From: Chloroflexota bacterium
GTDB taxonomy: Bacteria; Chloroflexota; UBA11872; VXOZ01
Direction of reading: 5' to 3'
Assembly: GCA_965221905.1 (NCBI GenBank)
Contig: OZ244922.1
Location: 2,688,001 to 2,752,000 of the forward strand
Length of the DNA: 64,000 bases
Shown here: positions 1-64,000 of the stretch, piece by piece
Numbering within the stretch: position 1 is the first letter of the stretch
Layout: the number at the start of each line of letters is the position of its first letter
Position numbers and translations under genes: made by a program
Notes under the pieces: model-generated
Database searches by the model: none
The model's input: only the letters and a program-made list of their open reading frames with translations
Told to the model about the DNA's origin: nothing

Positions 1-65
1 CAATTGAGCACAATAGCGGTAACTTCAGGAAGCTCTACGCTCCTATTCTGCGCCACATCCCACAT
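1..65 (-). CDS. Probable GT2-family glycosyltransferase, N-terminal fragment running off the window
   Basis: Minus-strand frame from ATG at 65 reads MWDVAQNRSVELPEVTAIVLN(W), like a GT2 first beta-strand (VxxIVLNW); lies just downstream of wzm/wzt. Confidence 0.45.
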   Translation of the reverse strand, partial: MWDVAQNRSVELPEVTAIVLN

Positions 66-138
66 TCAATCTGCCGTACCCTCATTGCTAAAACTTGCAT
101 TCTAAGGTCTTCCTCAAGTACATGGCATCGCCAAGCGG

Positions 139-1845
139 TCACTCAAGCCAGACTTCACGCACTGCGACCCCAAGGTGACGTCCGTCGCGCGACCGGCCGT
201 TTTCCTGAGAGAGCACTGTTTCATCGATGATGATTTCGATCCGCACTATCTGCCCGTCTTCAGCCGGCTGGAGCTGCCCGTTTTCAGCCGGCTGAAGCGG
301 AAATAAATATCGTTCAAAGTCCGGTGTTGCAATTGAAAAATCGCCAATGTTGACATCTTCTACGAGTATTCGTCCGGTTACGGGATCCCCACTGTGGTGA
401 GGACGACACATTGCAATCCCCAGAAGCTGCGCAGCGCTATCCTTGCGCAAGTAGAGGCTTGCGCGATCCTGCGTCCAGCGCACGAGAGGAGGCCAGTTTT
501 CAACAGGATGCCAGCCTTCGGCCAAGAATTCTTCTTCCCGGTCACCCATCACAATATGGTCCGGCACAGGATTCCAGGGCACGGCCGCCGGTTTGGGTAT
601 ATCGGCCCCAGCAACGGCGCCGCCCTCCACCACCCGCCACGAAGGATTGAACGCCATCATACCGGTTTGGCTAAATTCATCGGGCACTACCACAAAGCGC
701 GCGACGCCTTTCCACATGTCAAAGGGTTGCCGCCAATCAGCCGCCGGCCATATCCCTACGCTAAGGTCAAAGCCTCCGGTGCGCATTGGTATCTTCGGAA
801 GCACGCAGAGAATCTGCCCTTCACCCTTATCAAGTGCAAAGGTCATCCCTTCCGCCGCGCTGTGGCTCCCCGCAACGTACACCCCGTCGGCACGATGCAC
901 GCCTATCCCAATACTCGCCGCAGGTATCGATTCGTGCGCAGTGTACGCAATTTGTACGTTTACGTCAGCTCCTGGCGCAACATCGATGACGGGCGTACCA
1001 GCCGAATCGGTTACCGTAACCGCGTCGATGACAACGTCACCGCTGCCCCATCGTTCTTGCCGCGTGTCTTGGACGTTCGGCAGGCTGCGCGAAGACAGAG
1101 CAACTTGCAGATCGCCTCTTTGCCGCGCCTCAGAAAGATATGCGTTGATCACGCTATCTGAGGGGCCGTGCATGCGCACCCGGCCGGCATCTATCCACAG
1201 CACCTCGTCACAGAAACGGCCGACGGACGTCAGGTCATGGGACACGAAGACGATCGTCATACCCGCCTGCTTGAACTCGCTAAGTTTTGCAAAACATTTT
1301 TGGCGAAAGGGCATGTCGCCAACTGCCAGCACTTCATCGATCACCAGGATTTCCGGATCAACGTGCACGGCGACCGCAAAGCCCAGCCGCATGTACATGC
1401 CGGACGAATAGTGCTTGACCGGCTCGTCAATGAAACGTTCGAGTTCAGCAAAGGCAACAATGTCATCAAACCGCTGTCGCATCTGCTCTCGGGGCAAGCC
1501 GAGGAAGGCCCCGTTGAGGAAGACATTCTCACGCCCGGTCAGATCGGGGTGGAATCCTGCCCCAAGTTCCAGGAGGGCCGATACTCGCCCCCGTGCGTTC
1601 GCTGTGCCGCTCGTCGGTTCGAGCACACGGCAAAGAAGCTTGAGAATGGTGCTCTTGCCTGAACCGTTGCGTCCAACGATGCCAAGGGTGCGCCCGGCTT
1701 CAAGATGAAACGAGACATCACGCAGCGCCCAAAACTCCTGGCGCGGAGCGGATCGCCGCAGCCAACCAATGACTGTCTCCTGCATCGTGCGGTGTTGGCG
1801 TACGATAAAGCGCTTCGAAACGTCCTGAAACTGGACCGCTTGCAT
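139..1845 (-). CDS. wzt: Polysaccharide ABC exporter ATP-binding subunit (Wzt/RfbB type) with Wzt_C domain and an extra C-terminal domain
   Basis: Walker A GRNGSGKST, signature YSSGMYMRLGFAVA, Walker B ILVIDE; RWGSGDVVI marks the C-terminal Wzt_C region. Confidence 0.9.
   Translation of the reverse strand: MQAVQFQDVSKRFIVRQHRTMQETVIGWLRRSAPRQEFWALRDVSFHLEAGRTLGIVGRNGSGKSTILKLLCRVLEPTSGTANARGRVSALLELGAGFHPDLTGRENVFLNGAFLGLPREQMRQRFDDIVAFAELERFIDEPVKHYSSGMYMRLGFAVAVHVDPEILVIDEVLAVGDMPFRQKCFAKLSEFKQAGMTIVFVSHDLTSVGRFCDEVLWIDAGRVRMHGPSDSVINAYLSEARQRGDLQVALSSRSLPNVQDTRQERWGSGDVVIDAVTVTDSAGTPVIDVAPGADVNVQIAYTAHESIPAASIGIGVHRADGVYVAGSHSAAEGMTFALDKGEGQILCVLPKIPMRTGGFDLSVGIWPAADWRQPFDMWKGVARFVVVPDEFSQTGMMAFNPSWRVVEGGAVAGADIPKPAAVPWNPVPDHIVMGDREEEFLAEGWHPVENWPPLVRWTQDRASLYLRKDSAAQLLGIAMCRPHHSGDPVTGRILVEDVNIGDFSIATPDFERYLFPLQPAENGQLQPAEDGQIVRIEIIIDETVLSQENGRSRDGRHLGVAVREVWLE
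250..297. repeat. 24-bp tandem duplication inside wzt (LQPAENGQ/LQPAEDGQ)
   Basis: ctgcccgtcttcagccggctggag followed by ctgcccgttttcagccggctgaag. Confidence 0.85.
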
Positions 1846-2706
1846 CTATATCTCTTCCACAAACCTGCTGGCATAGCGGCGAAAGAGCCAGAGCCCAATC
1901 CAGAGCAGCAGCATTGCTGTCGCGGCCGTCAACAGGAGATGCTTGAAGCGCCACAGCGGCCAGCCATAGAGTATGGCATAACGGTAGCCGGTAATGAGGG
2001 CAGCCATCGGATTGAGCATATACACCCAGCGCCACATGTCGAGACCGAGAAATTCCCGATTTGGGATTCGTTCAAGCTGGTAGACAATCGGGGTGAGAAA
2101 GAACCAGGCAATCAGGGCAACGTTCATAATCGATTCAATGTCGCGAAAGTAGACGTTTAGCGCAGCCACGATGAACGCTATGCCGGACAGCAGCAATATC
2201 TGCAAGAGTACGAGCGCGGGCAAAAACCAGATATGGTGGGTGAACGGAATGTTGCGAAAAGCGGCAAAGATGAAGTAGAGCGGCAGGGCCAGCAGAAAGT
2301 GTACGACGTTCGCCAGTACCACAGAGAGGGGAAGAATCTCCCGCGGAAAATAGACCTTCGTCAGCAGGTCCCGGTTTCCCGTAATGCTCGTCATCGCGCG
2401 CGTAATGACATCAGCAGTGAAGTTCCAAATCAACAGGCCGCCTAGCACGTGCATTGGGAAGTCCCGTATACGCGGCTCAATCCCCTCGGGGTCGGTCAAC
2501 ACACTGAAAACCAGTGTAAAGACAAGCATCATCAGCAGCGGATTGAGCAGCGACCACGCAAAACCGAGCACTGAGTTGCGGTAGCGCACCTTAATGTCAC
2601 GCGCTACGAGATTGACCAGCAGTTCGCGGTAATCCCACCACTCACGGAGGATTGCCCACACGTTCAGCGGATTGGGGAAGAGCACGAAGGACCGAATCGC
2701 GTTCAT
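1846..2706 (-). CDS. wzm: Polysaccharide ABC exporter permease (Wzm/RfbA type)
   Basis: RDIKVRYRNSVLGFAWSLLNPLL and KVYFPREILP motifs; multiple TM helices; abuts wzt. Confidence 0.92.
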   Translation of the reverse strand: MNAIRSFVLFPNPLNVWAILREWWDYRELLVNLVARDIKVRYRNSVLGFAWSLLNPLLMMLVFTLVFSVLTDPEGIEPRIRDFPMHVLGGLLIWNFTADVITRAMTSITGNRDLLTKVYFPREILPLSVVLANVVHFLLALPLYFIFAAFRNIPFTHHIWFLPALVLLQILLLSGIAFIVAALNVYFRDIESIMNVALIAWFFLTPIVYQLERIPNREFLGLDMWRWVYMLNPMAALITGYRYAILYGWPLWRFKHLLLTAATAMLLLWIGLWLFRRYASRFVEEI

Positions 2707-3287
2707 GTTCCGCGCAATTCAAATTGCTTGCATACTATATATTCCGCTCCGTGGGGCTTCAGATCACTCTTCATGAGCGCAATACTCTCCACCGCCAGCG
2801 CAATTGCTGTGAAATCGCGTTGTGTCGTTGCCCAGTCCTCCAGCACCTGCTGCTCCCACGGTGCAATACCGTCACGCACGCGCGCAAGCGTGATATGGGG
2901 CGAGAGCGACCGAGCTTCTCGCACAAAACCGCTGTGTTCCAGCAGACGTTCCGCGCTTCCGTGCAGCCGCTGCAACTGCTCATCGGCGTCTGTCACGGTC
3001 GCCCAGACCATCTGCGGCTTTCTCCGCCTGCGCACAATCTTTATTCCTGTGACCGAAAGCGCAAAGGGCCGTGCTCCGGCCGCCACGCCCTCCATGGTGG
3101 TCACTATAGACGCTTTCCGTTCTGCCGACATCTCGCCAAAGAACTTAAGTGTAATGTGAATGTTCTCTCTTGGCACCCAACGCACGGAGAAGGTGCGTTG
3201 GGATACGAGACGCACACTCTCCCCTAACCGACTGCGAACACTCTCGGGCAAGGTAATTGCAAGGAAGAGCCGTTCGGTTTCCACCAA
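2703..3287 (-). CDS. thpR: RNA 2',3'-cyclic phosphodiesterase (2H phosphoesterase)
   Basis: RLFLAI start and two HxT motifs (HITLKFFG, PHITLAR). Confidence 0.9.
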   Translation of the reverse strand: MVETERLFLAITLPESVRSRLGESVRLVSQRTFSVRWVPRENIHITLKFFGEMSAERKASIVTTMEGVAAGARPFALSVTGIKIVRRRRKPQMVWATVTDADEQLQRLHGSAERLLEHSGFVREARSLSPHITLARVRDGIAPWEQQVLEDWATTQRDFTAIALAVESIALMKSDLKPHGAEYIVCKQFELRGT

Positions 3288-3434
3288 ATCATCTCAGTAT
3301 TACTAATGGACGATGCAAGATGGACTTCCTAGCACTTCCAAAATTGTCGCGCACCTCTTGGCGGGTCGCACGTCTTTGGTGACTCCTGGTCAACACGAGA
3401 ATATGGGAGTCTGCACTCTTCAAGCGTTGCTCTC

Positions 3435-3464
3435 TTGTCACGTGCTCCCTAAGGAAAGTATAAT
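3435..3464 (+). promoter_or_regulatory. Candidate sigma70-type promoter for galU
   Basis: TTGTCA (3435-3440), 18 bp spacer, TATAAT (3459-3464). Confidence 0.45.
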
Positions 3465-3660
3465 CGCTGTGAAAAGAGGCTGCCAATACAGGCTTTGCAG
3501 GCTTGTCTGCGGGCCTAACTAAAGCAAATCTCCTAGGTATCGTTCATGCCTCGGTGCGGCGCGTTTTCTCGACATTTCCAGCCGTACATGAGCGTGACGA
3601 ACACACTTCATTGCTACCGTCCTCATCTTTAACCATGGCTTTACGCGCAAGGTAAACGGC

Positions 3661-4545
3661 ATGAAAGTACGCAAAGGGGTTTTCCTGGTCGCGGGCCTGG
3701 GCACCCGGACTCTCCCCGCCGCTAAATCAATCCCCAAAGTAATGCTGCCAGTCGCGGATAAGCCGGCGATCCAATATGTGGTAGAAGAGGCCGTCGCCGC
3801 TGGAATCGAGCAAGTCATCCTCGTCACGGCAGCCGGCAACCAGGCCATCGAAGACTACTTTGACACAGCCTACCGCCTTGAGGAGAGTCTTGCCGCGCGA
3901 GGAAAGCACAAGGAACTCGCAGAGCTGAATGCGATAAAAGAAATGGCCACGGTCATCGGAGTCCGTCAACACGCGCCGCTCGGCACCGGCGACGCCGTGC
4001 GCACAGCGCGCAGTGTCGTAGGCGATGAGCCGTTTGCCGTCTTCCTCCCTGACGACATTATCGACGGCGATCCACCCGCTATTCGCCAGCTTATTGACGT
4101 CCAGGAGAGCTACAAAGGAGAGGTTGTAGCCGTCATGTCAGTGCCCGACGCGCACGTCGACCGCTACGGCATCGTGGAAGGCACACCGGTTGCGGCAGGC
4201 GTGCAACGGTTGCAAAGACTCATCGAAAAACCCCCCGCTAGCGAGGCGCCCTCCAATCTCGCTATCGTGGGTCGCTATGTGTTCACACCGGCCATATTCG
4301 ACTTCATCGACCGCACTCCCGCAGGCGCTGGCGGTGAAGTGCAAATCACGGATGCCATAAATGCCTTGGCGCAAGAAGGCCCCGTCTACTCCTGCGAATT
4401 CACGGGTAAGCGCTACGACATGGGCGATAAAGTTGGCTACTTGAGCGCCTCCATCGACCTTGCGCTCAAGCGCCCGGACTTGCGCCCGGGTCTTCTAGAG
4501 TATCTGCGTGGACTCGACCTTGACCGTTTGGATTCTCCAACGTGA
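3661..4545 (+). CDS. galU: UTP--glucose-1-phosphate uridylyltransferase
   Basis: VAGLGTRTLPAAKSIPKVMLPVADKPAIQY, IEKP, SNLAIVGRY, GEVQITDAI. Confidence 0.93.
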   Translation: MKVRKGVFLVAGLGTRTLPAAKSIPKVMLPVADKPAIQYVVEEAVAAGIEQVILVTAAGNQAIEDYFDTAYRLEESLAARGKHKELAELNAIKEMATVIGVRQHAPLGTGDAVRTARSVVGDEPFAVFLPDDIIDGDPPAIRQLIDVQESYKGEVVAVMSVPDAHVDRYGIVEGTPVAAGVQRLQRLIEKPPASEAPSNLAIVGRYVFTPAIFDFIDRTPAGAGGEVQITDAINALAQEGPVYSCEFTGKRYDMGDKVGYLSASIDLALKRPDLRPGLLEYLRGLDLDRLDSPT

Positions 4546-5639
4546 GCCCAAATGACCCGCGCGCTGAGTTGGCGGCGGCACTAGCCGCCCGCCGCCAGCA
4601 CGTCTACGACTATCTGCAAGCGGCAATCGACCGAATTTCTCTGCAATCACTCCATCTTGGTGAAGCAGTTGCAAGCTACGTCCGGCAGCCGGGCAAGGGA
4701 TTGCGGTCGGGCATTCTCCTTTTGTGCTGCGGCGCCACGGGAGGTGAAGAAGAGCGTGCCATCCCCGCTGCCGCGGCAGTCGAACTCTTCCACGTTTGGA
4801 CGTTAGTGCACGACGATATCATCGACCAGGATGACGTGCGCCGCGGCAAACCGACGGTTCACGCGGACTTTGTCAAACGCGCGCAAGATGAACTGGGCGT
4901 CATCGGTGATGCCGCCGCTCACTACGGACTCACCCAGGCTTTGCTGGCCGGAGACTTGCAGCAGGGATGGTCGGCGGCGCTGCTAACGGAAACCGCCACG
5001 AAACAGGGCGTTAGCGCCAACCTTGTGCTGCATCTTGTGGCTGAACTCTTTGGCTCAGTGGAAACGCGCCTCGTGGACGGTGAGGCGCTCGACGTGCAGT
5101 TTAGCCTTGAGCCGCTTGCGAATGTAACTGAAGCCGATACTCTGGACATGATGCAGAAGAAGACCGGAGCTCTCTATGCATATGCCGCCACCGCCGGCGC
5201 CTGCATCGGCCTCGACGGTTGGCAGCCGGACGACCCTGCAGTCGCGGCGCTAGCGTCATTTGGCCGCAACTGCGGCATAGCATTCCAACTGCAGGATGAC
5301 GTGCTCGGCGTGGTCGGTGACGCGGCGGTCACAGGCAAGCCGGTTGGATCGGACATTCGAGAGGGAAAACGCACACTCATCGTCTGGGCAGCACTACGCA
5401 ACGCGACGCTCGCTCAGCGCGCAGCCATTCTCAGTACCCTAGGCAATCGCGCTACCTCCGATGAGCAGGTCGAATACGCGACGCAACTACTCCAAGACCT
5501 GGGCGGCATCGCCTACGCTCGTTCGCACGCGCGAGCGTATATCGCGGAGGCTCAGGCGCGCCTCGCAACTGTCCCGCAGTCCTCCTACCGCCATCTGCTC
5601 CACTCTCTGGCAGACTTCGTCCTGGAACGAGATTCCTAG
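4542..5639 (+). CDS. Polyprenyl diphosphate synthase (trans-IPPS family)
   Basis: First Asp-rich motif LVHDDIIDQDDVRRGKPT, second FQLQDDVL, and GSDIREGKRT. Confidence 0.9.
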   Translation: MSPNDPRAELAAALAARRQHVYDYLQAAIDRISLQSLHLGEAVASYVRQPGKGLRSGILLLCCGATGGEEERAIPAAAAVELFHVWTLVHDDIIDQDDVRRGKPTVHADFVKRAQDELGVIGDAAAHYGLTQALLAGDLQQGWSAALLTETATKQGVSANLVLHLVAELFGSVETRLVDGEALDVQFSLEPLANVTEADTLDMMQKKTGALYAYAATAGACIGLDGWQPDDPAVAALASFGRNCGIAFQLQDDVLGVVGDAAVTGKPVGSDIREGKRTLIVWAALRNATLAQRAAILSTLGNRATSDEQVEYATQLLQDLGGIAYARSHARAYIAEAQARLATVPQSSYRHLLHSLADFVLERDS

Positions 5640-5886
5640 CCCACATTACATTTGCAATCAAGGGTGTAGTAGCGTACGCTAGCGCCAACAAAACTAGCAG
5701 TAGGTGACTCGTCAAGCGAGCATCTTTGCAGGCGCCGAATTCGGATGAAGTTTCGCAGTCTCTTGAATATTGCGAGCGGCCAGCCTCTTCTCAACCTAGG
5801 TTGAGAGCAGATTAGAACTTCACACAGATCTTCGCTGAAATGAGAGCGGTGCCCAGGGCAAACGCATAACCTTAGGAGGATACGAT

Positions 5887-6915
5887 ATGGCAGACGTAAT
5901 GGGTGTGGGCTTGATTGGACCCGGGTGGGTCGCCAGCGAGCACATTCGCGCATTCAACAAAAATCCGCATACCCGCATGGTCGCAGTTTGCAGTCGTGAT
6001 CTAAGCCGTGCCCAGGGAGCCATCGACGAGTTCGATCTGGATGCCAAGCCTTATACCGACTATGAAAAGATGCTTGCTGATCCCGACGTTGACATAGTCT
6101 CCATATGCACGCCCAACTTTGCCCACGCCGAGCAGGGCGCATTGGCAGCGGAGGCAAACAAGCACCTTGTCATCGAGAAACCCATTGCCATCTCCGTGGA
6201 GCAACTCGACCGCTTGGTTACGGCGGTAAAGAAGGCCGGCGTTAAGAGTGTGGTCAGTTTCGTGCTGCGTTGGAATCCGCTGGTACAAACGCTCCACCAT
6301 CGGCGCGAGGCCGGCGACTTCGGACACATCGTCTATGCTGAAGCCGACTACATGCACGAAGTGGGTTATCTGCGTCCACCCGGTCACTGGGGTCGCTATC
6401 AGAAGAACGTGGGCAGTGCCATGCTCTCCGGCGGCAGCCACGCTATGGACTGCATTCGCTGGCTGACCGGCAAGAACGTCGAATCCGTTTCCGCCTACGC
6501 TACACCGGTGCGCTTGGAAGAGAAGGGGTTCGATTATCCCCTCACCACAGCAGCAGTGTTGCAGATGGAGGACGGCGTCGTTGGCCGAGTCACCGCCACC
6601 ATGGAACCCCACATGCCGTACGTCTTCCACATGTCGCTGCATGGTGATGAAGGCTCTGCCCGCAACAATCGATTTTACTCGTCAGCCTTCCCCGGAATCA
6701 CCGGCTTCATGGACATTCCCACCGTCATGCCGGACTCTGGAGACGTTGCCCATCACCCGTTCCAGGAAGAGATCGACCATATCGTTGATTGCATCCTGAA
6801 CGACGAAGACTCTTATGCCGATATTTTTGACTCCGTAAACACACATGAGGCATGTCTCGCTGCCGATATCTCCGCCGCGGAGGGTCGTCCCGTAGCATTG
6901 CCCCTTATCGGCTGA
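5887..6915 (+). CDS. Gfo/Idh/MocA family oxidoreductase
   Basis: GLIGPGWVA Rossmann motif, ICTPNFAH, EKP; AGGAGG RBS upstream. Confidence 0.9.
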   Translation: MADVMGVGLIGPGWVASEHIRAFNKNPHTRMVAVCSRDLSRAQGAIDEFDLDAKPYTDYEKMLADPDVDIVSICTPNFAHAEQGALAAEANKHLVIEKPIAISVEQLDRLVTAVKKAGVKSVVSFVLRWNPLVQTLHHRREAGDFGHIVYAEADYMHEVGYLRPPGHWGRYQKNVGSAMLSGGSHAMDCIRWLTGKNVESVSAYATPVRLEEKGFDYPLTTAAVLQMEDGVVGRVTATMEPHMPYVFHMSLHGDEGSARNNRFYSSAFPGITGFMDIPTVMPDSGDVAHHPFQEEIDHIVDCILNDEDSYADIFDSVNTHEACLAADISAAEGRPVALPLIG

Positions 6916-6939
6916 ACGTAGAACGGGCAAAATACCACT

Positions 6940-7773
6940 ATGCCGATTGTAGAGTCCCACGTTCATATCTGGACACAGCAAAAGGACTACCCGTTCTCAC
7001 CCACGTTGCCGGACGTGCCGGTGCCGGGCAGTGACGCCACCGCCGAGATGCTGCTTGCCGAGACAGGGCAAGCCGGTGTGGATCACGTGGTCTTGGTGCA
7101 GCCGAGCACCTACGGTTGGGACAATCGCTACCTCGCTGATAGCATTGCCCGCTACCCGCAGCAGCTTGCCGGCGTCTGCTTGGTGAATCCCCTCGACGAG
7201 AAGGCTCCGGAGCAACTGGACTACTGGGTCACAGAACGCGGCTTTCACGGGGTGCGGCTCCACGCGGTGCGGCCGGACAGTGCAGAATGGTTCACGACGA
7301 CGCAGACAGACCGCATCTGGCAGAAAGCCGCAGACCTCGGCATCCCTGTTTGCATCCTCATGGACCTAGACCATGCGCCTATGGTCGCAGAGATGGCGCG
7401 GCGTTTTCCCGGCGTGGACATCGTAGTCGATCACATGGGACGCATCGACGTCGCTGAACAGCCGCCCTATCCCAAGTTCAATGGCCTGCTTAAGTTAGCC
7501 GACCACCCGCGCACCTATGCCAAAGTCTCGGGCATGCTGCACTACAGTCAGGAGCCATACCCCTACGTAGATACGCATCCATTCTTCCGCATGGCTAAGG
7601 ATGCGTGGGGGCCGCAACGACTCATGTGGGGTACCGACTGGCCGATGCTGCTCGACAAAGCCGACTACCTCCCGCGCCTGACCGCCATCCGCGACGAGAT
7701 GCCGTTCTTCAGCAAAGCTGACCTCGAGTGGGTACTCGGCAAGACGGCCCTCAGACTCTGGCAGTTCGCCTAG
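6940..7773 (+). CDS. Amidohydrolase_2 family protein (lactonase-like)
   Basis: ESHVHIW, VVDHMG, RLMWGTDWP. Confidence 0.88.
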   Translation: MPIVESHVHIWTQQKDYPFSPTLPDVPVPGSDATAEMLLAETGQAGVDHVVLVQPSTYGWDNRYLADSIARYPQQLAGVCLVNPLDEKAPEQLDYWVTERGFHGVRLHAVRPDSAEWFTTTQTDRIWQKAADLGIPVCILMDLDHAPMVAEMARRFPGVDIVVDHMGRIDVAEQPPYPKFNGLLKLADHPRTYAKVSGMLHYSQEPYPYVDTHPFFRMAKDAWGPQRLMWGTDWPMLLDKADYLPRLTAIRDEMPFFSKADLEWVLGKTALRLWQFA

Positions 7774-8217
7774 CGGCACTGCAATGTGGCCAGGACAGCG
7801 TTGCGCGTATTGCTGTGCGTCCGATAGTGAGACCCTGTCAGTGCCGTAGAATCCTTCATGGAGTCCCTTCAACCCAAATGGACCCGATCAGCACACGAAG
7901 CTAAGGAACTTCTCAACTCTCTCTTACAACTGTACCGCTCCCCTTCCCCCCATCAAGATGTCTTCCTACCATGTTGGCATGCCGGTATAGAGCGGTCCAT
8001 GGGCTTTCCCTATTCCATGGTCTCGAGACTATGGAGTGCAACGTCCGTACACCGCCAGGCGCTCCCACTGATGGGACATCAATCCATTAGCAGGCAGCCA
8101 TTCAATACCGCACCACTCTTGCGTAAGCACGTCAGTTTTGCAGACGCGCCAAAATGGTTTACCATGAAATAAGCATCATCCGTAAACCACCCAGCGGGAC
8201 AAGAAGAGGAACCACTC

Positions 8218-10089
8218 ATGCGCCGACGACTTAGGCAACTTGTAAATTCGCTGCTTATTGCAACGGTTCTTAGTCTGACACTCTCAGCCTTGCCGGTGGC
8301 TGCCCAAGAATCAATGGACCAGCCGATTACCGGCGGTCACTTCTATAAGCAAGCCAATGGCTTTGGCGGTACAGGCAGCCAGGGATTCTCGATTTGGGAC
8401 GGTCCGGATAGTCTTGCCTTCTATAGCAAGTTCCAGCAAGTTGGCGGCGTGGGCGGCATCGGCTATCCCGCCTCGAGGCGCTGGGAGCAGGACGGTTTCA
8501 TCTACCAGGTAACGCAGGGCGCGCTGCTCCAATACCATCCCGTCTTCAATACCGTTCTCCTCGGAAACACGTTCGAGATACTCGAGAAGGCCGGGCTGAA
8601 CGCCGCGCTCGCGGCAATTGGTATTCCCGAGTCCATCACCGATGACGGATCGGGTGGGGACTTTCAAAGGGCCAAAGAAATTCGGCTCAGCTGGCTGACG
8701 AATGACGCCATCAAGCAACGCTATTTGAGTGCAGGCGGCGAGAACGCAGCCATCGAACTCTACGGCCTTCCTATGTCGCAGCCCCAGCCATTTGGGCCGT
8801 TTATTACCCAACGCTTCCAGCGCATTGCGTTCCAGTACTGGACCCAGGATATCCCTGGAATTGCGCGTAAAGGCGACGTCACTACCATTCTCGGCGGCGA
8901 CTTGTTAAAGAAATTCGACCTGCTGCCGAGTGAGGCCAAGCTGCCGCACAGCATCGACGAGCGCCCGGCTCCTGTGAGCGGCGCAATCGGACAAGCGGCG
9001 GCCCCGCCGCCCGCGACCGGTTCGATGGTGCGTACCAGTCAGGCCGCGGACAAGCTACCGCAATACATCAACAACCTTGGCTACGGCATGCAAGCAGACC
9101 TCTTCTGGCTTTCCCCGGCGGACAAGAATCGCGCCTATCAGCTCATCAAGGACGCCGGCTTCACCTGGGTGAAGCAGCAGGTCCAGTGGGCGTCCATTGA
9201 GCCTGTAGAGAAGGGCGGCTTCGACTGGGCAGAGCTAGACCGTGTAGTGAATTCAGCTCATGATTCCGGACTCAACATTCTGCTCTCGGTAGCCAAAACC
9301 CCGAACTGGGCCTTGGCACCGGGCGTTGATCACGGCCCGCCGGCAAACCCAACAGACTTTGCTGACTTCTTACGTACGCTGGCTACGCGCTACCGAGGTA
9401 AAGTGCAAGCATATGAGATGTGGAATGAAGCCAATCTTGCCATCGAATGGAAGCCGGTGACACCAGCGCCGTTCGTCGCGTTGCTTAGAGAGGCGTATAC
9501 GGCGCTCAAGCTCGCCGATCCCAATGCCGTTGCTATCCTGGGTGCGCTCACACCCACGGGCGTAATCGACCCGAACATCGCCATAGACGACGCCGTATAC
9601 TTGCGGCAACTCGTGGCCTACAACAATGGTGAGGTTGCCAACTACTTTGACGTTCTCGGTGTCCACCCGGGCGGTTACAACCACCCACCCACAGATACGC
9701 CGCAGAACATTACACGGAACCAGTCTCGCGGCTTTAGCGGGCATCCGAGCTTCTTCTTCACCCGCTATGCCGAGTTGCACAACATCCTGGCCGCGGCCGG
9801 CATTAGCAAGGATGTGTGGTTTACCGAGTTCGGCTGGGCAGTGTCGGATCAGCCGGTTGCAGGCTATGAATACGCCGCGCATAATTCCGACCAAGACCAG
9901 GCAGACTACCTGGTGAGCTCATTCAATCTCGTCAAGCAGCGGCATCCGTACGTTGGCGTTATGATCGTGTGGAACTTGAACTTCCGCGTGACTAATTCCA
10001 AGACGCACGAGACCTGGGCGTTCGGCATACTCAATAGCGACTGGAGTCCGCGACCGGCCTACAACGCGCTTAGGAACATGCCGAAGTAA
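8218..10089 (+). CDS. Secreted clan-A glycoside hydrolase (GH5/GH39-like) with N-terminal accessory domain
   Basis: Sec signal peptide ending PVAA; acid/base WNEAN; nucleophile WFTEFGW; Pro/Ala-rich linker. Confidence 0.8.
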   Translation: MRRRLRQLVNSLLIATVLSLTLSALPVAAQESMDQPITGGHFYKQANGFGGTGSQGFSIWDGPDSLAFYSKFQQVGGVGGIGYPASRRWEQDGFIYQVTQGALLQYHPVFNTVLLGNTFEILEKAGLNAALAAIGIPESITDDGSGGDFQRAKEIRLSWLTNDAIKQRYLSAGGENAAIELYGLPMSQPQPFGPFITQRFQRIAFQYWTQDIPGIARKGDVTTILGGDLLKKFDLLPSEAKLPHSIDERPAPVSGAIGQAAAPPPATGSMVRTSQAADKLPQYINNLGYGMQADLFWLSPADKNRAYQLIKDAGFTWVKQQVQWASIEPVEKGGFDWAELDRVVNSAHDSGLNILLSVAKTPNWALAPGVDHGPPANPTDFADFLRTLATRYRGKVQAYEMWNEANLAIEWKPVTPAPFVALLREAYTALKLADPNAVAILGALTPTGVIDPNIAIDDAVYLRQLVAYNNGEVANYFDVLGVHPGGYNHPPTDTPQNITRNQSRGFSGHPSFFFTRYAELHNILAAAGISKDVWFTEFGWAVSDQPVAGYEYAAHNSDQDQADYLVSSFNLVKQRHPYVGVMIVWNLNFRVTNSKTHETWAFGILNSDWSPRPAYNALRNMPK

Positions 10090-10148
10090 TGTAGTTTAGC
10101 AGTCCGGACGCGCAGGCGAATTGCGCATTGCCCGCAGCGAAGAAGATT

Positions 10149-10198
10149 CAACGAGAGACCTACCTCCCGCACAATTAGCGGGGATAGGTCTCTCGTTG
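10149..10198. terminator. Long inverted repeat, probable terminator between convergent genes
   Basis: caacgagagaccta...taggtctctcgttg 14-bp perfect outer stem followed by a short T run. Confidence 0.7.
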
Positions 10199-10258
10199 CT
10201 TTGCGAAAGCTGAGCACCGATAGGTTATGCAAGCGACTGGCGCCGCAAAATACTGCGG

Positions 10259-11032
10259 TCAGCGGTTCATCACACGCTGCTCGAATGCGGTGACGACGGC
10301 CAGCAGTTCATCATCCAGCCGCAGCAGCACGGACTCGCGAATGTCCGCCGGCACGCCGCCAAAGTAAGGTTCTGCAATAGAGCCGGCAATGCAGGCAAGC
10401 GTATCGGCGTCTCCGCCCAGTGAAATGGCGTTGCGAACAGCGTCTTCAAAGTCGTTTGCCTCCAAGAAGGCCGTAATGGCTTGCGGTACCGTTTCCTGGC
10501 AAGACTCGTTGAACACATATGTGGGCCGTATTTCATCCAGTGTCTGCTGCAAATCGTAGCCAAGTGAAGCTTCCACAAACCGTTTTATTTCGCTCTTTTC
10601 GTGACCCGCCCGAGCCAAGAAAATAGCAGCGGCTGTGGCCTGCGCTCCACGCACGCCTTCGGGATGGTTGTGCGTAACCGCGGCGCTGCGCTCTGCCAAC
10701 GCCATTGCTTCATCGAGGCTTTCCGCAACGTAGGCCGCCGGACTTACCCGCATCGCGGCCCCATTGCCCCAACTGTTATAGGGCGCCCACGAATCAGACA
10801 TTGCCCAGTTATGAAAGGCGCCTCCGTATCCGGCGTCAGGATAACGCCGATAGTACAGTTTGAGCGTAACGGCATAGTCAAGCTCATGCAGCAATGCGTC
10901 AGCCAGCGCAATGGTGAGAACTGTATCGTCCGTGAAGAAACACCTGGGATCGATAAGTGGAAAGTCCTTCGTCTTGGTTGCGATAAATTCGTGGACCGAG
11001 CCGATAACGTCTCCCGCGATAGCGCCAATCAT
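10259..11032 (-). CDS. ADP-ribosylglycohydrolase (DraG family)
   Basis: MIGAIAGDVIGS, FTDDT, SWGNGAAMRVSP, GGDADT. Confidence 0.92.
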   Translation of the reverse strand: MIGAIAGDVIGSVHEFIATKTKDFPLIDPRCFFTDDTVLTIALADALLHELDYAVTLKLYYRRYPDAGYGGAFHNWAMSDSWAPYNSWGNGAAMRVSPAAYVAESLDEAMALAERSAAVTHNHPEGVRGAQATAAAIFLARAGHEKSEIKRFVEASLGYDLQQTLDEIRPTYVFNESCQETVPQAITAFLEANDFEDAVRNAISLGGDADTLACIAGSIAEPYFGGVPADIRESVLLRLDDELLAVVTAFEQRVMNR

Positions 11033-11049
11033 TGCTCGCCTCCCAGTCT

Positions 11050-11925
11050 TCAGCGCGCGTTGATGAAAACGATAGAAAACAATGCAAGAACGATGCCGGT
11101 TGCCGTCAGACGCCCAAACCGTTCGCCAAAGAGCACCATGCCGCCGAGCAAGGTCGTCGCCAGGCCTATAGTCGCCGAGAGCGGGAAGACTATTGTACCG
11201 GGGAGGACCTCCAGCGCACGCAAGAGCATAGCGATCTGAAAGAGGTTCGTTGCGCCCATCATCACTCCCAAACCGACATTATGCCGCAGCGAGGCGGTCC
11301 GCCAGTCCGGCAAACGAAAGCGCTTGCGAAGAGGCCAAACAAACGCGGATCCCAGAGTGGCCGCAACGAATACTGAGGCCGTGTACAGCGGCTGGTAATC
11401 GGGGGTGCTCCACACAGAGAACGCCTTTGCCGCTGTTAGTCCCGCCCCCGAAAGAAGCAGCGCCGCCAGCAGCACTCCCCATGTCCGAAACGAGTGCCCA
11501 CGGCTGCTGCGGGTTGCCTGGTGCGCGTCCGCGCCCAACAACGGCAGCGCAACAAACGCGAGCGCCAGACCAACAACCTGCAGTACGGCCGGCTGTTCCC
11601 CCCACAAGAAGATCGATGCCAGCGTTGGCAACGCCACTGAGAGACGAATGATGCCGAAAGTAATGCCGATACCGACGAGCTCGACTACCGTAAACAGCAC
11701 AACCAGGCTGATCTGGTACTGAAGTCCGTTGATTGCCCCCAGAATGATAACTGCCGGATCGAGGGCAGGAATTCCGTTCAACACCAACCAGCCAACCGCA
11801 AAGACTGACGCTATTGCATAGTTAATGGTCCCTACGGTTAGATAGTGGTATTGTCTGCCCCGTGCCATGCGCAGCGACATGGCAAACACGAAGTTGCCGA
11901 AGACTTGACCGGCAATATATATCAT
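11050..11925 (-). CDS. EamA/DMT family transporter
   Basis: About 10 hydrophobic helices in two repeats, ending LWGE and LFGER. Confidence 0.8.
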   Translation of the reverse strand: MIYIAGQVFGNFVFAMSLRMARGRQYHYLTVGTINYAIASVFAVGWLVLNGIPALDPAVIILGAINGLQYQISLVVLFTVVELVGIGITFGIIRLSVALPTLASIFLWGEQPAVLQVVGLALAFVALPLLGADAHQATRSSRGHSFRTWGVLLAALLLSGAGLTAAKAFSVWSTPDYQPLYTASVFVAATLGSAFVWPLRKRFRLPDWRTASLRHNVGLGVMMGATNLFQIAMLLRALEVLPGTIVFPLSATIGLATTLLGGMVLFGERFGRLTATGIVLALFSIVFINAR

Positions 11926-12965
11926 GCCGGCCTAAAGAGGGCAGGCTGGACCGGCCTGCCGGTCTGCCAGGATTCGATCGCGGCGAGCGCCACGGCCACC
12001 GTGTTTGCGCCTTCCCACACATTGGTGAGAGGAGTCCGGTTGTGGGCAACGCACTGGTACACGTGATCGACGACGGCGGCTATCGGTTTGCCGCCGGGTG
12101 GTTGAAACGGCACGGGCCACGCTTCTTCACCAAACTCGTGCCCTTCCGAAGTGCGAAAGTGCTTATCTTGATCATGCCGGCCGCGGGCCCGCTCGATCGT
12201 GCCGTTCGTACCGAAGAGCACCAAATTGTGCATGGTCGAGCGCACGAGACCATACGAGGTGGTGCATTTCCCCACAGCGCCATTTGCAAAGTGCAAGGTC
12301 GCTATCATGCAATCCGGGAACGGGAAGTCCGGCAAAGCACGCTGCGCAGCCTCGCAGTGTACCCGGTCGACCTCGCCCACCAGCCAACGCAACATGTCCA
12401 AGGAGTGGGAACCGCCGCCAAGGATCGGATAGTGGGAGTGTTCGGTTGAACCACGCCACACCGTGCGTTCGCGAATGAGACGTGCGGTGTTATGGAGATA
12501 GTCTGCCTCGGCATAGTAGATCTCCCCTAAACCCCCGTCTGCCAGGTGCTCCTTTATCGACTGATAGTACGGGAAGAATCTCAATACCTGGTCAACTGCG
12601 AGCAGCTTGCCGGTCTGCTCGACAGCGCGAATCATTGCCTCGCACTCTTGGAGCGAAATACACATCGGCTTCTCCACGATGACGTGTTTCCCGGCATGCA
12701 TAGCCTCGATCGCCATTGAAGCGTGCAGCGCGTGAGGAGTCGCAATCACCAGGAGATCAATGCTGGGGTGAGCCACGATTTCAGCAAAGTTTTCGTAACA
12801 TCGGAGATTCGCATGCTCTTGACTGACGGCTGCCAGCACGTCCGGCTCTTTGGCACAGACCGCAGCTACTGTGGTATTGGGGTGAGCGGCAAATGCCTCG
12901 ACAAATCTCCGACCCACTCCCAACCCAACGACTCCCACGTGTAATTCGGGAAGACTTGAACCCAT
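11922..12965 (-). CDS. Gfo/Idh/MocA family oxidoreductase
   Basis: GVVGLGVG, IATPHALH, VEKP; start moved to MGSSLPEL. Confidence 0.88.
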   Translation of the reverse strand: MGSSLPELHVGVVGLGVGRRFVEAFAAHPNTTVAAVCAKEPDVLAAVSQEHANLRCYENFAEIVAHPSIDLLVIATPHALHASMAIEAMHAGKHVIVEKPMCISLQECEAMIRAVEQTGKLLAVDQVLRFFPYYQSIKEHLADGGLGEIYYAEADYLHNTARLIRERTVWRGSTEHSHYPILGGGSHSLDMLRWLVGEVDRVHCEAAQRALPDFPFPDCMIATLHFANGAVGKCTTSYGLVRSTMHNLVLFGTNGTIERARGRHDQDKHFRTSEGHEFGEEAWPVPFQPPGGKPIAAVVDHVYQCVAHNRTPLTNVWEGANTVAVALAAIESWQTGRPVQPALFRPA

Positions 12966-13197
12966 GAAACCTGCCTTTCTCATGCCACGCAGATGAGGAT
13001 GCGCGCCCCTGCGTCCGAGCGCAGCGTAATTCATTTTATCGCATTCCATGCAAGTGCACGTATGCACTGCAAGATCAATAGTGGGATACGGGAAAGTCCC
13101 TTTGCACTGAACACTTCACAGGATCGAATGCACTACAGGCTTTCGTAGTAATATATGGCTAAAGCCAGACCGTGTGCGTAAGGGAAGAGTCCTCAAG

Positions 13198-14820
13198 ATG
13201 GCTTTCGATGTAATATTCTCAGTCGGGTTGCTAATCGTTGTCGCCAAGCTCTTGGAAGGAGTGCTCCGGCGATTTCGGCTTAGTTCGATCGTGGCCTATA
13301 CGGTTGCGGGCATAGCGTTGGGTCCCGTTGCCGGCTTGATTGAGCCTACTCAAGAATTGCAGGTGCTGCTCGGCATCGGCATCTTCCTATTCTTCTTCCT
13401 CATCGGTCTCGATGAGATTGACATCTCCGGCTTTATAGCCACTATCCGGGGTCGCTTCTTTGTGGCTGCGACCTTGTCGGTGCTGATCTCCCTCTTGTTG
13501 GCCCTCAGTGTGACTTCCGATATCTTCTTCGATTTTGGGCTGGGCCTGAACTTTACCGAAGCCCTGGCATTGTCGGGAATATTCTCGCTGTCCAGCCTTG
13601 GCTTGGTGAGCAAAGTTCTTGCTGACGAAGGTCATCTGCGCAAGCCCATTGGTATCCAAATTTTCGTCACTGTTTTGATCGCGGAGTTGATTGCCTTGTT
13701 GGTGGTGGGTTTCACCATTGGCGAGCATGTGACGGATTTAAACCTATTTAGCATCCTCATACTATTGGCAAAGATCGTCGGCTTCACACTTGTGACGTGG
13801 GTACTGTCCAGTCGCGTAGTCCCTCCCTTAATTATGCTCTTGAAGCGCTCTCTCCATGTGCCTCAGCTCTCGTTTGGCTTGCTCATCGGCGGGCTCTTTG
13901 TGGTGGTTGGTATCTCCGAAGCCGTGGGCGCTCACGGCTCGCTCGGTGCTTTGCTTTTTGGCGCCGCGCTATCGGGCCTGCCATACCAACTGCGTCAGGA
14001 AATCGTGCCGGGCATGCGGAGCGCTGCCGAGGGCTTGTTTGTGCCCCTCTTCTTTGCCTCGGCGGGGCTGCATCTCAGCCTCTCCTTCACGGAGTTGCCT
14101 GTAGCGACGATTTTGGCGTTAGTTAGTATTCCGCTCGTCGGGAAGTTCGCCGGCTCCTTGGTCGGCGCCTTTGTTTCGCGGCTGGAAATGCCGTTCGCTC
14201 TGGCCACAGGGCTGATGGCAAAGGGCGTAGCAGAAATTGCGTTGCTCTTGGTGCTGTTGGAAACGGGCACAATTGGGGATGATGTCTTTTCCCTCCTCGT
14301 GCTGATCATGTTTGCGTATATCTTGCTGGCGCCGACGGTCATCAACTACGCGGTAATTCGCGCAAAACCGTCAGAGCACACAACACTGCCAGGCTCGATA
14401 CCGGCATCCCTGGCGCGCTTTGCTCTCGACGACATCACCGTAATTGACATACTCGACCGCACCCGCAGCTATCCAAACCCAAATTTGTCTGTGCGGAAGT
14501 TTGTCGATCAATGGATCATTCCCCAGCAGCACGACTACTTGATTGTGGAAAATGGTACTGTCTCCGGGATCGTCTCATTGGGCATGCTGCGTTACTTGCC
14601 TAAAGATGCATGGTCCTCTACCCAGTTGGGGAGCGTCGTACGTCGCAAGACACCGCTGGCCCGGCCCGACGAGCCGGTGGAAGACGTGCTCCAACGGATG
14701 ACGGAGAGCACTCTAACGGTCATGCCGGTGGTTGAAGAGGAAAGTGAAGAGTTTCTGGGAATGGTTACCAGCCAGGATGTTCTGGATCTCATTACGCTGG
14801 AAGCCCGTGGAGCGCACTAG
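13198..14820 (+). CDS. Cation:proton antiporter (CPA2/Kef-like) with C-terminal CBS pair
   Basis: Many TM helices, FVPLFFASAGL motif; CBS-like C-terminus (MPVVEE...GMVTSQDVL). Confidence 0.85.
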   Translation: MAFDVIFSVGLLIVVAKLLEGVLRRFRLSSIVAYTVAGIALGPVAGLIEPTQELQVLLGIGIFLFFFLIGLDEIDISGFIATIRGRFFVAATLSVLISLLLALSVTSDIFFDFGLGLNFTEALALSGIFSLSSLGLVSKVLADEGHLRKPIGIQIFVTVLIAELIALLVVGFTIGEHVTDLNLFSILILLAKIVGFTLVTWVLSSRVVPPLIMLLKRSLHVPQLSFGLLIGGLFVVVGISEAVGAHGSLGALLFGAALSGLPYQLRQEIVPGMRSAAEGLFVPLFFASAGLHLSLSFTELPVATILALVSIPLVGKFAGSLVGAFVSRLEMPFALATGLMAKGVAEIALLLVLLETGTIGDDVFSLLVLIMFAYILLAPTVINYAVIRAKPSEHTTLPGSIPASLARFALDDITVIDILDRTRSYPNPNLSVRKFVDQWIIPQQHDYLIVENGTVSGIVSLGMLRYLPKDAWSSTQLGSVVRRKTPLARPDEPVEDVLQRMTESTLTVMPVVEEESEEFLGMVTSQDVLDLITLEARGAH

Positions 14821-14907
14821 CAACCGGCTTCCCAAACCCTCGGGCAAGGGCGTCGCCCATTCATCCTCTGCCAGCGAGGGAAGACCGTGACGCGGACTGC
14901 GTCAGGC

Positions 14908-15138
14908 ATGCAAGAACCGGTCGGCATCGAAGTGATTGGCCTCGGCCCCTGGGGCGAACTGCACCTGGTGGGGTACGATGCCCTCCCTCACGCTACGATC
15001 ACATTTGCAACGTGCGGGCAGACCGGCACACCACCTGCAATCATCACCCCCGCAGACGCCTACCGGGGTCTGCAGATAACTCCCGCCATAGTCGAATCTG
15101 CTACCATGGAGCGAGATGTGACGGTAGACTTAGCATGA
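14908..15138 (+). pseudogene. Internally deleted Gfo/Idh/MocA oxidoreductase remnant
   Basis: Rossmann N-terminus (IEVIGLGPWGELHL) fused in frame to the family C-terminus (FATCGQTG...DAYRGLQITPAIVESA); the central ~250 codons are missing. Confidence 0.7.
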
Positions 15139-15160
15139 AGCGACAGGGAACAGGACTTCT

Positions 15161-16339
15161 ATGAGCGTCGTCGACGAAACCCGCATTCAAGAATCTGCGG
15201 AGCTGCTATCCGCGCTCGTGCGCATTCCGAGCATGAATCCAGCCTTTATGGCCGATGGCTCGGGTGGCGAGAGCGGGCTTGCCGATTTCGTGGAATCCCA
15301 GCTACAAGACCTCGGCCTGGAGACGCAGCAACACGAAGTGCTGCCGGGTCGGTCAAACGTCTTCGGCCGCCTGCGCGTGCCAAACTCCAAGGGTCTCCTG
15401 CTCTTCGAGTGCCACATGGATACGGTGGGCGTTGACACGTGGGGGCCGGCAGCCTTGGAACCACGGTTGGAGGGCACCACGCTGCACGGCCGCGGCTCCT
15501 GCGACGCAAAGGGGTGTCTTGCCGGTATGCTGCTCGCTATTCGCGAATTGGCGCAGCACCGTGAAGAACTCGCGGTGGATATTGGACTGCTGGGCGTCGT
15601 GGATGAGGAGTACCGCTTTCGCGGCATCGTCGGCTTCATAGAGCAAGAGATTCAAGCGACTGCAGCCGTAATCGGCGAACCAACCAGACTTGAGCTGGTG
15701 ACCGCCACGAAAGGGGCCGTACGCTTTACGCTGGAGACCAAGGGCAGGCCCGCCCACAGCAGCCAGCCTGAAAGGGGTAACAACGCCATCTACCAAATGG
15801 TCGACGTCATTCAGCACCTGCGCGAGACGTTGGACCCGCGCTTCGCGGCGCGCTCGCATCCGCTGGTGGGATATCCCACCTGGGCCATCGGCATCATCCA
15901 CGGCGGCCACGCCGCCAACGTCATACCGGAGACCTGCCAGGTGGTGGTCGACCGTCGCATCATTCCGGGCGAGACCTCAGAGGGGGCAATCCGGGAATTC
16001 GAAGAGGCCATGGAGCAACTTGCAGAGACCAAGTCCGACATGCATCCCAGTGTCGCATCGCGCGACCTCGGTGACTGGCCCCTTGATACCGCGAAAGACG
16101 AAGAGATCGTGCAAGCAGCCATGCGCGCCCTGCAAGCCCACAATCTCCCGCCGGAGCCGCAGGGAGTGACCTACGGCACGGACGCGAGCAAGCTCCAGGT
16201 GAAGAGCAACGTGCCCTGCATCGTTTACGGTCCCGGTGATATCGCCTACGCCCATACCGATCACGAACGCGTCGACCTCACTGAAGTCGCCCAAAGCGCA
16301 GAAATCTACGCCCAAATCGCCCGTGAGTTCAAGCCCTAG
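15161..16339 (+). CDS. M20 family metallopeptidase/deacylase (ArgE/DapE-like)
   Basis: CHMDTV, GRGSCDAKG, DEE, IGEPT, AHTDHE. Confidence 0.9.
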   Translation: MSVVDETRIQESAELLSALVRIPSMNPAFMADGSGGESGLADFVESQLQDLGLETQQHEVLPGRSNVFGRLRVPNSKGLLLFECHMDTVGVDTWGPAALEPRLEGTTLHGRGSCDAKGCLAGMLLAIRELAQHREELAVDIGLLGVVDEEYRFRGIVGFIEQEIQATAAVIGEPTRLELVTATKGAVRFTLETKGRPAHSSQPERGNNAIYQMVDVIQHLRETLDPRFAARSHPLVGYPTWAIGIIHGGHAANVIPETCQVVVDRRIIPGETSEGAIREFEEAMEQLAETKSDMHPSVASRDLGDWPLDTAKDEEIVQAAMRALQAHNLPPEPQGVTYGTDASKLQVKSNVPCIVYGPGDIAYAHTDHERVDLTEVAQSAEIYAQIAREFKP

Positions 16340-16470
16340 CGTTCCTTGGCACAAGAGGAATGTGGCAGTCGCACTTGGACCGCTTCTCGCTAGCCAAGGT
16401 GCAGAATTCCGTCATTCCCTGGCAAGAACACTATCCACTATCAGCGTGATTTCACTTGACTCTCAACACA

Positions 16471-16494
16471 GATACTCCCGCTTGCGCGGGAATG
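16471..16494. repeat. REP-like hairpin of the TCCCGC-N4-GCGGGA family (second copy at 56066-56089)
   Basis: gatactcccgcttgcgcgggaatg. Confidence 0.65.
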
Positions 16495-16522
16495 CATCTT
16501 CTGCTTTCTTGCTGCAAAACTC

Positions 16523-16573
16523 TTAGAGTACGGAGCAGCCTAGGTTGACCGCGGAGGCCACGCTGTCGCCGCG
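16523..16573 (-). pseudogene. 3'-end remnant of an eighth SBP-like lipoprotein paralog
   Basis: Minus frame reads RGDSVASAVNLGCSVL*, matching the paralog C-terminus RGDDVASAVNQGCSTL. Confidence 0.8.
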
Positions 16574-16650
16574 CTACGGTTGGCGAAATGTCTGGATAGT
16601 GTCGACAACGAAAATTAGCCAAGGAATCACGTCTACTCCCGTGCCGGTCC

Positions 16651-17922
16651 TCAGGCTTGTTGGTATTCACGCACGATGGAGCAGGCCTGGTTGACTACAG
16701 TCGCCACATCATCGCCGTCCACGAGAGCTTCTTCCAAATACCGGTTTGTACGCAGTTGCACCCCAGTCTGCGGCCAACCGCTTTCATGTTTCATAGACTG
16801 CTGTAGCGCGGTCACTTCTTCCGGTCGCAGGTCCTTCCGGGTCTCTCCTAGCATCGCTACCGCTTCTCTCTGTGCGGGCACAGTCACGTACTTCTGCATG
16901 ACGTTCGCCAGACCCCTCAGCGCTGAATACGCGGCCTCCGGGTTGGCGGTTCTCGCCGCAATCGCAATCCCGAAGTCTCCAAGCACCGGCACGGCGCGCA
17001 CCTTGCCGCGCGGGATCTCTGCCAGCCGGAAGTCGCCGTGGGACGGGCGCTTCGGGGCAAGACTGTAGACCATCGCCGGCGGCGTCCCCGACTCAAAGAT
17101 CAATTTCCCTAACTCTCTGTACAAAGCGGGCGAAACTCGATAGGTATGGAGTAGGTCGCGAAAGAACTGCAGGGCTTCAATCGCCGCCGGCTCCTGCAGC
17201 CGGCACTGCAACGTGTCCGGGTCTACCGCGTCCGCTTCGTTCTGCCAGAGCGCCCACCAGAGCCCATTGCTGTGTGTCGCCAGCCCCCAGCGCGCCACGG
17301 CGCCGTCTGCTCTCCGCTTCGTCAGCTTTGCCGCATTCGCCACCAGGGCATCCCAGTCCCAGTTGCTATCCACCGGCGGCACGCCCTCCCGCCGGAACTG
17401 TGCAGCATCATAGTAGAGCACCTGCGGGCGCACCCCTACCGGCAGGGCGTAGAGCGCGCCATTCGCTCGAAATTGGGAAAGTACATTGGGATAATACTCT
17501 TGCTCAATGTCAGGTCCATCGGTACCGCTGAACCGGTCCAGGGGCAAGAGTACCCCTCTTTCTCCTAGAGCCTGCGCATCATACGACGCCACCGTCACGA
17601 GGTCTGCTTCAAGGTCTTCCAGCAGTGCAGCATACTCATCCCAATGCGGAAACGTCCCGATTCGGCGCAGGGCAAGGCTGTAGCGGCCTTGTTCGAACCC
17701 ATAAGGATCATCTGCATCCTCTGCAAGCTCTGCCACTGCCTGTCGGTATTTCTCAAGAGGTCTCACCCCGTGTGTACCAGCGAGACTTGCAATCGAATCG
17801 GAGAACGCCAGATTCAAGCTTGTTTCTTGCAACGGGCCTGTCACCTTCGACTGAGAATCGAGGAAACCACAGCCCGTGGCGAGTAACGACGTGGCTATTA
17901 GCATGTTTCGGCGTGATAGCAT
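16651..17922 (-). CDS. Tat lipoprotein, extracellular solute-binding protein family 1-like (array copy 7)
   Basis: MLSRRNML Tat motif and LATGC lipobox; SBP motifs LLPLDRF, GALYALP, LYYD, WDWDAL; start set at MLSRR. Confidence 0.85.
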   Translation of the reverse strand: MLSRRNMLIATSLLATGCGFLDSQSKVTGPLQETSLNLAFSDSIASLAGTHGVRPLEKYRQAVAELAEDADDPYGFEQGRYSLALRRIGTFPHWDEYAALLEDLEADLVTVASYDAQALGERGVLLPLDRFSGTDGPDIEQEYYPNVLSQFRANGALYALPVGVRPQVLYYDAAQFRREGVPPVDSNWDWDALVANAAKLTKRRADGAVARWGLATHSNGLWWALWQNEADAVDPDTLQCRLQEPAAIEALQFFRDLLHTYRVSPALYRELGKLIFESGTPPAMVYSLAPKRPSHGDFRLAEIPRGKVRAVPVLGDFGIAIAARTANPEAAYSALRGLANVMQKYVTVPAQREAVAMLGETRKDLRPEEVTALQQSMKHESGWPQTGVQLRTNRYLEEALVDGDDVATVVNQACSIVREYQQA

Positions 17923-18038
17923 CTTCTTGCTCCTTCTCAGCGCCGTTTCACTGCTTGTCTGCGGCAAACTTCCTCGCGCACGAACCAGGCGATCTTTCAA
18001 TTGAATTCTAGGTGCGTTTGGGCTTCTTGCGCCGGATA

Positions 18039-18057
18039 GCGGGGAACAAGCCCCCGC
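18039..18057. repeat. REP-like hairpin GCGGGGG-N5-CCCCCGC between SBP paralogs
   Basis: gcggggaacaagcccccgc (one stem mismatch). Confidence 0.85.
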
Positions 18058-18135
18058 GCTGTGCTGGCTAGAGTGACAGTCTAGTGTTGACAAGGAGCAT
18101 CAGCCAAGGGTCGCCGTTTACTACCGAGCAGGGCT

Positions 18136-19448
18136 TTAGGCTTGCTGGTTCTCGTAGAATACAGTGCAGCCTTGATTGACCGCGGAGGTCACGTCGTCGC
18201 CGCGTGCGAGCGCCTCTACCAAGCGGAACATGGCACGGCGCTGCGCTATGTCATCAGGTCTCCCACGTCCGTATTCCATTGACTGTTGTATCGCCGTGAC
18301 CTCTTCCGGCTGGAGGTTTGGCTGGATCTGCCCGAGCCGCGCCACCGCCTCGCGCTCGCTAGGTACTCTGACATGCGGTTGCATGGTCTTCACAAGTCCC
18401 CTGAGCGCCATGTAGGCCGCCTCGGGATTGGCGGTTTGCGCGGCAATCGCAATCCCTGGGTAGGGATTGACCTGCGTGCTTGGCACCTTGCCCCGGGGTA
18501 GCTCTGCTCTACGATACTTGGCGCCAATCGCGAGGTAAAGGACAGGAAAATATATCATAGCCGGTGGGGATTCCAATGCACCATAGACAAACCTGTCCAG
18601 ATCATTTCCGGCGGCCGCGGGCGAGACAACATGGGTGTGCATCAAATCCCAAATGTACTCTCTAGCGCTTTGACGGCGGCCGGTTCCTGCAATCGGCATT
18701 GCGACGTTAGCGCGTCAGCTACCTCCGCTTCGTTCTGCCACAGCGCCCACCAAATTGAATAATCGTGCGCTATCAACCCCCAGCGCGTTACCGTGCCGTC
18801 CTCCTCACGCTGCGTCAGCCGCAGCGCGTTCTCAACCAGGACGTCCCAGTCCCAGCTACCGTCCGGCGGGGCCACCCCCATGCTTTCGAAATAGTCCGCA
18901 TCGAAAGAGAGCATCAGCGGATCCGCGCCTACCGGCAGAGCGTAGAGCGCGCCCTTCTCACGGTAATAATCAAGGACAGACGAATAGTATTCGCCACTGA
19001 GCCCGGACCCATCGCCGCTGAACCGGTCCAGGGGCAGCAATGCGCCCCGCTCCCCTAAGGCGCGCGCTTCGTCATGCCACACGGTCACGAGGTCCGCGCC
19101 AATTTCGTTCAGCCAGGATGCCAAGTGCTCGGGCTTGTAGAACTCCTCCGCTTCGGGATCCGAGTAGGGACCCGCGTAGCGCTCAAAGTATTGCAGTGAC
19201 AGGCTGTAGCGCCCGCGCGTGGGACCGAAGGCGCTGTCACTGTCTTCTGCTAGAATCCGCTCTATCCGCCGAAGTTTTTCCTCAGGCGACGCCACAAGGT
19301 GCCCAGGACCGAGACCGGTTATTATGTGCGAAACCCAAGTCAATGGGGTAATCTTCGGAGCGCCCAGCACCGGAAATGGAATATCCAGCCCGCCACAGCC
19401 GGCCGCGAGAACTGCCGTACTTCCAATCAACGTTCGGCGTGATAGCAT
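18136..19448 (-). pseudogene. Tat lipoprotein SBP-like paralog (array copy 6), frameshifted
   Basis: ORFs 18642-19466 and 18136-18699 join into one paralog if an extra AG (ctaGAGAGtac, ~18657-18662) is removed; could be a sequence error. Confidence 0.8.
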
Positions 19449-19565
19449 GACTTCCTTCCTTGCCATGAATCCTACATTCTCAAGACTGCAGGGCGCTCCC
19501 TAGTGCATAGACCAGCCCACCTCCCAACAGCTATCCCAGTTGGTTCATGCTTCTTGCGCCAGGCA

Positions 19566-19584
19566 GCGGGGGACAAACCCCCGC
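19566..19584. repeat. REP-like hairpin between SBP paralogs
   Basis: gcgggggacaaacccccgc. Confidence 0.85.
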
Positions 19585-19660
19585 GCTACGACTGGGGGAA
19601 TGGCGAGTTAGAGTTGGCAACGAGAACTAGCCAGTTCCCACGGCTAATTTTCGCTGACTC

Positions 19661-20941
19661 TCACGTCCGCTGGTTCTCGTAGAGGGTGGAGCAGCCTTGG
19701 TTGACTGCGGAGGCCACGTCGTCGCCGCGCACGAGCGCCTCCACCAGGTCGTACATAGCGCGATGCTGGGCCGGATCATGCGGCTCCGCGCGACCGTGTT
19801 CCATCGACTGCTGTATCGCCGTGACTTCTTCCGGTAGGAGGTCTGACCGGATCTGCCCAAGCCGCGCCACCGCTTCTCTCTCAGCGGGAATATAGACATG
19901 TGGCTGCATAGCGTGCACGAGTCCCCTGAGAGCCGTGTAGGCTGCTTCCGGCTTGGCAGTTTGCGCGACAATCGCGATTCCCGGATCGGTCCTGACCGGC
20001 ACGCTGCGTACTTTGCCCACGGGTAGCTCTGCCCGGCGATAATGGTCATACGGTGGCCCAATGGGGACCGGGCGATACACCATCGCAGGCGGCACTTTCC
20101 ACTCCCATTCCGCAGGAGAGACGCGGTGGGTGTGTATCAGGCCGCGGACATAATCCAAGGCTTCGATCGCTGCCGGTTCCTGGAGCAGACATTGTGAGGT
20201 AAGCGGGTCAATCATCTCGGTTTCGTTCTGCCAAAGCGCCCACCAAACAGAAAAGCCGTGTGCTGCCAGCCCCCAGCGCGACACTGTCCCGTCCTCCTCC
20301 CGCTGTGTCAGCTTGAGCGCGTTTTCCAGCAGGTCGTCCCAGTCCCAGCTACTGTCCGGCGGCACTACTCCCACCTGCGCAAAGTAGTCAACATCGTAGT
20401 AGAGCATCTGTGGGCCAGCGCCTATTGGCAGGGCGTAAAGCGCGCCGCTCTCTCGATTCGGATCAAGTACAGACGAGTAGAACTCCCCATTGAACCCAGA
20501 GCCATCGCCGCTGAACCGGTCCAAAGGCAGCAAGACGCCCATCTCCCCGAGCGCGCGCGCCTCGTCAGGCCACACGGTCACGAGATCTACGTCTACTTCA
20601 TCCAGCCACGCCGCCAAGTGCTCCACTTTGCGGAACTCCTGCGCAGCGGGATCAGAGTAGGATCCTGCGTAGCGCTCAACGTATTGCAGGGCAAGGCTGT
20701 AGCGCCCGCGCATGGGACCGAAGGGGTTTTCATCGTCATCCGCCAGTTTCCGCTCCATCCGTCGAAGCTTTTCCTCAGGCGGAAAGATACCGGGCCCAGT
20801 GCTGAAACCGGGAAGCGCGCGAGAGACCCAGGTCAATGGAGTGACCTTCGGAGTGCCTAGCTCTGGAAAGGAAAAATCCAGCCCGCCGCAGCCGGCCACC
20901 AGCACCGCTGTGCTTCCTATAAGCGTTCGGCGTGAAAGCAT
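19661..20941 (-). CDS. Tat lipoprotein SBP family 1-like (array copy 5)
   Basis: MLSRRTLIG Tat motif, LVAGC lipobox, SBP motifs; closest to copy 6. Confidence 0.87.
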   Translation of the reverse strand: MLSRRTLIGSTAVLVAGCGGLDFSFPELGTPKVTPLTWVSRALPGFSTGPGIFPPEEKLRRMERKLADDDENPFGPMRGRYSLALQYVERYAGSYSDPAAQEFRKVEHLAAWLDEVDVDLVTVWPDEARALGEMGVLLPLDRFSGDGSGFNGEFYSSVLDPNRESGALYALPIGAGPQMLYYDVDYFAQVGVVPPDSSWDWDDLLENALKLTQREEDGTVSRWGLAAHGFSVWWALWQNETEMIDPLTSQCLLQEPAAIEALDYVRGLIHTHRVSPAEWEWKVPPAMVYRPVPIGPPYDHYRRAELPVGKVRSVPVRTDPGIAIVAQTAKPEAAYTALRGLVHAMQPHVYIPAEREAVARLGQIRSDLLPEEVTAIQQSMEHGRAEPHDPAQHRAMYDLVEALVRGDDVASAVNQGCSTLYENQRT

Positions 20942-21058
20942 GACTTCCTTCCTTGCCGTGAATCCTACATTCTCAAGACTGCAGGGCGCTCCCTAGTGCA
21001 TAAACCAGTCCACCTCTCAACAGCTTTCCCAGTGGGTTTACGCTTCTTGCGCCTGGAA

Positions 21059-21077
21059 GCGGGGGACAGGCCCCCGC
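21059..21077. repeat. REP-like hairpin between SBP paralogs
   Basis: gcgggggacaggcccccgc. Confidence 0.85.
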
Positions 21078-21155
21078 GCTACGATTGGTGAAATGGCGGG
21101 CTAGTGTCGACAATCAGAATTAGCCAAGGAATCACGTCTACTCCCGTGCCTGTCC

Positions 21156-22466
21156 TCAGGCTTGTTGGTATTCACGCACGATGGAGCAGGCTTGATTCAC
21201 TGCAGTAGCAACATCGTCACCGCGTACGAGACCCTGAAGTGCTGAATCCATCGCAAATAACGCCGGGGCGCTTCGCGGCTGGGCGCGACCATGCTCCATG
21301 GACTGCTGAATCGCCAGGACCTCTTCAGTATGAAGGTCTGACCGTAATTCCTCGAGCCGTGCTACCGCATTTCTCTTTGCGGGAATTACCACATGCTGCT
21401 GCAAAGCGTCGACAAGACCCTTTAGTGCAATGTAGGCCGCCTCTGGCTTCTGTGTGCGCGCGACAATGCCAATCCCTAGGTCACCGTACACTGGAACGCT
21501 GTGCACTTTCCCCTGAGGCAACTTTGCTAGGTGGTAGTGTCCCGGCGGGCGTATGGGAGGACTGCTATACACCATGGCTGGCGCGAACCTTGCCGGCTCA
21601 AGAACGAGTTTCACTAAATCCATGTAGAGGAGCGCAGGAGAAACACGATGAGTGTGCAGCAGGCTGTGCACGAACTGCAGGGCTTCGACGGCGACCGGTT
21701 CCTGCAGCCGGCACCGCATCGTCTCCAGGTCAACCACGTCCGCCTCGTTCTGCCACAACGCCCACCAGAGTTGACTTCCATGCGCTGCCAACCCCCAGCG
21801 CAAGACTGAGCCATCCGCCCTTCGCTTTGTCAGCTTTAGCGCGCTTTCAACGAGATCATGCCAGTCCCAGATGCTGTCTACTGGCGGGGCAACATCCTCC
21901 AGCGCAAAGTAATCAACATCGTAGTAGAGCATCAGCGGACGTGCGTCGACCGGCAGGGCGTAGAGCGCCCCTTGCCGAAACTGCTCGAGCACACTTGGGT
22001 AGAATGCCTGTTCAAGGGCAAAGCTGTCGGATGAAATTAGCTGGTCTAGAGGCAGCAACACGCCTTCTTCCCCTAGCGCCCTTGCCCCCTCCGGTCCCAC
22101 AGTTACGAGGTCTGCCCCAAGATCGTGCAGCCATTGAACGAACTCTCCCTCGGCCAATTCCGGCAACTGTTCCACGTGGCGCAAAGTGAGGCGGTACTTT
22201 CCACGCTTCTGACCATAAGGGTTCTCTTCATCCTCCTCAAGGGCAGATACGGCCTCTTGGTATTTCTCCACAGGGCGGAGGCCTGCAATGGGATTCATAA
22301 GGCCAGGGAACCAGCTAAAGGTCACCCAGGTTAGCTCCGCCTCTTGTGGTGAGCTTGGCGCGGAAAAGAATGACCCAAGAGGACCACAACTGGCTGCGAG
22401 CACCGACGCGCCTCCGATCATGGTTCGGCGTGTTAGCCTGATTCTCCGGCGAAGTTCCATAGTCAC
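21156..22466 (-). CDS. Tat lipoprotein SBP family 1-like (array copy 4)
   Basis: LTRRTMIG Tat motif, LAASC lipobox, SBP motifs; start overlaps the stop of copy 3. Confidence 0.87.
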   Translation of the reverse strand: MTMELRRRIRLTRRTMIGGASVLAASCGPLGSFFSAPSSPQEAELTWVTFSWFPGLMNPIAGLRPVEKYQEAVSALEEDEENPYGQKRGKYRLTLRHVEQLPELAEGEFVQWLHDLGADLVTVGPEGARALGEEGVLLPLDQLISSDSFALEQAFYPSVLEQFRQGALYALPVDARPLMLYYDVDYFALEDVAPPVDSIWDWHDLVESALKLTKRRADGSVLRWGLAAHGSQLWWALWQNEADVVDLETMRCRLQEPVAVEALQFVHSLLHTHRVSPALLYMDLVKLVLEPARFAPAMVYSSPPIRPPGHYHLAKLPQGKVHSVPVYGDLGIGIVARTQKPEAAYIALKGLVDALQQHVVIPAKRNAVARLEELRSDLHTEEVLAIQQSMEHGRAQPRSAPALFAMDSALQGLVRGDDVATAVNQACSIVREYQQA

Positions 22467-23718
22467 CCACCCGATGGACCACCTGTTTGCTGGTACTCCC
22501 GCAAAACGGAACAGGCCTGGTTGACCACGGTTGAAACGTCTTCGCCCCGTACCAGACCCTCTGCTATCGCACTCATGGCGTACAACTCCGGCTTGCCTTG
22601 CGGCAGTCGCGGCATCTCCCGTTCAGCCGCCATGGAACGCTGAATTGCCTGGATTTCGTCGGAGCGGATGCCGGGCTGAAATTCTCCGAGCCGTTCGATT
22701 CCGTCCCTGGTTGCGGGCACGGTGGCATGCCGCTGCATGGCGTGCACCAGACCCTGGAGGGCCGTATAGGCCGTCTCAGGACTTTGTGTTCCCGCGGCGA
22801 TAGCAAGCCCAACGCCTGCCCTCACCGGCACGGCCTGCGTCTTGCCTTGGGGAATCTGAGCCAAACCGTACGAGCCAAAACTCGGGCGCAGCGGCGGGTT
22901 ATTGTAGACCATAGCCGGTGGCGGGGTCACCTTCATCAAATCCATGCCGAGAGCAAGTGGCGACACCTGCAAGGTGTGCAGGAGTTTCCACACAAATTGC
23001 AGCGCTTCGATTGCGGCCGGTTCCTGCAAACGACACTGCAACGCTGCCGGGTCCGCTACGTCCGCATCGTTTTGCCACAGCGCCCACCAGAGCTTACTAT
23101 GCGCCCGCAATCCCCAACGCCGCACTACGCCGTCTTGCCCGCGATTAGTTAGCTTCGCCGCATTTTCTGCCAGTTCGTCCCAGCCCCAACTGCTGTCAAC
23201 CGGCGGCACTCCCCGCTGTGCGAAATACACTCTGTCGTAATAGACCATCACGGGCAAGGCGCTAACCGGCAGCGCATAGAGCGCCCCTTGCGCCCGAAAC
23301 TGATTCAGTACCCCCGGAAAGAACACCGCGTTGAGCGCACTTTCATTGGCGTCGCTGAACCGATCCAGAGCATGCAACACCCCCATTTCCCCAGTAACCT
23401 TGCCTCCTCCACGGACACTGTGAGCAGGTCCGCCTTGAGCTCGTGCCATGCATCCACGTCGTCCCAGCGGGGCGCCTGCTGTATAGCGCGAACTTGGAGA
23501 CGGTAACGCCCGCCCGGCGGGCCAAGCGGATTCGCTGGGTCTTCATTTAGGGCGTCGACTATTTGCTGCTGATTGCCAATGCCGAGGAATGGCCTCCAGA
23601 CCCACACGAGCTCAGTCTCGTGGAGCGTGACCGGTCCGGACACTAGCGACTCAAGCTGACCGCAGCCAACGGCACATAGGGCTGCCGCGCTGACTGTCAA
23701 CGCTCGGCGTGAAAGCAT
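22463..23718 (-). pseudogene. Tat lipoprotein SBP-like paralog (array copy 3), frameshifted
   Basis: ORFs 23305-23718 and 22463-23449 join as RLLGEMGVLH if one base is added to the 4-nt G/C run at 23389-23392; could be a homopolymer sequence error. Confidence 0.8.
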
Positions 23719-23835
23719 GACTTCCTTCCTTGCCGTGAATCCTACATTCTCAAGTCTGCAGCGTGCTCCCTAGACCAATAACCAGTTCACCTCTCAACAG
23801 CTTTTCCAGTGGGTTTACGCTGCTTGCGCCAGGAA

Positions 23836-23854
23836 GCGGGGGACAAGCCCCCGC
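23836..23854. repeat. REP-like hairpin between SBP paralogs
   Basis: gcgggggacaagcccccgc. Confidence 0.85.
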
Positions 23855-23932
23855 GCTACGATTGGTGAATTGGCGGGATTGTGTCGACAACGAAAATTAG
23901 CCAAGGATTCACGTATACTCCCGTGCCGGTCC

Positions 23933-25204
23933 TCAGGCTTGTTGGTATTCACGCACGATGGAGCACGCTTGGTTGACTACAGTCGCCACATCATCGCCGT
24001 TCACGAGAGCTTCAACTAAATATCTATCTGCACGTAATTGCACCCCTGTTTGCGGCCAACCGCTTTCATGTTTCATAGACTGCTGTAGCGCGGTCACTTC
24101 TTCCGGTCGCAGGTCCTTCCGGGTCTCTCCTAGCATCGCTACCGCTTCTCTCTGTGCGGGCACAGTCACGTACTTCTGCATGACGTTCGCCAGACCCCTC
24201 AGCGCTGAATACGCGGCCTCCGGGTTGGCGGTTCTCGCCGCAATCGCAATCCCGAAGTCTCCAAGCACCGGCACGGCGCGCACCTTGCCGCGCGGGATCT
24301 CTGCCAGCCGGAAGTCGCCGTGGGACGGGCGCTTCGGGGCAAGACTGTAGACCATCGCCGGCGGCGTCCCCGACTCAAAGATCAATGTCCCTAACTCTCT
24401 GTACAAAGCAGGCGAAACTCGATAGGTATGGAGTAGGTCGCGAAAGAACTGCAGGGCTTCAGTCGCCGCCGGCTCCTGCAACCGGCACCGCAACGTGTCC
24501 GGATCTACCACGTCCGCTTCGTTCTGCCAAAGCGCCCACCAGAGCCCATAGTTGTGAGTCGCCAGCCCCCAGCGCGCCACGGCGCCGTCTGCTCTCCGCT
24601 TCGTCAGCTTTGCCGCATTCGCCACCAGGGCATCCCAGTCCCAGTTGCTATCCACCGGCGGCACGCCCTCCCGCCGGAACTGTGCAGCATCATAGTAGAG
24701 CACCTGCGGGCGCACCCCTACCGGCAGGGCGTAGAGCGCGCCATTCGCTCGAAACTGGTCGAGCACATTGGGATAATACTCTTGCTCAATGTCAGGTCCA
24801 TCGGTACCGCTGAACCGGTCCAGGGGCAAGAGCACCCCTCTTTCTCCTAGAGCCTGCGCGCCATACGACCCCACCGTCACGAGGTCCGCTTCAAGGTCTT
24901 CCAGCAGTGCTGCATACTCATCCAAACCCGGCCACGTACCGACTCGCCGCAGGGTAAGGCTATAGCGGCCTTGTTCGAACCCATAAGGATCATCTGCATC
25001 CTCTGCAAGTTCTGCCACTGCTTGCCGATATTTCTCAAGAGGTCTCACCCCGTGTGTGCCAGTGAGACTTGCAATCGCATCGGAAAACGCCAGATTCAAG
25101 CTTGTTTCTTGCAACGGGCCTGTCACCTTCGCCTGAGACTCGAGAAAGCCGCAGCCAGCGGCAAGCGCCGCTGTACTTCCAATCAGCGTTCGGCGTGAAA
25201 GCAT
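23933..25204 (-). CDS. Tat lipoprotein SBP family 1-like (array copy 2)
   Basis: MLSRRTLIG Tat motif and LAAGC lipobox; same length (1272 nt) as, and near-identical to, copy 7. Confidence 0.87.
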   Translation of the reverse strand: MLSRRTLIGSTAALAAGCGFLESQAKVTGPLQETSLNLAFSDAIASLTGTHGVRPLEKYRQAVAELAEDADDPYGFEQGRYSLTLRRVGTWPGLDEYAALLEDLEADLVTVGSYGAQALGERGVLLPLDRFSGTDGPDIEQEYYPNVLDQFRANGALYALPVGVRPQVLYYDAAQFRREGVPPVDSNWDWDALVANAAKLTKRRADGAVARWGLATHNYGLWWALWQNEADVVDPDTLRCRLQEPAATEALQFFRDLLHTYRVSPALYRELGTLIFESGTPPAMVYSLAPKRPSHGDFRLAEIPRGKVRAVPVLGDFGIAIAARTANPEAAYSALRGLANVMQKYVTVPAQREAVAMLGETRKDLRPEEVTALQQSMKHESGWPQTGVQLRADRYLVEALVNGDDVATVVNQACSIVREYQQA

Positions 25205-25320
25205 CTTCCTGCTCCTTCTCGGTGCCGCTTCTTCTCTTGTCCGCGGCGTACTTCCTCGCGTACGAACCAAGCGATCTCTCAAGGGAATCCTAAGTGAGTT
25301 TGGGCTTCTTGCGACGGATG

Positions 25321-25349
25321 GCGGGAGGGGGGGGGGGACAAGCCCCCGC
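25321..25349. repeat. REP-like hairpin with an expanded G11 run
   Basis: gcggga-G11-acaagcccccgc. Confidence 0.8.
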
Positions 25350-25409
25350 GCTGCGCTGGCTAGGATGACAGTTTAGTGTTGACAAGGAGCATCAGCCAAC
25401 GGTCGCCGT

Positions 25410-26675
25410 TTACTCCTGCGTCTTCCCACCTGTTTGCTGGTACTCACGCAAGAGGGAACAGGCCTGGTTGACGACCGTCGACACGTCGTCACCGCGCACA
25501 ATTCCCTCTACTAGTGCTGCCATGGTGTAGAGTTCCGGCGCGCCCTGCGGCATACGTGGCATCTCGCGTTCGGCTTCCATTGACCTTTGAATTGCCGTCA
25601 CTTCCTCCGGCCTCAATCCCTTTTGGAACTCCCCAAGCCTTTCAATTGCTTCTCTCGCTGCGGGCACAGCGGCATGCCGTTGCATGGCATGCACCAGACC
25701 CTTCAGCGCCGTGAAGGCTACATCAGGCTTCTCAGTATTTGCGGCAATACCGACTCCCACGCCCGCCCTCACGGGTACAGCACGCACTTTGCCATGAGGG
25801 ATCTCTGCCAAGCGGTAGGAGCCATAATTCGGACGTAAAGGGGGATTTGTATAGACTATGGCTGGCGGCGGAGTCATCCTCACTAAGTCCATATTGAGAA
25901 GGGGAGGCGAAACTCGGTCTCTATGCAGTAGCCCGCTCACGAATTGAATGGCTTCTACAGCGGCTGGTTCTTGAAGCCGACACTGCAATGTTCGACTGTC
26001 AACCATCGCCGCTTCGTTCTGCCACAATGCCCACCAGATTTGACTATGTGCCGACAATCCCCAACGCCGCACGACGCCATCTTCCCCACGATCAGTCAGT
26101 TTCATCGCGTGGCGTGCAAGCTCATCCCAACTCCAATTCCCCTGCACTGGCGAAACCTGCTTCAGGGCAAAGTAGTCAACGTCGTAGTACACCATCAATG
26201 GCAATGCACTTGCGGGCAGCGCGTAGAGCGAGCCCTGTGCCTGAAACTGATTGAGCACACCCGGAAAGAAGGCCGAGTTGAGCGCAGCCCTATCAGTGCC
26301 ACTGAACCGCTCCAGTGGCAGCAGCACTCCGTTCTCCCCCAATACCTTCGCCTCTTCCGCCGACACGGTTAGCAAGTCCGCCTCAAGACCGCGCCATGCA
26401 TTTAGATCATCCCAGCTTGGCGCAAGAGCCAAGTTGCGCAGCTTAAGTCGGTAGCGTCCCCGCTGTGAGCCTTCAGGGTTCTCATCGTCTGCGGCGAGCG
26501 TAGCAATTATCTGCTGCGGATCATCAAGTCCAACTAGCCGCCGCGAGACCCAGGTAAGTTCAGTCTCTTTGGGCACGCTCGGCCCGGAAATAAGTGACTC
26601 GAGTGGGCCGCAGCCGACAGCAGCAAACGCCGAAGCGCTGGCCATCATTACTCGGCGTGAGAGCATAGTATTCAT
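25410..26675 (-). CDS. Tat lipoprotein SBP family 1-like (array copy 1)
   Basis: MLSRRVMM Tat motif, AAVGC lipobox, SBP motifs; closest to copy 3. Confidence 0.87.
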   Translation of the reverse strand: MNTMLSRRVMMASASAFAAVGCGPLESLISGPSVPKETELTWVSRRLVGLDDPQQIIATLAADDENPEGSQRGRYRLKLRNLALAPSWDDLNAWRGLEADLLTVSAEEAKVLGENGVLLPLERFSGTDRAALNSAFFPGVLNQFQAQGSLYALPASALPLMVYYDVDYFALKQVSPVQGNWSWDELARHAMKLTDRGEDGVVRRWGLSAHSQIWWALWQNEAAMVDSRTLQCRLQEPAAVEAIQFVSGLLHRDRVSPPLLNMDLVRMTPPPAIVYTNPPLRPNYGSYRLAEIPHGKVRAVPVRAGVGVGIAANTEKPDVAFTALKGLVHAMQRHAAVPAAREAIERLGEFQKGLRPEEVTAIQRSMEAEREMPRMPQGAPELYTMAALVEGIVRGDDVSTVVNQACSLLREYQQTGGKTQE

Positions 26676-26848
26676 CCTAGATTTACGGTTTTGGATTCTT
26701 GCTGCATCCTTTCATCCGATTCGCAGCCAAGAAACCGCAGAGTGCCCAAGAAAATGTCGATGTCTACTCCTGGGCACTCCGCAAGTCCCCTCAGCCCTCC
26801 TTCCACTCGCATTTTAAGGAGAGAAGCAATCTACCAGAATGCGCTTTG

Positions 26849-27169
26849 TCAACTGCACGAAATGCACCCTACTAAGGTGACTTCATTGTGGCAGGCCCCT
26901 CCTGAGAGGCAGTGAACTCCTGTTCGCACGTGGTACCTGCCTTTGTCGTTACCGCAGCCATGGTCGCCGCAGAAGCCATTAATGTGGTAGCTACCCGTCT
27001 CGCAGAAATAGGGTCCCACACAATGATTGTCGGCAGAAACTCCTACAGCAGCGAGACCGGTGAGCACGGCAGCGCCTGTGGTGGCGCGCACCAGTCTTCC
27101 CAGAAATCCGCGTCGGTTCATGCTGGCCTTTGCCAGGCCGACACTCGCATTCGCAAATAGCTTATCCAT
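26849..27169 (-). CDS. Small Tat-exported Cys/His-rich protein with MauA-like leader (106 aa)
   Basis: GGGAGG RBS before MDKLF; NRRGFL twin-Arg motif; VSA|D cleavage site; 60-aa mature part with 8 Cys, 6 His, 0 Trp; occupies the mauA position after mauE-mauD. Confidence 0.85.
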   Translation of the reverse strand: MDKLFANASVGLAKASMNRRGFLGRLVRATTGAAVLTGLAAVGVSADNHCVGPYFCETGSYHINGFCGDHGCGNDKGRYHVRTGVHCLSGGACHNEVTLVGCISCS

Positions 27170-27271
27170 GGGTTTACCTCCCATGCTTTGCATGCATTGC
27201 GTCTGTGATGCGACTATCGCGTGGGACATCTTTACACTTGGTGTTCGGGTTCCACGCTCTGTGCGCGGATG

Positions 27272-27844
27272 TCACACGCTCTCATTCTTTGGCAAGCTGC
27301 CGGTCGTCACATCAGTAGCGAGCAGCTCGCCTAGCACATGCACATCGTTCACCACCCCCTTTCCAGCGATTTTGCCATCGGCATCGACCACGAAGCCGTA
27401 CGGCGTCCAACTACTGCCGTACAAGTCGGCTATCTCATGCTCCTGCTGGATCACCAGCGGACACGAGAGCTTGAATTCTGCAATCATCTCTTGGTTCTGC
27501 TCACGGCTGCCGCCGCTTACGAGCACCAAGCGCGCGCCTTGTTCCTCAATGCTGTTCATTTCCCCATTCAGGCTCGCGAACAGTTCCTTGCAGGGCGGGC
27601 AGGTGGGATGAACGAAGAGCACCAACAGCCGCTCGCCAGCCATGGTCTCCAGGTCAACCGCCCCATTGAGACCCTCTCCTTGGAAGAGCGGCGCTTTGTC
27701 ACCGACCGCGATACCGTTCTCGCGCTCTTCCCCGACGCGTAGGCGCAACTCGCCAATCTGCCGCATGAGGCCAATGACGACGAAGGTGAGCAGGCCCATG
27801 AGGACCCATTGCAGTAGGTACGATGCCAGCCAGATGCCTTCCAT
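27272..27844 (-). CDS. MauD-like membrane-anchored thioredoxin-fold (TlpA/redoxin) protein
   Basis: N-terminal TM followed by RQIGEL, VGDKAP, FVHPTCPPCKEL, TPYGFVVD; AGGAGG RBS before MEGIWL. Confidence 0.85.
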   Translation of the reverse strand: MEGIWLASYLLQWVLMGLLTFVVIGLMRQIGELRLRVGEERENGIAVGDKAPLFQGEGLNGAVDLETMAGERLLVLFVHPTCPPCKELFASLNGEMNSIEEQGARLVLVSGGSREQNQEMIAEFKLSCPLVIQQEHEIADLYGSSWTPYGFVVDADGKIAGKGVVNDVHVLGELLATDVTTGSLPKNESV

Positions 27845-27887
27845 GCCTCTTGCCTCCTGATCCACTTTGGCGACCGGTTGCCGTTGA

Positions 27888-27936
27888 TGCTTCGACCCTT
27901 CGACAAGCTCAGGACAGGCAACCTCAGCACGAACGG
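27888..27936. repeat. Nested REP-like elements of the CTTCGACAAGCTCAG family
   Basis: tgcttcgac[ccttcgacaagctcaggacaggc]aacctcagcacgaacgg; the outer part is the reverse complement of the 60742 repeat with one mismatch. Confidence 0.8.
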
Positions 27937-27986
27937 ATCCGCGCATGCTCACCATAGTGTGTTAGAGCCTAGCCCCTCCGCCCCGC

Positions 27987-28015
27987 CTGGATTCCGGCTT
28001 GCGCCGGAACGACGG
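27987..28015. repeat. REP-like hairpin TTCCGGC-N4-GCCGGAA
   Basis: ctggattccggcttgcgccggaacgacgg. Confidence 0.65.
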
Positions 28016-28029
28016 ATAGTTGCTTTCCT

Positions 28030-28620
28030 TCAATATGATTGGGGAATAGTGCGCAGCCGCAGCAATTCGGCGGCGACGAAGGCCACCGCCCACGCCCCGA
28101 TCACGAACAAGGCAACCCCTGCCACGCTGCTGGCGTCCCCAGTGAGACCGACCTCCACTAGCCAAGTTGCACCGGCAGTGGGCGCCAGGAGTACAAGCAA
28201 TGTCAGGATGACGACCTGCTTGATGATGGTGGCTTTGCCCAGCGGCTGACGGCCCGCGCCGAAGCAGTAGCAGTCGATCCCGCCCCGGCCCTGTGCTAAC
28301 GCCACGGACGAGGCTACGATGAAAGCTACCACCAGGATTACGCCCAACCACACACCCCATGCCACGGCAAAGCCCGTGATGAGCAAAGTGCCACAGAGGA
28401 GTTCCAATACGGGGATCGCGCCACTCACCGGCTGGAGCGCGCGCACCGGCACGAGACCAAATCCCTGCACCGCCGCTTTGAAATCGGACAGGTGCAGCAA
28501 CTTGGCGGCGGCAGCCAGGAGAAAAACGCCACCCACCAGGAATTGGAGCACGAGCACGCCAGTTGCAAGCATTAGCCCGTTCCTTCCAGATCGGGAGGGA
28601 CCTTTTGGCATATCCTCCAC
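28030..28620 (-). CDS. MauE/DoxX family membrane protein
   Basis: VFLLAAAAKL, IPVLELLCG, GIDCYCFG (cf. MauE IDCGCFG); about 5 TM helices. Confidence 0.88.
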   Translation of the reverse strand: MEDMPKGPSRSGRNGLMLATGVLVLQFLVGGVFLLAAAAKLLHLSDFKAAVQGFGLVPVRALQPVSGAIPVLELLCGTLLITGFAVAWGVWLGVILVVAFIVASSVALAQGRGGIDCYCFGAGRQPLGKATIIKQVVILTLLVLLAPTAGATWLVEVGLTGDASSVAGVALFVIGAWAVAFVAAELLRLRTIPQSY

Positions 28621-28681
28621 GATCTCTCTCCCAACCCACTTTTAGCGTCATTATTGACTAGCACTGTTATGTCATACATGC

Positions 28682-28709
28682 ATGCTAGCACATAATAATA
28701 ATGTGTCAA
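28682..28709 (-). promoter_or_regulatory. Candidate sigma70 promoter of the mauE-like operon with a palindrome in the spacer
   Basis: Minus strand TTGACA, 16 bp, (TGc)TAGCAT; CACAT-N7-ATGTG at 28689-28705; locally AT-rich. Confidence 0.55.
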
Positions 28710-28864
28710 TAGTTAAATGAACTAACTCTTGAGATTCCGTGAGATACTGCACGTTCTCAGATAAGAACGCGGTTGCTCACCTTGCAAGAATGGTGGGCAT
28801 GCGGGGATCCGGCGCCCAGGAGATCAGCGAGGGGGTAACAGCGCCTTGAGCCAAGCGCTTGAGG

Positions 28865-29662
28865 CTATGCCTCTAGCTGTGGCGGGGGAAGGAGCTGAGT
28901 GATGTGCGACATGGCGGCGTCTACGTGGCGCTTGCCGTCCTGCAGCGAGAAGCTCCCGTGGCCGGGGAATAACTGCGTGAATTCCAGCTCAGCAAAGCGC
29001 TTTACGGTGGCGATGGACTCCTCAAGCGAGCAATCCCAGATGTTCTGGAGAATGATGCGGCCGCCAGAAAAGAGGGCATCGCCGCTGAAGAGAGCGCGGT
29101 GTGCGCCGCCTCCGCGTTGCGCGCCGCCTCCTCGTTGCGGGCAGTCTTCGCGTTGCGCGCAGTCGTCAACAAGGAATGCCAGGTGGCCGCGGCTATGGCC
29201 GTCGGCTTTCAAAACCGTCACAGTGAGCGACCCAACGTTGATGACGTCGCCATCCGCAGCAGCGGTCGCGGACGCCACCGGCCGCAAGCGGTTTTCTAAC
29301 GGATACATGCCTGTTTGACGCGCGGCAACCAGGCTCGCCGCCTCTTCATCACCGGTCTCGAGCCAGCCGGCAACGTCCTGGGAAGCGATTATTTCGGCGC
29401 CACATAATTGCTGCAACTCCGCGGCGCCACCGGCATGATCGAGGTGCAGGTGCGTGACGAATATCTTGGAAATGTCACGGGGATCGAAACCGGCGGCCTC
29501 AATCTGTGCCGCTATCGCCGGTGTGTCCCTGCCGACGCCGGTATCGATGAGGGCCAGTTCCGATCCTCCGTCGAGCAGATAGACGTGGCAATCGAGCGGG
29601 TCGGTGAGGCTAAAACCGCTTTGGCCGCTGCCAACAAGATGAACGATATTCGTGAGTTGCAT
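28865..29662 (-). CDS. Metallo-beta-lactamase fold hydrolase
   Basis: LIDTG, THLHLDHAGG, GHSRGH, FSGD, FPGHG. Confidence 0.88.
   Translation of the reverse strand: MQLTNIVHLVGSGQSGFSLTDPLDCHVYLLDGGSELALIDTGVGRDTPAIAAQIEAAGFDPRDISKIFVTHLHLDHAGGAAELQQLCGAEIIASQDVAGWLETGDEEAASLVAARQTGMYPLENRLRPVASATAAADGDVINVGSLTVTVLKADGHSRGHLAFLVDDCAQREDCPQRGGGAQRGGGAHRALFSGDALFSGGRIILQNIWDCSLEESIATVKRFAELEFTQLFPGHGSFSLQDGKRHVDAAMSHITQLLPPPQLEA
29096..29164. repeat. 18-bp tandem repeat (~4 units) inside the MBL gene
   Basis: Encodes DCAQRE/DCPQRG/GGAQRG/GGAHR. Confidence 0.8.
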
Positions 29663-29739
29663 GAGTCGACACCCTCTGTGTAGACATCCTTGCAAAACTC
29701 GTCTAAACGAGCGGGATTGGACTGCATTGACTAGGATTC

Positions 29740-29782
29740 ACCCTCACCCTAGCCCTAGCCCTCTCCCTCAATTGAGAGGGGA
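29740..29782. repeat. REP-like element of the CCCTCACCCT-CCCTCTCCC-GAGAGGG family (second copy 63101-63133)
   Basis: ccctcaccctagccctagccctctccctcaattgagagggga. Confidence 0.65.
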
Positions 29783-29826
29783 TACTAGACCACCGCCCCA
29801 CGCTATGCAAGGAATTCCTATAGTTT

Positions 29827-30336
29827 TCAACGTCGGATAAGCCGGAAAAGGACGTAAATGAGGCCGATAACGAGACCGCAGATCGCCGCGCCGCGTGTAT
29901 CGAGGAGTGTATTGACGTTTCCGTTCACGCGACCGCCAATCACCACCACACTTGCCACCTGCTCCGCCTCGATCTGCCCGCCGACAATCCATTGCGATAC
30001 CGAGTAGTTCGTATCCACACTGCCGCCGACCACCAGCCACGTCGCCCCTTCTGTCACGCTCACTTCATGGCCGGCCGCGATTCCTGTCAGGCCCTGCTGC
30101 AGCGACGCAGCCTCCGCTTGCACGACTCCGGTAGCCGTATTCTGCATGTCAATATCATCGGCGACCACGTGCCGCACGAGACTATTCGCAATTTGGAAAC
30201 GCTCGTCTACTTCCGTTGCGTCTCCGGCAGCGTCTTGCACGCCGTCACCCATTGCTTCTCTAGAGACGTCTTCCGAAACGTCATTGTCTACCGGCACTTG
30301 CCCCGGCTGCACCTCAGAAGACCCCATATTGGGCAT
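29827..30336 (-). CDS. Hypothetical protein with acidic N-terminus and C-terminal membrane anchor
   Basis: GAAGGG RBS-like sequence upstream; short beta-rich repeats; TM helix followed by RLIRR. Confidence 0.6.
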   Translation of the reverse strand: MPNMGSSEVQPGQVPVDNDVSEDVSREAMGDGVQDAAGDATEVDERFQIANSLVRHVVADDIDMQNTATGVVQAEAASLQQGLTGIAAGHEVSVTEGATWLVVGGSVDTNYSVSQWIVGGQIEAEQVASVVVIGGRVNGNVNTLLDTRGAAICGLVIGLIYVLFRLIRR

Positions 30337-30440
30337 CCCTTCTTCTCAACAGTTTTTCTTGCCGCTGCTCTCGCGCGTTCTTACAGGCCACCCCTCTCAC
30401 TCTATGATAGCAGCCCAACATAAGTGCAGAGAGAAAACCG

Positions 30441-31607
30441 CTACTCAGATACCGCGCGCGCGTAATCCATCACCTGCTTCACCGGCACCTGTGCCGCCGT
30501 TGCAACTTGCAAGCAGTCTTCGTACTCCGGACTGCGATTCACTACCTTGCCGTGCCAGTGCGCGACCTTGATCCGCACCGCACCCCACGGTGTGCCCACG
30601 TGCTCCACCTGCCGCTCCAGCTTGATCCGCTCGACCCGGTGCATGCGTACGCCAATCGTCGTGGTCTCTTGAAAGACAATGTCCAGCAGGGGCGTGTGGT
30701 CTGCGGCTTCCGTCAGCACACTGAGCACGTGACCGGGCCTGCCCTTCTTCATCTGAACGGGGGCCAACATCACGTCCAGCGCGCCGGCCTTGAATAATTG
30801 CGCGGAAACGTGACCATACAACTGCGGATTCATGTCGTCGATTGTGGTTTCGATAACGGTTGCCATGCCATGGGTGTTTGCAGCCGTTTCCTCCCCGATG
30901 ATGAGGCGCAATACGTTGGGGATTTCGCTGTCGCGCATGCCCGCGCCGTAGCCCACGCGTTTCACCTGCATTGTCGGGATTGGGCCGAACTCATCCGCCA
31001 ACTCGCTCAGCAGGAGCGCGCCGGTTGGCGTTAGGGTCTCACCCATGTCCGCCATGGCATAGATCGGTTTGTCCTTCATCAAATCCAGCGTCGCCGGACC
31101 CGGAATCGGCCACCAACCGTGACGAGTCTGAATGGGCGCGCTGCCTCCGATGTTAACGGGTGAGCAGACGATGCGCTCGATACCAAGCGCCCGCAGTCCC
31201 GCCACCACACCGACGACGTCGAGGATTGAATCGACCGCGCCGACTTCATGAAAGTGCACCGCCTCCGGCGCCACGCCGTGCATGCGGCCCTCGACTTCCG
31301 CCAAACGCTCAAAGAGTCGTTTACTTGCCGCGACTACGTCCTCGTCGAGGCTGCTCCCTTCGAGGAGCTGCACAATATCGTGGAGGTTTCGCTCAACCGT
31401 ATGCTCATGCGCATCAATGTCGATGTGAACTTGCAATGCCCGGAGCAGCCCCTTGCGCACTTCCTCCGACCGGACCTCATAGCCGCCGAGCGGAATCTTG
31501 GCGAACGTGGCCTTGAGATCGTCCAGCGCCCAGCCGCCATCCACCAAGGCGCCAAGCATCATATCGCCCGATGCTCCGGCAAAGCAGTCGAAATAGGCGA
31601 CTCTCAT
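30441..31607 (-). CDS. larC: Nickel pincer cofactor biosynthesis nickel insertase LarC
   Basis: YFDCFAGASGDMMLGAL, VHFHEVGAVDSI, TPTGA, QMKKGRPG, ETTTIG, PEYED. Confidence 0.95.
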   Translation of the reverse strand: MRVAYFDCFAGASGDMMLGALVDGGWALDDLKATFAKIPLGGYEVRSEEVRKGLLRALQVHIDIDAHEHTVERNLHDIVQLLEGSSLDEDVVAASKRLFERLAEVEGRMHGVAPEAVHFHEVGAVDSILDVVGVVAGLRALGIERIVCSPVNIGGSAPIQTRHGWWPIPGPATLDLMKDKPIYAMADMGETLTPTGALLLSELADEFGPIPTMQVKRVGYGAGMRDSEIPNVLRLIIGEETAANTHGMATVIETTIDDMNPQLYGHVSAQLFKAGALDVMLAPVQMKKGRPGHVLSVLTEAADHTPLLDIVFQETTTIGVRMHRVERIKLERQVEHVGTPWGAVRIKVAHWHGKVVNRSPEYEDCLQVATAAQVPVKQVMDYARAVSE

Positions 31608-32380
31608 GGCTCCTCCTGCGTGTCACCGCTCTCGGCAACGCGACAAATCAAACCGGCCATGTACCCGGCGCCGAACCCATTGTCGATGTTTACGACGGAT
31701 AGACCGGCGGCACAGCTATTGAGCATGGTGAGAAGCGGCGTGAGCCCGCCAAGGGAAGCGCCGTAGCCTACGCTTGTCGGTACGGCGATTACCGGACGAT
31801 CGATCAGTCCGGCAAGTACACTCGGCAGCGCACCCTCCATCCCGGCCACGGCGACCACCACGCGCGCCTGTTGCACGACTGCGATATTCAGCAAGAGCCG
31901 ATGCAGCCCGGCCACGCCTACGTCCGCCAGGCGATCTACCTGACAACCCATCAGCTCCGCTGTCAGGCAAGCTTCGGCAGCCACCGGCAAGTCCGCCGTG
32001 CCCGCCGCGACTACGGCAACCCGGCCCTGTGCAATAGGGCGTATGCTGCGACGGACCACGATGGCACGGGCGTCATCATAGTACTCGGCAGCCGAAATCC
32101 GCGACTTGACCTCTGCGTAGACTTCCGGGGTCGCGCGTGTGGCCAGTACCGTCTGATCGTGGGCGAGCAACTCCTCGGCAATACCGATGATCTGTGCCGA
32201 GGTCTTGCCCGGACAGTAGATGACCTCCGGAAAGCCGACACGCAGCTGGCGCTGCGCATCAACCTTGGCGAAGCCTAGGTCCTCATACGGAGCCAGGCGT
32301 ATGCGTCGCTCGACGTGCTCAACGTCGATTGTTCCTCGTTGCAAGTCCGTCAATAGCGTGCGCAGAGTCTCGGGGTTCAT
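31604..32380 (-). CDS. larB: Nickel pincer cofactor biosynthesis carboxylase/hydrolase LarB
   Basis: GFPEVIYCPGKT, DVGVAGLHRLL, AGMEGALPSV, VPTSVGYG, VVNIDNGFGA. Confidence 0.95.
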   Translation of the reverse strand: MNPETLRTLLTDLQRGTIDVEHVERRIRLAPYEDLGFAKVDAQRQLRVGFPEVIYCPGKTSAQIIGIAEELLAHDQTVLATRATPEVYAEVKSRISAAEYYDDARAIVVRRSIRPIAQGRVAVVAAGTADLPVAAEACLTAELMGCQVDRLADVGVAGLHRLLLNIAVVQQARVVVAVAGMEGALPSVLAGLIDRPVIAVPTSVGYGASLGGLTPLLTMLNSCAAGLSVVNIDNGFGAGYMAGLICRVAESGDTQEEP

Positions 32381-32634
32381 TAGACGATGCCAATCTCCAA
32401 CGTTCGCAGTCCTTTATCCAAGCACATGTACAGCAATCAGCGGGTACGCCACTCCCATCATTTTAGCGCAGTTGGGAGGGCGTGCCAGCGGCGCAACGAG
32501 CCGAAACAATGCATATCAACGCGCACGACCGTGGCGACGTATGCCGAGCGGCCCAATGCATGCTCAAGCAGGCGGCTGCACGTCTTCACATGCATGTCCC
32601 ACGTGAACTCAATTGAGAACGCAGCAATTCACGT

Positions 32635-34823
<2,189 letters not shown>

Positions 34824-34950
34824 TCCGCTCCAACCCCTTCACTGAACTAGCCAGACTCTTTCACTTGGTCTTAGCGCCGCAGGAAGTTCTACAGACTTTG
34901 GTTCCCTGCATCTCTCTCATGTTCTTCCCCAAGAGCCGCCGGCGCTGACG

Positions 34951-35562
34951 CTATGGGCTCAGCGATAGCGCCGCTTCGCGTTTCTCCGCCACCTGTTCAT
35001 ATGAGGTCAGACGGGCACGCATTGTCGCTACCACGCTCGGATCTTTGATAAAACCAAGGCTTGACCGGATTGTAATTACGCTCCCCTGCAACGCTGCCTC
35101 CGCCAAGAGCACCGCCATGACGGCATCCGCCACGAGATTTCTATTGCCATGCTCGGCCAGCCACAAGGCATGATCGCTTACGCCCACACACGCATCGGCG
35201 ATGGCAAAGAGCACCTCAGTGGCCTTCACTGAAGCCTGCTGGATGTGCCTTGAGCGCGCTGCTTGCTCTGCATCGGTGCCGCGTGGCATCGCAAAGCCCG
35301 CCCCCACGGCGCCATATGCATCAATGTCTTCTTGCACCAGGTCTTCCAGCTCTTGCAGGGCTCGATTCAGATTCGCGAGCCGCTCCTCAACCTGGGCACT
35401 AACACTCGCATATTTCTTCCTGCCCAACGTGAAGTTGGCAACCATGACGCCCAGGCCGGCGGCAAGCGCCCCAACTAGCGCCGCTACGCTGCCTCCCCCG
35501 GGTGTCGGTTCGTGCGCGGAGAGCGCTTCCAAGTAGGTATGAATACTTCGCTCGGTAATCAC
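34951..35562 (-). CDS. fchA: Methenyltetrahydrofolate cyclohydrolase / FTCD C-terminal family (FchA-like)
   Basis: PTPGGGSVAALVGALAAGLGVMVANFTLG, GNRNLVAD. Confidence 0.85.
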   Translation of the reverse strand: MITERSIHTYLEALSAHEPTPGGGSVAALVGALAAGLGVMVANFTLGRKKYASVSAQVEERLANLNRALQELEDLVQEDIDAYGAVGAGFAMPRGTDAEQAARSRHIQQASVKATEVLFAIADACVGVSDHALWLAEHGNRNLVADAVMAVLLAEAALQGSVITIRSSLGFIKDPSVVATMRARLTSYEQVAEKREAALSLSP

Positions 35563-35591
35563 CGCACGCTCCTCCTTCTAAGCGTTGCTTG

Positions 35592-36251
35592 CTAGGCTTC
35601 ATTCCACCAGCGTGACGGGATCACACCCGCTACCCGCACCCGATCATTCTCAATGCGTACCCTACCTTCGGCAAACCACTGCACGACACAAGGCAGCAGA
35701 CGATGCTCCTGCGCCAAAATGCGTTTCGCCAGTGACTCTACCGTATCGTCCGTCAGCACGGGCACTGCGGCCTGGGCGATTATTGGCCCTGCGTCCACAT
35801 CATCAGTAGCAATGTGTACCGTACATCCCGCAATCTTAGCGCCGGCTTCCAAGGCATCCTGCTGTGGTTTGGGGTTCATCCCGCCCGCAAAGGCCGGCAG
35901 CAAGGACGGGTGAACGTTGATGATCCGATTGGGATAGGCCTGTACCCATGCCCGCGATAGAATGCGGTCGAAGCCGCCGAGTACGATCAATTCCGAACCA
36001 TGCCGTTGCGCACATGCCAGCATCGCCTCATGTTGAGCCTCTCGAGACTCATAGTCGCGCCGTACAATAACGTAGGTGGCGATACCGGCTGCTTGTGCCC
36101 GCTGAACGCCCGGCGCGTTGCGATGATTGCAGATCACAGCAACGATCTGCGCGTCGAGGCGCCCTTCGTCAATCGCGTCAATGAGCGCCTGCAAGTTGCT
36201 ACCGCGACCGGAAATGAGCACTGCCAGGCGCAAGGCGGGCTCTCTAACCAC
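35592..36251 (-). CDS. purN: Phosphoribosylglycinamide formyltransferase
   Basis: ISGRGSNLQAL, INVHPSLLP, GCTVH, DAGPII. Confidence 0.96.
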   Translation of the reverse strand: MVREPALRLAVLISGRGSNLQALIDAIDEGRLDAQIVAVICNHRNAPGVQRAQAAGIATYVIVRRDYESREAQHEAMLACAQRHGSELIVLGGFDRILSRAWVQAYPNRIINVHPSLLPAFAGGMNPKPQQDALEAGAKIAGCTVHIATDDVDAGPIIAQAAVPVLTDDTVESLAKRILAQEHRLLPCVVQWFAEGRVRIENDRVRVAGVIPSRWWNEA

Positions 36252-36284
36252 TTTCGACTTGATACCTCTCTAATGCCCGCGCAT

Positions 36285-37316
36285 TCATCTTGCAATTTCA
36301 ACGCGCGGCTCGCCGGCATGATCCTCAACCACGCCGATGCGGCAGAGCGCCGATGCGATACGCTGGGCTTCCGCGGCATCTTTCTCTCCACAAATGACCA
36401 CATACCCAACACCCATGTTGAACGTGTGGCACATCTCTTCAAACGCCACTTTTCCGCGCTCCTGAATGAGCTGGAAGATTGGTGGCGCCGGCCACGACCC
36501 CCAGTGCAGGCGCACCTGTGTTCCTTGAGGCAGGATTCGAGGGATGTTGTCCCAAAGTCCGCCGCCGGTGATGTGTGCCATTCCTTTTATGTCGAGTTCA
36601 GACAGTAGGCGCTCCACGGGGTGCAAGTAACTTGTGTGGACCGCCAGCAAGGCATCCGCCAGCGTCGCCCCCAGCGCGGGCACGAACTCCTCCAGGGAGT
36701 CCTCAGAGAAGACACGGCGCGCAAGCGAATACCCGTTCGTATGCAAGCCATTGCTGGGAAAGGCCAGAACCGCGTCTCCCGGCTCGATGCGCTCGCCGCT
36801 TACAATCCCTTCACGCTCCACGACACCCACAATCGTACCGGCAAAGTCGAAATCGCCATCAGCGTAGAGGTCCGGCATTTCTGCCAACTCCCCGCCCAGC
36901 AGCGCGCACCCGGCTTCCTTGCATGCCGTCGCCGCGCCGGAAACGATATCGCCCATTACCTCAGGCACCAGCCTGCCCACGCCGACGTAATCCAAGAAGA
37001 AGAGCGGACGCGCTCCCAGGGTGAGAATGTCGTTGATGCAATGGTTGACCAGGTCTTGGCCCACCGTATCGTAGCGTTCCAATTGAGTCGCGAGCTTGAC
37101 CTTGGTTCCGACGCCGTCGGTACTCGTGGCGAGTACCGGCTCGGCATAGTGCATTGGAAACTGAAAGAGACCGCCAAAACTCCCGATGCCTGTGAGCACC
37201 TCGGGCCCGTGGGTAGCTTCCACGTGCGACTTAAAGAGTTGCACAGCCCTAGTGCCGGCTTTGATATCTACGCCGGCTTGACGATAGGTTGATGGCGGGT
37301 GACGGGTGTCACGCAT
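36285..37316 (-). CDS. purM: Phosphoribosylformylglycinamidine cyclo-ligase
   Basis: YRQAGVDI, STDGVGTK, SNGLHTNGYSL, AHITGGG. Confidence 0.96.
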   Translation of the reverse strand: MRDTRHPPSTYRQAGVDIKAGTRAVQLFKSHVEATHGPEVLTGIGSFGGLFQFPMHYAEPVLATSTDGVGTKVKLATQLERYDTVGQDLVNHCINDILTLGARPLFFLDYVGVGRLVPEVMGDIVSGAATACKEAGCALLGGELAEMPDLYADGDFDFAGTIVGVVEREGIVSGERIEPGDAVLAFPSNGLHTNGYSLARRVFSEDSLEEFVPALGATLADALLAVHTSYLHPVERLLSELDIKGMAHITGGGLWDNIPRILPQGTQVRLHWGSWPAPPIFQLIQERGKVAFEEMCHTFNMGVGYVVICGEKDAAEAQRIASALCRIGVVEDHAGEPRVEIAR

Positions 37317-37487
37317 AGACCTGAAATCACCGATCAACGAGCAAAACAGCCGGAATCAACGCCAGGGTCGTAGCAGTGGGTGTCCAATCAATTACCCCCG
37401 AGCATACAGGGGGTATCTGCTCACGGAAACGATTGATACAGGCGCAGTGTAGTTTCTGCTCACCCCACGCAATCGTCTGTACCACTC

Positions 37488-38942
37488 TCATGACACCGGT
37501 GCTCGAATTTGCTCTAGGGAAAGCTTGTCGAATTCCATCTGCACCGGGACCGGGTAGTCGCCATTGAAGCACGCTAGGCAGTATTGATCGTACGGCAAGC
37601 CAACAGCCTCTACGATGCCCTTGATGCTCAGGTACCCCAAGCTATCTGCCTGAATTACCGCCCCGACGGCTGATTCCGCCTCTTCCCGGGATTGGAAAGC
37701 GGAGGCAATGATCTCCCCCCGTGTCGGCATATCTACGCCCAAGAAGCATGGGTGGCGAATAGGCGGCGCCGCAATGCGCACGTGCACTTCCACCGCACCC
37801 GCCTGGCGCAGCATCTTTACAATAGGACGCGTATTCGTGCCGCGCACAATAGAATCGTCTACCACAACTACGCGCTGGCCTTCCAGCACCTCCGGCATGG
37901 GATTGTACTTCATGAGCGCACCCTCACGCCGCAATTGGTCGGTCGGCTGGATGAATGTACGGTGTATATAGCGATTGCGCACCAAGCCGTCGCGCAGCGG
38001 TATACCGCTCTCCTCGGCGTATCCCTGGGCGGCAGCGATAGCGCATTCAGGCACGCCCATTACTAAGTCGGCGCCCGGCGTGGGCCGCTCACGTGCAAGC
38101 TGTCGTCCCATCTCACGACGCGCGTGATAGAGCAGTTTGCCCTCGATGTACGAATCCGGTCGGGCAAGATACATGAACTCGAACATACAGACTGCCCGCT
38201 TCTTGACGGGTTGAATGCGATAGGACCGTAGCCCTTCTTCACCGACCGAGATCAACTCTCCCGGCTCTACCTCGCGCACGAACTCTGCGCCAACGGTATT
38301 CAAAGCGCAACTCTCGGATGCTACTACCCAAGAGCCATCGGCATTCCCCAAACAAAGGGGCCTATTTCCTAGCGGGTCCCGCGCTGCCAGAATATGATCG
38401 GTCGTCGCCATGACAAAACTGTATGAACCAACCAAGCGCGGCAGCGTGTGCTGCAGCTTTTCCGGCCACGTACTGCCCGGAGCAAGCGCCATGAGCCACG
38501 CCGCTATCTCGCTATCGGTGGATGACTTAGGGCGCACGCCGAGTTCTTCAAGGTCTTCCAGCAACTGGTCGGCATTGACGAGATTGCCATTGTGGGCCAA
38601 GGCAAACTGGCCCAGCGGGCCTTCTACAAAAATGGGCTGGGAGTTGTCCTCCCGGCTCGCACCCTTTGTGGAGTAGCGAGTATGCCCAACGGCTAAGATA
38701 CCGCTCAAGTCTTCCAGGATTTCTTCGGAAAACACGTGGGAGACAAGACCCATCCTGCGGTAGACCTGCATCTGCTTACCGTCAGCACTGGCAATGCCCG
38801 CACTCTCCTGACCGCGATGCTGAAGCGCATGCAAGCCAAAGTACGTGAGCTTTGCGACGTCGAGATCGGGACCGTAAATACCGAAGACGCCACACGCCTC
38901 ACGCGGCGAATCAGTCTCAGCAGTAGCTAGTGTAGGATCCAT
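37488..38942 (-). CDS. purF: Amidophosphoribosyltransferase
   Basis: Propeptide followed by EACGVFG, LQHRGQESAG, GHTRYST, HNGNL, VDDSIVRG, CLACF. Confidence 0.96.
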   Translation of the reverse strand: MDPTLATAETDSPREACGVFGIYGPDLDVAKLTYFGLHALQHRGQESAGIASADGKQMQVYRRMGLVSHVFSEEILEDLSGILAVGHTRYSTKGASREDNSQPIFVEGPLGQFALAHNGNLVNADQLLEDLEELGVRPKSSTDSEIAAWLMALAPGSTWPEKLQHTLPRLVGSYSFVMATTDHILAARDPLGNRPLCLGNADGSWVVASESCALNTVGAEFVREVEPGELISVGEEGLRSYRIQPVKKRAVCMFEFMYLARPDSYIEGKLLYHARREMGRQLARERPTPGADLVMGVPECAIAAAQGYAEESGIPLRDGLVRNRYIHRTFIQPTDQLRREGALMKYNPMPEVLEGQRVVVVDDSIVRGTNTRPIVKMLRQAGAVEVHVRIAAPPIRHPCFLGVDMPTRGEIIASAFQSREEAESAVGAVIQADSLGYLSIKGIVEAVGLPYDQYCLACFNGDYPVPVQMEFDKLSLEQIRAPVS

Positions 38943-38964
38943 AGCTCGCGCTGCCCTCTCCGAT

Positions 38965-41199
38965 TCATTGCGTCTTTGGTCTCTCCGCGGCCAGTGCCTC
39001 CGCCATTCCATTCTGCCACGCCCGTCGCGCAGACGCTAGTGGCACACACACCTTGTCGCCCAGCACCAGGGCACTGCCTTGGACGCGTCCGATGACCGCG
39101 AACGGTACTTGATGCTCGTCGGCTACCGCACGCCCTGCCGCAAGCTCTTTCTCCGGCAGACTAATGACGATCCGTGATTGACCTTCACCGAAGAGAAGGC
39201 CGTCTGCACGTCCGTCGCCCGGCAACTCCACCTGAAACCCAATTCCGCCCGCGATAGCGCTCTCCGCGAGAGCCACGGCGAGACCGCCCTGGGAACAATC
39301 GTGTGCGCTGCTAATGAGCCCTGCGCGAATGAGCCGCCGACAGGCAGACTGGACGTTTGCTTCCATTTCGAGGTCTATCGGCGGCGCATGACCGGAGACG
39401 AGGCCGTGCATTACCGCAAGATACTCACTGCCGCCGCAATAGTCGCTCTGCGGGCCAAGCAGTGCAATAACGTCTCCCTCGTGCTTGAATGCCGATGCGA
39501 CGCTCTGTTCCACAGCTTCCAGCATGCCCACCATGCCCACCATTGGCGTCGGATAGATAGCCTGGCCGCGGGCCTCGTTATAGAGACTGACATTGCCGCT
39601 CACTACCGGCACACCCAGTACCTCGCAGGCGGCAGCCATCCCGCGCACTACCTGCTCCAATTGGTAGTAGACATCGGTCTTCTCCGGATTCCCGAAGTTC
39701 AAGCAATTCGTGAGGGCAAGCGGCTCGGCGCCAACGCACGACAGGTTGCGGGCCGCCTCCGCTACTGCGATCGCTCCGCCCGTAAATGGGTCCAAGTAAC
39801 AGTATTGACCATTGCCGTCTATGGTGACGGCAAGTCCTGCCGGAGTGCCCTTGATCCGAAGTATCGCCGCGTCGCCACCCGGCCCCTGCACCGTGTTTAC
39901 CTGAACACTATAGTCATACTGCTGAAAGACGCTCTCCTTGCTCGCAACATTGGGGCTAGCCAGCAACGTGAGCCAAGCGTCATTGTAGTCCGATATCTCC
40001 GGCAGCGACTGCTGTTCGAAGCCATGCGCTTCCCGCATATAGGCCGGCACGGTGCCTTCCCGCACGTAGGTGGGTGCATCCGCGAGCAAATGGGCGGGTA
40101 TCTCAGCCACAACCTCCGCGCCGTTGCGCACGCGCACCATGCTGTCAGCGGTGACCTGACCGATTACTGTGGAGTGAAGCCCCCAGCGCGAAAAGATCGC
40201 TGCTACGTGCTCTTCAGCGCCCCGTCGCACAATGGCAAGCATGCGCTCCTGGCTCTCACTGAGCATGATCTCGTAGGGGGTCATACCCTCTTCCCGGCAC
40301 GGCACACGGCTTACGTCGATATCAACACCGCTCTCGCCCTTGTGGGCAGCCTCAACGGAAGAGCTCGTCAATCCGGCCGCCCCGAGGTCCTGCAGTCCCA
40401 CGAGATAGTCGGTCTCACCCAATTCGAGACACGCCTCGATGAGCAGCTTTTCCATGAAGGGATCGCCCACTTGCACCACGCCGCGGTGCGACAGTTCAGG
40501 ATCATCCAATGAGGCGAAGGAAGCACCGTGAATGCCGTCCCGGCCGGTTGCCGCTCCCACCAGCATTAGGGTATTGCCTGCCCCGCGCGCACGAGCGCTA
40601 ATGAGCTTCTCTTGGCGAATAAGACCGACGCACATCGCATTAACGAGCGGGTTCCCAGCGTAGCAGGACGCGAAATTCACTTCGCCGCCCACGTCCGGGA
40701 TACCCACACAATTGCCGTAGTGGCTGATGCCGCCAACGACACCATTGAACAAGTACCGGTTGCGCGCGTCATCCAGAGGACCGAATCGCAAGGAATTGAG
40801 CAACGCAATGGGACGCGCGCCCATGGTAAAAATGTCTCGCACGATGCCGCCCACACCGGTGGCTGCTCCCTGAAATGGTTCAACAGCACTGGGATGGTTG
40901 TGGCTTTCGACCTTGAAGACAACGGCGAGCCCATGGCCGATATCAACTGCGCCTGCATTTTCCTCTCCCGCGCCGACTAATACATGCTCGCCGTCAGTGG
41001 GCAGCAACTTCAGTAGCGGTCGCGAGTTCTTGTAGCCGCAGTGTTCGCTCCACATAGCGCCGAACATGCCAAGTTCGACACGATTCGGTGCGCGGCCAAG
41101 TTGGACGCAAATGCGATCGTACTCGCTCCGGGTGAGCGAGACTTCCCGCAGGTCGGCGTCAGTTACCGCAGTATCTGTTTGAGACACAGTGCCCCTCAC
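38965..41199 (-). CDS. purL: Phosphoribosylformylglycinamidine synthase subunit PurL
   Basis: WSEHCGYK, KVESHNHPS, QDLGAAGL, MLSESQERM, NCLNFGNP. Confidence 0.97.
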   Translation of the reverse strand: MRGTVSQTDTAVTDADLREVSLTRSEYDRICVQLGRAPNRVELGMFGAMWSEHCGYKNSRPLLKLLPTDGEHVLVGAGEENAGAVDIGHGLAVVFKVESHNHPSAVEPFQGAATGVGGIVRDIFTMGARPIALLNSLRFGPLDDARNRYLFNGVVGGISHYGNCVGIPDVGGEVNFASCYAGNPLVNAMCVGLIRQEKLISARARGAGNTLMLVGAATGRDGIHGASFASLDDPELSHRGVVQVGDPFMEKLLIEACLELGETDYLVGLQDLGAAGLTSSSVEAAHKGESGVDIDVSRVPCREEGMTPYEIMLSESQERMLAIVRRGAEEHVAAIFSRWGLHSTVIGQVTADSMVRVRNGAEVVAEIPAHLLADAPTYVREGTVPAYMREAHGFEQQSLPEISDYNDAWLTLLASPNVASKESVFQQYDYSVQVNTVQGPGGDAAILRIKGTPAGLAVTIDGNGQYCYLDPFTGGAIAVAEAARNLSCVGAEPLALTNCLNFGNPEKTDVYYQLEQVVRGMAAACEVLGVPVVSGNVSLYNEARGQAIYPTPMVGMVGMLEAVEQSVASAFKHEGDVIALLGPQSDYCGGSEYLAVMHGLVSGHAPPIDLEMEANVQSACRRLIRAGLISSAHDCSQGGLAVALAESAIAGGIGFQVELPGDGRADGLLFGEGQSRIVISLPEKELAAGRAVADEHQVPFAVIGRVQGSALVLGDKVCVPLASARRAWQNGMAEALAAERPKTQ

Positions 41200-41320
41200 T
41201 CATGCATTCGCAGCACAGTCGAGTCTCTCGGATTGCACCATTAGTTTCCAGGAGTTAGTAATCGCGTGGAAGGCCTGCTTAGCGGCCAGCGGCGTCGCAT
41301 AGAAACAACGAACGCTAGGC

Positions 41321-42028
41321 TCACGCTCGCGAGGGCACGGCAGAGAGCGCGAGGATGATTGCCTGCCAAATGCCCAAGCCGTCTTCACTGCCCAATACGG
41401 CTTCTGCGCACCGTTCAGGGTGCGGCATAAGACCGAAGACATTGCCGGCCTCATTGCACACCCCCGCGATATTGCCCGCAGACCCATTGGGGTTCGCTGC
41501 CGGCGAAACATCACCCAGAGTATCGCAATAGCGCATGACTATTTGGCCGTTGTCATGCATGCGATCGAGAACCGCTTGGTCGGCAACATAACTGCCGTCA
41601 CCGTGGGCAATCGGCATGCGCAGCACCTGCCCGTGATGATAGGACGCCATGAAAGGCGACCCCATGCTCTCGACGCGCAAATGAACCCAACCGCAGCGGA
41701 ATTCCAGCATACGGTTCTTGATCAATGCGCCCGGCAAGAGTCCTGCTTCGGTAAGGATTTGAAAGCCGTTGCAAATGCCCAGCACAAGCCCGCCGGCTTC
41801 TGCGAACGATGTTACCGCGCGCATTACTGGGGAGAATCGCGCAATTGACCCCGACCGCAGGTAATCTCCGTACGAAAAGCCGCCCGGCAGCACGAGAGCA
41901 TCGTAATCTGAAAGATGTGTCTCTTCATGCCAGACCAGATCTGCCTGCTGGCGGAGCACGGAGCGCACAACGTGAAGGCAGTCGTGGTCGCAGTTGGAAC
42001 CGGGGAACTGCACGATGCCAATCTTCAC
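41321..42028 (-). CDS. purQ: Phosphoribosylformylglycinamidine synthase glutaminase subunit PurQ
   Basis: [33 protein letters not shown]; GTG start overlapping the purS stop. Confidence 0.96.
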
Positions 42029-42276
42029 TGCACGGTCTCCAGATCGAAACGATAGCTCTCGATGACGGGATTGGCTAAGAGTTGCCGGCACATCGCTTCC
42101 ACTGCCTCGCCGGCTTCGGAGGCGCTATCGGTTCCCAGTTCTACCTCCAGGTACTTTCCCATCCGCACCGATTCCACGTCCTCGAATCCGAGGTGGTGCA
42201 ATGCATCGCGGATAGTATTCCCTTGCGGGTCCAGGACCGTCGACTTATACGTAACGTAGATACGTGCTTTCGTCAC
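42025..42276 (-). CDS. purS: Phosphoribosylformylglycinamidine synthase subunit PurS
   Basis: [21 protein letters not shown]. Confidence 0.96.
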
Positions 42277-42397
42277 TGCAGAGTAGACCTCGACAAGAAC
42301 CTACACATGTGTACACTTACACCGTTCGACATGCAACTGCCCACTTTGACCGGTTTAGAACGCGCGGTCCCAAATCTCCACATGAAGCCCGCTCTTA

Positions 42398-42424
42398 CCG
42401 TTCGCCCTGAGCTTGTCGAAGGGC
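42398..42424. repeat. Single REP-like element of the CCGTTCG..CTGAGCTTGTCGAAG family
   Basis: ccgttcgccctgagcttgtcgaagggc. Confidence 0.8.
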
Positions 42425-42503
42425 CGGTTCTACTATCGTGGAACTGGCCCGATCGAGCCTAAAGATGAACAAGCAAAATGCTGCTAGGTCACTCCATCAG
42501 TCC

Positions 42504-42548
42504 GGTAGTGCCTCCACCAGGCGCATGCGCCAAAGTCAAGGCACTACC
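42504..42548. terminator. Inverted repeat downstream of the UPF0182 gene, possible terminator
   Basis: ggtagtgcct...aggcactacc 10-bp stem enclosing the palindrome ggcgcatgcgcc; no clear U-tract. Confidence 0.45.
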
Positions 42549-42582
42549 TCTATCCAGTCTTTCTGGTCATCCAGCCGGAGCG

Positions 42583-45477
42583 CTACTCCTCATCCTCAAT
42601 CTGGTTTTGCAACTCATCGAGGAGTTGCTGATTCAGTTCTAGCTGCTGTTGTATCAACTCATTTTGGCGTTGGAGCGCGTCGAGCAGGTTCTGGATGGAA
42701 TTATCAGGCCCTGGCGTGGCTGAAGCCGGTGGCGTGAGTTGACTTGGCTGTGGCGTTGCGCCGACTTGAGGCGTCGCCTGTGGTTGTGCCGTCGGCTGCA
42801 CCGCTGTAGTAGGCGTGGGCAAGACTACAGGCGCGGGCGTGGACGTAGCGGTGGGAGTAGTGCTCGAACCACTCTGAGTCCCGCTGCTTCCAGACGTCGC
42901 AGCAGTCCCAGTGAAGATCTCGTTTACCCCCTCTCCTAACAACTCTTGCAGTGCTAACTGCACACTCTCGGCCATCACGACGTTGGGGCCGTTTGCAATG
43001 ATGACGCGCTTGAGCTCAGGCAACTGTCCCTGCTCCGACTGAAGGTAGATCGGCTCAACGTACAAGTTTGATTGGCCGATAGGCACGACAAGAAGATTGC
43101 CTCGAATCACTCGCGACCCGCCCTGCCCCCAGAGCGTAAATTGCTGCGAGATCGTGGTATCTTGGTCGGCGCGCGCTTCAATTTGCATCGGCCCAAATAT
43201 GAGTTTGTCCTTGGGATACTTGAAGGCAAAGAGCGAACCGTAGCCCTCAGGATCCGACCGCGCAGCCAGCCAGGCCACCATATTGTCCTTTTGTATCGGC
43301 GTATACGGCATGATCAGAATGAACTCTTCACGTGGGAAGTCGGGAAGACGCATGATGACGTAGTATGGCCGCACGGGCACTTGGCTGGCGCCATACAGTT
43401 CACGCGGCCGCGAAAACGCATCTTCGCGATTGTAGAAGATGTCCGCTTTCTGCATGTGGTAGAGGGAGTACAACTCCACCTGTACCTGGAAGAGAAACGC
43501 CGGATATCGAATGTGCTGGAGTATTGACGGAGGCATCTCGCTCAGGGGGTGGAAGAGGTCTGGGAATGCCTGCGAATACGCCTGGAGAATCGGTTCGTCT
43601 TCCTCGACCGCATACAGGCGAACTGAACCGTCATACGCGTTAACTGTGGCCTTCACGCTGTTACGGATATAGTTGAATGCGCCGGCCAGCGGTTGCGAGT
43701 AAGGGTAGCGGTTCGTAAAGGTATACGCGTCAACAATCCAGAACAACTGACCGTCGGCTACGACAATATACGGATCCTGGTCAACGACGAGAAACGGCGC
43801 GACCGTTGCCACACGCTCGCGCACGTGGCGGCGGTAGAGAATTTGGCTATCGGGTTCAAGCTGATCGGAGAGCAGGATATTCACGTCCTTGAGATACCAG
43901 GCATACAGCAACTTGCGGAGGTAAGACCCAATCCCTACTCCCGTACGCGATTGGTAAGTGGAACGGACGTTATCGTCTCCACTCGGATAGTCTATCTCCT
44001 GAACTTGCGCATTGACAATGATATAGTCTATCGTCTTTTCGCCATAGTAGATTTCCGGTCGTTCAATATCCATGATGCCCGTTGGGGGCACATCTTTTAG
44101 GAAGAAGGACGGCAAGCCCTCCGGTGAGACCTCATTCACGGGACTCATTACAACCCCGTAGCCATGGGTAAACTGGAGCCTGCGGTTGACCCACGTTTGC
44201 GCCGAGCCCGGCAGTTTCTCCGTTGAGAGTTCGCGCGCGCCCACCATCACTTGGCGATACTCGCCATCGACGTAATAGCGGTCCACGTCCGCATCGAGAA
44301 TGTCGTAGTAAAGTCGGATGCTCTGCACCTGGTTATAGGTAATGAGCAGCGGTTCGGGGTCCCAGAGACGGAAGTTTCGCACTGTCAGGGGATTGCCAAC
44401 CAACTCTTCTAGCGTCACCGCCGGCTCGCCCGGGTGCTCCTGTTCGACAATACGGTTGAGACCGTACGCCTCGCGCGTGAATTCTATGTTGTTCTCGATG
44501 TAGGGGCGCTCGCGCTCCAACTCGTTCGGCTGCACCTCCAGGCGATGCGCCAAGCCGGGATATGCCCACGCGCCCGCGACCAGCACGAGCAGCCAAAGCC
44601 CGATACCGCCGATGGGCAGCCACTGCTGATTGAATACGGCACCCAGGACGAGACCAAGTGCAGCCACCACAGCCAACACAATGAGCACTTGCTGTACCGG
44701 CTGCATAATATTGACGTCAATGTAGCTCGCTCCGTAGGCCGCGCCCCGCGTGGAGAACTCAAGCGTGTGAAGGCGCAGCCAATGGGTCCCCGCCATTAAA
44801 ACCATCACAAGGAAGCCCAGCACCGAGAGATGAATGCGAATGGGCGCCCCGGCGATGATATTGCGGGGGATCTCACGCCGTTCACCTTCATCGTCTTCCG
44901 GCGAAATCATGTATGGCAGCACAAGACGGAAACCGTATGCAAAGACCGCCACAAGCAACACGACAATAGACGCACGGAAGAGCCAGCCTTGAATGAACTC
45001 AAGCAGCGGGAGTGTAAAGACGAAGAACGAGAGGTCCCTCTCGAATAGAGGGTCCGTGATACCGAATGGGATGAGGTTTTGGGCGCGGAGCACCGTGTTC
45101 CATTGTCCGGCGGCCATTAGACCAAAGATCACGGAGGCAATCACACCCACAACGCCGGAGATTATCCGGGAAGCAAGCTCGGTCCGCCGCGCCGAAGTGG
45201 AAAGGAAGTCTTCGCCAGTATTGTACGCTTGCCGCGCTACGATCTTCCTTACTAAGGTCATATTGCCAAAGTAAAGCACGCCAAAACCGACTAGACCGGC
45301 GGCGAAGAGGCCTAGCTGCAGTGTAATGATTCTGGAAAAGACGTCAGTGCGGTCGAGGCTTTGGTACCAGAGCCAGTCGGCAATGATGTTCGGTACAACG
45401 AGCACCATCGCGATGAACACGATGATACTGACAAATGCTGTACCAACCGCGGTATTGCGCTGCATGGACATCCTCAC
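42583..45477 (-). CDS. UPF0182 family membrane protein
   Basis: DWLWYQSL, DPLFERDLSFFVFTLP, GASYIDV, THGYG, NYIRNSVKA, VIRGNLL, YVEPIY. Confidence 0.93.
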   Translation of the reverse strand: MRMSMQRNTAVGTAFVSIIVFIAMVLVVPNIIADWLWYQSLDRTDVFSRIITLQLGLFAAGLVGFGVLYFGNMTLVRKIVARQAYNTGEDFLSTSARRTELASRIISGVVGVIASVIFGLMAAGQWNTVLRAQNLIPFGITDPLFERDLSFFVFTLPLLEFIQGWLFRASIVVLLVAVFAYGFRLVLPYMISPEDDEGERREIPRNIIAGAPIRIHLSVLGFLVMVLMAGTHWLRLHTLEFSTRGAAYGASYIDVNIMQPVQQVLIVLAVVAALGLVLGAVFNQQWLPIGGIGLWLLVLVAGAWAYPGLAHRLEVQPNELERERPYIENNIEFTREAYGLNRIVEQEHPGEPAVTLEELVGNPLTVRNFRLWDPEPLLITYNQVQSIRLYYDILDADVDRYYVDGEYRQVMVGARELSTEKLPGSAQTWVNRRLQFTHGYGVVMSPVNEVSPEGLPSFFLKDVPPTGIMDIERPEIYYGEKTIDYIIVNAQVQEIDYPSGDDNVRSTYQSRTGVGIGSYLRKLLYAWYLKDVNILLSDQLEPDSQILYRRHVRERVATVAPFLVVDQDPYIVVADGQLFWIVDAYTFTNRYPYSQPLAGAFNYIRNSVKATVNAYDGSVRLYAVEEDEPILQAYSQAFPDLFHPLSEMPPSILQHIRYPAFLFQVQVELYSLYHMQKADIFYNREDAFSRPRELYGASQVPVRPYYVIMRLPDFPREEFILIMPYTPIQKDNMVAWLAARSDPEGYGSLFAFKYPKDKLIFGPMQIEARADQDTTISQQFTLWGQGGSRVIRGNLLVVPIGQSNLYVEPIYLQSEQGQLPELKRVIIANGPNVVMAESVQLALQELLGEGVNEIFTGTAATSGSSGTQSGSSTTPTATSTPAPVVLPTPTTAVQPTAQPQATPQVGATPQPSQLTPPASATPGPDNSIQNLLDALQRQNELIQQQLELNQQLLDELQNQIEDEE

Positions 45478-45541
45478 AGACTACATCGTGAAGCGTTAAT
45501 ACGATGTTCCACTAAACGTGCATAACGAGCGGAGAACAACA

Positions 45542-45583
45542 GCGCACTATCCTCATGCCATCCCAAGCACGCTGATAGTGCGC
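45542..45583. terminator. Inverted repeat downstream of the FtsH-like gene
   Basis: gcgcactatc...gatagtgcgc 10-bp stem. Confidence 0.45.
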
Positions 45584-45636
45584 CGTCTTTGACGAAGTCG
45601 CCATGAGCCAAACGTAATCAGCCTTTCCGGGCGCTG

Positions 45637-47469
45637 CTATTGGGACTCAGTTTCCTTATCCGCTTCCTCGCTAGATTTCGCTTGGCCTTCCGGTGGATTG
45701 ACCGGGTTACCATTTGGGCCGGGCGTTTCCGCCGGGCCGTTAGACTGTTGGCCCAAAGCCAGGCCGCCAGCGTAGCCGGTCAGCGCGGCGACACCCACAC
45801 CTGCGGGGCCACGACGCTGCACTCCGCGTGACTCCAGGATTTCCTTAACATCCTCGCCGTGTAGCTCCAATTCTTCCTGCAATCGTTCAGAAACTATGTG
45901 CACCTCATCCGCATGCTCTGCCAGCAGTTGCTTCACCTCGCGGTACTGCTCGTCGAGCAACGCTTCGATGCGGCGCTTCGTGTCCGGGTCAATGCCACCC
46001 AAACCGCTGGGCATCGCGAGGTACGAATAGAAGCTATTGCCCATGCCATAGTAGCCGAAATACCCCATCGCCAGGCGTGTCGCCTGCTGCAGGTCGGATG
46101 TTACACCTGTAAGCCCGGTGCCAAGGAAGAGTTCCTCAGCCGCGCGACTAGCAAGGGCAACCTTGATTTCCGAAAGTACCTCTTCGCGGGTCTGCGTATA
46201 GCGCTCTTCAAGCGGCGTACTGGCAGCGAGACCCAGCGCACGGCCGTAGCGTATGATCGTGACCTTGTAGAGCTGATTCTCAGGTTGCAGCAAGGCCATC
46301 GCTATCGCGTGACCGGTTTCATGGTAGGCAAGCCGCCGTCGTTCCTTTTCGCTCATGCTGCGGATCGGCTGGCGCAAGCCCCATTCATTCGTCTCTCGCG
46401 CTTGGCTAAAGTCTGTATATGAGATATAGTCCCGGCCTTCGAAGTGCGCTACTACGGCCGCCTCGTTGATAAGGTACTTGATGCTGACCGGCGTGTAACT
46501 CACCGTGTCGGCAGCAATCTTGTCGATGTCTATGTCAGGGTCATGACGAACCTTATCCATGTAGTATTGGATAACATCCTTGCGGCCATCGAAGTCAGGC
46601 GGGTCGATTGTAATCTTGCGGTCGAAGCGGCCCGGTCGCAACAGAGCCTGGTCCAGCACTTCAGAAATGTTCGTCGCGCCAATCGTGAGCACCACGGGTG
46701 GCACGGCTCTCCCTCTGCGCAGACCGAGGCGGCGTAAGACCCGTGCCCTCCAACTCGTATCCACGTTTGGAGGTTCCATCTCGAGGAGCAGTGTATTGAT
46801 CATACCCATCCCACCACCGCCGAACATCCCCCCCATCATGCCCCCGCCCCCGCCCATTTGCGAGGTACGAGCAGCGCCAACGGCATCAATTTCATCGATG
46901 AAGATGATTGCGGAGCCATACTTCCGCGCGAGCCGCCGCGCCTTTGCGTAGAGCATCGTGATGCGCAAGTTACCGACGCCCATGAACATGTTTTGAAAAC
47001 CGGGCGCAGAAGCATAAGCGAAAGGCACTCCAGCCTCAGTGGCAATGGCTTGCGCCAAATAGGTCTTACCGGTTCCGGGCGGTCCGATCAGCAGCAAGCC
47101 GCGTGAAACTTCGCCGCCCATACGCTTGAAATCGCGTACGCCGCGGAGCAAAGTCACAATCCGCGCTGAGACTTCCAGCACTTGCTCGTTGCCGCGATAG
47201 TCCTTGAAGGATATTCCGGTCTCGCCCCCGGGCATAATCCAATAGACACGCCCGCGGCCAAGAAACCAAAAGAGCGCAACGAATTGTATCAGTACGAAGA
47301 GGATCGCAAAGGCAAGCTGGAATAGCGTGGCAAAAATTTGAAACACTATGAACAGGACACTGGGCGCGCCGAAGACGGCAACAGACCACCAAAATCCGAT
47401 CGCAACCAGCACCCAAAGTAGGATACCGCGCCAGTGCCGACCGATGAACCCCAGGACTCCGCCTATCAT
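45637..47469 (-). CDS. FtsH-like AAA+ ATPase / M41 zinc metalloprotease
   Basis: GPPGTGKT, IIFIDEIDA, ALLRPGRFDR, HETGH; two adjacent N-terminal TM helices. Confidence 0.88.
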   Translation of the reverse strand: MIGGVLGFIGRHWRGILLWVLVAIGFWWSVAVFGAPSVLFIVFQIFATLFQLAFAILFVLIQFVALFWFLGRGRVYWIMPGGETGISFKDYRGNEQVLEVSARIVTLLRGVRDFKRMGGEVSRGLLLIGPPGTGKTYLAQAIATEAGVPFAYASAPGFQNMFMGVGNLRITMLYAKARRLARKYGSAIIFIDEIDAVGAARTSQMGGGGGMMGGMFGGGGMGMINTLLLEMEPPNVDTSWRARVLRRLGLRRGRAVPPVVLTIGATNISEVLDQALLRPGRFDRKITIDPPDFDGRKDVIQYYMDKVRHDPDIDIDKIAADTVSYTPVSIKYLINEAAVVAHFEGRDYISYTDFSQARETNEWGLRQPIRSMSEKERRRLAYHETGHAIAMALLQPENQLYKVTIIRYGRALGLAASTPLEERYTQTREEVLSEIKVALASRAAEELFLGTGLTGVTSDLQQATRLAMGYFGYYGMGNSFYSYLAMPSGLGGIDPDTKRRIEALLDEQYREVKQLLAEHADEVHIVSERLQEELELHGEDVKEILESRGVQRRGPAGVGVAALTGYAGGLALGQQSNGPAETPGPNGNPVNPPEGQAKSSEEADKETESQ

Positions 47470-47591
47470 AGCTTCACCGTGCCTTCCATAATTCTGGAGG
47501 ATCTAGGTACTGCAACTGTAACACTTTTCTCAATTCGCTTGACCCCATCGCTGCCAATACGCCTATATGATCCCTGTGACAACTGCTACCC

Positions 47592-47600
47592 ATTATAGCA
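47592..47600 (-). promoter_or_regulatory. Extended -10 element upstream of the FtsH-like gene
   Basis: Minus strand TGcTATAAT. Confidence 0.5.
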
Positions 47601-47931
47601 TGGGGTATTATGTCGTTTGTCGCTGGGCTCTAGACAACATTAAGAATTATATAAGAGTCTGACGTTTACGGTAAGAAATGTTACATTTCCGCTTCCCAAT
47701 TAGGCTAATCATCACTTGGCAGTATCGAGGAGGTAGGTGTACGCTGCCAATCAAGGCCGCTATTGCCCGCGGGGCCTAACAAAAGTGCGAATCTGATAAC
47801 GGACGAGCATCCGACTTGGCAAAAAGCTCGCCGCGGCCCGGCTTTCTCAATGGCATAGAAGAGATGATGGTATTAGTCTGAGGTAGAGTAGCTGAGGGAT
47901 CACACCACTCCCTAAACGCGAGGGTCGGCCC

Positions 47932-48686
47932 ATGACAGTTGACAGAGCCATGATTCTTTCAGGAATCCGGGATGTCGGAGTTACCTCCGGCGATGTACTG
48001 CTGGTCCATAGTTCCCTGCGCAGTTTCGGATACGTGACCGGCGGCGCCGAAACGGTGATCGACGCGCTCTTAGAGTCAGTCGGCGACGGCGGCACCCTAC
48101 TTGTCCCAACGCTAACCTTCTCAGTTCTCAAGACCTGGCCGCATCACTTCTCCATCAGGAAGACGCCTTCAACCTCAGGTCGAATTACGGAGACCCTTCG
48201 CCAACGGGCACAGTCTCTGCGCAGCCGGCATCCCGTCTCTTCAGCCGCAGCCATCGGACCGCAAGCAGCCTATCTGACTGCCGACCATCGAGACACGCCC
48301 TGCGGGCCGGACTCACCCTATTACCGCCTCTACGAGCTTGGCGGCAAAGTCGTCTTCTTCGGCGCGACGCTCGCCAGTAACTCGGTCTTTCACTGTGCGG
48401 AGGAGATCGTTAATCCCGATTACTTGGGCTACGCATCCATTGAAGGCGCCATCGTGGAAGATGCGGACGGCCGTGTACGGTCTCTGCGCGCCGCTACGAC
48501 TGCTCTGACCGCGGCATAGTTCGCCACCTCGGCAACATGGAGCCGGTGTTTCTTGAGCGGGGCCTGCTGCGGCGCACCAAGATTGGGGAAAGTCGGACCT
48601 ACGCAATCGACGCTAAAGCAAACGTTGGCGTATCCTGTGAAGTCTTGAAGACAAGCCCGGACTACATCCTCACGTCACTGCCTTAG
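47932..48686 (+). pseudogene. AAC(3)/YokD family N-acetyltransferase, frameshifted near 48475-48495
   Basis: LLVHSSLRSFG, GTLLVPT, RSRHP in frame 1; a family-like C-terminus (LERGLLRRTKIGESRTYAIDA...PDYIL) continues in another frame to TAG at 48686; may be a sequence error. Confidence 0.78.
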
Positions 48687-48737
48687 CTATATCTTGTAGA
48701 TAGCATCTTTTATGGAATCTACATAATGTGCTATAGT
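48684..48737 (+). promoter_or_regulatory. Candidate tandem NrdR boxes overlapping an extended -10 upstream of nrdR
   Basis: tagCTATATCTTGTag (48684-48699) and aatCTACATAATGTGc (48716-48731), 32 bp apart; TGcTATAGT at 48729-48737. Confidence 0.6.
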
Positions 48738-48827
48738 GTTGGGTGTCTGGCGTAGCGTACGTTCTTGATGGACTCGTGAACGTTTGCTTGCCGGAGTGTA
48801 GCGATAGAAGCCAACGGAGGTATGGAC

Positions 48828-49466
48828 ATGCGTTGCCCGCAATGCAATAAGCATGATACCCGCGTGGTTGATAGTCGTCCGGAAGAGATGAGCATTCGCC
48901 GTCGCCGCGAGTGCGCGAATTGCGGCCACCGCTACACCACCTATGAGCGACTGGAGTTCCTGGCTTGTCCGCACTGTGAATCTGTTGAATCTCGCGTGGC
49001 TTCCTATCAGCTTCTTAGGGCCGGATCGCGGCGTTTTCGGGAGTGCCTGCGCTGTGGCCGGGAGTTTACAACGACGGAGCGGGTCGATCCCGTGCCGCTT
49101 ACGGTGGTTAAGCGAGACGGCCGGCGAGAGGAATTCAACCGGGGCAAGTTGCGCGATAAGATCAGCACAGCATGCTGGAAGCGCCCGGTCGGCTCGGAAG
49201 AGGTCGGGTGCATAGTCGACCGCATTGAGCGCGAGTTGCTTGAAATCGGTGAACCCGAGGTAGAGTCCACAGTCATTGGCGATAAAGTGATGCAGCGACT
49301 GCGCGTCCTCGATGAAATTGCCTACGTGCGGTTCGCATCCGTGTATCGCCACTTTGAAGACATCGACAGCATCGCTGAGGAAATTGCTGAATACCAGCAG
49401 TGGAAGCGCCGCCGCGCTCAGCCCGATCAGATCGCTCTCCTGCCGGAAGAAACGCCAATTAGCTAG
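48828..49466 (+). CDS. nrdR: Transcriptional repressor NrdR with duplicated zinc ribbon
   Basis: MRCPQC..VVDSR..IRRRRECANC..TTYER; ATP cone VVKRDGRREEF..DEIAYVRFASVYRHF. Confidence 0.93.
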   Translation: MRCPQCNKHDTRVVDSRPEEMSIRRRRECANCGHRYTTYERLEFLACPHCESVESRVASYQLLRAGSRRFRECLRCGREFTTTERVDPVPLTVVKRDGRREEFNRGKLRDKISTACWKRPVGSEEVGCIVDRIERELLEIGEPEVESTVIGDKVMQRLRVLDEIAYVRFASVYRHFEDIDSIAEEIAEYQQWKRRRAQPDQIALLPEETPIS

Positions 49467-49579
49467 GCGAACTTTGATAGCTCGACGGGCCTGCATACGG
49501 GTTGGCAAACTACCATGACGGCTCTCAAGCTCCAGTATGTGCAACCTAAATTGCCAGTAAGAAGCCTTTCGCTCAAGAA

Positions 49580-49999
49580 ATGCCATCATACGTACGCAGC
49601 TTTCTCCTTTACTGGGCGCCTCCGCTGATCTGGATGGCCCTCATCTTCTACGGTTCCTCGCAACCCACGCTGCCTGCGCTCTCAGATAGCTTCCTGGACT
49701 TCTTGATTAAGAACGGCGCCCACTTCATGGAATACGCCGTGTTGGCCTTGCTTTGGTACCGTGCCATCTACTCTCGCTTCCCAGACCCCAGAATTCAGCC
49801 GCTGGCGTTCATCATCGTTGTCATCTACGCCCTTAGCGATGAATTCCACCAGTATTTCGTGCCGGGAAGGAGCGCCACCTGGCAGGACGTGGCAATCGAC
49901 GTGATTGGCGGCGCTTGCGCTCTGCTGTTCTGGAACGCCGTGCATCAGCGGTGGAACCAACGTAAGGCCCTGCACAATGAGGACGGCCTGGAGCCCTAG
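49580..49999 (+). CDS. VanZ family membrane protein
   Basis: KNGAHFMEYAVL, SDEFHQYFVPGRSA..DVAID. Confidence 0.9.
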   Translation: MPSYVRSFLLYWAPPLIWMALIFYGSSQPTLPALSDSFLDFLIKNGAHFMEYAVLALLWYRAIYSRFPDPRIQPLAFIIVVIYALSDEFHQYFVPGRSATWQDVAIDVIGGACALLFWNAVHQRWNQRKALHNEDGLEP

Positions 50000-50012
50000 A
50001 CCCGAATCGCGG

Positions 50013-51416
50013 CTACTTTCCGATACAGAATTCCCCGAAGATGCGGTCGAGGAGGTCCTCCGTCGCGCTCTCACCCGTTAGCTCGCCGCACGCATTAATT
50101 GCCGCGCGCAGGCCGATGCAGACGAAGTCCTCTGGGAGACAGTCTGCTGCTGCTTGCTGCGCCTCCATCAGCGCCGCGTGCGCTTCTTGCAACACTGCTT
50201 GATGGCGGAGCGAGGTCACGACGGCACTTTCGCCTGGCAGCCCATTCTGCAAGAGCATTCGTCCGATTTCCGCCCGCAGCGCCTGCAGGCCATCGCCGGC
50301 AAGTGCCGATGTAAGCACCACCGGACAATCTTGCAGCAAACCCTCCACATCTTTCGGCAGGAGAGAGCGTGACTTATCGGCTTTATTCAGCGCGATAATT
50401 GTCCTTTGGTCCGGGTCTGCTTCTCGCGCTTGTTGCACTTCTCTTATCACGCTGCGGTCTTCCGGCCGGAGGGGCATGCTGCTATCCAAGACCAGGATTA
50501 CTAGGCGGGCAGCCGCCAATGACGCCCGACTGCGTTCCACACCGATTCGCTCAACCACGTCGTCGGTTGCTACTATGCCCGCGGTATCCGCTAGCACAAG
50601 GGGAATACCGTCAACGTCAACGGTCTCTTCCAGCACGTCCCTCGTTGTGCCGGGAATGTCCGTTACAATGGCCCGATCGGCGGACAAGAAGGCGTTGAGC
50701 AGGCTCGACTTACCCACGTTCGGGCGACCGACCAGCACCGTCGGCACGCCATCGCGCACCATGGCGCCGCTCTGAGCCGTCTCTAGCAGTTGCTCCAAGG
50801 CAGTAAGCGCGTTACCGATTGCTGCTTCCACCTCGCTTGAGGGGACCGGCGGCACGTCGTCCTCGCTGAAATCGATGTTGGCTTCCAGGCGCGCAAGGAG
50901 CCCAAGCACCTGCTGCCTCAGATCGCGAACCTGCCGCGACAACTTACCTTCAAGCTGATCGAGCGCGAATGACAGCCCCTTGCCGGTGCGTGCCCGCACT
51001 ACGTCCATAACCGCTTCGGCCTGTGCCAAATCGAGCTTTCCGTTAAAGAAGGCGCGCAGCGTAAATTCACCCGGTTGGGCCAGGCGTGCGCCCTGGCCTA
51101 CGAGCAATTCCAGGGTCCGGCGAAGCACTGCCGGGCTGCCGTGACAAGAAAACTCGACCACGTCTTCACCCGTGTACGAGTGCGGACCCCGCATGTAGGT
51201 ACACAACGCCTGGTCCAAATGGGCGTTGGTCAACGGATTGACCACCAGACCGACGTAGGAGCGATGGCTTTGCCACCTGCCCCGCTTCTGCCGCCAAAAG
51301 CAGCGTTTGCCAATCGCCAGAGCCTCCCTGCCGCTCAAGCGCACGATCCCAATTGCGCCTTCGCCCGGCGGCGTGGCCACGGCGGCAATGGTATCCTCAG
51401 GGTTCGCCAGAGACAT
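50013..51416 (-). CDS. mnmE: tRNA modification GTPase MnmE
   Basis: DTIAAVATPPGEG, SYTGED, GRPNVGKSS, GTTRD, DTAG, FCIGK. Confidence 0.97.
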   Translation of the reverse strand: MSLANPEDTIAAVATPPGEGAIGIVRLSGREALAIGKRCFWRQKRGRWQSHRSYVGLVVNPLTNAHLDQALCTYMRGPHSYTGEDVVEFSCHGSPAVLRRTLELLVGQGARLAQPGEFTLRAFFNGKLDLAQAEAVMDVVRARTGKGLSFALDQLEGKLSRQVRDLRQQVLGLLARLEANIDFSEDDVPPVPSSEVEAAIGNALTALEQLLETAQSGAMVRDGVPTVLVGRPNVGKSSLLNAFLSADRAIVTDIPGTTRDVLEETVDVDGIPLVLADTAGIVATDDVVERIGVERSRASLAAARLVILVLDSSMPLRPEDRSVIREVQQAREADPDQRTIIALNKADKSRSLLPKDVEGLLQDCPVVLTSALAGDGLQALRAEIGRMLLQNGLPGESAVVTSLRHQAVLQEAHAALMEAQQAAADCLPEDFVCIGLRAAINACGELTGESATEDLLDRIFGEFCIGK

Positions 51417-51459
51417 AGTTCATTCCGATACATCCACAGACTAAAGAGGCAAAACGGCC

Positions 51460-52023
51460 TTAGCTCTCACCCTTTGCGGGTTCAATACCCAAGTCCTCGA
51501 TTGTGAAGACAGCCTGAAACGGATAACCGGCCCGTGCAATGGCTGCGGCGCCACCCTGCAGGCGATCCACGAGAGTCCATATGCCGGTTACTACACCGCC
51601 GACCTCCGTGACGGCTTCCGCAGCGCGCAACACCGAGCCACCTGTTGTTACCGTATCCTCCACAATCGCCACTTTCATGCCCGTTTGCAGAGGGCCCTCT
51701 ACCAGTTTGCCGGTACCATGCTCCTTCGCGCGGCTGCGCACGATCAGCGCCTGGATGGGCGTGCCCGCGGTAAAACTGGCAATTGCGATAGCCGTCACCA
51801 CCGGGTCTGCGGCAACCGACATACCGGCGACCGCATCCGGCAATTCCGCGCCCAACGCTTCCAGCATCACATGACCGGTAAGATATGCTCCTGCCGCCGA
51901 CAGCGTTACAAGGCGGCAATCGATGTAATAACTTGCGCGCTTGCCGGAGCTGAGGACGAAGTCCCCCTCCTTGACCGCTTCGGTTTGCAGCAACTTGCAC
52001 AGCCGCTCTCGCTCTGAATCCAC
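51460..52023 (-). CDS. pyrE: Orotate phosphoribosyltransferase
   Basis: GDFVLSSGKRASYYID, KEHG, IVEDTVTTGGS, VDR. Confidence 0.95.
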   Translation of the reverse strand: MDSERERLCKLLQTEAVKEGDFVLSSGKRASYYIDCRLVTLSAAGAYLTGHVMLEALGAELPDAVAGMSVAADPVVTAIAIASFTAGTPIQALIVRSRAKEHGTGKLVEGPLQTGMKVAIVEDTVTTGGSVLRAAEAVTEVGGVVTGIWTLVDRLQGGAAAIARAGYPFQAVFTIEDLGIEPAKGES

Positions 52024-52281
52024 AGTGCTTCCCTTCTCTAAATCAATGTGGCGCCAAACACGATTCTACCGAGCCATGGCTGCGCTGACCAGAGCCATTT
52101 CCAATTGGCAGAATCATGCCTTTCACTCCGCACTTAACAAGGAGGGGGAGACATCATAGCGAGCTATCTCCCTCTCAAGCATTATAGGACTTGCCGACGG
52201 TCGCCTCATCCGGTTGACAGGTGCCTTCATATCCACGGACAATATATTTAACCCACAGCACAAGAACACCACTCCACGCTC

Positions 52282-53022
52282 ATGTCCAATGAAACGCGGA
52301 AAGCCATATTCTTTGATCTCGGCGGCACGCTGGCGACAGTGTATCCCTCCGTCGCCGAACATATTACACAATCCCTCGCAGACCTTGGACATCCGGTTCC
52401 CCATCGAGACGTTGCGGGCGCCCTGGACAGAATCTCGCCCCAATTTGACGATCCTAACAATCATGGATGGACACTGACGCATGAACGCTCATACGCCTTC
52501 TGGAATCAGTACTACGTTCGGCTGTTGCAGGAAGTCGGCATTTCACGCGCAAACCGCGTGACGTACGCCTTGCACATTTATTGCAAATTGAGCCGGCCTC
52601 AGGGATATGCGCTCTATACCGACGTCATTCCGGTGCTGGAGCGACTAACGGGCGAGGAGTACATGCTCGGTCTGATCTCCAATTGGGAAGCCTGGGGCAT
52701 GGACCTCATTGAGCACTTAGGCATTCATCGATACTTCCCCACGCAGGTGCTCTCAGGCTGTGTCGGCCTGGAAAAGCCGGACACTGCTATCTTTGCGCTC
52801 GCCCTCGCTGAAGCCAAGATCGCTCCCGAGCAGGTTCTCTACGTCGGCGACAGCGTGCAATTCGACATCGAACCCGCCCAAGCCATCGGCATGCGCACGG
52901 TCCTAATCGATCGGCACGCCGAGCGCAGCAACGCGGATAACTCGTCCATCCGCTCACTCCGCGAGTTGCACGACCACGAATTCTTACAATCCAAGAATTT
53001 TAACTCTGGGGCCGAGGGCTGA
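52282..53022 (+). CDS. HAD-superfamily hydrolase
   Basis: FFDLGGTL, ISN, EKPD, YVGDS..DI. Confidence 0.9.
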   Translation: MSNETRKAIFFDLGGTLATVYPSVAEHITQSLADLGHPVPHRDVAGALDRISPQFDDPNNHGWTLTHERSYAFWNQYYVRLLQEVGISRANRVTYALHIYCKLSRPQGYALYTDVIPVLERLTGEEYMLGLISNWEAWGMDLIEHLGIHRYFPTQVLSGCVGLEKPDTAIFALALAEAKIAPEQVLYVGDSVQFDIEPAQAIGMRTVLIDRHAERSNADNSSIRSLRELHDHEFLQSKNFNSGAEG

Positions 53023-53040
53023 ATCCAAGGTAGCGCATTG

Positions 53041-55473
53041 ATGGCTGGAGCAATCGAAACCCCTGAGCTTGGCAGCGAGCTTAAGGCTCTCCTTGAGTCA
53101 AAGTTTGGGCATAAGAAATTCTTGCCATTGCAAGCCGAAGTCATCAGGAATGTCCTGGATGGAAGGGATTCACTCGCATTGATGCCTACGGGCAGTGGCA
53201 AGTCGCTGTGCTACCAACTGCCCGCCCTCTGTCTCGACGGCGTGACGCTGGTCATTTCACCCCTCATTGCACTGATGAAGGACCAGGTCGATGCCCTGCA
53301 GAGTCGCGGCATCGCCGCCGATTGCATCAACAGCACCATGAGCCCTGCCCACGTACGGCGCGTGCAGATTGCGGCCTACAAGGGCGACCTCGATATCCTG
53401 TACGTTGCTCCAGAGAGGGTAGTAAACCCCAAGTTTCGCGACTTTCTCCACGCCGTGAAGCTCAGCCTCATTGCCATCGATGAGGCGCACTGCATCTCGG
53501 AGTGGGGCCACGACTTTCGGCCGGATTACCGCGCCCTCCAGGTGCTGCGCGACAACTTCCCCGCGGTGCCGGTGATCGGGCTCACGGCTACCGCGACAGA
53601 GCGCGTGCGGCAGGACATCCTCAATCAACTGCGCATGCCCGACGCCACGAAATTCGTCGCCAGCTTCAATCGGCCGAACCTCACGTATTGCGTCAGACCT
53701 AAGCGGCGGAGTTTCGAAGCGCTTACAGAACTGTTAAGTGCACATCGCGACGGCTCCACCATAATCTATCGTTTCTCGCGGCAGAACACCGAGAAACTCG
53801 CCGCCGATCTCCGCGAACGCGGCTATAGGGCTCTGCCGTATCACGCCGGGCTGGAAGACGACGTGCGCCGGGAGACCCAGGAACGGTTTCTGCGGGATGA
53901 CGTGCCGATCATCGTGGCAACGATCGCGTTCGGCATGGGCATAGACAAACCGAATGTCCGGTTGGTCGTGCACTACGACCTTCCTAAGACAATCGAGGGC
54001 TACTATCAAGAAACCGGACGCGCCGGGCGCGACGGAAACCCCAGCACGTGCATGCTCTTCTACTCCTACGGCGACAAGATCAACCAAGAGTATTTCATCA
54101 ACCAGATTGGGGATGAAGCGGAGCGCAACAATGCCAAGGAAAAGCTCGCCAAGATGGTCGCCTACGGAGAGACCAATTCGTGCCGTAGGGCGTTTCTTCT
54201 CGGCTACTTTGGCGAGGAGTGGGGAGAAGAGAATTGCGGCGCTTGCGACGTATGCCGAGCCAAGTCGGAGCAACAAGATGCCGCGCACACCTATGATGGT
54301 ACGGAAATCGGGCAAAAAGTGCTGTCGGCAGTGATACGGACGGGCGAACGGTTCGGCGTCAATCATGTCGTCGACGTGCTACGGGGCAGCCACTCGCGGC
54401 GAGTCCAACAGTTCCGCCATGCTACGCTGCCGGTCCACGGCATTGCACGTGATTTTACGAAGGAGGAGTTACAGGACGTCGTCGACCAGCTCATCGACAA
54501 TGGACTCATCGCCCGCAGTACAACCGGCAACTTTCCGACTCTGTTTGTTACAACCAAAGGAAAGGCCTTTCTCAAGAGTGGTGAGTCCTTGGAACTCGTT
54601 GGGCAGCCGCCGATTGCTGATTCAGGAGGGGAACCCGACGAGCTTCTTTTTGAGAAACTGCGCTCTCTGCGTCAAGAATTCGCTACAGAGTTGGCCGTGC
54701 CGACGTACGTAGTCTTTCCCGATTCGTCGCTGCGGCAGATGGCCGCCCAACTACCAACGGACGACGAAGCGCTGCTCCGAATAAAGGGCGTGGGCGAAAA
54801 CAAGCTCCGGCAATTCGGCGACCGGTTCATCGCCGTGATTTGCGAACATTTGGGAGAGCGCGCCGGACCGGATGTTTCCGGCAACTCCAAAATCAACAGT
54901 CACGCCACAGCCGACTCATCCGTAGAGCAAAACCGAAATTCTTCCCCTCGCGCATACGAAAAGTGGCAGCCGGAGGAAAATGAACGGCTTGGCCGCCTAT
55001 TCAAAACGGGACGCTCTATCCTGGAGATCGCGTCGGAACTTGGCCGCCAACCATCTGCCATCGCATCGCGGCTGCGACAGTCCGGCACTGCACCTGAGCG
55101 CCGCTTGTACCTCAGCAATACCGAGGCGCAAACTCTAGAACTGGTGCGCTCCGGCTTGAATTTGGCAGAGATTGCCACGCGACGCGACCTTGCGCCGGGC
55201 ACCGTGCTCACGCATCTTGAGCGGATCGCGGAGACGGAAGAAGCTCTTGACCTCACGCACATGCTGCCGCCGGCACACCGCTATGCGCGCATTGTGGACG
55301 CCTTCCGCGCCGAAGATGATGACTACTTGCTATCGCCGGTCAAGCAGCGGCTTGGCGACGATTACTCGTTTGAGGAGCTGCGCCTGGTGCGACTGCGCTT
55401 GCGCCAACTTTCAACCACCATTGCATTGAGTTCTTCTAAGTTCGACACACCTTCAACAGGGCAACATTCATGA
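53041..55473 (+). CDS. recQ: ATP-dependent DNA helicase RecQ
   Basis: MPTGSGKSLCYQ, DEAHCISEWGHDFR, QETGRAGRDG, RQC Cys motif, HRDC and C-terminal HTH regions. Confidence 0.96.
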   Translation: MAGAIETPELGSELKALLESKFGHKKFLPLQAEVIRNVLDGRDSLALMPTGSGKSLCYQLPALCLDGVTLVISPLIALMKDQVDALQSRGIAADCINSTMSPAHVRRVQIAAYKGDLDILYVAPERVVNPKFRDFLHAVKLSLIAIDEAHCISEWGHDFRPDYRALQVLRDNFPAVPVIGLTATATERVRQDILNQLRMPDATKFVASFNRPNLTYCVRPKRRSFEALTELLSAHRDGSTIIYRFSRQNTEKLAADLRERGYRALPYHAGLEDDVRRETQERFLRDDVPIIVATIAFGMGIDKPNVRLVVHYDLPKTIEGYYQETGRAGRDGNPSTCMLFYSYGDKINQEYFINQIGDEAERNNAKEKLAKMVAYGETNSCRRAFLLGYFGEEWGEENCGACDVCRAKSEQQDAAHTYDGTEIGQKVLSAVIRTGERFGVNHVVDVLRGSHSRRVQQFRHATLPVHGIARDFTKEELQDVVDQLIDNGLIARSTTGNFPTLFVTTKGKAFLKSGESLELVGQPPIADSGGEPDELLFEKLRSLRQEFATELAVPTYVVFPDSSLRQMAAQLPTDDEALLRIKGVGENKLRQFGDRFIAVICEHLGERAGPDVSGNSKINSHATADSSVEQNRNSSPRAYEKWQPEENERLGRLFKTGRSILEIASELGRQPSAIASRLRQSGTAPERRLYLSNTEAQTLELVRSGLNLAEIATRRDLAPGTVLTHLERIAETEEALDLTHMLPPAHRYARIVDAFRAEDDDYLLSPVKQRLGDDYSFEELRLVRLRLRQLSTTIALSSSKFDTPSTGQHS

Positions 55474-56045
55474 GCAGGAACACACAAGACGAGTCCGGCC
55501 CGCCGCTGGGGTGGAGGGTAGTAGAATCGAAAGTCGCCTACAACGGACGGTTCCCGGTACGTGAAGACGTGCTGGAGGCTGAGCTGGACGGCAGGCGCAT
55601 GCTGTACACATATCTGGATATCCGGCGGGATGCGGTAGCCGTGCTGGCACTTACCGCTGCGGGTGAAGCCGTGCTCGTCCGCCAATACCGACACCCGCTG
55701 CGACGCACAACGCTCGAAGTGCCCGCGGGCGCGCTCGATCCCGATGAAGACCCCGCGTCCGGCGCACTGCGCGAATTGGAAGAAGAAACCGGCTATCGTG
55801 CGGGACAAATACGGCCCTTAGGTCTCTACCATCCAAGCACACCCTTGCTGCCGATCATGATGCGTCTTTACTTTGCGACCGATCTTGACTATCATGCTCC
55901 CAGGCCTGACGCGTTTGAGATCATTCAGGTTGAGTTCGTGCCGGTGGGAGATCTCTTGCGGCAGGTGCTCGACGGCAAGCACCCGGAGGCGACGTTGACG
56001 GTAAGCGTGCTACTCGCCGCCCAACGCGGCTGGCTGCCGGTATGA
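55470..56045 (+). CDS. NUDIX hydrolase (ADP-ribose pyrophosphatase-like)
   Basis: LVRQYRHP and Nudix box PAGALD...ALRELEEETGY. Confidence 0.92.
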   Translation: MSRNTQDESGPPLGWRVVESKVAYNGRFPVREDVLEAELDGRRMLYTYLDIRRDAVAVLALTAAGEAVLVRQYRHPLRRTTLEVPAGALDPDEDPASGALRELEEETGYRAGQIRPLGLYHPSTPLLPIMMRLYFATDLDYHAPRPDAFEIIQVEFVPVGDLLRQVLDGKHPEATLTVSVLLAAQRGWLPV

Positions 56046-56065
56046 AAGCCAGGGGCAGAGTCTCA

Positions 56066-56089
56066 TTATTCCCGCGTTCGCGGGAGTAC
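56066..56089. repeat. REP-like hairpin of the TCCCGC-N4-GCGGGA family
   Basis: ttattcccgcgttcgcgggagtac. Confidence 0.65.
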
Positions 56090-56108
56090 GAACAAGATGA
56101 AGTAGAAT

Positions 56109-57005
56109 ATGCGCAATCAATCTGTGCTCCTTGTCGGTGCGGATAATCTCGCTGAACGTGTGGAGGCGTATAAACGCCTGCTACCGGCAGACTCAATTAC
56201 TATCCTCAAGCCCGCGAGTACCAGCGAATCTCGAAACACGTTTCTCGGCGTGCCGGTTGCCCACGAGTGGCCGCAGGAAAACGGCGGCATTGCAGATATC
56301 GCCGGTGACATTTCCACAAGATCGGTCACGGCGCAACACGCTTTGGAGAGCGGTCGGCAGGCAATCATTCACCCACCTTTCGGCGATTCGCACGCCAACG
56401 CAGAGGCTATTCTTGATGCGGCCGGCGGCGGCGTGCGCGTTGCGCTGCCGGTTCACTTCACCCACAAGTACGAGACCGCCGCACAATCCGCGCGCACAGG
56501 CATCGGCGAAATCATCACCGTGCGTGCCATTCGGGTGTTCGCTCCCGCCCAGGCATGGCAGCAGAGCCTCTTTCAACTCATGGAATCGCTTGTGTTGCTG
56601 GGGGGCCCGCTGCAGAGAATCTACGCGAAAGCCGCTTCACTTAAGGCATCCAATACCGACACCGTGTATTGCAATGGCCGCTATGCAAATCGTGCGATCT
56701 TCTACGGCGAGATGAGTGCTGCGTATCCGAGCCAATACCGCAAGGAAGTGATCGAAGTCACGGGGCGCGAAGGCATGGTGGAGTACGATTCCAATGCCCG
56801 TAGCTTCTGGATGGCGTCCGAGAGTGGGGTTACGCTCACGGAGGCGTACCACCGTTCGCCATATGAGAAGATGGCTGCCGCCTATCTGCAGTTCTGGGAA
56901 GAAGACAGCGAGTCAACCCAGGGCCTCCCCGATCCCTTGCCAATGCTGCACGCCTATTGGGCAGCCATGGAGAGCATCGAGCGAAATGAGGTGGTTACGC
57001 TATGA
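56109..57005 (+). CDS. Divergent Gfo/Idh/MocA-like protein
   Basis: Family-like C-terminal half (IEVTGREGMV, AAMESIE..VV); EKP position reads HPP and the Gly-rich motif is degenerate. Confidence 0.6.
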   Translation: MRNQSVLLVGADNLAERVEAYKRLLPADSITILKPASTSESRNTFLGVPVAHEWPQENGGIADIAGDISTRSVTAQHALESGRQAIIHPPFGDSHANAEAILDAAGGGVRVALPVHFTHKYETAAQSARTGIGEIITVRAIRVFAPAQAWQQSLFQLMESLVLLGGPLQRIYAKAASLKASNTDTVYCNGRYANRAIFYGEMSAAYPSQYRKEVIEVTGREGMVEYDSNARSFWMASESGVTLTEAYHRSPYEKMAAAYLQFWEEDSESTQGLPDPLPMLHAYWAAMESIERNEVVTL

Positions 57006-58033
57006 GTGCGACACGGGCACTGAACCTCGGCGTCATTTCGTTCGATCACGGCCATCAGAATGGCTACGTCTCGGAGGCTCTCAAACTGCCGTCCGCCCAG
57101 CTTGTCGCGGCAGCGGATGTCATCCCAGAGCAACTAGACCGCATGCAGGCCATGCTCGCCGCGCATCCTGAAGCTCCGGCAGTGAAAGTCTTTTCCGATT
57201 ACCATGAACTACTGGAGCTTGACGAGGTCGAGGCGGTCTCTATATGCTCGGCAAACATCGATCATGCCCAAATGACGATCGACGCCGCCAGGGCCGGCAA
57301 GCACGTTCTCTGCGAGAAACCGCTTTCCATTACTCTGGAAGAGTCCGACGCAATGATTGCTGCTTGCAGAGAAGCGGGCGTGTTCTTGGGCACAGCGTAT
57401 CCATGTCGCTTTGCGCCTGTTGCCTGGCACGCCAAGCAGCGTGTGGATGCGGGGGAAATAGGTGAGATACTTGCAATGCACGGCACGAATCATCTGCGGC
57501 CGATGACGACCGGATGGTTCATCGATCCAGAACGCTCGGGCGGCGGTACGATCCGCGACCATATTGTCCACGTCACCGACTTGATGCGCTGGTTTACCGG
57601 GAAGGAAGTGGCCGAAGTGTATGCCGAAGGGGATACGCTCAAGCGGCCGCACATCGACGTGGACGATACCGCGATACTCGTTGAGACCTTTGAAGGCGGT
57701 GCTATTGCCTCCACCGACCCCTCGTGGAATAGGCCCGAAAACTGGTCCAAGTGGGGCAATGTGTATCTGCGCTTGCTTGGCACACGCGGAATGATCGAGT
57801 TTGAAGTCACGGGACAGGCGGTCGTGCGGACGGAAACGAAGAGCGGTTCCGTCACGTCGATTGATACATCAGAGTCAATGAATTACTATTTGCTTAAGGA
57901 TTTTTGCGAGGCAATTATCGCTGGACGCTCTCCGTTGGTCACAGGGGAAGATGGTCGTGCCGGCGTGGAAGCAATCCTGGCAGCGTACCGGTCCATCGAA
58001 GAGGGACGACCAATTCGGCTGCGCGATGTCTAG
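57002..58033 (+). CDS. Gfo/Idh/MocA family oxidoreductase
   Basis: GKHVLCEKP, SGGGTIRDHIVH, TGEDGRA. Confidence 0.9.
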   Translation: MSATRALNLGVISFDHGHQNGYVSEALKLPSAQLVAAADVIPEQLDRMQAMLAAHPEAPAVKVFSDYHELLELDEVEAVSICSANIDHAQMTIDAARAGKHVLCEKPLSITLEESDAMIAACREAGVFLGTAYPCRFAPVAWHAKQRVDAGEIGEILAMHGTNHLRPMTTGWFIDPERSGGGTIRDHIVHVTDLMRWFTGKEVAEVYAEGDTLKRPHIDVDDTAILVETFEGGAIASTDPSWNRPENWSKWGNVYLRLLGTRGMIEFEVTGQAVVRTETKSGSVTSIDTSESMNYYLLKDFCEAIIAGRSPLVTGEDGRAGVEAILAAYRSIEEGRPIRLRDV

Positions 58034-58093
58034 GATAAATGGTCCTTGTGATAGAGAGCCCATGTATAACGCTCCGGTGAGTGGAGGAAAGTA

Positions 58094-58474
58094 ATGCGAC
58101 GACGTCTCTTCTTGGTAATGGCAGGCGGCAGTATGCTCAGCGCGTGTAAGCTCGGCATTGGGGAAGCGCCACCCTATGAAGCCCAGTTCATCCCCTTGCG
58201 AATTCTCACGTACTCCGAGATCGTCCACCGTGGAAAAGTTGCGGTCTTGATGGCGGGCTCGAAAGAAGGCAGCGAGATCACGCCCGCGCTCATGCGCGGC
58301 GAGGATACGATCTCGATTGAGGAGTTCACGTCGAAGACTGCGGGAGTGAACGGTCTAGTGCATTGGGCGTGGACGGTGCCGGAGAGCTTAGAGCCTGGCA
58401 AATACACGATCATGGTCACGGCAGTAGCCGAGGAAGGCGAGATTTCCTGGACTGAGGAGTTCGAAATCAGGTAA
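58094..58474 (+). CDS. Small lipoprotein of unknown function, beta-rich
   Basis: MRRRLFL N-region, LSAC lipobox, GGAGG RBS. Confidence 0.7.
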   Translation: MRRRLFLVMAGGSMLSACKLGIGEAPPYEAQFIPLRILTYSEIVHRGKVAVLMAGSKEGSEITPALMRGEDTISIEEFTSKTAGVNGLVHWAWTVPESLEPGKYTIMVTAVAEEGEISWTEEFEIR

Positions 58475-58480
58475 CGCCGA

Positions 58481-59533
58481 ATGAAGGGCACGACCATGGC
58501 GGACGATTTCCTAAATACTGCCGTTGTCGGCGTGGGCCTCATTGGTGAGCAGCACGCCGACGTTTATGCCGCGTATGAACGATCGAACCTCTCGCTTGTA
58601 TTTGACGCTAACCCGGACCGCGCCCAAACAGTGGCAGAGCGACTGGGTAGCAAAGCGGCTCCCGATCTGGACACCATTGCAGCTTCCGACGTAGCGCTCG
58701 TGAGCGTGGCTACACCTGATTTTGCCCATCGTGATGCGGTTGTTGCCATGCTCGAGGCCGGCAAGCACGTGCTAGTCGAAAAGCCGTTGGCCACGAGTGT
58801 CGCCGATGCCTTGGCAATGGTGCAGGCCGCCGAGCGCAACAATCGGCTCCTAAGCGTTAGCCTGGGCAATCGCTGGAGTGAGGATATCCAAGATCTCCGC
58901 GACTGCGTGCAGAGCGGCGAAATCGGCGACCCGATCTTTGGCTTCTCCCGCCTCTCCGATACGGTTTGGGTGCCAACGAAAATGCTCTCGTGGAGCAGCG
59001 AATCCGGCCCCCACTGGTTCCTGTTTCCCCACACGATGGACTACATGCGCTGGATCCTCGGGCAAGAAGCCGTGCGGGTCTATGCGCGCGGCGAAAAGCG
59101 CCTCTTGCCCCAGAAAGGCGTGGACGCCTATGATTTCGTGCAGGCAATGGTAGAGTTTGAAAATTGCACGGTGACCTTCGAAACCTCTTGGATTGTGCCG
59201 GAAGGCTACCCTGCCATCGTGGAACAGTATCTTTCCCTCTACGGCACGAAAGGGAAAGTAACCCTCGACCGCTCCAATCGCGGCTTCGCGCTGGATACGG
59301 AAGAGCGCCAACTGTCCATTAGACCCAAGATGTGGTCGTACTTCAAGACTCCGGAATCCTGGGGCAATTCCATGCGGAATATGGTGGATTGCGTTCTGGA
59401 CGGCGGCGAACCGGCGATACCCGGTCGGGATGGACTGGCTGTGGTCGCGATGATCGAAGCCGCCGAACGCTCCATCATCACCGGTCAGCCGGTAGAACCG
59501 GCCGGTTTGATCATGCAGCAGGTGGAGCACTAG
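58481..59533 (+). CDS. Gfo/Idh/MocA family oxidoreductase
   Basis: VVGVGLIG, VATPDFAH, VEKP. Confidence 0.9.
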   Translation: MKGTTMADDFLNTAVVGVGLIGEQHADVYAAYERSNLSLVFDANPDRAQTVAERLGSKAAPDLDTIAASDVALVSVATPDFAHRDAVVAMLEAGKHVLVEKPLATSVADALAMVQAAERNNRLLSVSLGNRWSEDIQDLRDCVQSGEIGDPIFGFSRLSDTVWVPTKMLSWSSESGPHWFLFPHTMDYMRWILGQEAVRVYARGEKRLLPQKGVDAYDFVQAMVEFENCTVTFETSWIVPEGYPAIVEQYLSLYGTKGKVTLDRSNRGFALDTEERQLSIRPKMWSYFKTPESWGNSMRNMVDCVLDGGEPAIPGRDGLAVVAMIEAAERSIITGQPVEPAGLIMQQVEH

Positions 59534-59673
59534 TTTCGGCCGGCCGTAAGTAAGCCGGTGCGGCTACCCACTGACAGGCGGGGATCGCTTCGGCTGCAAG
59601 TCAGACAAAATGCATCGAAAATACGTGGGGCGTGTTTGTGCGCCTCCTCTTCGTGTACGGGGGAATTGGGGAA

Positions 59674-60681
59674 ATGGACCAAATTGGCATCGGCGTGATT
59701 GCCGCCGGACAAATGGGTCAACGGCACGCGAACGTTTACCGGCAGCTTCCCGAAGTGCAACTGCGGGCCGTAGCCGACCTTAATCCACAGGCCGCCCACG
59801 CTGCCGCCGATCCGGCCGGCGCCGACGTATACGCTGACTGGCATGACGTGCTCGCGCGCGACGACACTCAGGCAGTGAGCATCTGCCTGCCGGACTGGCT
59901 TCACCGCGACGCGGTGATTGCGGCCGCTGAGGCCGGCAAGCACATCTTGCTGGAAAAGCCGTTGGCCATAGTACTTGCAGACGCGGATGCCATGGTCGCT
60001 GCCGTGGAGCGCGCCGGCATTACGCTCCTGGTAGGGCATACGCTCCACTTCGACCCCCGTTACGCCATGCCGCTGGAGTCATACCGACGCGGCGATATCG
60101 GCGACATCATCCACGTATTCGCCCGGCGCAACAACCCCATCACCAGCGCCCGGAAGTTCGAGGGCAACACCACGGTACTACAATTCCTGGGTATTCACGA
60201 CATCGAATACGTGCTTTCAATGGTTGATGAACCGGTTGTCCGCGTGACGGCGGAGTCGCACCAAGTGCTGGCGACTAACCTTGGCATCGATGACGCGGTC
60301 TTCACGCTTGTGAAATTCGCCTCGGGAGCGGTTGCCAGCTTCGAGCACGCGTGGACTCTGCCCGTCCAGACGTATCGCGCGCTGGACGCGCGCCTCGACG
60401 CCGTCGGTACTCAGGGGATGATCCGCATCGATTGCGCCCCAGCCACCAGCATGACGATCTCAACGCACGGCGTTGACACCCACGATACGTGGTACGGTCC
60501 GACCTTCGGCGATGATTACGCGGGCGCCATCTACCACGAGGTCAGACACTTCGTGGACTGCGTGCGCACTGGCGCTGAACCGGCAGTGAAGCTGGCCCAC
60601 GCGCATGAAGCAGTGCGGGTCGTGGCAGCGGCCCAGCAGTCAGCCGCAAGCGGCAATTCTGTCTCTCTATTGACTAGGTGA
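59674..60681 (+). CDS. Gfo/Idh/MocA family oxidoreductase
   Basis: IAAGQMG, ICLPDWLH, LEKP, GIHDI. Confidence 0.9.
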   Translation: MDQIGIGVIAAGQMGQRHANVYRQLPEVQLRAVADLNPQAAHAAADPAGADVYADWHDVLARDDTQAVSICLPDWLHRDAVIAAAEAGKHILLEKPLAIVLADADAMVAAVERAGITLLVGHTLHFDPRYAMPLESYRRGDIGDIIHVFARRNNPITSARKFEGNTTVLQFLGIHDIEYVLSMVDEPVVRVTAESHQVLATNLGIDDAVFTLVKFASGAVASFEHAWTLPVQTYRALDARLDAVGTQGMIRIDCAPATSMTISTHGVDTHDTWYGPTFGDDYAGAIYHEVRHFVDCVRTGAEPAVKLAHAHEAVRVVAAAQQSAASGNSVSLLTR

Positions 60682-60741
60682 GGACGGCAAGACAATTTCA
60701 TTGCAAGAAACCGCCGGCCTGCAGTTGAAACCCATTGCCTA

Positions 60742-60890
60742 CCGTTCGTGCTGAGCTTGTCGAAGCACATTCGTGAAAAGAGTACGGAGGCAGTCCTGCC
60801 TACCGTTCGTGCTGAGCTTGTCGAAGCACACTCCTGGTGAAGCGCGAAGACCGGCCCCCACATCCGTTCGTGCTGAGCTTGTCGAAGCAC
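60742..60890. repeat. Three identical 27-bp direct repeats separated by two 34-bp spacers
   Basis: ccgttcgtgctgagcttgtcgaagcac at 60742, 60803 and 60864. Confidence 0.92.
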
Positions 60891-60923
60891 GCGAGTTGCG
60901 GTGGCTGAAAGGTCACCTTGCTC

Positions 60924-62195
60924 TCACGCCACCACCCGCTCAAGCTGGCTAAACACCTTCTCAAACGCCCGCACGTAAGCCGCCATCAAAGTCTCATCGT
61001 TCGGAGGAGTCAGCCCCATTAACGGAATGACCCTATCCACCGCGTTAGCCGCGTGCGGATAGTCTTCGGGGCGGTATTCAATCGGCTCGCCGTAGCAGCA
61101 CGTCCAGGGACAGCCGCGGCCATAGCCCTCCTGCTCTTGGAAGAGCGTCATGCGGGGCAGCAAAAACTCCGCGCGGCCGAGGCCGACGCCTTCCGCCCGC
61201 AGCGCTTCTCGCACTTTCTCGCTTGCCGGCCCCGGTTCAACGTCCAATCCCGCCTCCTCCGGCGCGAACTCCGCCACGTAACGAAAATAGACGTGCGTGC
61301 GGTCGGACGGCACGTGCGGCAAGCGCAGACCGGGAATGCCAGCCAGATGCTCGTTCAGATAGGCGGCGTTTGCTTGAATGCGGGCAGTTGTTTCAGCGGT
61401 GCGCGTCATTTGCGAGCGGATGAACGCATTGGTCATCTCCGTCCCACGGTACATCCAGCCCATGCCGTAAACGTTGTATTCGCGCTCGCCGTCGGTGCGC
61501 CGTCGTTCGCCGAATTGCTGCACGCGCGCCGCCAAGTCCCAGGCTTCTTCATCGTCGGTTACCAGCGCGCCGCCTTCGCCGCCGGGCAGATTCTTGTTGC
61601 CGTTGAAGCTAAACGCGCCGATGTGACCGAGGGTGCCGACCGAGCGCCCGTTGTACGTCGCCGCCTGCGCCTGGCAGCAGTCCTCGATAACTTTCACGCC
61701 GTGTTTCTCCGCTACCGCCATGATGCCGTCCATGTCGGCGGGCAGACCGTAGAGGTGCACCGGCAAGATAGCACGCGTGCGCGGCGTGATCTTGGCCTCG
61801 ATCTGCTTGGGGTCCAGCGTGTAGGTCTCCGGATCGATGTCGGCAAAGACCGGAATCGCGTTGTGATGCAGGATGCTGGTCGCCGTAGACGACCAGGACA
61901 TGGGCGTGGTGATAACCTCATCACCCGGCTGAACACCGGCAGCAGCCACGGCCATGTGCAAGGCCGCCGTGCCGCTGTTCGTCACCAGGCAATGGCGCGC
62001 GCCCACGTACGCCGACCATTCCTCCTGCAGCGCCATCGCCTCCGGCGCTGCCGCGCCCCACAACACGCCTCGCTCCAGCACACCCATCACCGCCGCTTTA
62101 TCCCCCGCCGCCACCTGCGGCCACGGTTGCACGGCCCCCTCATCCACCGCCGCCAGCCCTCCCAATATCGCCAGTTCCTCCTGTGAACCCAGCAT
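60924..62195 (-). CDS. DegT/DnrJ/EryC1/StrS PLP-dependent aminotransferase
   Basis: NSGTAALH, PVHLYG, IEDCCQA, FSFNGNKNLPGGEGG. Confidence 0.93.
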   Translation of the reverse strand: MLGSQEELAILGGLAAVDEGAVQPWPQVAAGDKAAVMGVLERGVLWGAAAPEAMALQEEWSAYVGARHCLVTNSGTAALHMAVAAAGVQPGDEVITTPMSWSSTATSILHHNAIPVFADIDPETYTLDPKQIEAKITPRTRAILPVHLYGLPADMDGIMAVAEKHGVKVIEDCCQAQAATYNGRSVGTLGHIGAFSFNGNKNLPGGEGGALVTDDEEAWDLAARVQQFGERRRTDGEREYNVYGMGWMYRGTEMTNAFIRSQMTRTAETTARIQANAAYLNEHLAGIPGLRLPHVPSDRTHVYFRYVAEFAPEEAGLDVEPGPASEKVREALRAEGVGLGRAEFLLPRMTLFQEQEGYGRGCPWTCCYGEPIEYRPEDYPHAANAVDRVIPLMGLTPPNDETLMAAYVRAFEKVFSQLERVVA

Positions 62196-62276
62196 TGCTT
62201 CCTTCTTTCTTTGGCATGCCCAACAAAGTCGTAATCTATTGGCTGCACTAACTATGGAGGTCTATGTGTAGACCGG

Positions 62277-62954
62277 CTACTCTTCGCTAAACACCACGTA
62301 CCCAAACCGGTTTGGCATGTGGAACTGGATCTCGCCGGTGGGGGACCAGGCGGTGTATTCATCGGCGTCGTGGGCGCGGTCGATGCGGTAAAAGTTGGCG
62401 CGCCAGCGGTCGCCATGGCGGGGCGGCACGTGGGGCGCGGTCATGCACTGGTCGAAGGGGATCGCTATCTCGGTCGTCCAAGCGCGGTCGGTACCTGTGC
62501 GGGAGTTAACCACGCCATCCACCTGCACTGCCGTTTGCAGGTCGGGGCAATCCCAGCAGAAGAGCTCGTGACTCTTATCTCCGCGCCGGAAGCAGGCCAG
62601 ATCTACGATCACGTTGTTCGGGCTGACCTCAAACTCCAGAAACGACCATTCGTCGCAGTCGTCATCCAGGAAGACCTCCACCACCTCTTCATCCCACAGG
62701 GGTTCATCCCGATTCGTGTAGGTTCCCCAGATGTCCGGGTCTTCTGCCCGAAAGCCCACGTATAGGAAAGTATCGTCCCAGAGTGCGCGTACTTCCGTTG
62801 GGTAGCGCGGGGCATCGCCGCTGACGGTTTCTACGAGATGCAACGGTTCCGCATGCTGCCAGGCTGGTTCGTCGAGCGCGCCGTCGACCGTGATCGGCGA
62901 CGTGGCGCGACGGCAGATGTAGGAAGGAATTGGAGGAAGTATGGAGTTTGTCAT
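62277..62954 (-). CDS. Carbohydrate-binding family 9-like protein
   Basis: ITVDGALDEPAW, LWDDTFLY, EVVEVFLD, WTTEIAIPF, WRANFYR, FHMPNRFG. Confidence 0.85.
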   Translation of the reverse strand: MTNSILPPIPSYICRRATSPITVDGALDEPAWQHAEPLHLVETVSGDAPRYPTEVRALWDDTFLYVGFRAEDPDIWGTYTNRDEPLWDEEVVEVFLDDDCDEWSFLEFEVSPNNVIVDLACFRRGDKSHELFCWDCPDLQTAVQVDGVVNSRTGTDRAWTTEIAIPFDQCMTAPHVPPRHGDRWRANFYRIDRAHDADEYTAWSPTGEIQFHMPNRFGYVVFSEE

Positions 62955-63100
62955 TGGTCCTAAGTCCTTATTGTGCTTTGGCAGCCTAGGTCAGCCACTA
63001 TAGGGACAAGCGCAAGTATTCACCAGGTTCATTTCTTGATGGAGGAGATTTCTGCAAGACTGTTCCAAGCAAGCGAAATGCATTGCCATGACGAGGAATC

Positions 63101-63133
63101 CCCCCTCACCGTAACCCTCTCCCCCAGGAGAGG
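63101..63133. repeat. REP-like element of the CCCCTCACC-CCCTCTCCC-GAGAGGG family
   Basis: ccccctcaccgtaaccctctcccccaggagagg. Confidence 0.6.
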
Positions 63134-63224
63134 GAACTGGAGACGGCGGAAAGGGCGCTCTGACCCGTTACTCAATCTATGTGACGTCTTCCCAATGAAG
63201 TGGCAGACAACCCGGTCTGCCCTA

Positions 63225-64000
63225 TTACGTCACATCTAACCATACCGGGCTTGACCACGCCATCTCGTCATCTTCTTGCGTTACGCGCACGTAGTAGTAG
63301 TCTCCCGTGCGCGCTGCGCCAGCGTCCTCCCATGTAAGGTCAACACCGTGAGCGGGATTCTGCCACGTATGCACGTCCTCGTTGTTCTTTATCACCGTCA
63401 CGCTGCCGAGCGGCGCGGTGCCGATCACGTTCACGACCAGCCGACGGGGATCGGTGGACCCAAGCGCAAGATCAGACCCCATCCAGCAGTCATTCACCTT
63501 GAATGAGAGTAAAATGCGCGCGCCGGAGGTGGCATAGGTGCGCCGCGCCCGCCAGGCCGCGAAGATCTCCTTACGCGTGAGGCCCGTCGCCCACACGACC
63601 GCCAGTCCCGACGGTTTCCAAATCGCGTCGGCCACAGACTTGCTGAACTGCTCACCGATACCCGCGTAGCCGGGACGGGCGTCGTGGTTGTCGCTGCCGG
63701 CGATCACGCCCACGCGCGATCCGGTAGCCAGCACTTCCTGCAGCGAAAGGCCGCCCTGTGTCCGCCACGGCTGGCGCGGATTGCCCCGAATCTCCGAGTT
63801 ACCCCAGCCGGAATACATCTCCAGCAGCCGTTCATACTTGGGATTGTGCTGGTGCCAGCGAATGCCCGCCAGCGGGTGGTGGCCGAATGCCAGCACGTCC
63901 TCGCGGCCTTCCAGGTGATGCCACACGCGCTCGAGATTCCCCGTCGCGACCGCACTCCCGCGCAGAATTTGATGGTAGTCGTTTTCGCTGTAGACGTTGC
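63225..64000 (-). CDS. PHP-like metallohydrolase (DUF3604/CehA-McbA-like), C-terminal part; gene starts beyond the window
   Basis: Frame open to the window end; GSDNHDARPG, RRTYATSG, YYYVRVTQ..MAWSSPVW. Confidence 0.8.
   Translation of the reverse strand, partial: NVYSENDYHQILRGSAVATGNLERVWHHLEGREDVLAFGHHPLAGIRWHQHNPKYERLLEMYSGWGNSEIRGNPRQPWRTQGGLSLQEVLATGSRVGVIAGSDNHDARPGYAGIGEQFSKSVADAIWKPSGLAVVWATGLTRKEIFAAWRARRTYATSGARILLSFKVNDCWMGSDLALGSTDPRRLVVNVIGTAPLGSVTVIKNNEDVHTWQNPAHGVDLTWEDAGAARTGDYYYVRVTQEDDEMAWSSPVWLDVT

Follow-up and report, generated by a model that had tools for sequence, protein, structure and literature searches.

In mau operons the genes follow the order mauE-mauD-mauA, as is also set out in the introduction of a recent preprint on MauE. 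MauE is a membrane protein, MauD a thioredoxin-fold protein with a CxxC motif, and MauA a small, Tat-exported and disulfide-rich protein. In the preprint (bioRxiv 10.64898/2026.03.05.709764), MauE is treated as a general DsbB-like protein, with a CxC active site followed by F-G and a thioredoxin-fold partner; MauE homologs substitute for DsbB in E. coli, for which the CxC motif is required, and a possible reductase function is given as the suggestion of an earlier study. The term 'Chloroflex' is absent from the same text. Two other kinds of described system are close to the locus reported here: polymorphic toxin-immunity or bacteriocin-immunity loci, with a constant N-terminal region, a variable C-terminal core, a directly downstream cognate gene that varies with the core, displaced cassette strings and partner genes without a toxin gene; and the CUT1-type oligosaccharide-binding proteins (MalE-like).

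The locus lies in a 64,000-nucleotide stretch of a Chloroflexota genome (the window), where a MauE-like gene, a MauD-like thioredoxin gene, a Tat miniprotein gene and seven paralogous SBP genes stand in series on the minus strand. It shares with the mau operons the gene order and the three kinds of protein, but differs from them in that its small protein is something other than MauA, that several copies of the module exist, that the substrate is polymorphic, and that SBP lipoproteins go with it. No description of such a mauE-mauD-miniprotein-SBP lipoprotein cassette arrangement was found in the literature searched.

Layout of the locus

The gene set proposed in an initial annotation was recovered in full on the minus strand, and the promoter suggested there stands as a consensus match (Table 1). 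The same annotation counted seven SBP paralogs plus one remnant; the seven genes were confirmed, whereas the remnant is probably a piece of a frameshifted SBP. Two of the seven are frameshifted: the 1-nt loss in SBP3 is identical in a second genomic copy at 3.087 Mb and may stem either from genuine pseudogenisation or from an assembly error in the homopolymer, and the SBP6 paralog at 3.088 Mb is intact. The hairpin that follows the peptide gene is not a genome-wide repeat, as checked across the genome, and its role may be that of an attenuator, of a partial terminator or of a stabiliser; a comparable strong hairpin was found 3' of the peptide gene in 22/22 peptide genes examined.

Table 1 Features of the locus, in window coordinates
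Feature	Position	Strand	Remarks
Promoter-like site TTGACA-16-TAGCAT, TG-extended	28682..28709	-	10/12 matches; consensus match only; upstream of mauE
MauE-like membrane protein, 196 aa	28030..28620	-	PF07291; CxC-F-G motif
MauD-like thiol-disulfide oxidoreductase, 190 aa	27272..27844	-	AhpC-TSA and Redoxin; CPPC; N-terminal anchor
Miniprotein precursor, 106 aa	26849..27169	-	Tat leader and 60-aa core (26852-27031)
GC-rich hairpin, then GGTTTCTTGG	26737..26782	-	70-115 nt past the peptide stop
SBP1, 418 aa, Tat lipoprotein paired with the window's peptide	25410..26666	-	PF01547; signal and lipobox
SBP2	23933..25204	-	92% DNA identity to SBP7; ortholog of second-position SBPs in G004 and G005
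SBP3, frameshift-split	22463..23718	-	1-nt loss in G run near 23360
SBP4	21156..22460	-	G004 ortholog directly 3' of a peptide gene
SBP5	19661..20941	-	93% identity to G004 SBP directly 3' of a peptide gene
SBP6, frameshift-split	18136..19448	-	2-nt AG insertion near 18655
SBP7, final gene of the string	16651..17922	-	SBP_bac_1 profile match; signal and lipobox
Terminator-like hairpin with T-rich tail, past SBP7	16474..16493	-	consensus match only

The MauE/MauD pair and the small Tat protein

The MauE-like protein matches PF07291 with 80.7 bits (cutoff 27; E 1.5e-22) and carries DCYCFG at residues 117-121. The MauD-like protein has an N-terminal hydrophobic anchor and CPPC at residues 82-85, and matches AhpC-TSA (61.9 bits) and Redoxin; against the MauD model TIGR02661 it reaches 67.1 bits, under the equivalog cutoff of 188.6, which sets it apart from MauD of the mau operons. 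The long form of its ORF (27272-27955) crosses an intergenic repeat, and translation probably begins with the ATG at 27844, which has GGAGG 8 nt upstream and gives 190 aa; alignments of relatives' MauD begin at residue 13-35 of the long form. For the peptide, whose ORF spans 26849-27229, the actual start is MDKL at 27169, with a GGAGG RBS, and the frame upstream of it is not alike in the two paralogous copies.

The mauE-mauD-peptide-SBP module is present in three copies in the source genome, among which mauE and mauD are 77-93% identical and the peptides 54-63%. MauE had no match in the five genomes of the genus that have no peptide, and the source genome encodes a separate DsbB at 3.206 Mb. 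No VKOR, MauG (PF03150) or MauA (PF02975) was found in this genome; the MauB profile PF06433 had no genome match, and the control likewise gave none. Because the trio is duplicated together, the peptide-less genomes of the genus yielded no MauE, a separate DsbB exists and MauA and MauG were not found, the mauE/mauD pair seems to serve the small Tat protein specifically rather than methylamine dehydrogenase, which would distinguish it from the generalist MauE described in the preprint. MauE and MauD probably form the disulfide bonds of the miniprotein. The repurposing of a mauEDA-type module, as proposed initially, is in keeping with this co-duplicated and apparently dedicated pair, but a MauA-like core was ruled out by sequence: none of 21 cores matched PF02975 at E up to 10, and there is no conserved Trp pair. 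As no Trp column is invariant or at 90% in the aligned cores, a TTQ-type cofactor is unlikely.

The precursor consists of a Tat leader (MNRRGFLGRL...VSA/D, the slash marking the predicted mature end), near-invariant among the peptide copies, and a strongly divergent core of ~60 aa (mean identity 39%), for which alignments show eight invariant Cys and an invariant His adjoining the first of them; this His is residue 2 or 3 counted from the predicted mature N-terminus. The cores have 2-10 His each and a net charge of -9 to +3, being mostly neutral or acidic, and none matched a toxin or bacteriocin family in profile searches. AF2 models of the core (pLDDT 83-90) have three long strands. For the cores, dN/dS lies at 0.08-0.59, dS being saturated in most pairs, and gives no support to diversifying selection, suggested initially by the term 'diversifying lipoproteins'; leader dS is 0.28-0.75 in several pairs, below the core dS (mostly >1 or saturated). 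A core dN/dS below 1 gives no sign of an arms race, and the cores have the look of long-established types that have been reshuffled as cassettes.

The best likeness of the core in profile comparisons is to eukaryotic thrombospondin type-1 repeats (TSRs), a family of which it is at most a tentative member. When the core profile was searched against 1.84 billion representatives, the only non-family matches were 12 multi-repeat proteins, all of which match TSP1 repeats and of which the two named ones are tunicate spondin-like. Alignment of core and TSP1 with hhalign gave a probability of 93.3% over 53 columns, and 0/100 column-shuffled controls came near that score. Single core sequences were not significant against Pfam TSP1 (1/21 at E 0.044), and neither the fold searches nor a PDB sequence search with the core brought up a solved TSR. 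Core and TSR (PF00090; PF19028, spondin-like TSP1) are similar in length (about 55 aa) and share G-x-x-C and terminal C-P motifs, the three long strands of the core model and, in the profile alignments, six Cys in the same register (core C10, C21, C26, C47, C56, C59). In contrast, the core has no WxxW motif, has an additional Cys pair (C4 and C41), and stands alone as a free domain behind a bacterial Tat leader, whereas TSRs are repeated units of large matrix proteins.

Core-SBP cassettes and their distribution

Among 16 further genomes of the genus the peptide was found in 11, and among 44 genomes from other families of the class in none. An SBP match lies 3' of the peptide match in 25/25 cases, and the SBP start is 115-202 nt downstream in all 22 extracted peptide ORFs. 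The identity matrices of core and adjacent SBP are correlated (r 0.80; n=21; 0/5000 permutations), and at the 12 loci with a full mauD the coefficients are 0.87 for core and SBP, -0.14 for core and mauD and -0.01 for SBP and mauD. Since core and SBP diverge together, independently of mauD, they behave as exchangeable cassettes. In G004 and G005, strings composed of a mauD 3' relic, a peptide gene and 1 to 4 SBP genes stand behind a single mauE-mauD, and seven relics were seen. Linkage alone may also make neighbouring genes diverge together, a point that weighs against the explanation preferred below.

A distant Chloroflexota family again has the order of mauE, mauD, a Tat Cys-rich gene and an SBP gene, with Cys-rich cores that are unrelated. 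Three genomes of this family have MauE (CxCFG), a MauD-like protein and small Tat Cys-rich ORFs together, the Cys patterns of which are unrelated to the genus cores, and 4/7 complete flagged peptides have a same-strand SBP within 1 kb 3' that matches the SBP-family profile (E 1.4e-38 to 5.8e-22). As this profile matches 33-81 places per genome there, these SBPs are members of a large family and not proven orthologs. The initially suggested coupling of peptide and SBP is supported by strict adjacency, by co-divergence and by the repeated gene order.

The seven SBPs of the window belong to PF01547 (SBP_bac_1), with matches above the Pfam cutoff, and their N-termini read MLSRR (one ME..RR), with the lipobox Cys at residue 17-24. 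The AF2 model of SBP1 (pLDDT 88) has the fold of oligosaccharide SBPs (5f7v, E 3.8e-23; 5ysf; 6rjy; MalE). Like the CUT1-type proteins, the window SBPs thus belong to this fold and family, as lipoproteins with Tat signals; they differ in that no permease gene stands beside any array, in that the subfamily is lineage-specific (at E 1e-60, this genus only among 60 relatives), with up to 25 matches per genome, and in that it is tied to a secreted miniprotein gene. In a tree-type grouping, SBP4 (window_21156) falls with L010_3218 and SBP5 (window_19661) with L007_7573, and both are orthologs of G004 SBPs directly 3' of peptide genes; peptide-less SBPs of the window thus have peptide-linked orthologs in other genomes. 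Independence of the SBP array and the module, named initially as the outcome that would speak against their association, was seen in one direction: the SBP family occurs in 16/16 other genus genomes, five of them peptide-less, and at four places without peptide in the source genome (L003-L006), which form basal clades, whereas the peptide always came with an SBP. Because the family is wider than the peptide, the SBPs must have a peptide-independent function.

Possible roles of the miniprotein and its lipoprotein

The explanation we tentatively prefer, with somewhat less than an even chance of being right, is that MauE and MauD oxidatively fold the exported miniprotein, whose cognate SBP-fold lipoprotein is a putative receptor- or immunity-like partner. 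The ordinary oligosaccharide-binding fold of the SBP model and the width of the SBP family count against it, as does the older suggestion, cited in the preprint, that MauE may be a reductase.

Since SBPs of this family also occur where there is no peptide, ordinary sugar capture stays a live rival, if a less likely one. The SBPs would be oligosaccharide-binding lipoproteins feeding a small number of ABC importers that they share and whose genes lie elsewhere, the array would be a repertoire for varied glycans, and the miniprotein a secreted glycan-binding helper or a mere neighbour. This is consistent with the fold and profile matches of the SBPs, with the peptide-less genomes and arrays, and with the binding of sulfated glycans by eukaryotic TSRs. 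About 45 SBP-like places stand against 18 permease matches (BPD_transp_1) genome-wide, so that sharing of permeases would have to be the rule; an independent permease profile gave the same 18 ORFs and zero extra loci. None of them is in the window, as the initial annotation had it (its absence of MauG also held, genome-wide), or near any of the seven places holding the SBP family, which argues against this reading. ATPase genes do occur: contrary to the same annotation, the window has an ABC ATPase-domain ORF (139-1845, 15 kb from the locus), and genes with the PF00005 domain adjoin the SBP array at 3.085-3.089 Mb (on the opposite strand at 3.0898 and 3.0918 Mb, upstream at 3.0808 Mb). Strict adjacency and type-for-type co-divergence independent of mauD would also be unexpected for an unrelated neighbour, and the same four-gene order with unrelated cores in the distant family likewise counts against sugar capture.

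A specific form of the preferred explanation, which we regard as rather improbable, is that of a disulfide-rich bacteriocin sequestered on the producer by an SBP-fold immunity lipoprotein, with the peptide-less SBPs as orphan immunity against neighbours' peptides. With a leader that is conserved and a core that varies, a cognate gene just downstream, cassettes that are displaced and partners that are orphans, the loci reproduce the polymorphic toxin-immunity layout, a strong hairpin such as that past the structural gene is common after bacteriocin precursor genes, and the core has a weak, non-significant fold likeness to laterosporulins (Z 2.8-3.1). However, a 420-aa SBP-fold lipoprotein as partner and Tat export with dedicated disulfide enzymes set the present locus apart from toxin-immunity loci, and it has no recognisable toxin domain. 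Immunity proteins of this size and fold are not known to occur, and the lack of a toxin or bacteriocin family match, the non-cationic cores, the dN/dS below 1, which together with the neutral or acidic cores also weighs on the preferred explanation, and the lack of a dedicated exporter or lysis gene all speak against an antimicrobial.

There is only a slight chance that the TSR-like domain mimics eukaryotic adhesion proteins and acts on a eukaryotic host or matrix, with the SBP genes functionally separate: the TSP1 matches and the hhalign score point that way, but this would leave the peptide-SBP co-divergence unexplained, and the module does not depend on TSR likeness, because the distant-family cores do not look like TSRs. 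Least probable of all is a Cys/His-rich subunit matured, as MauA, into a redox-active or metal-binding protein with the SBP-fold protein as large subunit or chaperone, for which the mau-like gene order, the invariant His with the His content of the cores, and the ninth-ranked language-model neighbour of a homolog, a cluster of methylamine dehydrogenase light chains (score 0.93 with 157 shared features, and no more than a lead), speak, and against which stand the missing PF02975, Trp and MauG signatures and a core divergence so extreme that it is more in keeping with a binding surface than with an active site.

Gene content, motifs, co-occurrence, the cassette structure and a gene order kept in two families are observed. 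For the preferred explanation of a dedicated folding pair and a cognate lipoprotein, we infer redox direction, physical binding and biological purpose as follows. MauE would be a DsbB-like membrane oxidase with a CxC site that re-oxidises the membrane-anchored MauD, and MauD, with its CPPC motif, would put four (in some types five) disulfides into the Tat-exported small protein. Cleavage by signal peptidase would yield the free, three-stranded, TSR-like domain, which the downstream-encoded Tat lipoprotein most likely binds on the surface of the cell, serving either as its receptor or as a sink that protects in an immunity-like way. The core would be inherited and exchanged jointly with its partner behind the constant mauE-mauD-leader region, and the extra SBP paralogs may be partners without local peptide genes, like orphan immunity or orphan receptor genes.

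Organisation and spread of the locus

The window belongs to a 3.52-Mb genome in one contig, and close homologs bear the label Chloroflexota in a database source. On its minus strand a mauE-like gene, a mauD-like gene with a CPPC motif, the gene of a small Tat precursor (the miniprotein, or peptide) and seven SBP_bac_1 genes follow one another in this order from 28709 to 16474, in agreement with the initial annotation (see table). The genes around the array, for an M20 peptidase, a Na/H exchanger, an MBL-fold protein, LarC-/LarB-like proteins, enolase, and folate and purine functions, are housekeeping or unrelated. Upstream on the same strand, the LarC-like gene (PF01969 nickel insertion protein, E 6.6e-136) and one that resembles AIR carboxylase (LarB-like) suggest nickel-pincer cofactor synthesis.

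Features of the array and its surroundings in the window
Feature	Position	Strand	Basis
LarC-like and AIR-carboxylase-like (LarB-like) genes	30441-32380	-	PF01969 match for the LarC-like gene
Promoter-like site	5' end of array (28709)	-	consensus match
MauE-like membrane protein	28030-28620	-	PF07291 80.7 bits, motif DCYCFG
Short repeated element in mauE-mauD gap	27879-28017		translations PELVEG, SLSKG, FDKLRTG
MauD-like thioredoxin-fold protein	probable start 27844	-	hydrophobic N-terminus, CPPC
Small Tat precursor (peptide)	start 27169 (MDKL)	-	GGAGG upstream
Hairpin after peptide gene	26737-26782	-	then GGTTTCTTGG
SBP-SBP spacers	25205-25412, 23719-23935, 20942-21158, 19449-19663, 17923-18138		sequence conservation
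Terminator-like hairpin	3' end of array (16474)	-	consensus match
ORF with ABC ATPase domain	139-1845	-	568 aa

The mauD ORF spans an intergenic repeat at its 5' end, its relatives align to this long ORF from residue 13-35 onward only, and the ATG at 27844, which is preceded by GGAGG, is likely the real start. Upstream of the MDKL start of the peptide, which also stands behind GGAGG, the frame differs in the two paralogous copies. The short repeated element that lies in the mauE-mauD gap, and lengthens the mauD ORF at its 5' end, has a depth far above the neighbouring bins in all four runs, and many contigs stop there with loose ends.

Using tblastn, we found three mauE-mauD-peptide-SBP loci in the genome, with between-copy identities of 77-93% for mauE and mauD and of only 54-63% for the peptides. 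A whole-genome scan for further small Tat Cys-rich ORFs flagged 32 frames and yielded just the three known peptides. The peptide family comprises 32 database clusters; of 16 other genomes of the genus 11 carry it, and it is absent from all 44 genomes that represent five other families of the class. One database match, P0156 (181 aa), has a response-regulator receiver domain fused to the leader end and a complete Cys-rich core, and could reflect a rearrangement or an artefact of gene calling. In the regions retrieved, an SBP match then follows the peptide match in 25/25 cases, and the SBP starts 115-202 nt 3' of the peptide ORF in all 22 ORFs extracted by a motif, which missed three peptide genes (regions L010, L016 and L019). 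In two other genomes of the genus (G004 and G005), strings composed of a short mauD 3'-end relic, a peptide and one to four SBPs stand behind one intact mauE-mauD, with seven such relics seen across the strings.

At E 1e-60 the SBP family is found in 16/16 genomes of the genus, including the five that are peptide-less, and in 0/44 from other families. With the window protein as query, no MauE match was obtained in these five genomes. As SBPs are found in all five but neither a peptide nor a MauE match in any of them, mauE, mauD and the peptide behave as one set, and the SBP family extends beyond it. The co-occurrence of module and array that had been proposed thus holds from the side of the peptide, always accompanied by an SBP, but not from that of the SBPs, which also occur without the module. 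Four more places in the source genome carry family SBPs without mauE, mauD or peptide, and these form basal clades in the SBP tree; the ORF lists upstream of the peptide-less arrays contain no small Tat Cys-rich ORF.

All seven SBPs of the window have a twin-arginine motif at the start and a lipobox Cys at residue 17-24. Nine of the 11 SBP ORF pieces match SBP_bac_1 at 34.6-55.2 bits (cutoff 26), the pieces at 23305-23718 and 18136-18699 being without match. The reading frame of the SBP near 23360 is broken where a G run has lost 1 nt, a break that is identical in the copy at ~3.0871 Mb of the source contig (G000:C1) over the 231 nt compared, and the SBP near 18655 is split by a 2-nt AG gain; both splits could be pseudogenes, assembly errors or slippage-prone sites. 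C232 and C406 of SBP1, the lipoprotein directly 3' of the peptide gene, are invariant in 80 aligned SBP sequences, which suggests a conserved disulfide within these proteins. In a quick maximum-likelihood tree of 53 full-length SBPs, where three rows labelled 'later' really follow peptide genes missed by the motif, the SBPs that directly follow a peptide and those further down are interleaved. The window SBP at 19661-20941 is a close ortholog (93% identity) of L007_7573 of G004, and that at 21156-22460 groups with L010_3218 of the same genome, both of which lie directly 3' of a peptide gene. The window can therefore be described as one complete cassette and several peptide-less partners.

The spacers between SBP genes (~210 nt) are mutually conserved and contain a hairpin (GCGGGGG...CCCCCGC), and their consensus fold yields just one short hairpin; the spacer between the peptide gene and SBP1 differs from them. 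A strong GC-rich hairpin is found 3' of the peptide gene in 22/22 cases. It is not a genome-wide repeat, as its pattern has a single occurrence on each strand, confined to the second locus; a search of Rfam over 16300-28900 gave no match at E up to 1. This hairpin may attenuate transcription or stabilise a short transcript, and it could be a full transcription stop. Metatranscriptome contigs from one run are exact on 26796-27058 (peptide gene) and on 25444-25662 and 26142-26390 (SBP1) at a depth of ~3; they carry no strand, ends or joint transcript, and DNA carry-over is possible.

Proposed pairing of the miniprotein with an SBP-fold lipoprotein

Alignments of 25 and of 41 family members reveal that the first 45 residues of the miniprotein are almost invariant, and that in the ~60-aa mature core eight Cys, one His and one Gly are kept and little else, with ten Cys in some core types. 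Leaders share a mean pairwise identity of 0.73, cores of 0.39 and adjacent SBPs of 0.54 (21 pairs, with one pair that has a truncated SBP excluded). When the identity matrix of the cores is compared with that of the adjacent SBPs, the correlation is r = 0.80, a value reached in none of 5000 permutations. For the 12 loci with a complete mauD the core-SBP correlation is 0.87 (0/5000), whereas core against mauD gives −0.14 and SBP against mauD −0.01, with a mean mauD identity of 86%. The correlation of core with SBP, and of neither with mauD, indicates that core and SBP are the unit of exchange, with a breakpoint in or before the leader; as co-divergence can arise from linkage alone, it is no proof of a physical interaction between them. 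Pairwise dN/dS of the cores ranges from 0.08 to 0.59 with dS mostly above 1 or saturated, so that ongoing positive selection cannot be claimed. In several comparisons dS is lower in leaders than in cores, and the data fit old core types reshuffled behind a homogenised leader.

A search with the window MauE in 300 further genomes of the phylum revealed remote homologs (≤39% identity) in 22 genomes that do not belong to the genus, and 16 of these places were retrieved. At five loci, in three genomes of one other family, MauE has the CxCFG motif (L024, L028 and L035 in G085, L034 in G107, L030 in G061). Four of the five have a MauD-like gene, with an N-terminus plainly like that of the window protein, and all five have small ORFs with a twin-arginine leader and 12-20 Cys in patterns unrelated to the window core. 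These ORFs are likely a second, unrelated set of MauE/MauD substrates. Many of their Cys are in CC pairs; the genomes, from a distant genus of Chloroflexota, have 5-7 Mb and up to five MauE matches each.

A same-strand Tat lipoprotein that matches the genus SBP profile (E 1.4e-38 to 5.8e-22) lies less than 1 kb downstream of four of the seven complete distant peptides, and L024 and L034 have the exact order mauE-mauD-peptide-SBP. Behind one further distant peptide lies a 495-aa Tat lipoprotein that fits no recognised family, and behind another a YbbR-like protein. Because the SBP profile has 33-81 matches in each distant genome, the distant SBPs are not demonstrated orthologs; at a density of about one SBP gene every 85 kb, four adjacent cases out of seven are by our own estimate far above chance. 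Of the independent arguments for a joint function of the four kinds of genes, this recurrence is the strongest.

Unlike the SBPs of CUT1 importers, which are expected beside a cognate permease and ATPase, the array SBPs have no permease gene alongside. The genome has 18 permease-domain hits, none of which is in the window or beside any array of this SBP family, and a profile built from them recovered the same 18 ORF hits and no extra loci. The initial statement that the window lacks an ABC permease and ATPase is thus borne out for the permease, but not for the ATPase, since the 568-aa ORF, the only one of the window to carry an ABC ATPase domain, is present at a distance of 15 kb from the locus. 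Elsewhere in the genome, two ORFs of 600 aa encode ABC ATPase domains and look like exporter halves; they are oriented convergently to the end of the second SBP array (11594-15380 of region L002, minus strand; ~3.0896-3.0934 Mb of G000:C1). In total, ~45 SBP_bac_1-like places stand against the 18 BPD_transp_1 permease hits of the genome. Judged by their coordinates, most weaker SBP hits are also tens of kb or more from listed permease genes.

The main rival explanation sees the SBPs as ordinary sugar-binding proteins whose transporters are encoded elsewhere, and the miniprotein as a glycan-binding helper or a bystander. The model of SBP1 (pLDDT 88) has the two-lobed SBP fold, and among solved structures it best matches oligosaccharide-binding proteins, with 14-20% identity (5f7v, E 3.8e-23). 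This ordinary fold and the spread of the SBP family beyond that of the peptide speak for sugar capture, whereas the strict peptide-SBP pairing, the co-divergence of core and SBP and the return of the same arrangement in a distant family argue against it. That the miniprotein and the SBP-fold lipoprotein behind it form a functional pair is moderately supported. Like polymorphic toxin-immunity loci, the cassettes have a constant N-terminal part, a variable C-terminal part, a co-varying downstream partner and orphan cassettes; neither the cores nor the window peptide matched toxin families. From the resemblance of the layout to such loci and to pheromone-receptor loci, we infer that miniprotein and SBP may bind each other, and that the pair may serve recognition or protection.

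Probable maturation proteins and the Cys-rich core

The window MauE scores well above the curated cutoff of PF07291 (27 bits; E 1.5e-22) and has the CxC active-site motif followed by F-G at residues 117-121. According to a preprint, MauE homologs substitute for DsbB in E. coli, for which the CxC motif is required, and this motif is usually followed by F-G (bioRxiv 10.64898/2026.03.05.709764). For the window MauD, the TIGR02661 equivalog is the best NCBIfam match, with an alignment that spans 175 of 189 model positions and a score of 67.1 bits, below the cutoff of 188.6. Given the near-full coverage and the score under the cutoff, we call the protein MauD-like and not an equivalog. It also matches AhpC-TSA (61.9 bits) and Redoxin (42.9 bits), has its CPPC at residues 82-85 and, by profile matches and sequence, combines a thioredoxin fold, a CxxC motif and a membrane anchor. 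A DsbB homolog is also encoded in the genome and no VKOR was found there, which supports a dedicated, and not a general, role for the three MauE/MauD pairs. The prediction that MauE and MauD are dedicated folding enzymes of the exported miniprotein is well supported.

A MauA-like cofactor role of the miniprotein is unlikely: PF02975 (MauA) matches none of 21 cores at E up to 10 and nothing in a six-frame search of the genome at E up to 1, and the Trp pair that forms the TTQ cofactor of MauA has no counterpart, as no Trp column of the cores is invariant or conserved at ≥90%. The absence of mauG, first noted for the window, extends to the whole genome (no PF03150, with a control search positive in 4/14 genomes), while the search for MauB (PF06433), which returned nothing from the genome, had equally empty controls and is uninformative.

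The model of the core has three long strands (pLDDT 83-90). Foldseek searches of PDB structures yielded nothing at E 1e-3 or better, a wide VIA search and VIA on the Foldseek list reached a best Z of 3.8 each, and the core profile had no match among PDB sequences at E up to 10. No thrombospondin type-1 repeat (TSR) or MauA chain is among the fold matches of the core, which does not prove that the folds differ. The window peptide is absent from the ESM Atlas, where a homolog gave leads only, with hints of clusters in Actinomycetota and Planctomycetota.

A profile of 21 mature cores, searched against 1.84 billion representative proteins, gave 18 hits. Six belong to the family itself, and 12 are long proteins with 4-28 matched stretches, all built from TSP1 repeats (PF19028, PF00090); the two named among these 12 are spondin-like, from a tunicate. 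Individual repeats score 12-22 bits over their whole length, and six of the eight core Cys fall on the six TSR Cys. By hhalign, the core alignment matches 34 classic-pattern TSRs, taken from proteins picked by the core profile itself, with a probability of 93.3% (P 2.8e-7, score 34.6, 53 columns); the reversed control scored 10.3 and 100 column-shuffled controls 9.5 on average and 16.1 at most. Single cores fall short of the thresholds of PF00090/PF19028, with 1/21 at E 0.044 as the best and no match for the window peptide, and in contrast to the WxxW ladder of TSRs the cores have no conserved Trp, some types having one or two Trp before the third conserved Cys. In view of the weak single-sequence scores, the missing Trp ladder, the lack of a match to a solved TSR and the self-picked repeats, we describe the core as TSR-like and as no more than a candidate member of the family. 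That the miniprotein is a eukaryote-like adhesion mimic, a judgement that depends on the habitat, seems very improbable to us.

Implications of a possible receptor-like cassette

The open-access full texts and preprints searched describe neither the combination of MauE/MauD, Tat Cys-rich miniproteins and SBP arrays nor a comparable bacterial TSR-like family; for the arrangement, the MauE preprint was the sole find. A Tat substrate assisted by MauE/MauD and a cassette layout as in polymorphic loci belong to what is known, and there is a fair chance that this is a new kind of system. As a tentative overall reading, more doubtful than probable, Chloroflexota may possess an undescribed class of extracellular cassettes, in which a dedicated MauE/MauD disulfide machine would serve polymorphic Tat Cys-rich miniproteins (a bacterial version of the TSR in this genus). 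Each miniprotein would be recognised by an SBP-fold lipoprotein of its own, a former sugar-transport component now serving as protein receptor or immunity factor, and genomes would gather additional receptors for the peptides of neighbours.

If true, MauE and MauD would have a second natural class of substrates besides the methylamine dehydrogenase light chain, and would be able to serve as a dedicated, duplicated maturation module beside the general DsbB. The core hints at a family of bacterial proteins similar to the thrombospondin type-1 repeat of animals, and the structure of the cassettes supplies cognate and non-cognate pairs for direct testing. The SBP fold would, in the same case, be a partner of a secreted protein with no transporter gene nearby, which could explain the surplus of SBPs over permeases in this genus.

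Follow-up and report, generated by a model that had tools for sequence, protein, structure and literature searches.

The window, by which we mean the whole 64,000-nucleotide stretch of DNA analyzed here, encodes a small cysteine-rich protein that we read as an exported disulfide miniprotein, folded by a dedicated MauE/MauD pair and partnered with a binding lipoprotein; we put the probability of this explanation as a whole at roughly 60%. According to this explanation, the 46-residue twin-arginine-type leader would carry the protein across the membrane and would be cut after V-S-A. The MauD-like thioredoxin (CPPC), anchored in the membrane, would then join the eight cysteines of the core into four disulfides and would itself be re-oxidized by MauE (CXC), acting like a quinone-linked DsbB. 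MauE and MauD would form a private oxidative-folding pair beside the general DsbB of the genome, and the miniprotein and the lipoprotein may constitute a polymorphic ligand/partner pair, such as effector and immunity protein or ligand and receptor. The features concerned are as follows.

27169..26849, minus strand: precursor gene of the Cys-rich miniprotein, an ORF of 106 aa plus stop.
27032..27169, minus strand: leader, residues 1-46, near-invariant in 33 sequences.
26852..27031, minus strand: mature 60-aa core with 8 invariant Cys and a predicted three-stranded antiparallel beta-sheet.
27177..27182, minus strand: putative ribosome-binding site GGGAGG, 7 nt 5' of ATG 27169, read from the sequence.
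27272..27844, minus strand: mauD-like thioredoxin gene, 190 aa, product membrane-anchored with a CPPC motif.
28030..28620, minus strand: mauE, 196 aa, product with four predicted membrane helices and a C-Y-C motif.
28682..28709, minus strand: promoter-like site TTGACA-16-TAGCAT (TG-extended) upstream of mauE, a consensus match only.
25410..26675, minus strand: cognate sugar-type solute-binding lipoprotein gene, directly downstream of the peptide gene, with a Tat/lipobox signal.
16651..25282, minus strand: six additional paralogs of the binding-lipoprotein gene, of which two carry frameshifts (18136-19466 and 22463-23718).
16400..28800, minus strand: the whole block of mauE, mauD, peptide gene and seven lipoprotein genes, present or absent as one unit.
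15161-16339 and 28865-29695: the flanks of the block, an M20 peptidase gene and a metallo-beta-lactamase-fold gene, respectively.

The ORF of the original prediction, which had been given without a strand, was found exactly as described when the minus strand was read, with an ATG at 27169 and a stop codon at 26851..26849. Its 106-residue translation divides into a leader (residues 1-46, ending AVGVSA) and a core (residues 47-106). An alternative in-frame ATG upstream, at 27229, would give a product of 126 residues. It is an unlikely start because GGGAGG is found 7 nt before ATG 27169, because all 32 homologues begin M-D/G-K/T-L, and because the stretch upstream lies in a different frame at a paralogous locus; ribosome-binding site, homologue starts and reading frame thus all favor 27169. 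Among the copies, the region from -60 to -1 upstream of the gene is 76-92% conserved. Judged from its sequence, the ORF is well beyond chance expectation, since it has 32 homologues (E 1e-55 to 6e-12), since each of the 19 aligned cores retains all eight Cys and since three paralogues are present in its own genome. One contig from an RNA library (X17) is identical over 26796-27058, but such contigs carry no strand or level information and the match is no proof of transcription. Four metatranscriptome runs contain parts of the region as contigs, with the peptide gene covered by X17 only; parts of the region that lack contig cover are uninformative. An Rfam search of 26000-30500 found nothing near threshold.

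The leader begins with a conserved N-region of 17 residues. Next come the twin-arginine motif N-R-R-G-F-L-G, unchanged across 33 sequences, then a hydrophobic segment and finally an A-x-A site (VSA followed by D). The precursor scored 15.9 bits with the TIGR01409 twin-arginine model, just below the cut-off of 16.7, and we infer a twin-arginine-type signal with predicted Tat export and a predicted cleavage site. The leader has the look of an export signal, not of a recognition sequence cut by a dedicated protease. The leader had been described as MauA-like, and at the profile level this description is borne out. With hhalign, the family matched an alignment of 40 MauA sequences with 90.9% probability (E 1.1e-6), peptide residues 2-39 being paired with MauA residues 8-44. 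An HMM built on MauA leaders ranked the three peptide copies 1, 3 and 5 (16.0-17.1 bits) of 51,703 ORF segments in the genome. All 107 long Tat-like signals of the same genome scored below these three leaders, the best at 15.0 bits, so that the margin over it is 1-2 bits, and the other 106 at 9.9 bits or less. The N-region by itself has a weak similarity to the MauA N-region (z 2.6; the observed score was reached in 44 of 2000 permutations). An HMM of the MauA N-region alone did not retrieve the peptide from its own genome and gave only E values of 0.4-0.8 on 30 Chloroflexota loci. The likeness to MauA therefore appears to be carried mainly by the RR and hydrophobic parts. The Tat system normally transports folded proteins; by analogy with MauA, oxidation of the core is assumed to take place after export.

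In the window copy, the core has Cys at positions 4, 10, 21, 26, 41, 47, 56 and 59, the last two forming a terminal CxxC, together with six His and no Trp. The eight cysteines emphasized in the original prediction, invariant as noted above, are a property of the family. The six histidines also emphasized there are not, H3 of the core being the only one conserved in at least 90% of the 19 aligned cores. The mature parts of 52 unique members contain 8 (22 members), 10 (27), 12 (1), 14 (1) or 9 (1) Cys, an even number in all except one. Where the first extra pair of Cys occurs, both are present together (18 of 18 cases); the second extra pair occurs together in 11 cases, and in 3 more there is a single Cys and a scaffold Cys has been lost. 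Such paired acquisition of extra Cys points to disulfides rather than to metal binding. With this paired gain and the parity of the Cys number, a core of 60 residues held by four predicted disulfide bonds, as had been proposed, is most likely.

The other proposal, a Cys/His metal-binding peptide of a metallochaperone or metallophore-like kind, whose reduced thiols would hold Cu, Zn or Ni, draws on the 8 Cys and 6 His of the window copy and on a conserved H-C near the N-terminus, after which many members have S-H-H or S-H-F. It fits poorly with a family in which one His is conserved, in which 51 of 52 members have an even number of Cys and the extra Cys co-occur in pairs, whose neighboring enzymes are, by homology, thiol oxidases, and whose core is confidently modeled as a beta-sheet scaffold. 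We consider metal binding improbable.

The AlphaFold2 model of the core (pLDDT 91.3, pTM 0.70) predicts a compact three-stranded antiparallel beta-sheet in which a fixed Cys scaffold would carry a hypervariable surface. Foldseek searches with this model gave no significant fold match (best E 1.9). Laterosporulin was in the list at E 1.9 with TM scores of 0.28-0.31, which are insignificant. The best VIA result was an unrelated chain (Z 4.4, rmsd 2.5 over 44 residues). The defensin or knottin fold that had been suggested for the family thus found no counterpart in either search. Like disulfide-rich bacteriocins and knottin-like miniproteins, the window family is small and is predicted to be secreted, to have multiple disulfides and to vary at its surface while the Cys frame stays fixed, but it has no sequence or fold match to them. 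When the full-length model was used, the list was dominated by the low-confidence helical leader. The methylamine dehydrogenase light chain was absent from all fold-search lists, which does not by itself exclude a relation. There was no usable match to the core in the ESM Atlas, and a PDB sequence search with the family profile gave insignificant matches to Tat signals of nitrous-oxide reductase (E 0.9) and to a pollen allergen (E 5.5).

The pattern of a conserved leader on a hypervariable core, also anticipated, is clear: the leader is near-invariant in 33 sequences, and DNA identity of the core between copies averages 48%. All 8 Cys codons are nonetheless kept. In the core, synonymous sites have reached saturation (mean pS 0.78). 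These observations bear on the view that the ORF is non-functional and conserved merely through the close kinship of the genomes, which might be taken from the confinement of the family to one genus and from one copy elsewhere that has a stop in the RR motif. Besides the divergence around fixed Cys codons, the ribosome-binding site before the ORF and the confident fold prediction argue against this view, to which we give almost no credence. No claim for diversifying selection on the core is possible, since synonymous sites are saturated and comparison of dN/dS between leader and core gave finite values in 62 of 190 pairs, of which 2 were close enough to judge.

The products of mauE and the adjacent thioredoxin gene were compared with known proteins. 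The mauE product scored 80.7 bits against PF07291 (cut-off 27), which places it in the MauE family; it is 28% identical to Paracoccus MauE, with its C-Y-C aligned to C-G-C of the latter. The C-Y-C motif is followed by F-G, in agreement with the MauE consensus given in a preprint (bioRxiv 10.64898/2026.03.05.709764). According to the same preprint, MauE is a DsbB-like oxidase that can replace DsbB in E. coli and that requires the CXC motif. A tblastn search of plasmids with the window MauE found no match, and the Paracoccus mau cluster was compared by accession. The mauD-like ORF is open to 27955; its likely start is the ATG at 27844, with AGGAGG upstream. Its product matched AhpC-TSA (7e-17) and is 30% identical to Paracoccus MauD from end to end (E 8e-20), with the N-terminal anchor and the CxxC aligned. 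Against the TIGR02661 MauD equivalog model, it scored 67.1 bits, below the cut-off of 188.6. Because of this low score, despite the end-to-end identity, we class the thioredoxin by sequence as MauD-like and not as a MauD equivalog. The promoter-like site upstream of mauE came from a consensus scan that found 2 sites where 1.4 were expected.

All three MauE copies of the genome adjoin a copy of the peptide gene; a frameshift and a TAA stop have disrupted two of the three. A DsbB gene is located elsewhere in the genome. Among 17 genomes of the genus, 10 have both MauE and peptide, none has MauE without peptide, 2 have peptide without MauE and 5 have neither; since they come from one genus, these counts are not independent. 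The association of the peptide with MauE and MauD is thus seen directly, both in gene adjacency and in co-occurrence. From this co-occurrence it may be suggested that MauE and MauD recognize the leader.

The order mauE-mauD-small gene, all on one strand, is shared with the mau cluster on plasmid 1 of Paracoccus denitrificans PD1222, in which the small gene is mauA. Both the MauA precursor and the window peptide are small, Cys-rich and exported (for the window peptide, by prediction), and their long twin-arginine-type leaders, with 23 and 17 residues before RR, respectively, are similar at the profile level. The mature window peptide has 60 residues and 8 Cys, compared with about 131 residues and 12 Cys in MauA, with no detectable relation between them, and the gene downstream of the window peptide encodes a sugar-type binding lipoprotein. 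The TTQ (tryptophan tryptophylquinone) cofactor of MauA is formed from two conserved Trp, which are invariant in the MauA alignment as W83 and W114. The window peptide lacks this pair, and no Trp column is conserved in the 19 cores.

These comparisons bear on a decayed or miniaturized MauA, that is, the remnant of a quinoprotein small subunit that has lost its cofactor or carries another cross-link and works with a large subunit. The identical position after mauE and mauD, the MauA-like leader and the small, Cys-rich, presumably exported product would all be expected of such a remnant. However, the peptide has no match to Pfam PF02975 (Me-amine-dh_L) at E <= 0.1, the core alignment matched the 40-sequence MauA alignment with a probability of 0.3% in hhalign, and Trp is missing from the window copy. 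In addition, neither MauA nor MauG (PF03150, MauG/CCP; the control was detected in 4 genomes) was found in the 99.6%-complete genome. MauB (PF06433) was not found there either, in a search whose control was detected nowhere and which therefore lacks a positive control, and no amicyanin is annotated or seen near the locus. A profile search of 1.84 billion proteins gave 12 matches, of which 11 were family members or fragments and one was a spurious repeat protein (P0040); none was MauA. We therefore hold a decayed or miniaturized MauA to be very improbable. The original prediction that the peptide is not a TTQ-forming MauA agrees with these data.

The gene directly after the peptide gene encodes a binding lipoprotein in 23 of 23 copies. 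In the window this cognate lipoprotein matches SBP_bac_1 (8.8e-10) and, in profile comparison, an arabino-oligosaccharide binding protein (8e-19). Tandem units consisting of a 3' remnant of mauD, a peptide gene and a lipoprotein gene exist. Sequence identities of core and lipoprotein are correlated (Mantel r 0.70, a value reached in 0 of 5000 permutations), although co-variation of adjacent genes can arise from linkage alone. No permease genes are found among the six further lipoprotein genes (16651..25282). The genes flanking the block are direct neighbors in 4 of the 5 congeners without the peptide; the block is a single insertion or deletion between congeners. Taken together, the sequences make it most likely that the miniprotein acts outside the cell with the cognate lipoprotein as its predicted partner.

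The same arrangement could be read differently: MauE and MauD might serve the neighboring lipoproteins or be a second general folding system, the miniprotein being just another client or a structural subunit of the lipoprotein. Consistent with this, the mature lipoproteins retain, apart from the lipobox Cys, two Cys that never vary, the block that comes and goes as a unit includes them, and MauE is treated and argued for as a generalist in the MauE passages of the preprint (bioRxiv 10.64898/2026.03.05.709764). On the other hand, lipoproteins of this family occur without the peptide in about 22 copies in the same genome, at several sites far from any MauE, and also in all 5 congeners that lack both peptide and MauE. 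MauE, moreover, is never found without the peptide in the genus (0 of 10), and across the Chloroflexota it recurs beside Cys-rich ORFs rather than beside binding proteins. Service to the lipoproteins or to proteins in general is thus unlikely, if the least far-fetched of the other readings, and we continue with the miniprotein as the dedicated client.

As in the DsbA/DsbB pair and in MauE oxidase, the putative folding system of the window combines a membrane protein having a redox Cys pair (CXC) with a thioredoxin-fold partner (CxxC). It differs from the generalist MauE described in the preprint (bioRxiv 10.64898/2026.03.05.709764) in that it is additional to a DsbB, is variable within the genus and is tied to one client gene. 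Another parallel is provided by candidates from Streptomyces found with decRiPPter, in which mauE, once together with mauD, adjoins the gene of a small precursor containing 8 or more Cys (PMC7794033). As described in that paper, the genomes have no other mau genes, the authors propose that the enzymes modify the precursor, and the mauE families are presented as predicted candidates only. Their precursors differ from the window peptide in measuring 57-66 aa overall and in having short leaders without a twin-arginine motif; the families belong to another phylum, and the account given of them reports no binding-lipoprotein partner (PMC7794033). With regard to the RiPP criteria, the window family has a conserved leader and a variable core, and no modification other than disulfide formation by MauE and MauD suggests itself. 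In a full-text literature search, MauE was discussed together with RiPPs only in the decRiPPter paper and its preprint, and literature searches found no relevant work that combined MauE with cysteine-rich proteins or MauA with twin-arginine signals.

The peptide family was found in 12 of 17 genomes of a single Chloroflexota genus and in none of 81 genomes from other genera of the same class. A metagenome scan with the most divergent member found nothing, and a scan with the family alignment found 5 loci, all of which were generic 'MNRRGFLG' Tat signals on unrelated proteins, with no MauE.

MauE and MauD are much more widely spread than methylamine dehydrogenase, and therefore most of their clients are not known. 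The locus offers a clean and small candidate for such a client: a single precursor is accompanied by two enzymes and a promoter-like site. The close association with a lipoprotein that diversifies along with the peptide, in cassettes that vary, suggests a system of interaction at the level of strains in this uncultured lineage. A broader idea, which we offer tentatively and with more doubt than confidence, is that the long MauA-type leader marks a general, unrecognized route in which MauE and MauD privately fold many unrelated Cys-rich cores, MauA being the first known client. In this genus the route might have given rise to polymorphic miniprotein/lipoprotein pairs in cassettes of variable copy number, used for recognition or competition between strains. 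As a search rule, a MauA-leader profile applied beside mauE leads to unrelated Cys-rich proteins. If the rule holds, it would be a source of natural disulfide-rich miniproteins plus their folding enzymes, and the long leader of MauA would be explained as a trait common to the client class.

The leader-model search beside mauE that had been recommended with the original prediction does work in other Chloroflexota: in 10 of 30 MauE loci, the MauA-leader HMM led to unrelated ORFs rich in Cys, where Cys-rich means at least 12 Cys in an ORF among the top leader-HMM matches. ORF segments with at least 12 Cys make up only 23 of 1401 in the 30 loci. The peptide belongs to a wider class that has hardly been described. 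Some of the other MauE neighbors match knottin-type Pfam models, as in the case of L039, which scored 50.9 bits against Toxin_29 (cut-off 25).

The peptide gene agrees with the original prediction in its ORF, its leader and core, and its Cys layout. On the minus strand, an ORF running from ATG 27169 to a stop at 26851..26849 encodes a 106-aa precursor, with a leader of residues 1-46 and a core of residues 47-106 (60 aa) that has 8 Cys, 6 His and no Trp. This start is favored over an in-frame ATG at 27229, since GGGAGG lies 7 nt 5' to it, the same initiating Met is found in all homologues, and at a paralogous locus the stretch 5' to the peptide gene is in another frame. The product is best read as an exported four-disulfide miniprotein with a MauA-type leader, encoded in the slot of mauA and provided with its own MauE/MauD folding pair. 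The genes concerned are as follows.

28620..28030, minus strand: mauE (PF07291, 80.7 bits, cut-off 27; C-Y-C-F-G motif)
27844..27272, minus strand: mauD-like thioredoxin gene (N-terminal membrane anchor, CPPC motif)
27169..26849, minus strand: peptide gene
25410..26675, minus strand: cognate binding lipoprotein gene

A promoter-like site was identified upstream of mauE. One metatranscriptome run contains a 264-nt contig identical to 26796-27058, which places the organism in the RNA library and is no proof of transcription; the same run holds contigs identical or nearly identical to the adjacent lipoprotein gene. A short dispersed repeat (27881-28046) lies in the gap separating the stop of mauE from the start of mauD; on it RNA-library contigs pile up to a summed depth of at most 2675, with many loose ends into other contexts. 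Because of this repeat, the mauD ORF seems to extend 37 codons beyond its probable length.

The mauE and mauD-like genes are directly upstream of the peptide gene on the same strand. In Paracoccus denitrificans the annotated order is mauB-mauE-mauD-mauA, and thus the peptide gene occupies the mauA slot. The window MauE is 28% identical to that of P. denitrificans, with the CXC motifs aligned; the mauD-like protein is 30% identical to MauD end to end and, at 67.1 bits, falls under the MauD equivalog cut-off of 188.6. Two MauE proteins are reported to substitute for DsbB in E. coli, the CXC motif being required, and MauA to occur in just ~10% of MauE-bearing species (bioRxiv 10.64898/2026.03.05.709764). 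In the window's genome DsbB is encoded elsewhere and VKOR was not found. Each of the three MauE copies in this genome adjoins a peptide copy. Those at two further peptide-bearing loci, L004 (7415-7952) and L005 (10125-10691), are broken by a frameshift in one case and an in-frame TAA in the other, so the window's MauE is the sole intact copy; the mauD and peptide genes beside the broken copies are intact. MauE and the peptide occur together in 10 genomes of the genus, MauE without the peptide in none, the peptide without MauE in two, and neither in five, counts from closely related, non-independent genomes. One genome has an additional MauE at 1.27 Mb with no peptide match within ~700 kb (the nearest at 1.99 Mb).

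The claim that the peptide is not a TTQ-bearing MauA was upheld. It matches neither PF02975 nor TIGR02659, its core aligns to the MauA profile with 0.3% probability, and the two Trp invariant in MauA have no counterpart in the peptide cores. A PF02975 match (E <= 1) is missing from the window's genome, as is a MauG/CCP domain, the control for the latter working; the genome gave no MauB match either, in a search whose control was silent.

With a single MauA sequence as query, no significant likeness to the peptide was detected. An alignment of 40 MauA precursors, chosen among 120 matches listed of 220 found, was then compared with the peptide family using hhalign; residues 2-39 were placed on MauA 8-44 with 90.9% probability (E 1.1e-6). 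In column permutations, the score of the twin-arginine and hydrophobic part was reached in none of 2000 (z 8.9) and that of the N-region alone in 44 of 2000; at z 2.6, likeness of the N-region by itself is not established. As a specificity control, a MauA-leader-only HMM was run against every six-frame segment of 40 aa or longer in the window's genome (51,703 in total). The three peptide copies ranked 1, 3 and 5 (16.0-17.1 bits), and ranks 2 and 4 resemble non-coding frames. Of the long segments, 107 carry a Tat-like motif; a single one of these scored 15.0 bits and the other 106 at most 9.9 bits. This ranking indicates that the peptide leader is nearer in sequence to that of MauA than are the genome's other Tat signals; the best of those trails it by a small margin.

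Family members have an almost invariant leader and a core that varies outside its Cys residues. Over 23 peptide copies, mean DNA identity was 0.82 in the 100 nt upstream (mauD 3' end or remnant), 0.74 in the intergenic stretch, 0.75 in the leader and 0.48 in the core. All eight core Cys are invariant in the 19 aligned cores, and H3 is the one His conserved at 90% or more. For 52 unique full-length members (the fragmentary or frameshifted family rows P0027 and P0033 were left out), the mature part has 8 Cys in 22, 10 in 27, and 12, 14 and 9 in one each. Two pairs of columns hold extra Cys. Both members of the first are present together in 18 of 18 cases; those of the second occur together in 11, and three further sequences with a single Cys there are without one scaffold Cys, so that the total is still eight. 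Such parity is the pattern of disulfide-bonded proteins, as read from the sequences, and speaks against the thiolate metal site that had been offered as an alternative. From the core alignment, AlphaFold2 gave a confident model of a three-stranded antiparallel sheet (pLDDT 91.3, pTM 0.70), for which no convincing solved relative was found with Foldseek (best E 1.9) or an exhaustive VIA search (best Z 4.4). One mosaic pair was seen, L004 8764-9108 and L012 6001-6306 (another peptide-bearing locus), in which the core DNA is 99% identical and the leaders just 86% (leader dS 0.58 vs core dS 0.02), suggesting recombination near the leader/core junction.

Searching 5.8 billion proteins with a word index yielded 32 homologues of 87-124 aa (E 1e-55 to 6e-12), of which one has a public name, being annotated as hypothetical in a Chloroflexota MAG. 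When 1.84 billion representatives were scanned in full by HMMER using the family profile, just 12 matches came back, 11 of them family members or fragments and one a spurious repeat protein; MauA was not among them. In whole genomes, the family was found in 12 of the 17 of one GTDB genus, including the window's own, and in none of the 81 drawn from the class's remaining 19 genera. Copies per genome range from 0 to 8; the window's genome, a single 3.52-Mb contig at 99.6% completeness, has three. In a congener, one peptide copy (L009 6001-6309) has TGA in the place of the first twin-arginine codon and is likely a pseudogene.

In all 23 distinct peptide copies (the window's and 22 others), a Tat/lipobox SBP_bac_1-type lipoprotein gene lies ~150-530 nt downstream. 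The profile of the cognate lipoprotein matches an arabino-oligosaccharide binding protein (8e-19). Upstream of the peptide gene, 14 of the 23 copies have a mauD gene, mostly full-length (that of L008 is 5'-truncated, that of L013 is split by an insertion and that of L007 is cut by the locus edge); seven have just a 28-40-codon mauD 3' remnant, and form tandem units of remnant, peptide and lipoprotein(s); two have neither. Of the seven lipoprotein genes in the window array, two carry frameshifts; the array is free of permease genes. A metallo-beta-lactamase-fold gene and an M20 peptidase gene flank the 12.5-kb block (~16400..28800, minus strand) and are directly adjacent in four of five peptide-less congeners, which argues that mauE, mauD, peptide and lipoproteins were gained or lost together. 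Core and cognate lipoprotein identities are correlated (Mantel r 0.70, reached in 0 of 5000 permutations), a correlation that linkage alone could yield, and in 13 of 19 cases the closest core and the closest lipoprotein belong to the same pair. The peptide probably acts together with this co-inherited binding lipoprotein. An obligatory link is another matter: the lipoprotein subfamily occurs in every one of the genus's 17 genomes, the five peptide-less ones among them, which counts against it. The window's genome has ~22 lipoprotein copies, many distant from any peptide gene, and at E <= 1e-60 the subfamily is absent from the 81 genomes of other genera.

This binding-lipoprotein expansion is genus-restricted; its sites in the window's genome are window 16651-26675 and 943-948 kb, 1095-1103 kb, 1565 kb and 3500 kb, with no adjacent permease genes. 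An 82-nt conserved element with a terminal GGGGG-ACAAG-CCCCC hairpin follows each binding-lipoprotein gene, with copies at 25333-25414 and at 16556, 18041, 19568, 21061 and 23838 that are 61-93% identical. The metallo-beta-lactamase-fold gene at 28865-29695, which carries an insertion rich in Gly and Arg, and a 169-aa ORF at 29827-30336 that belongs to no known family are kept beside the block and also in genomes without it, and so are probably outside the system.

The peptide family is new and genus-restricted, and belongs to a broader, barely described class of MauE-linked Cys-rich clients. MauE was found in 89 of 401 sampled Chloroflexota genomes, a tally that takes in the unpublished genomes G228 and G301, used for that count alone. 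Thirty MauE loci of other Chloroflexota were examined over 1.5 kb on each side (1401 ORF segments), and the best matches to the MauA-leader HMM were nearly all Cys-rich. An ORF with at least 12 Cys was among the top matches in 10 of the 30 loci (L038, L039, L040, L046, L047, L048, L051, L058, L061 and L062); this Cys count is reached by just 23 of all 1401 segments. An N-region of the F-D-E-L-T-R-x-L-A-x-S-T-S-R-R type recurs in several such ORFs and by eye resembles the MauA consensus more than the window's leader does; the cores of these ORFs are unrelated to one another and to the window's core. Three candidate families from Streptomyces that include mauE, and in one case mauD too, had already been reported by decRiPPter; the precursors contain 8 or more Cys, like the window peptide, but short leaders with no twin arginines (PMC7794033). 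A full-text literature search returned no further paper connecting MauE with RiPP precursors.

Among the MauE loci of other Chloroflexota, L039 encodes a 247-aa protein with knottin-type repeats (2058-2798, minus strand; Pfam Toxin_29, 50.9 bits), and L046 three tandem 100-aa precursors, two of which, scanned with Pfam, match a conotoxin-type model only under the cut-off. L061 has a Stig1-like protein. At L062 MauE is joined in one protein with a Tat signal and a tail rich in Cys, at L051 a fusion protein has a PqqD-like domain preceding its Tat signal and Cys-rich part, and L055 holds a 475-aa fragment with 100 Cys.
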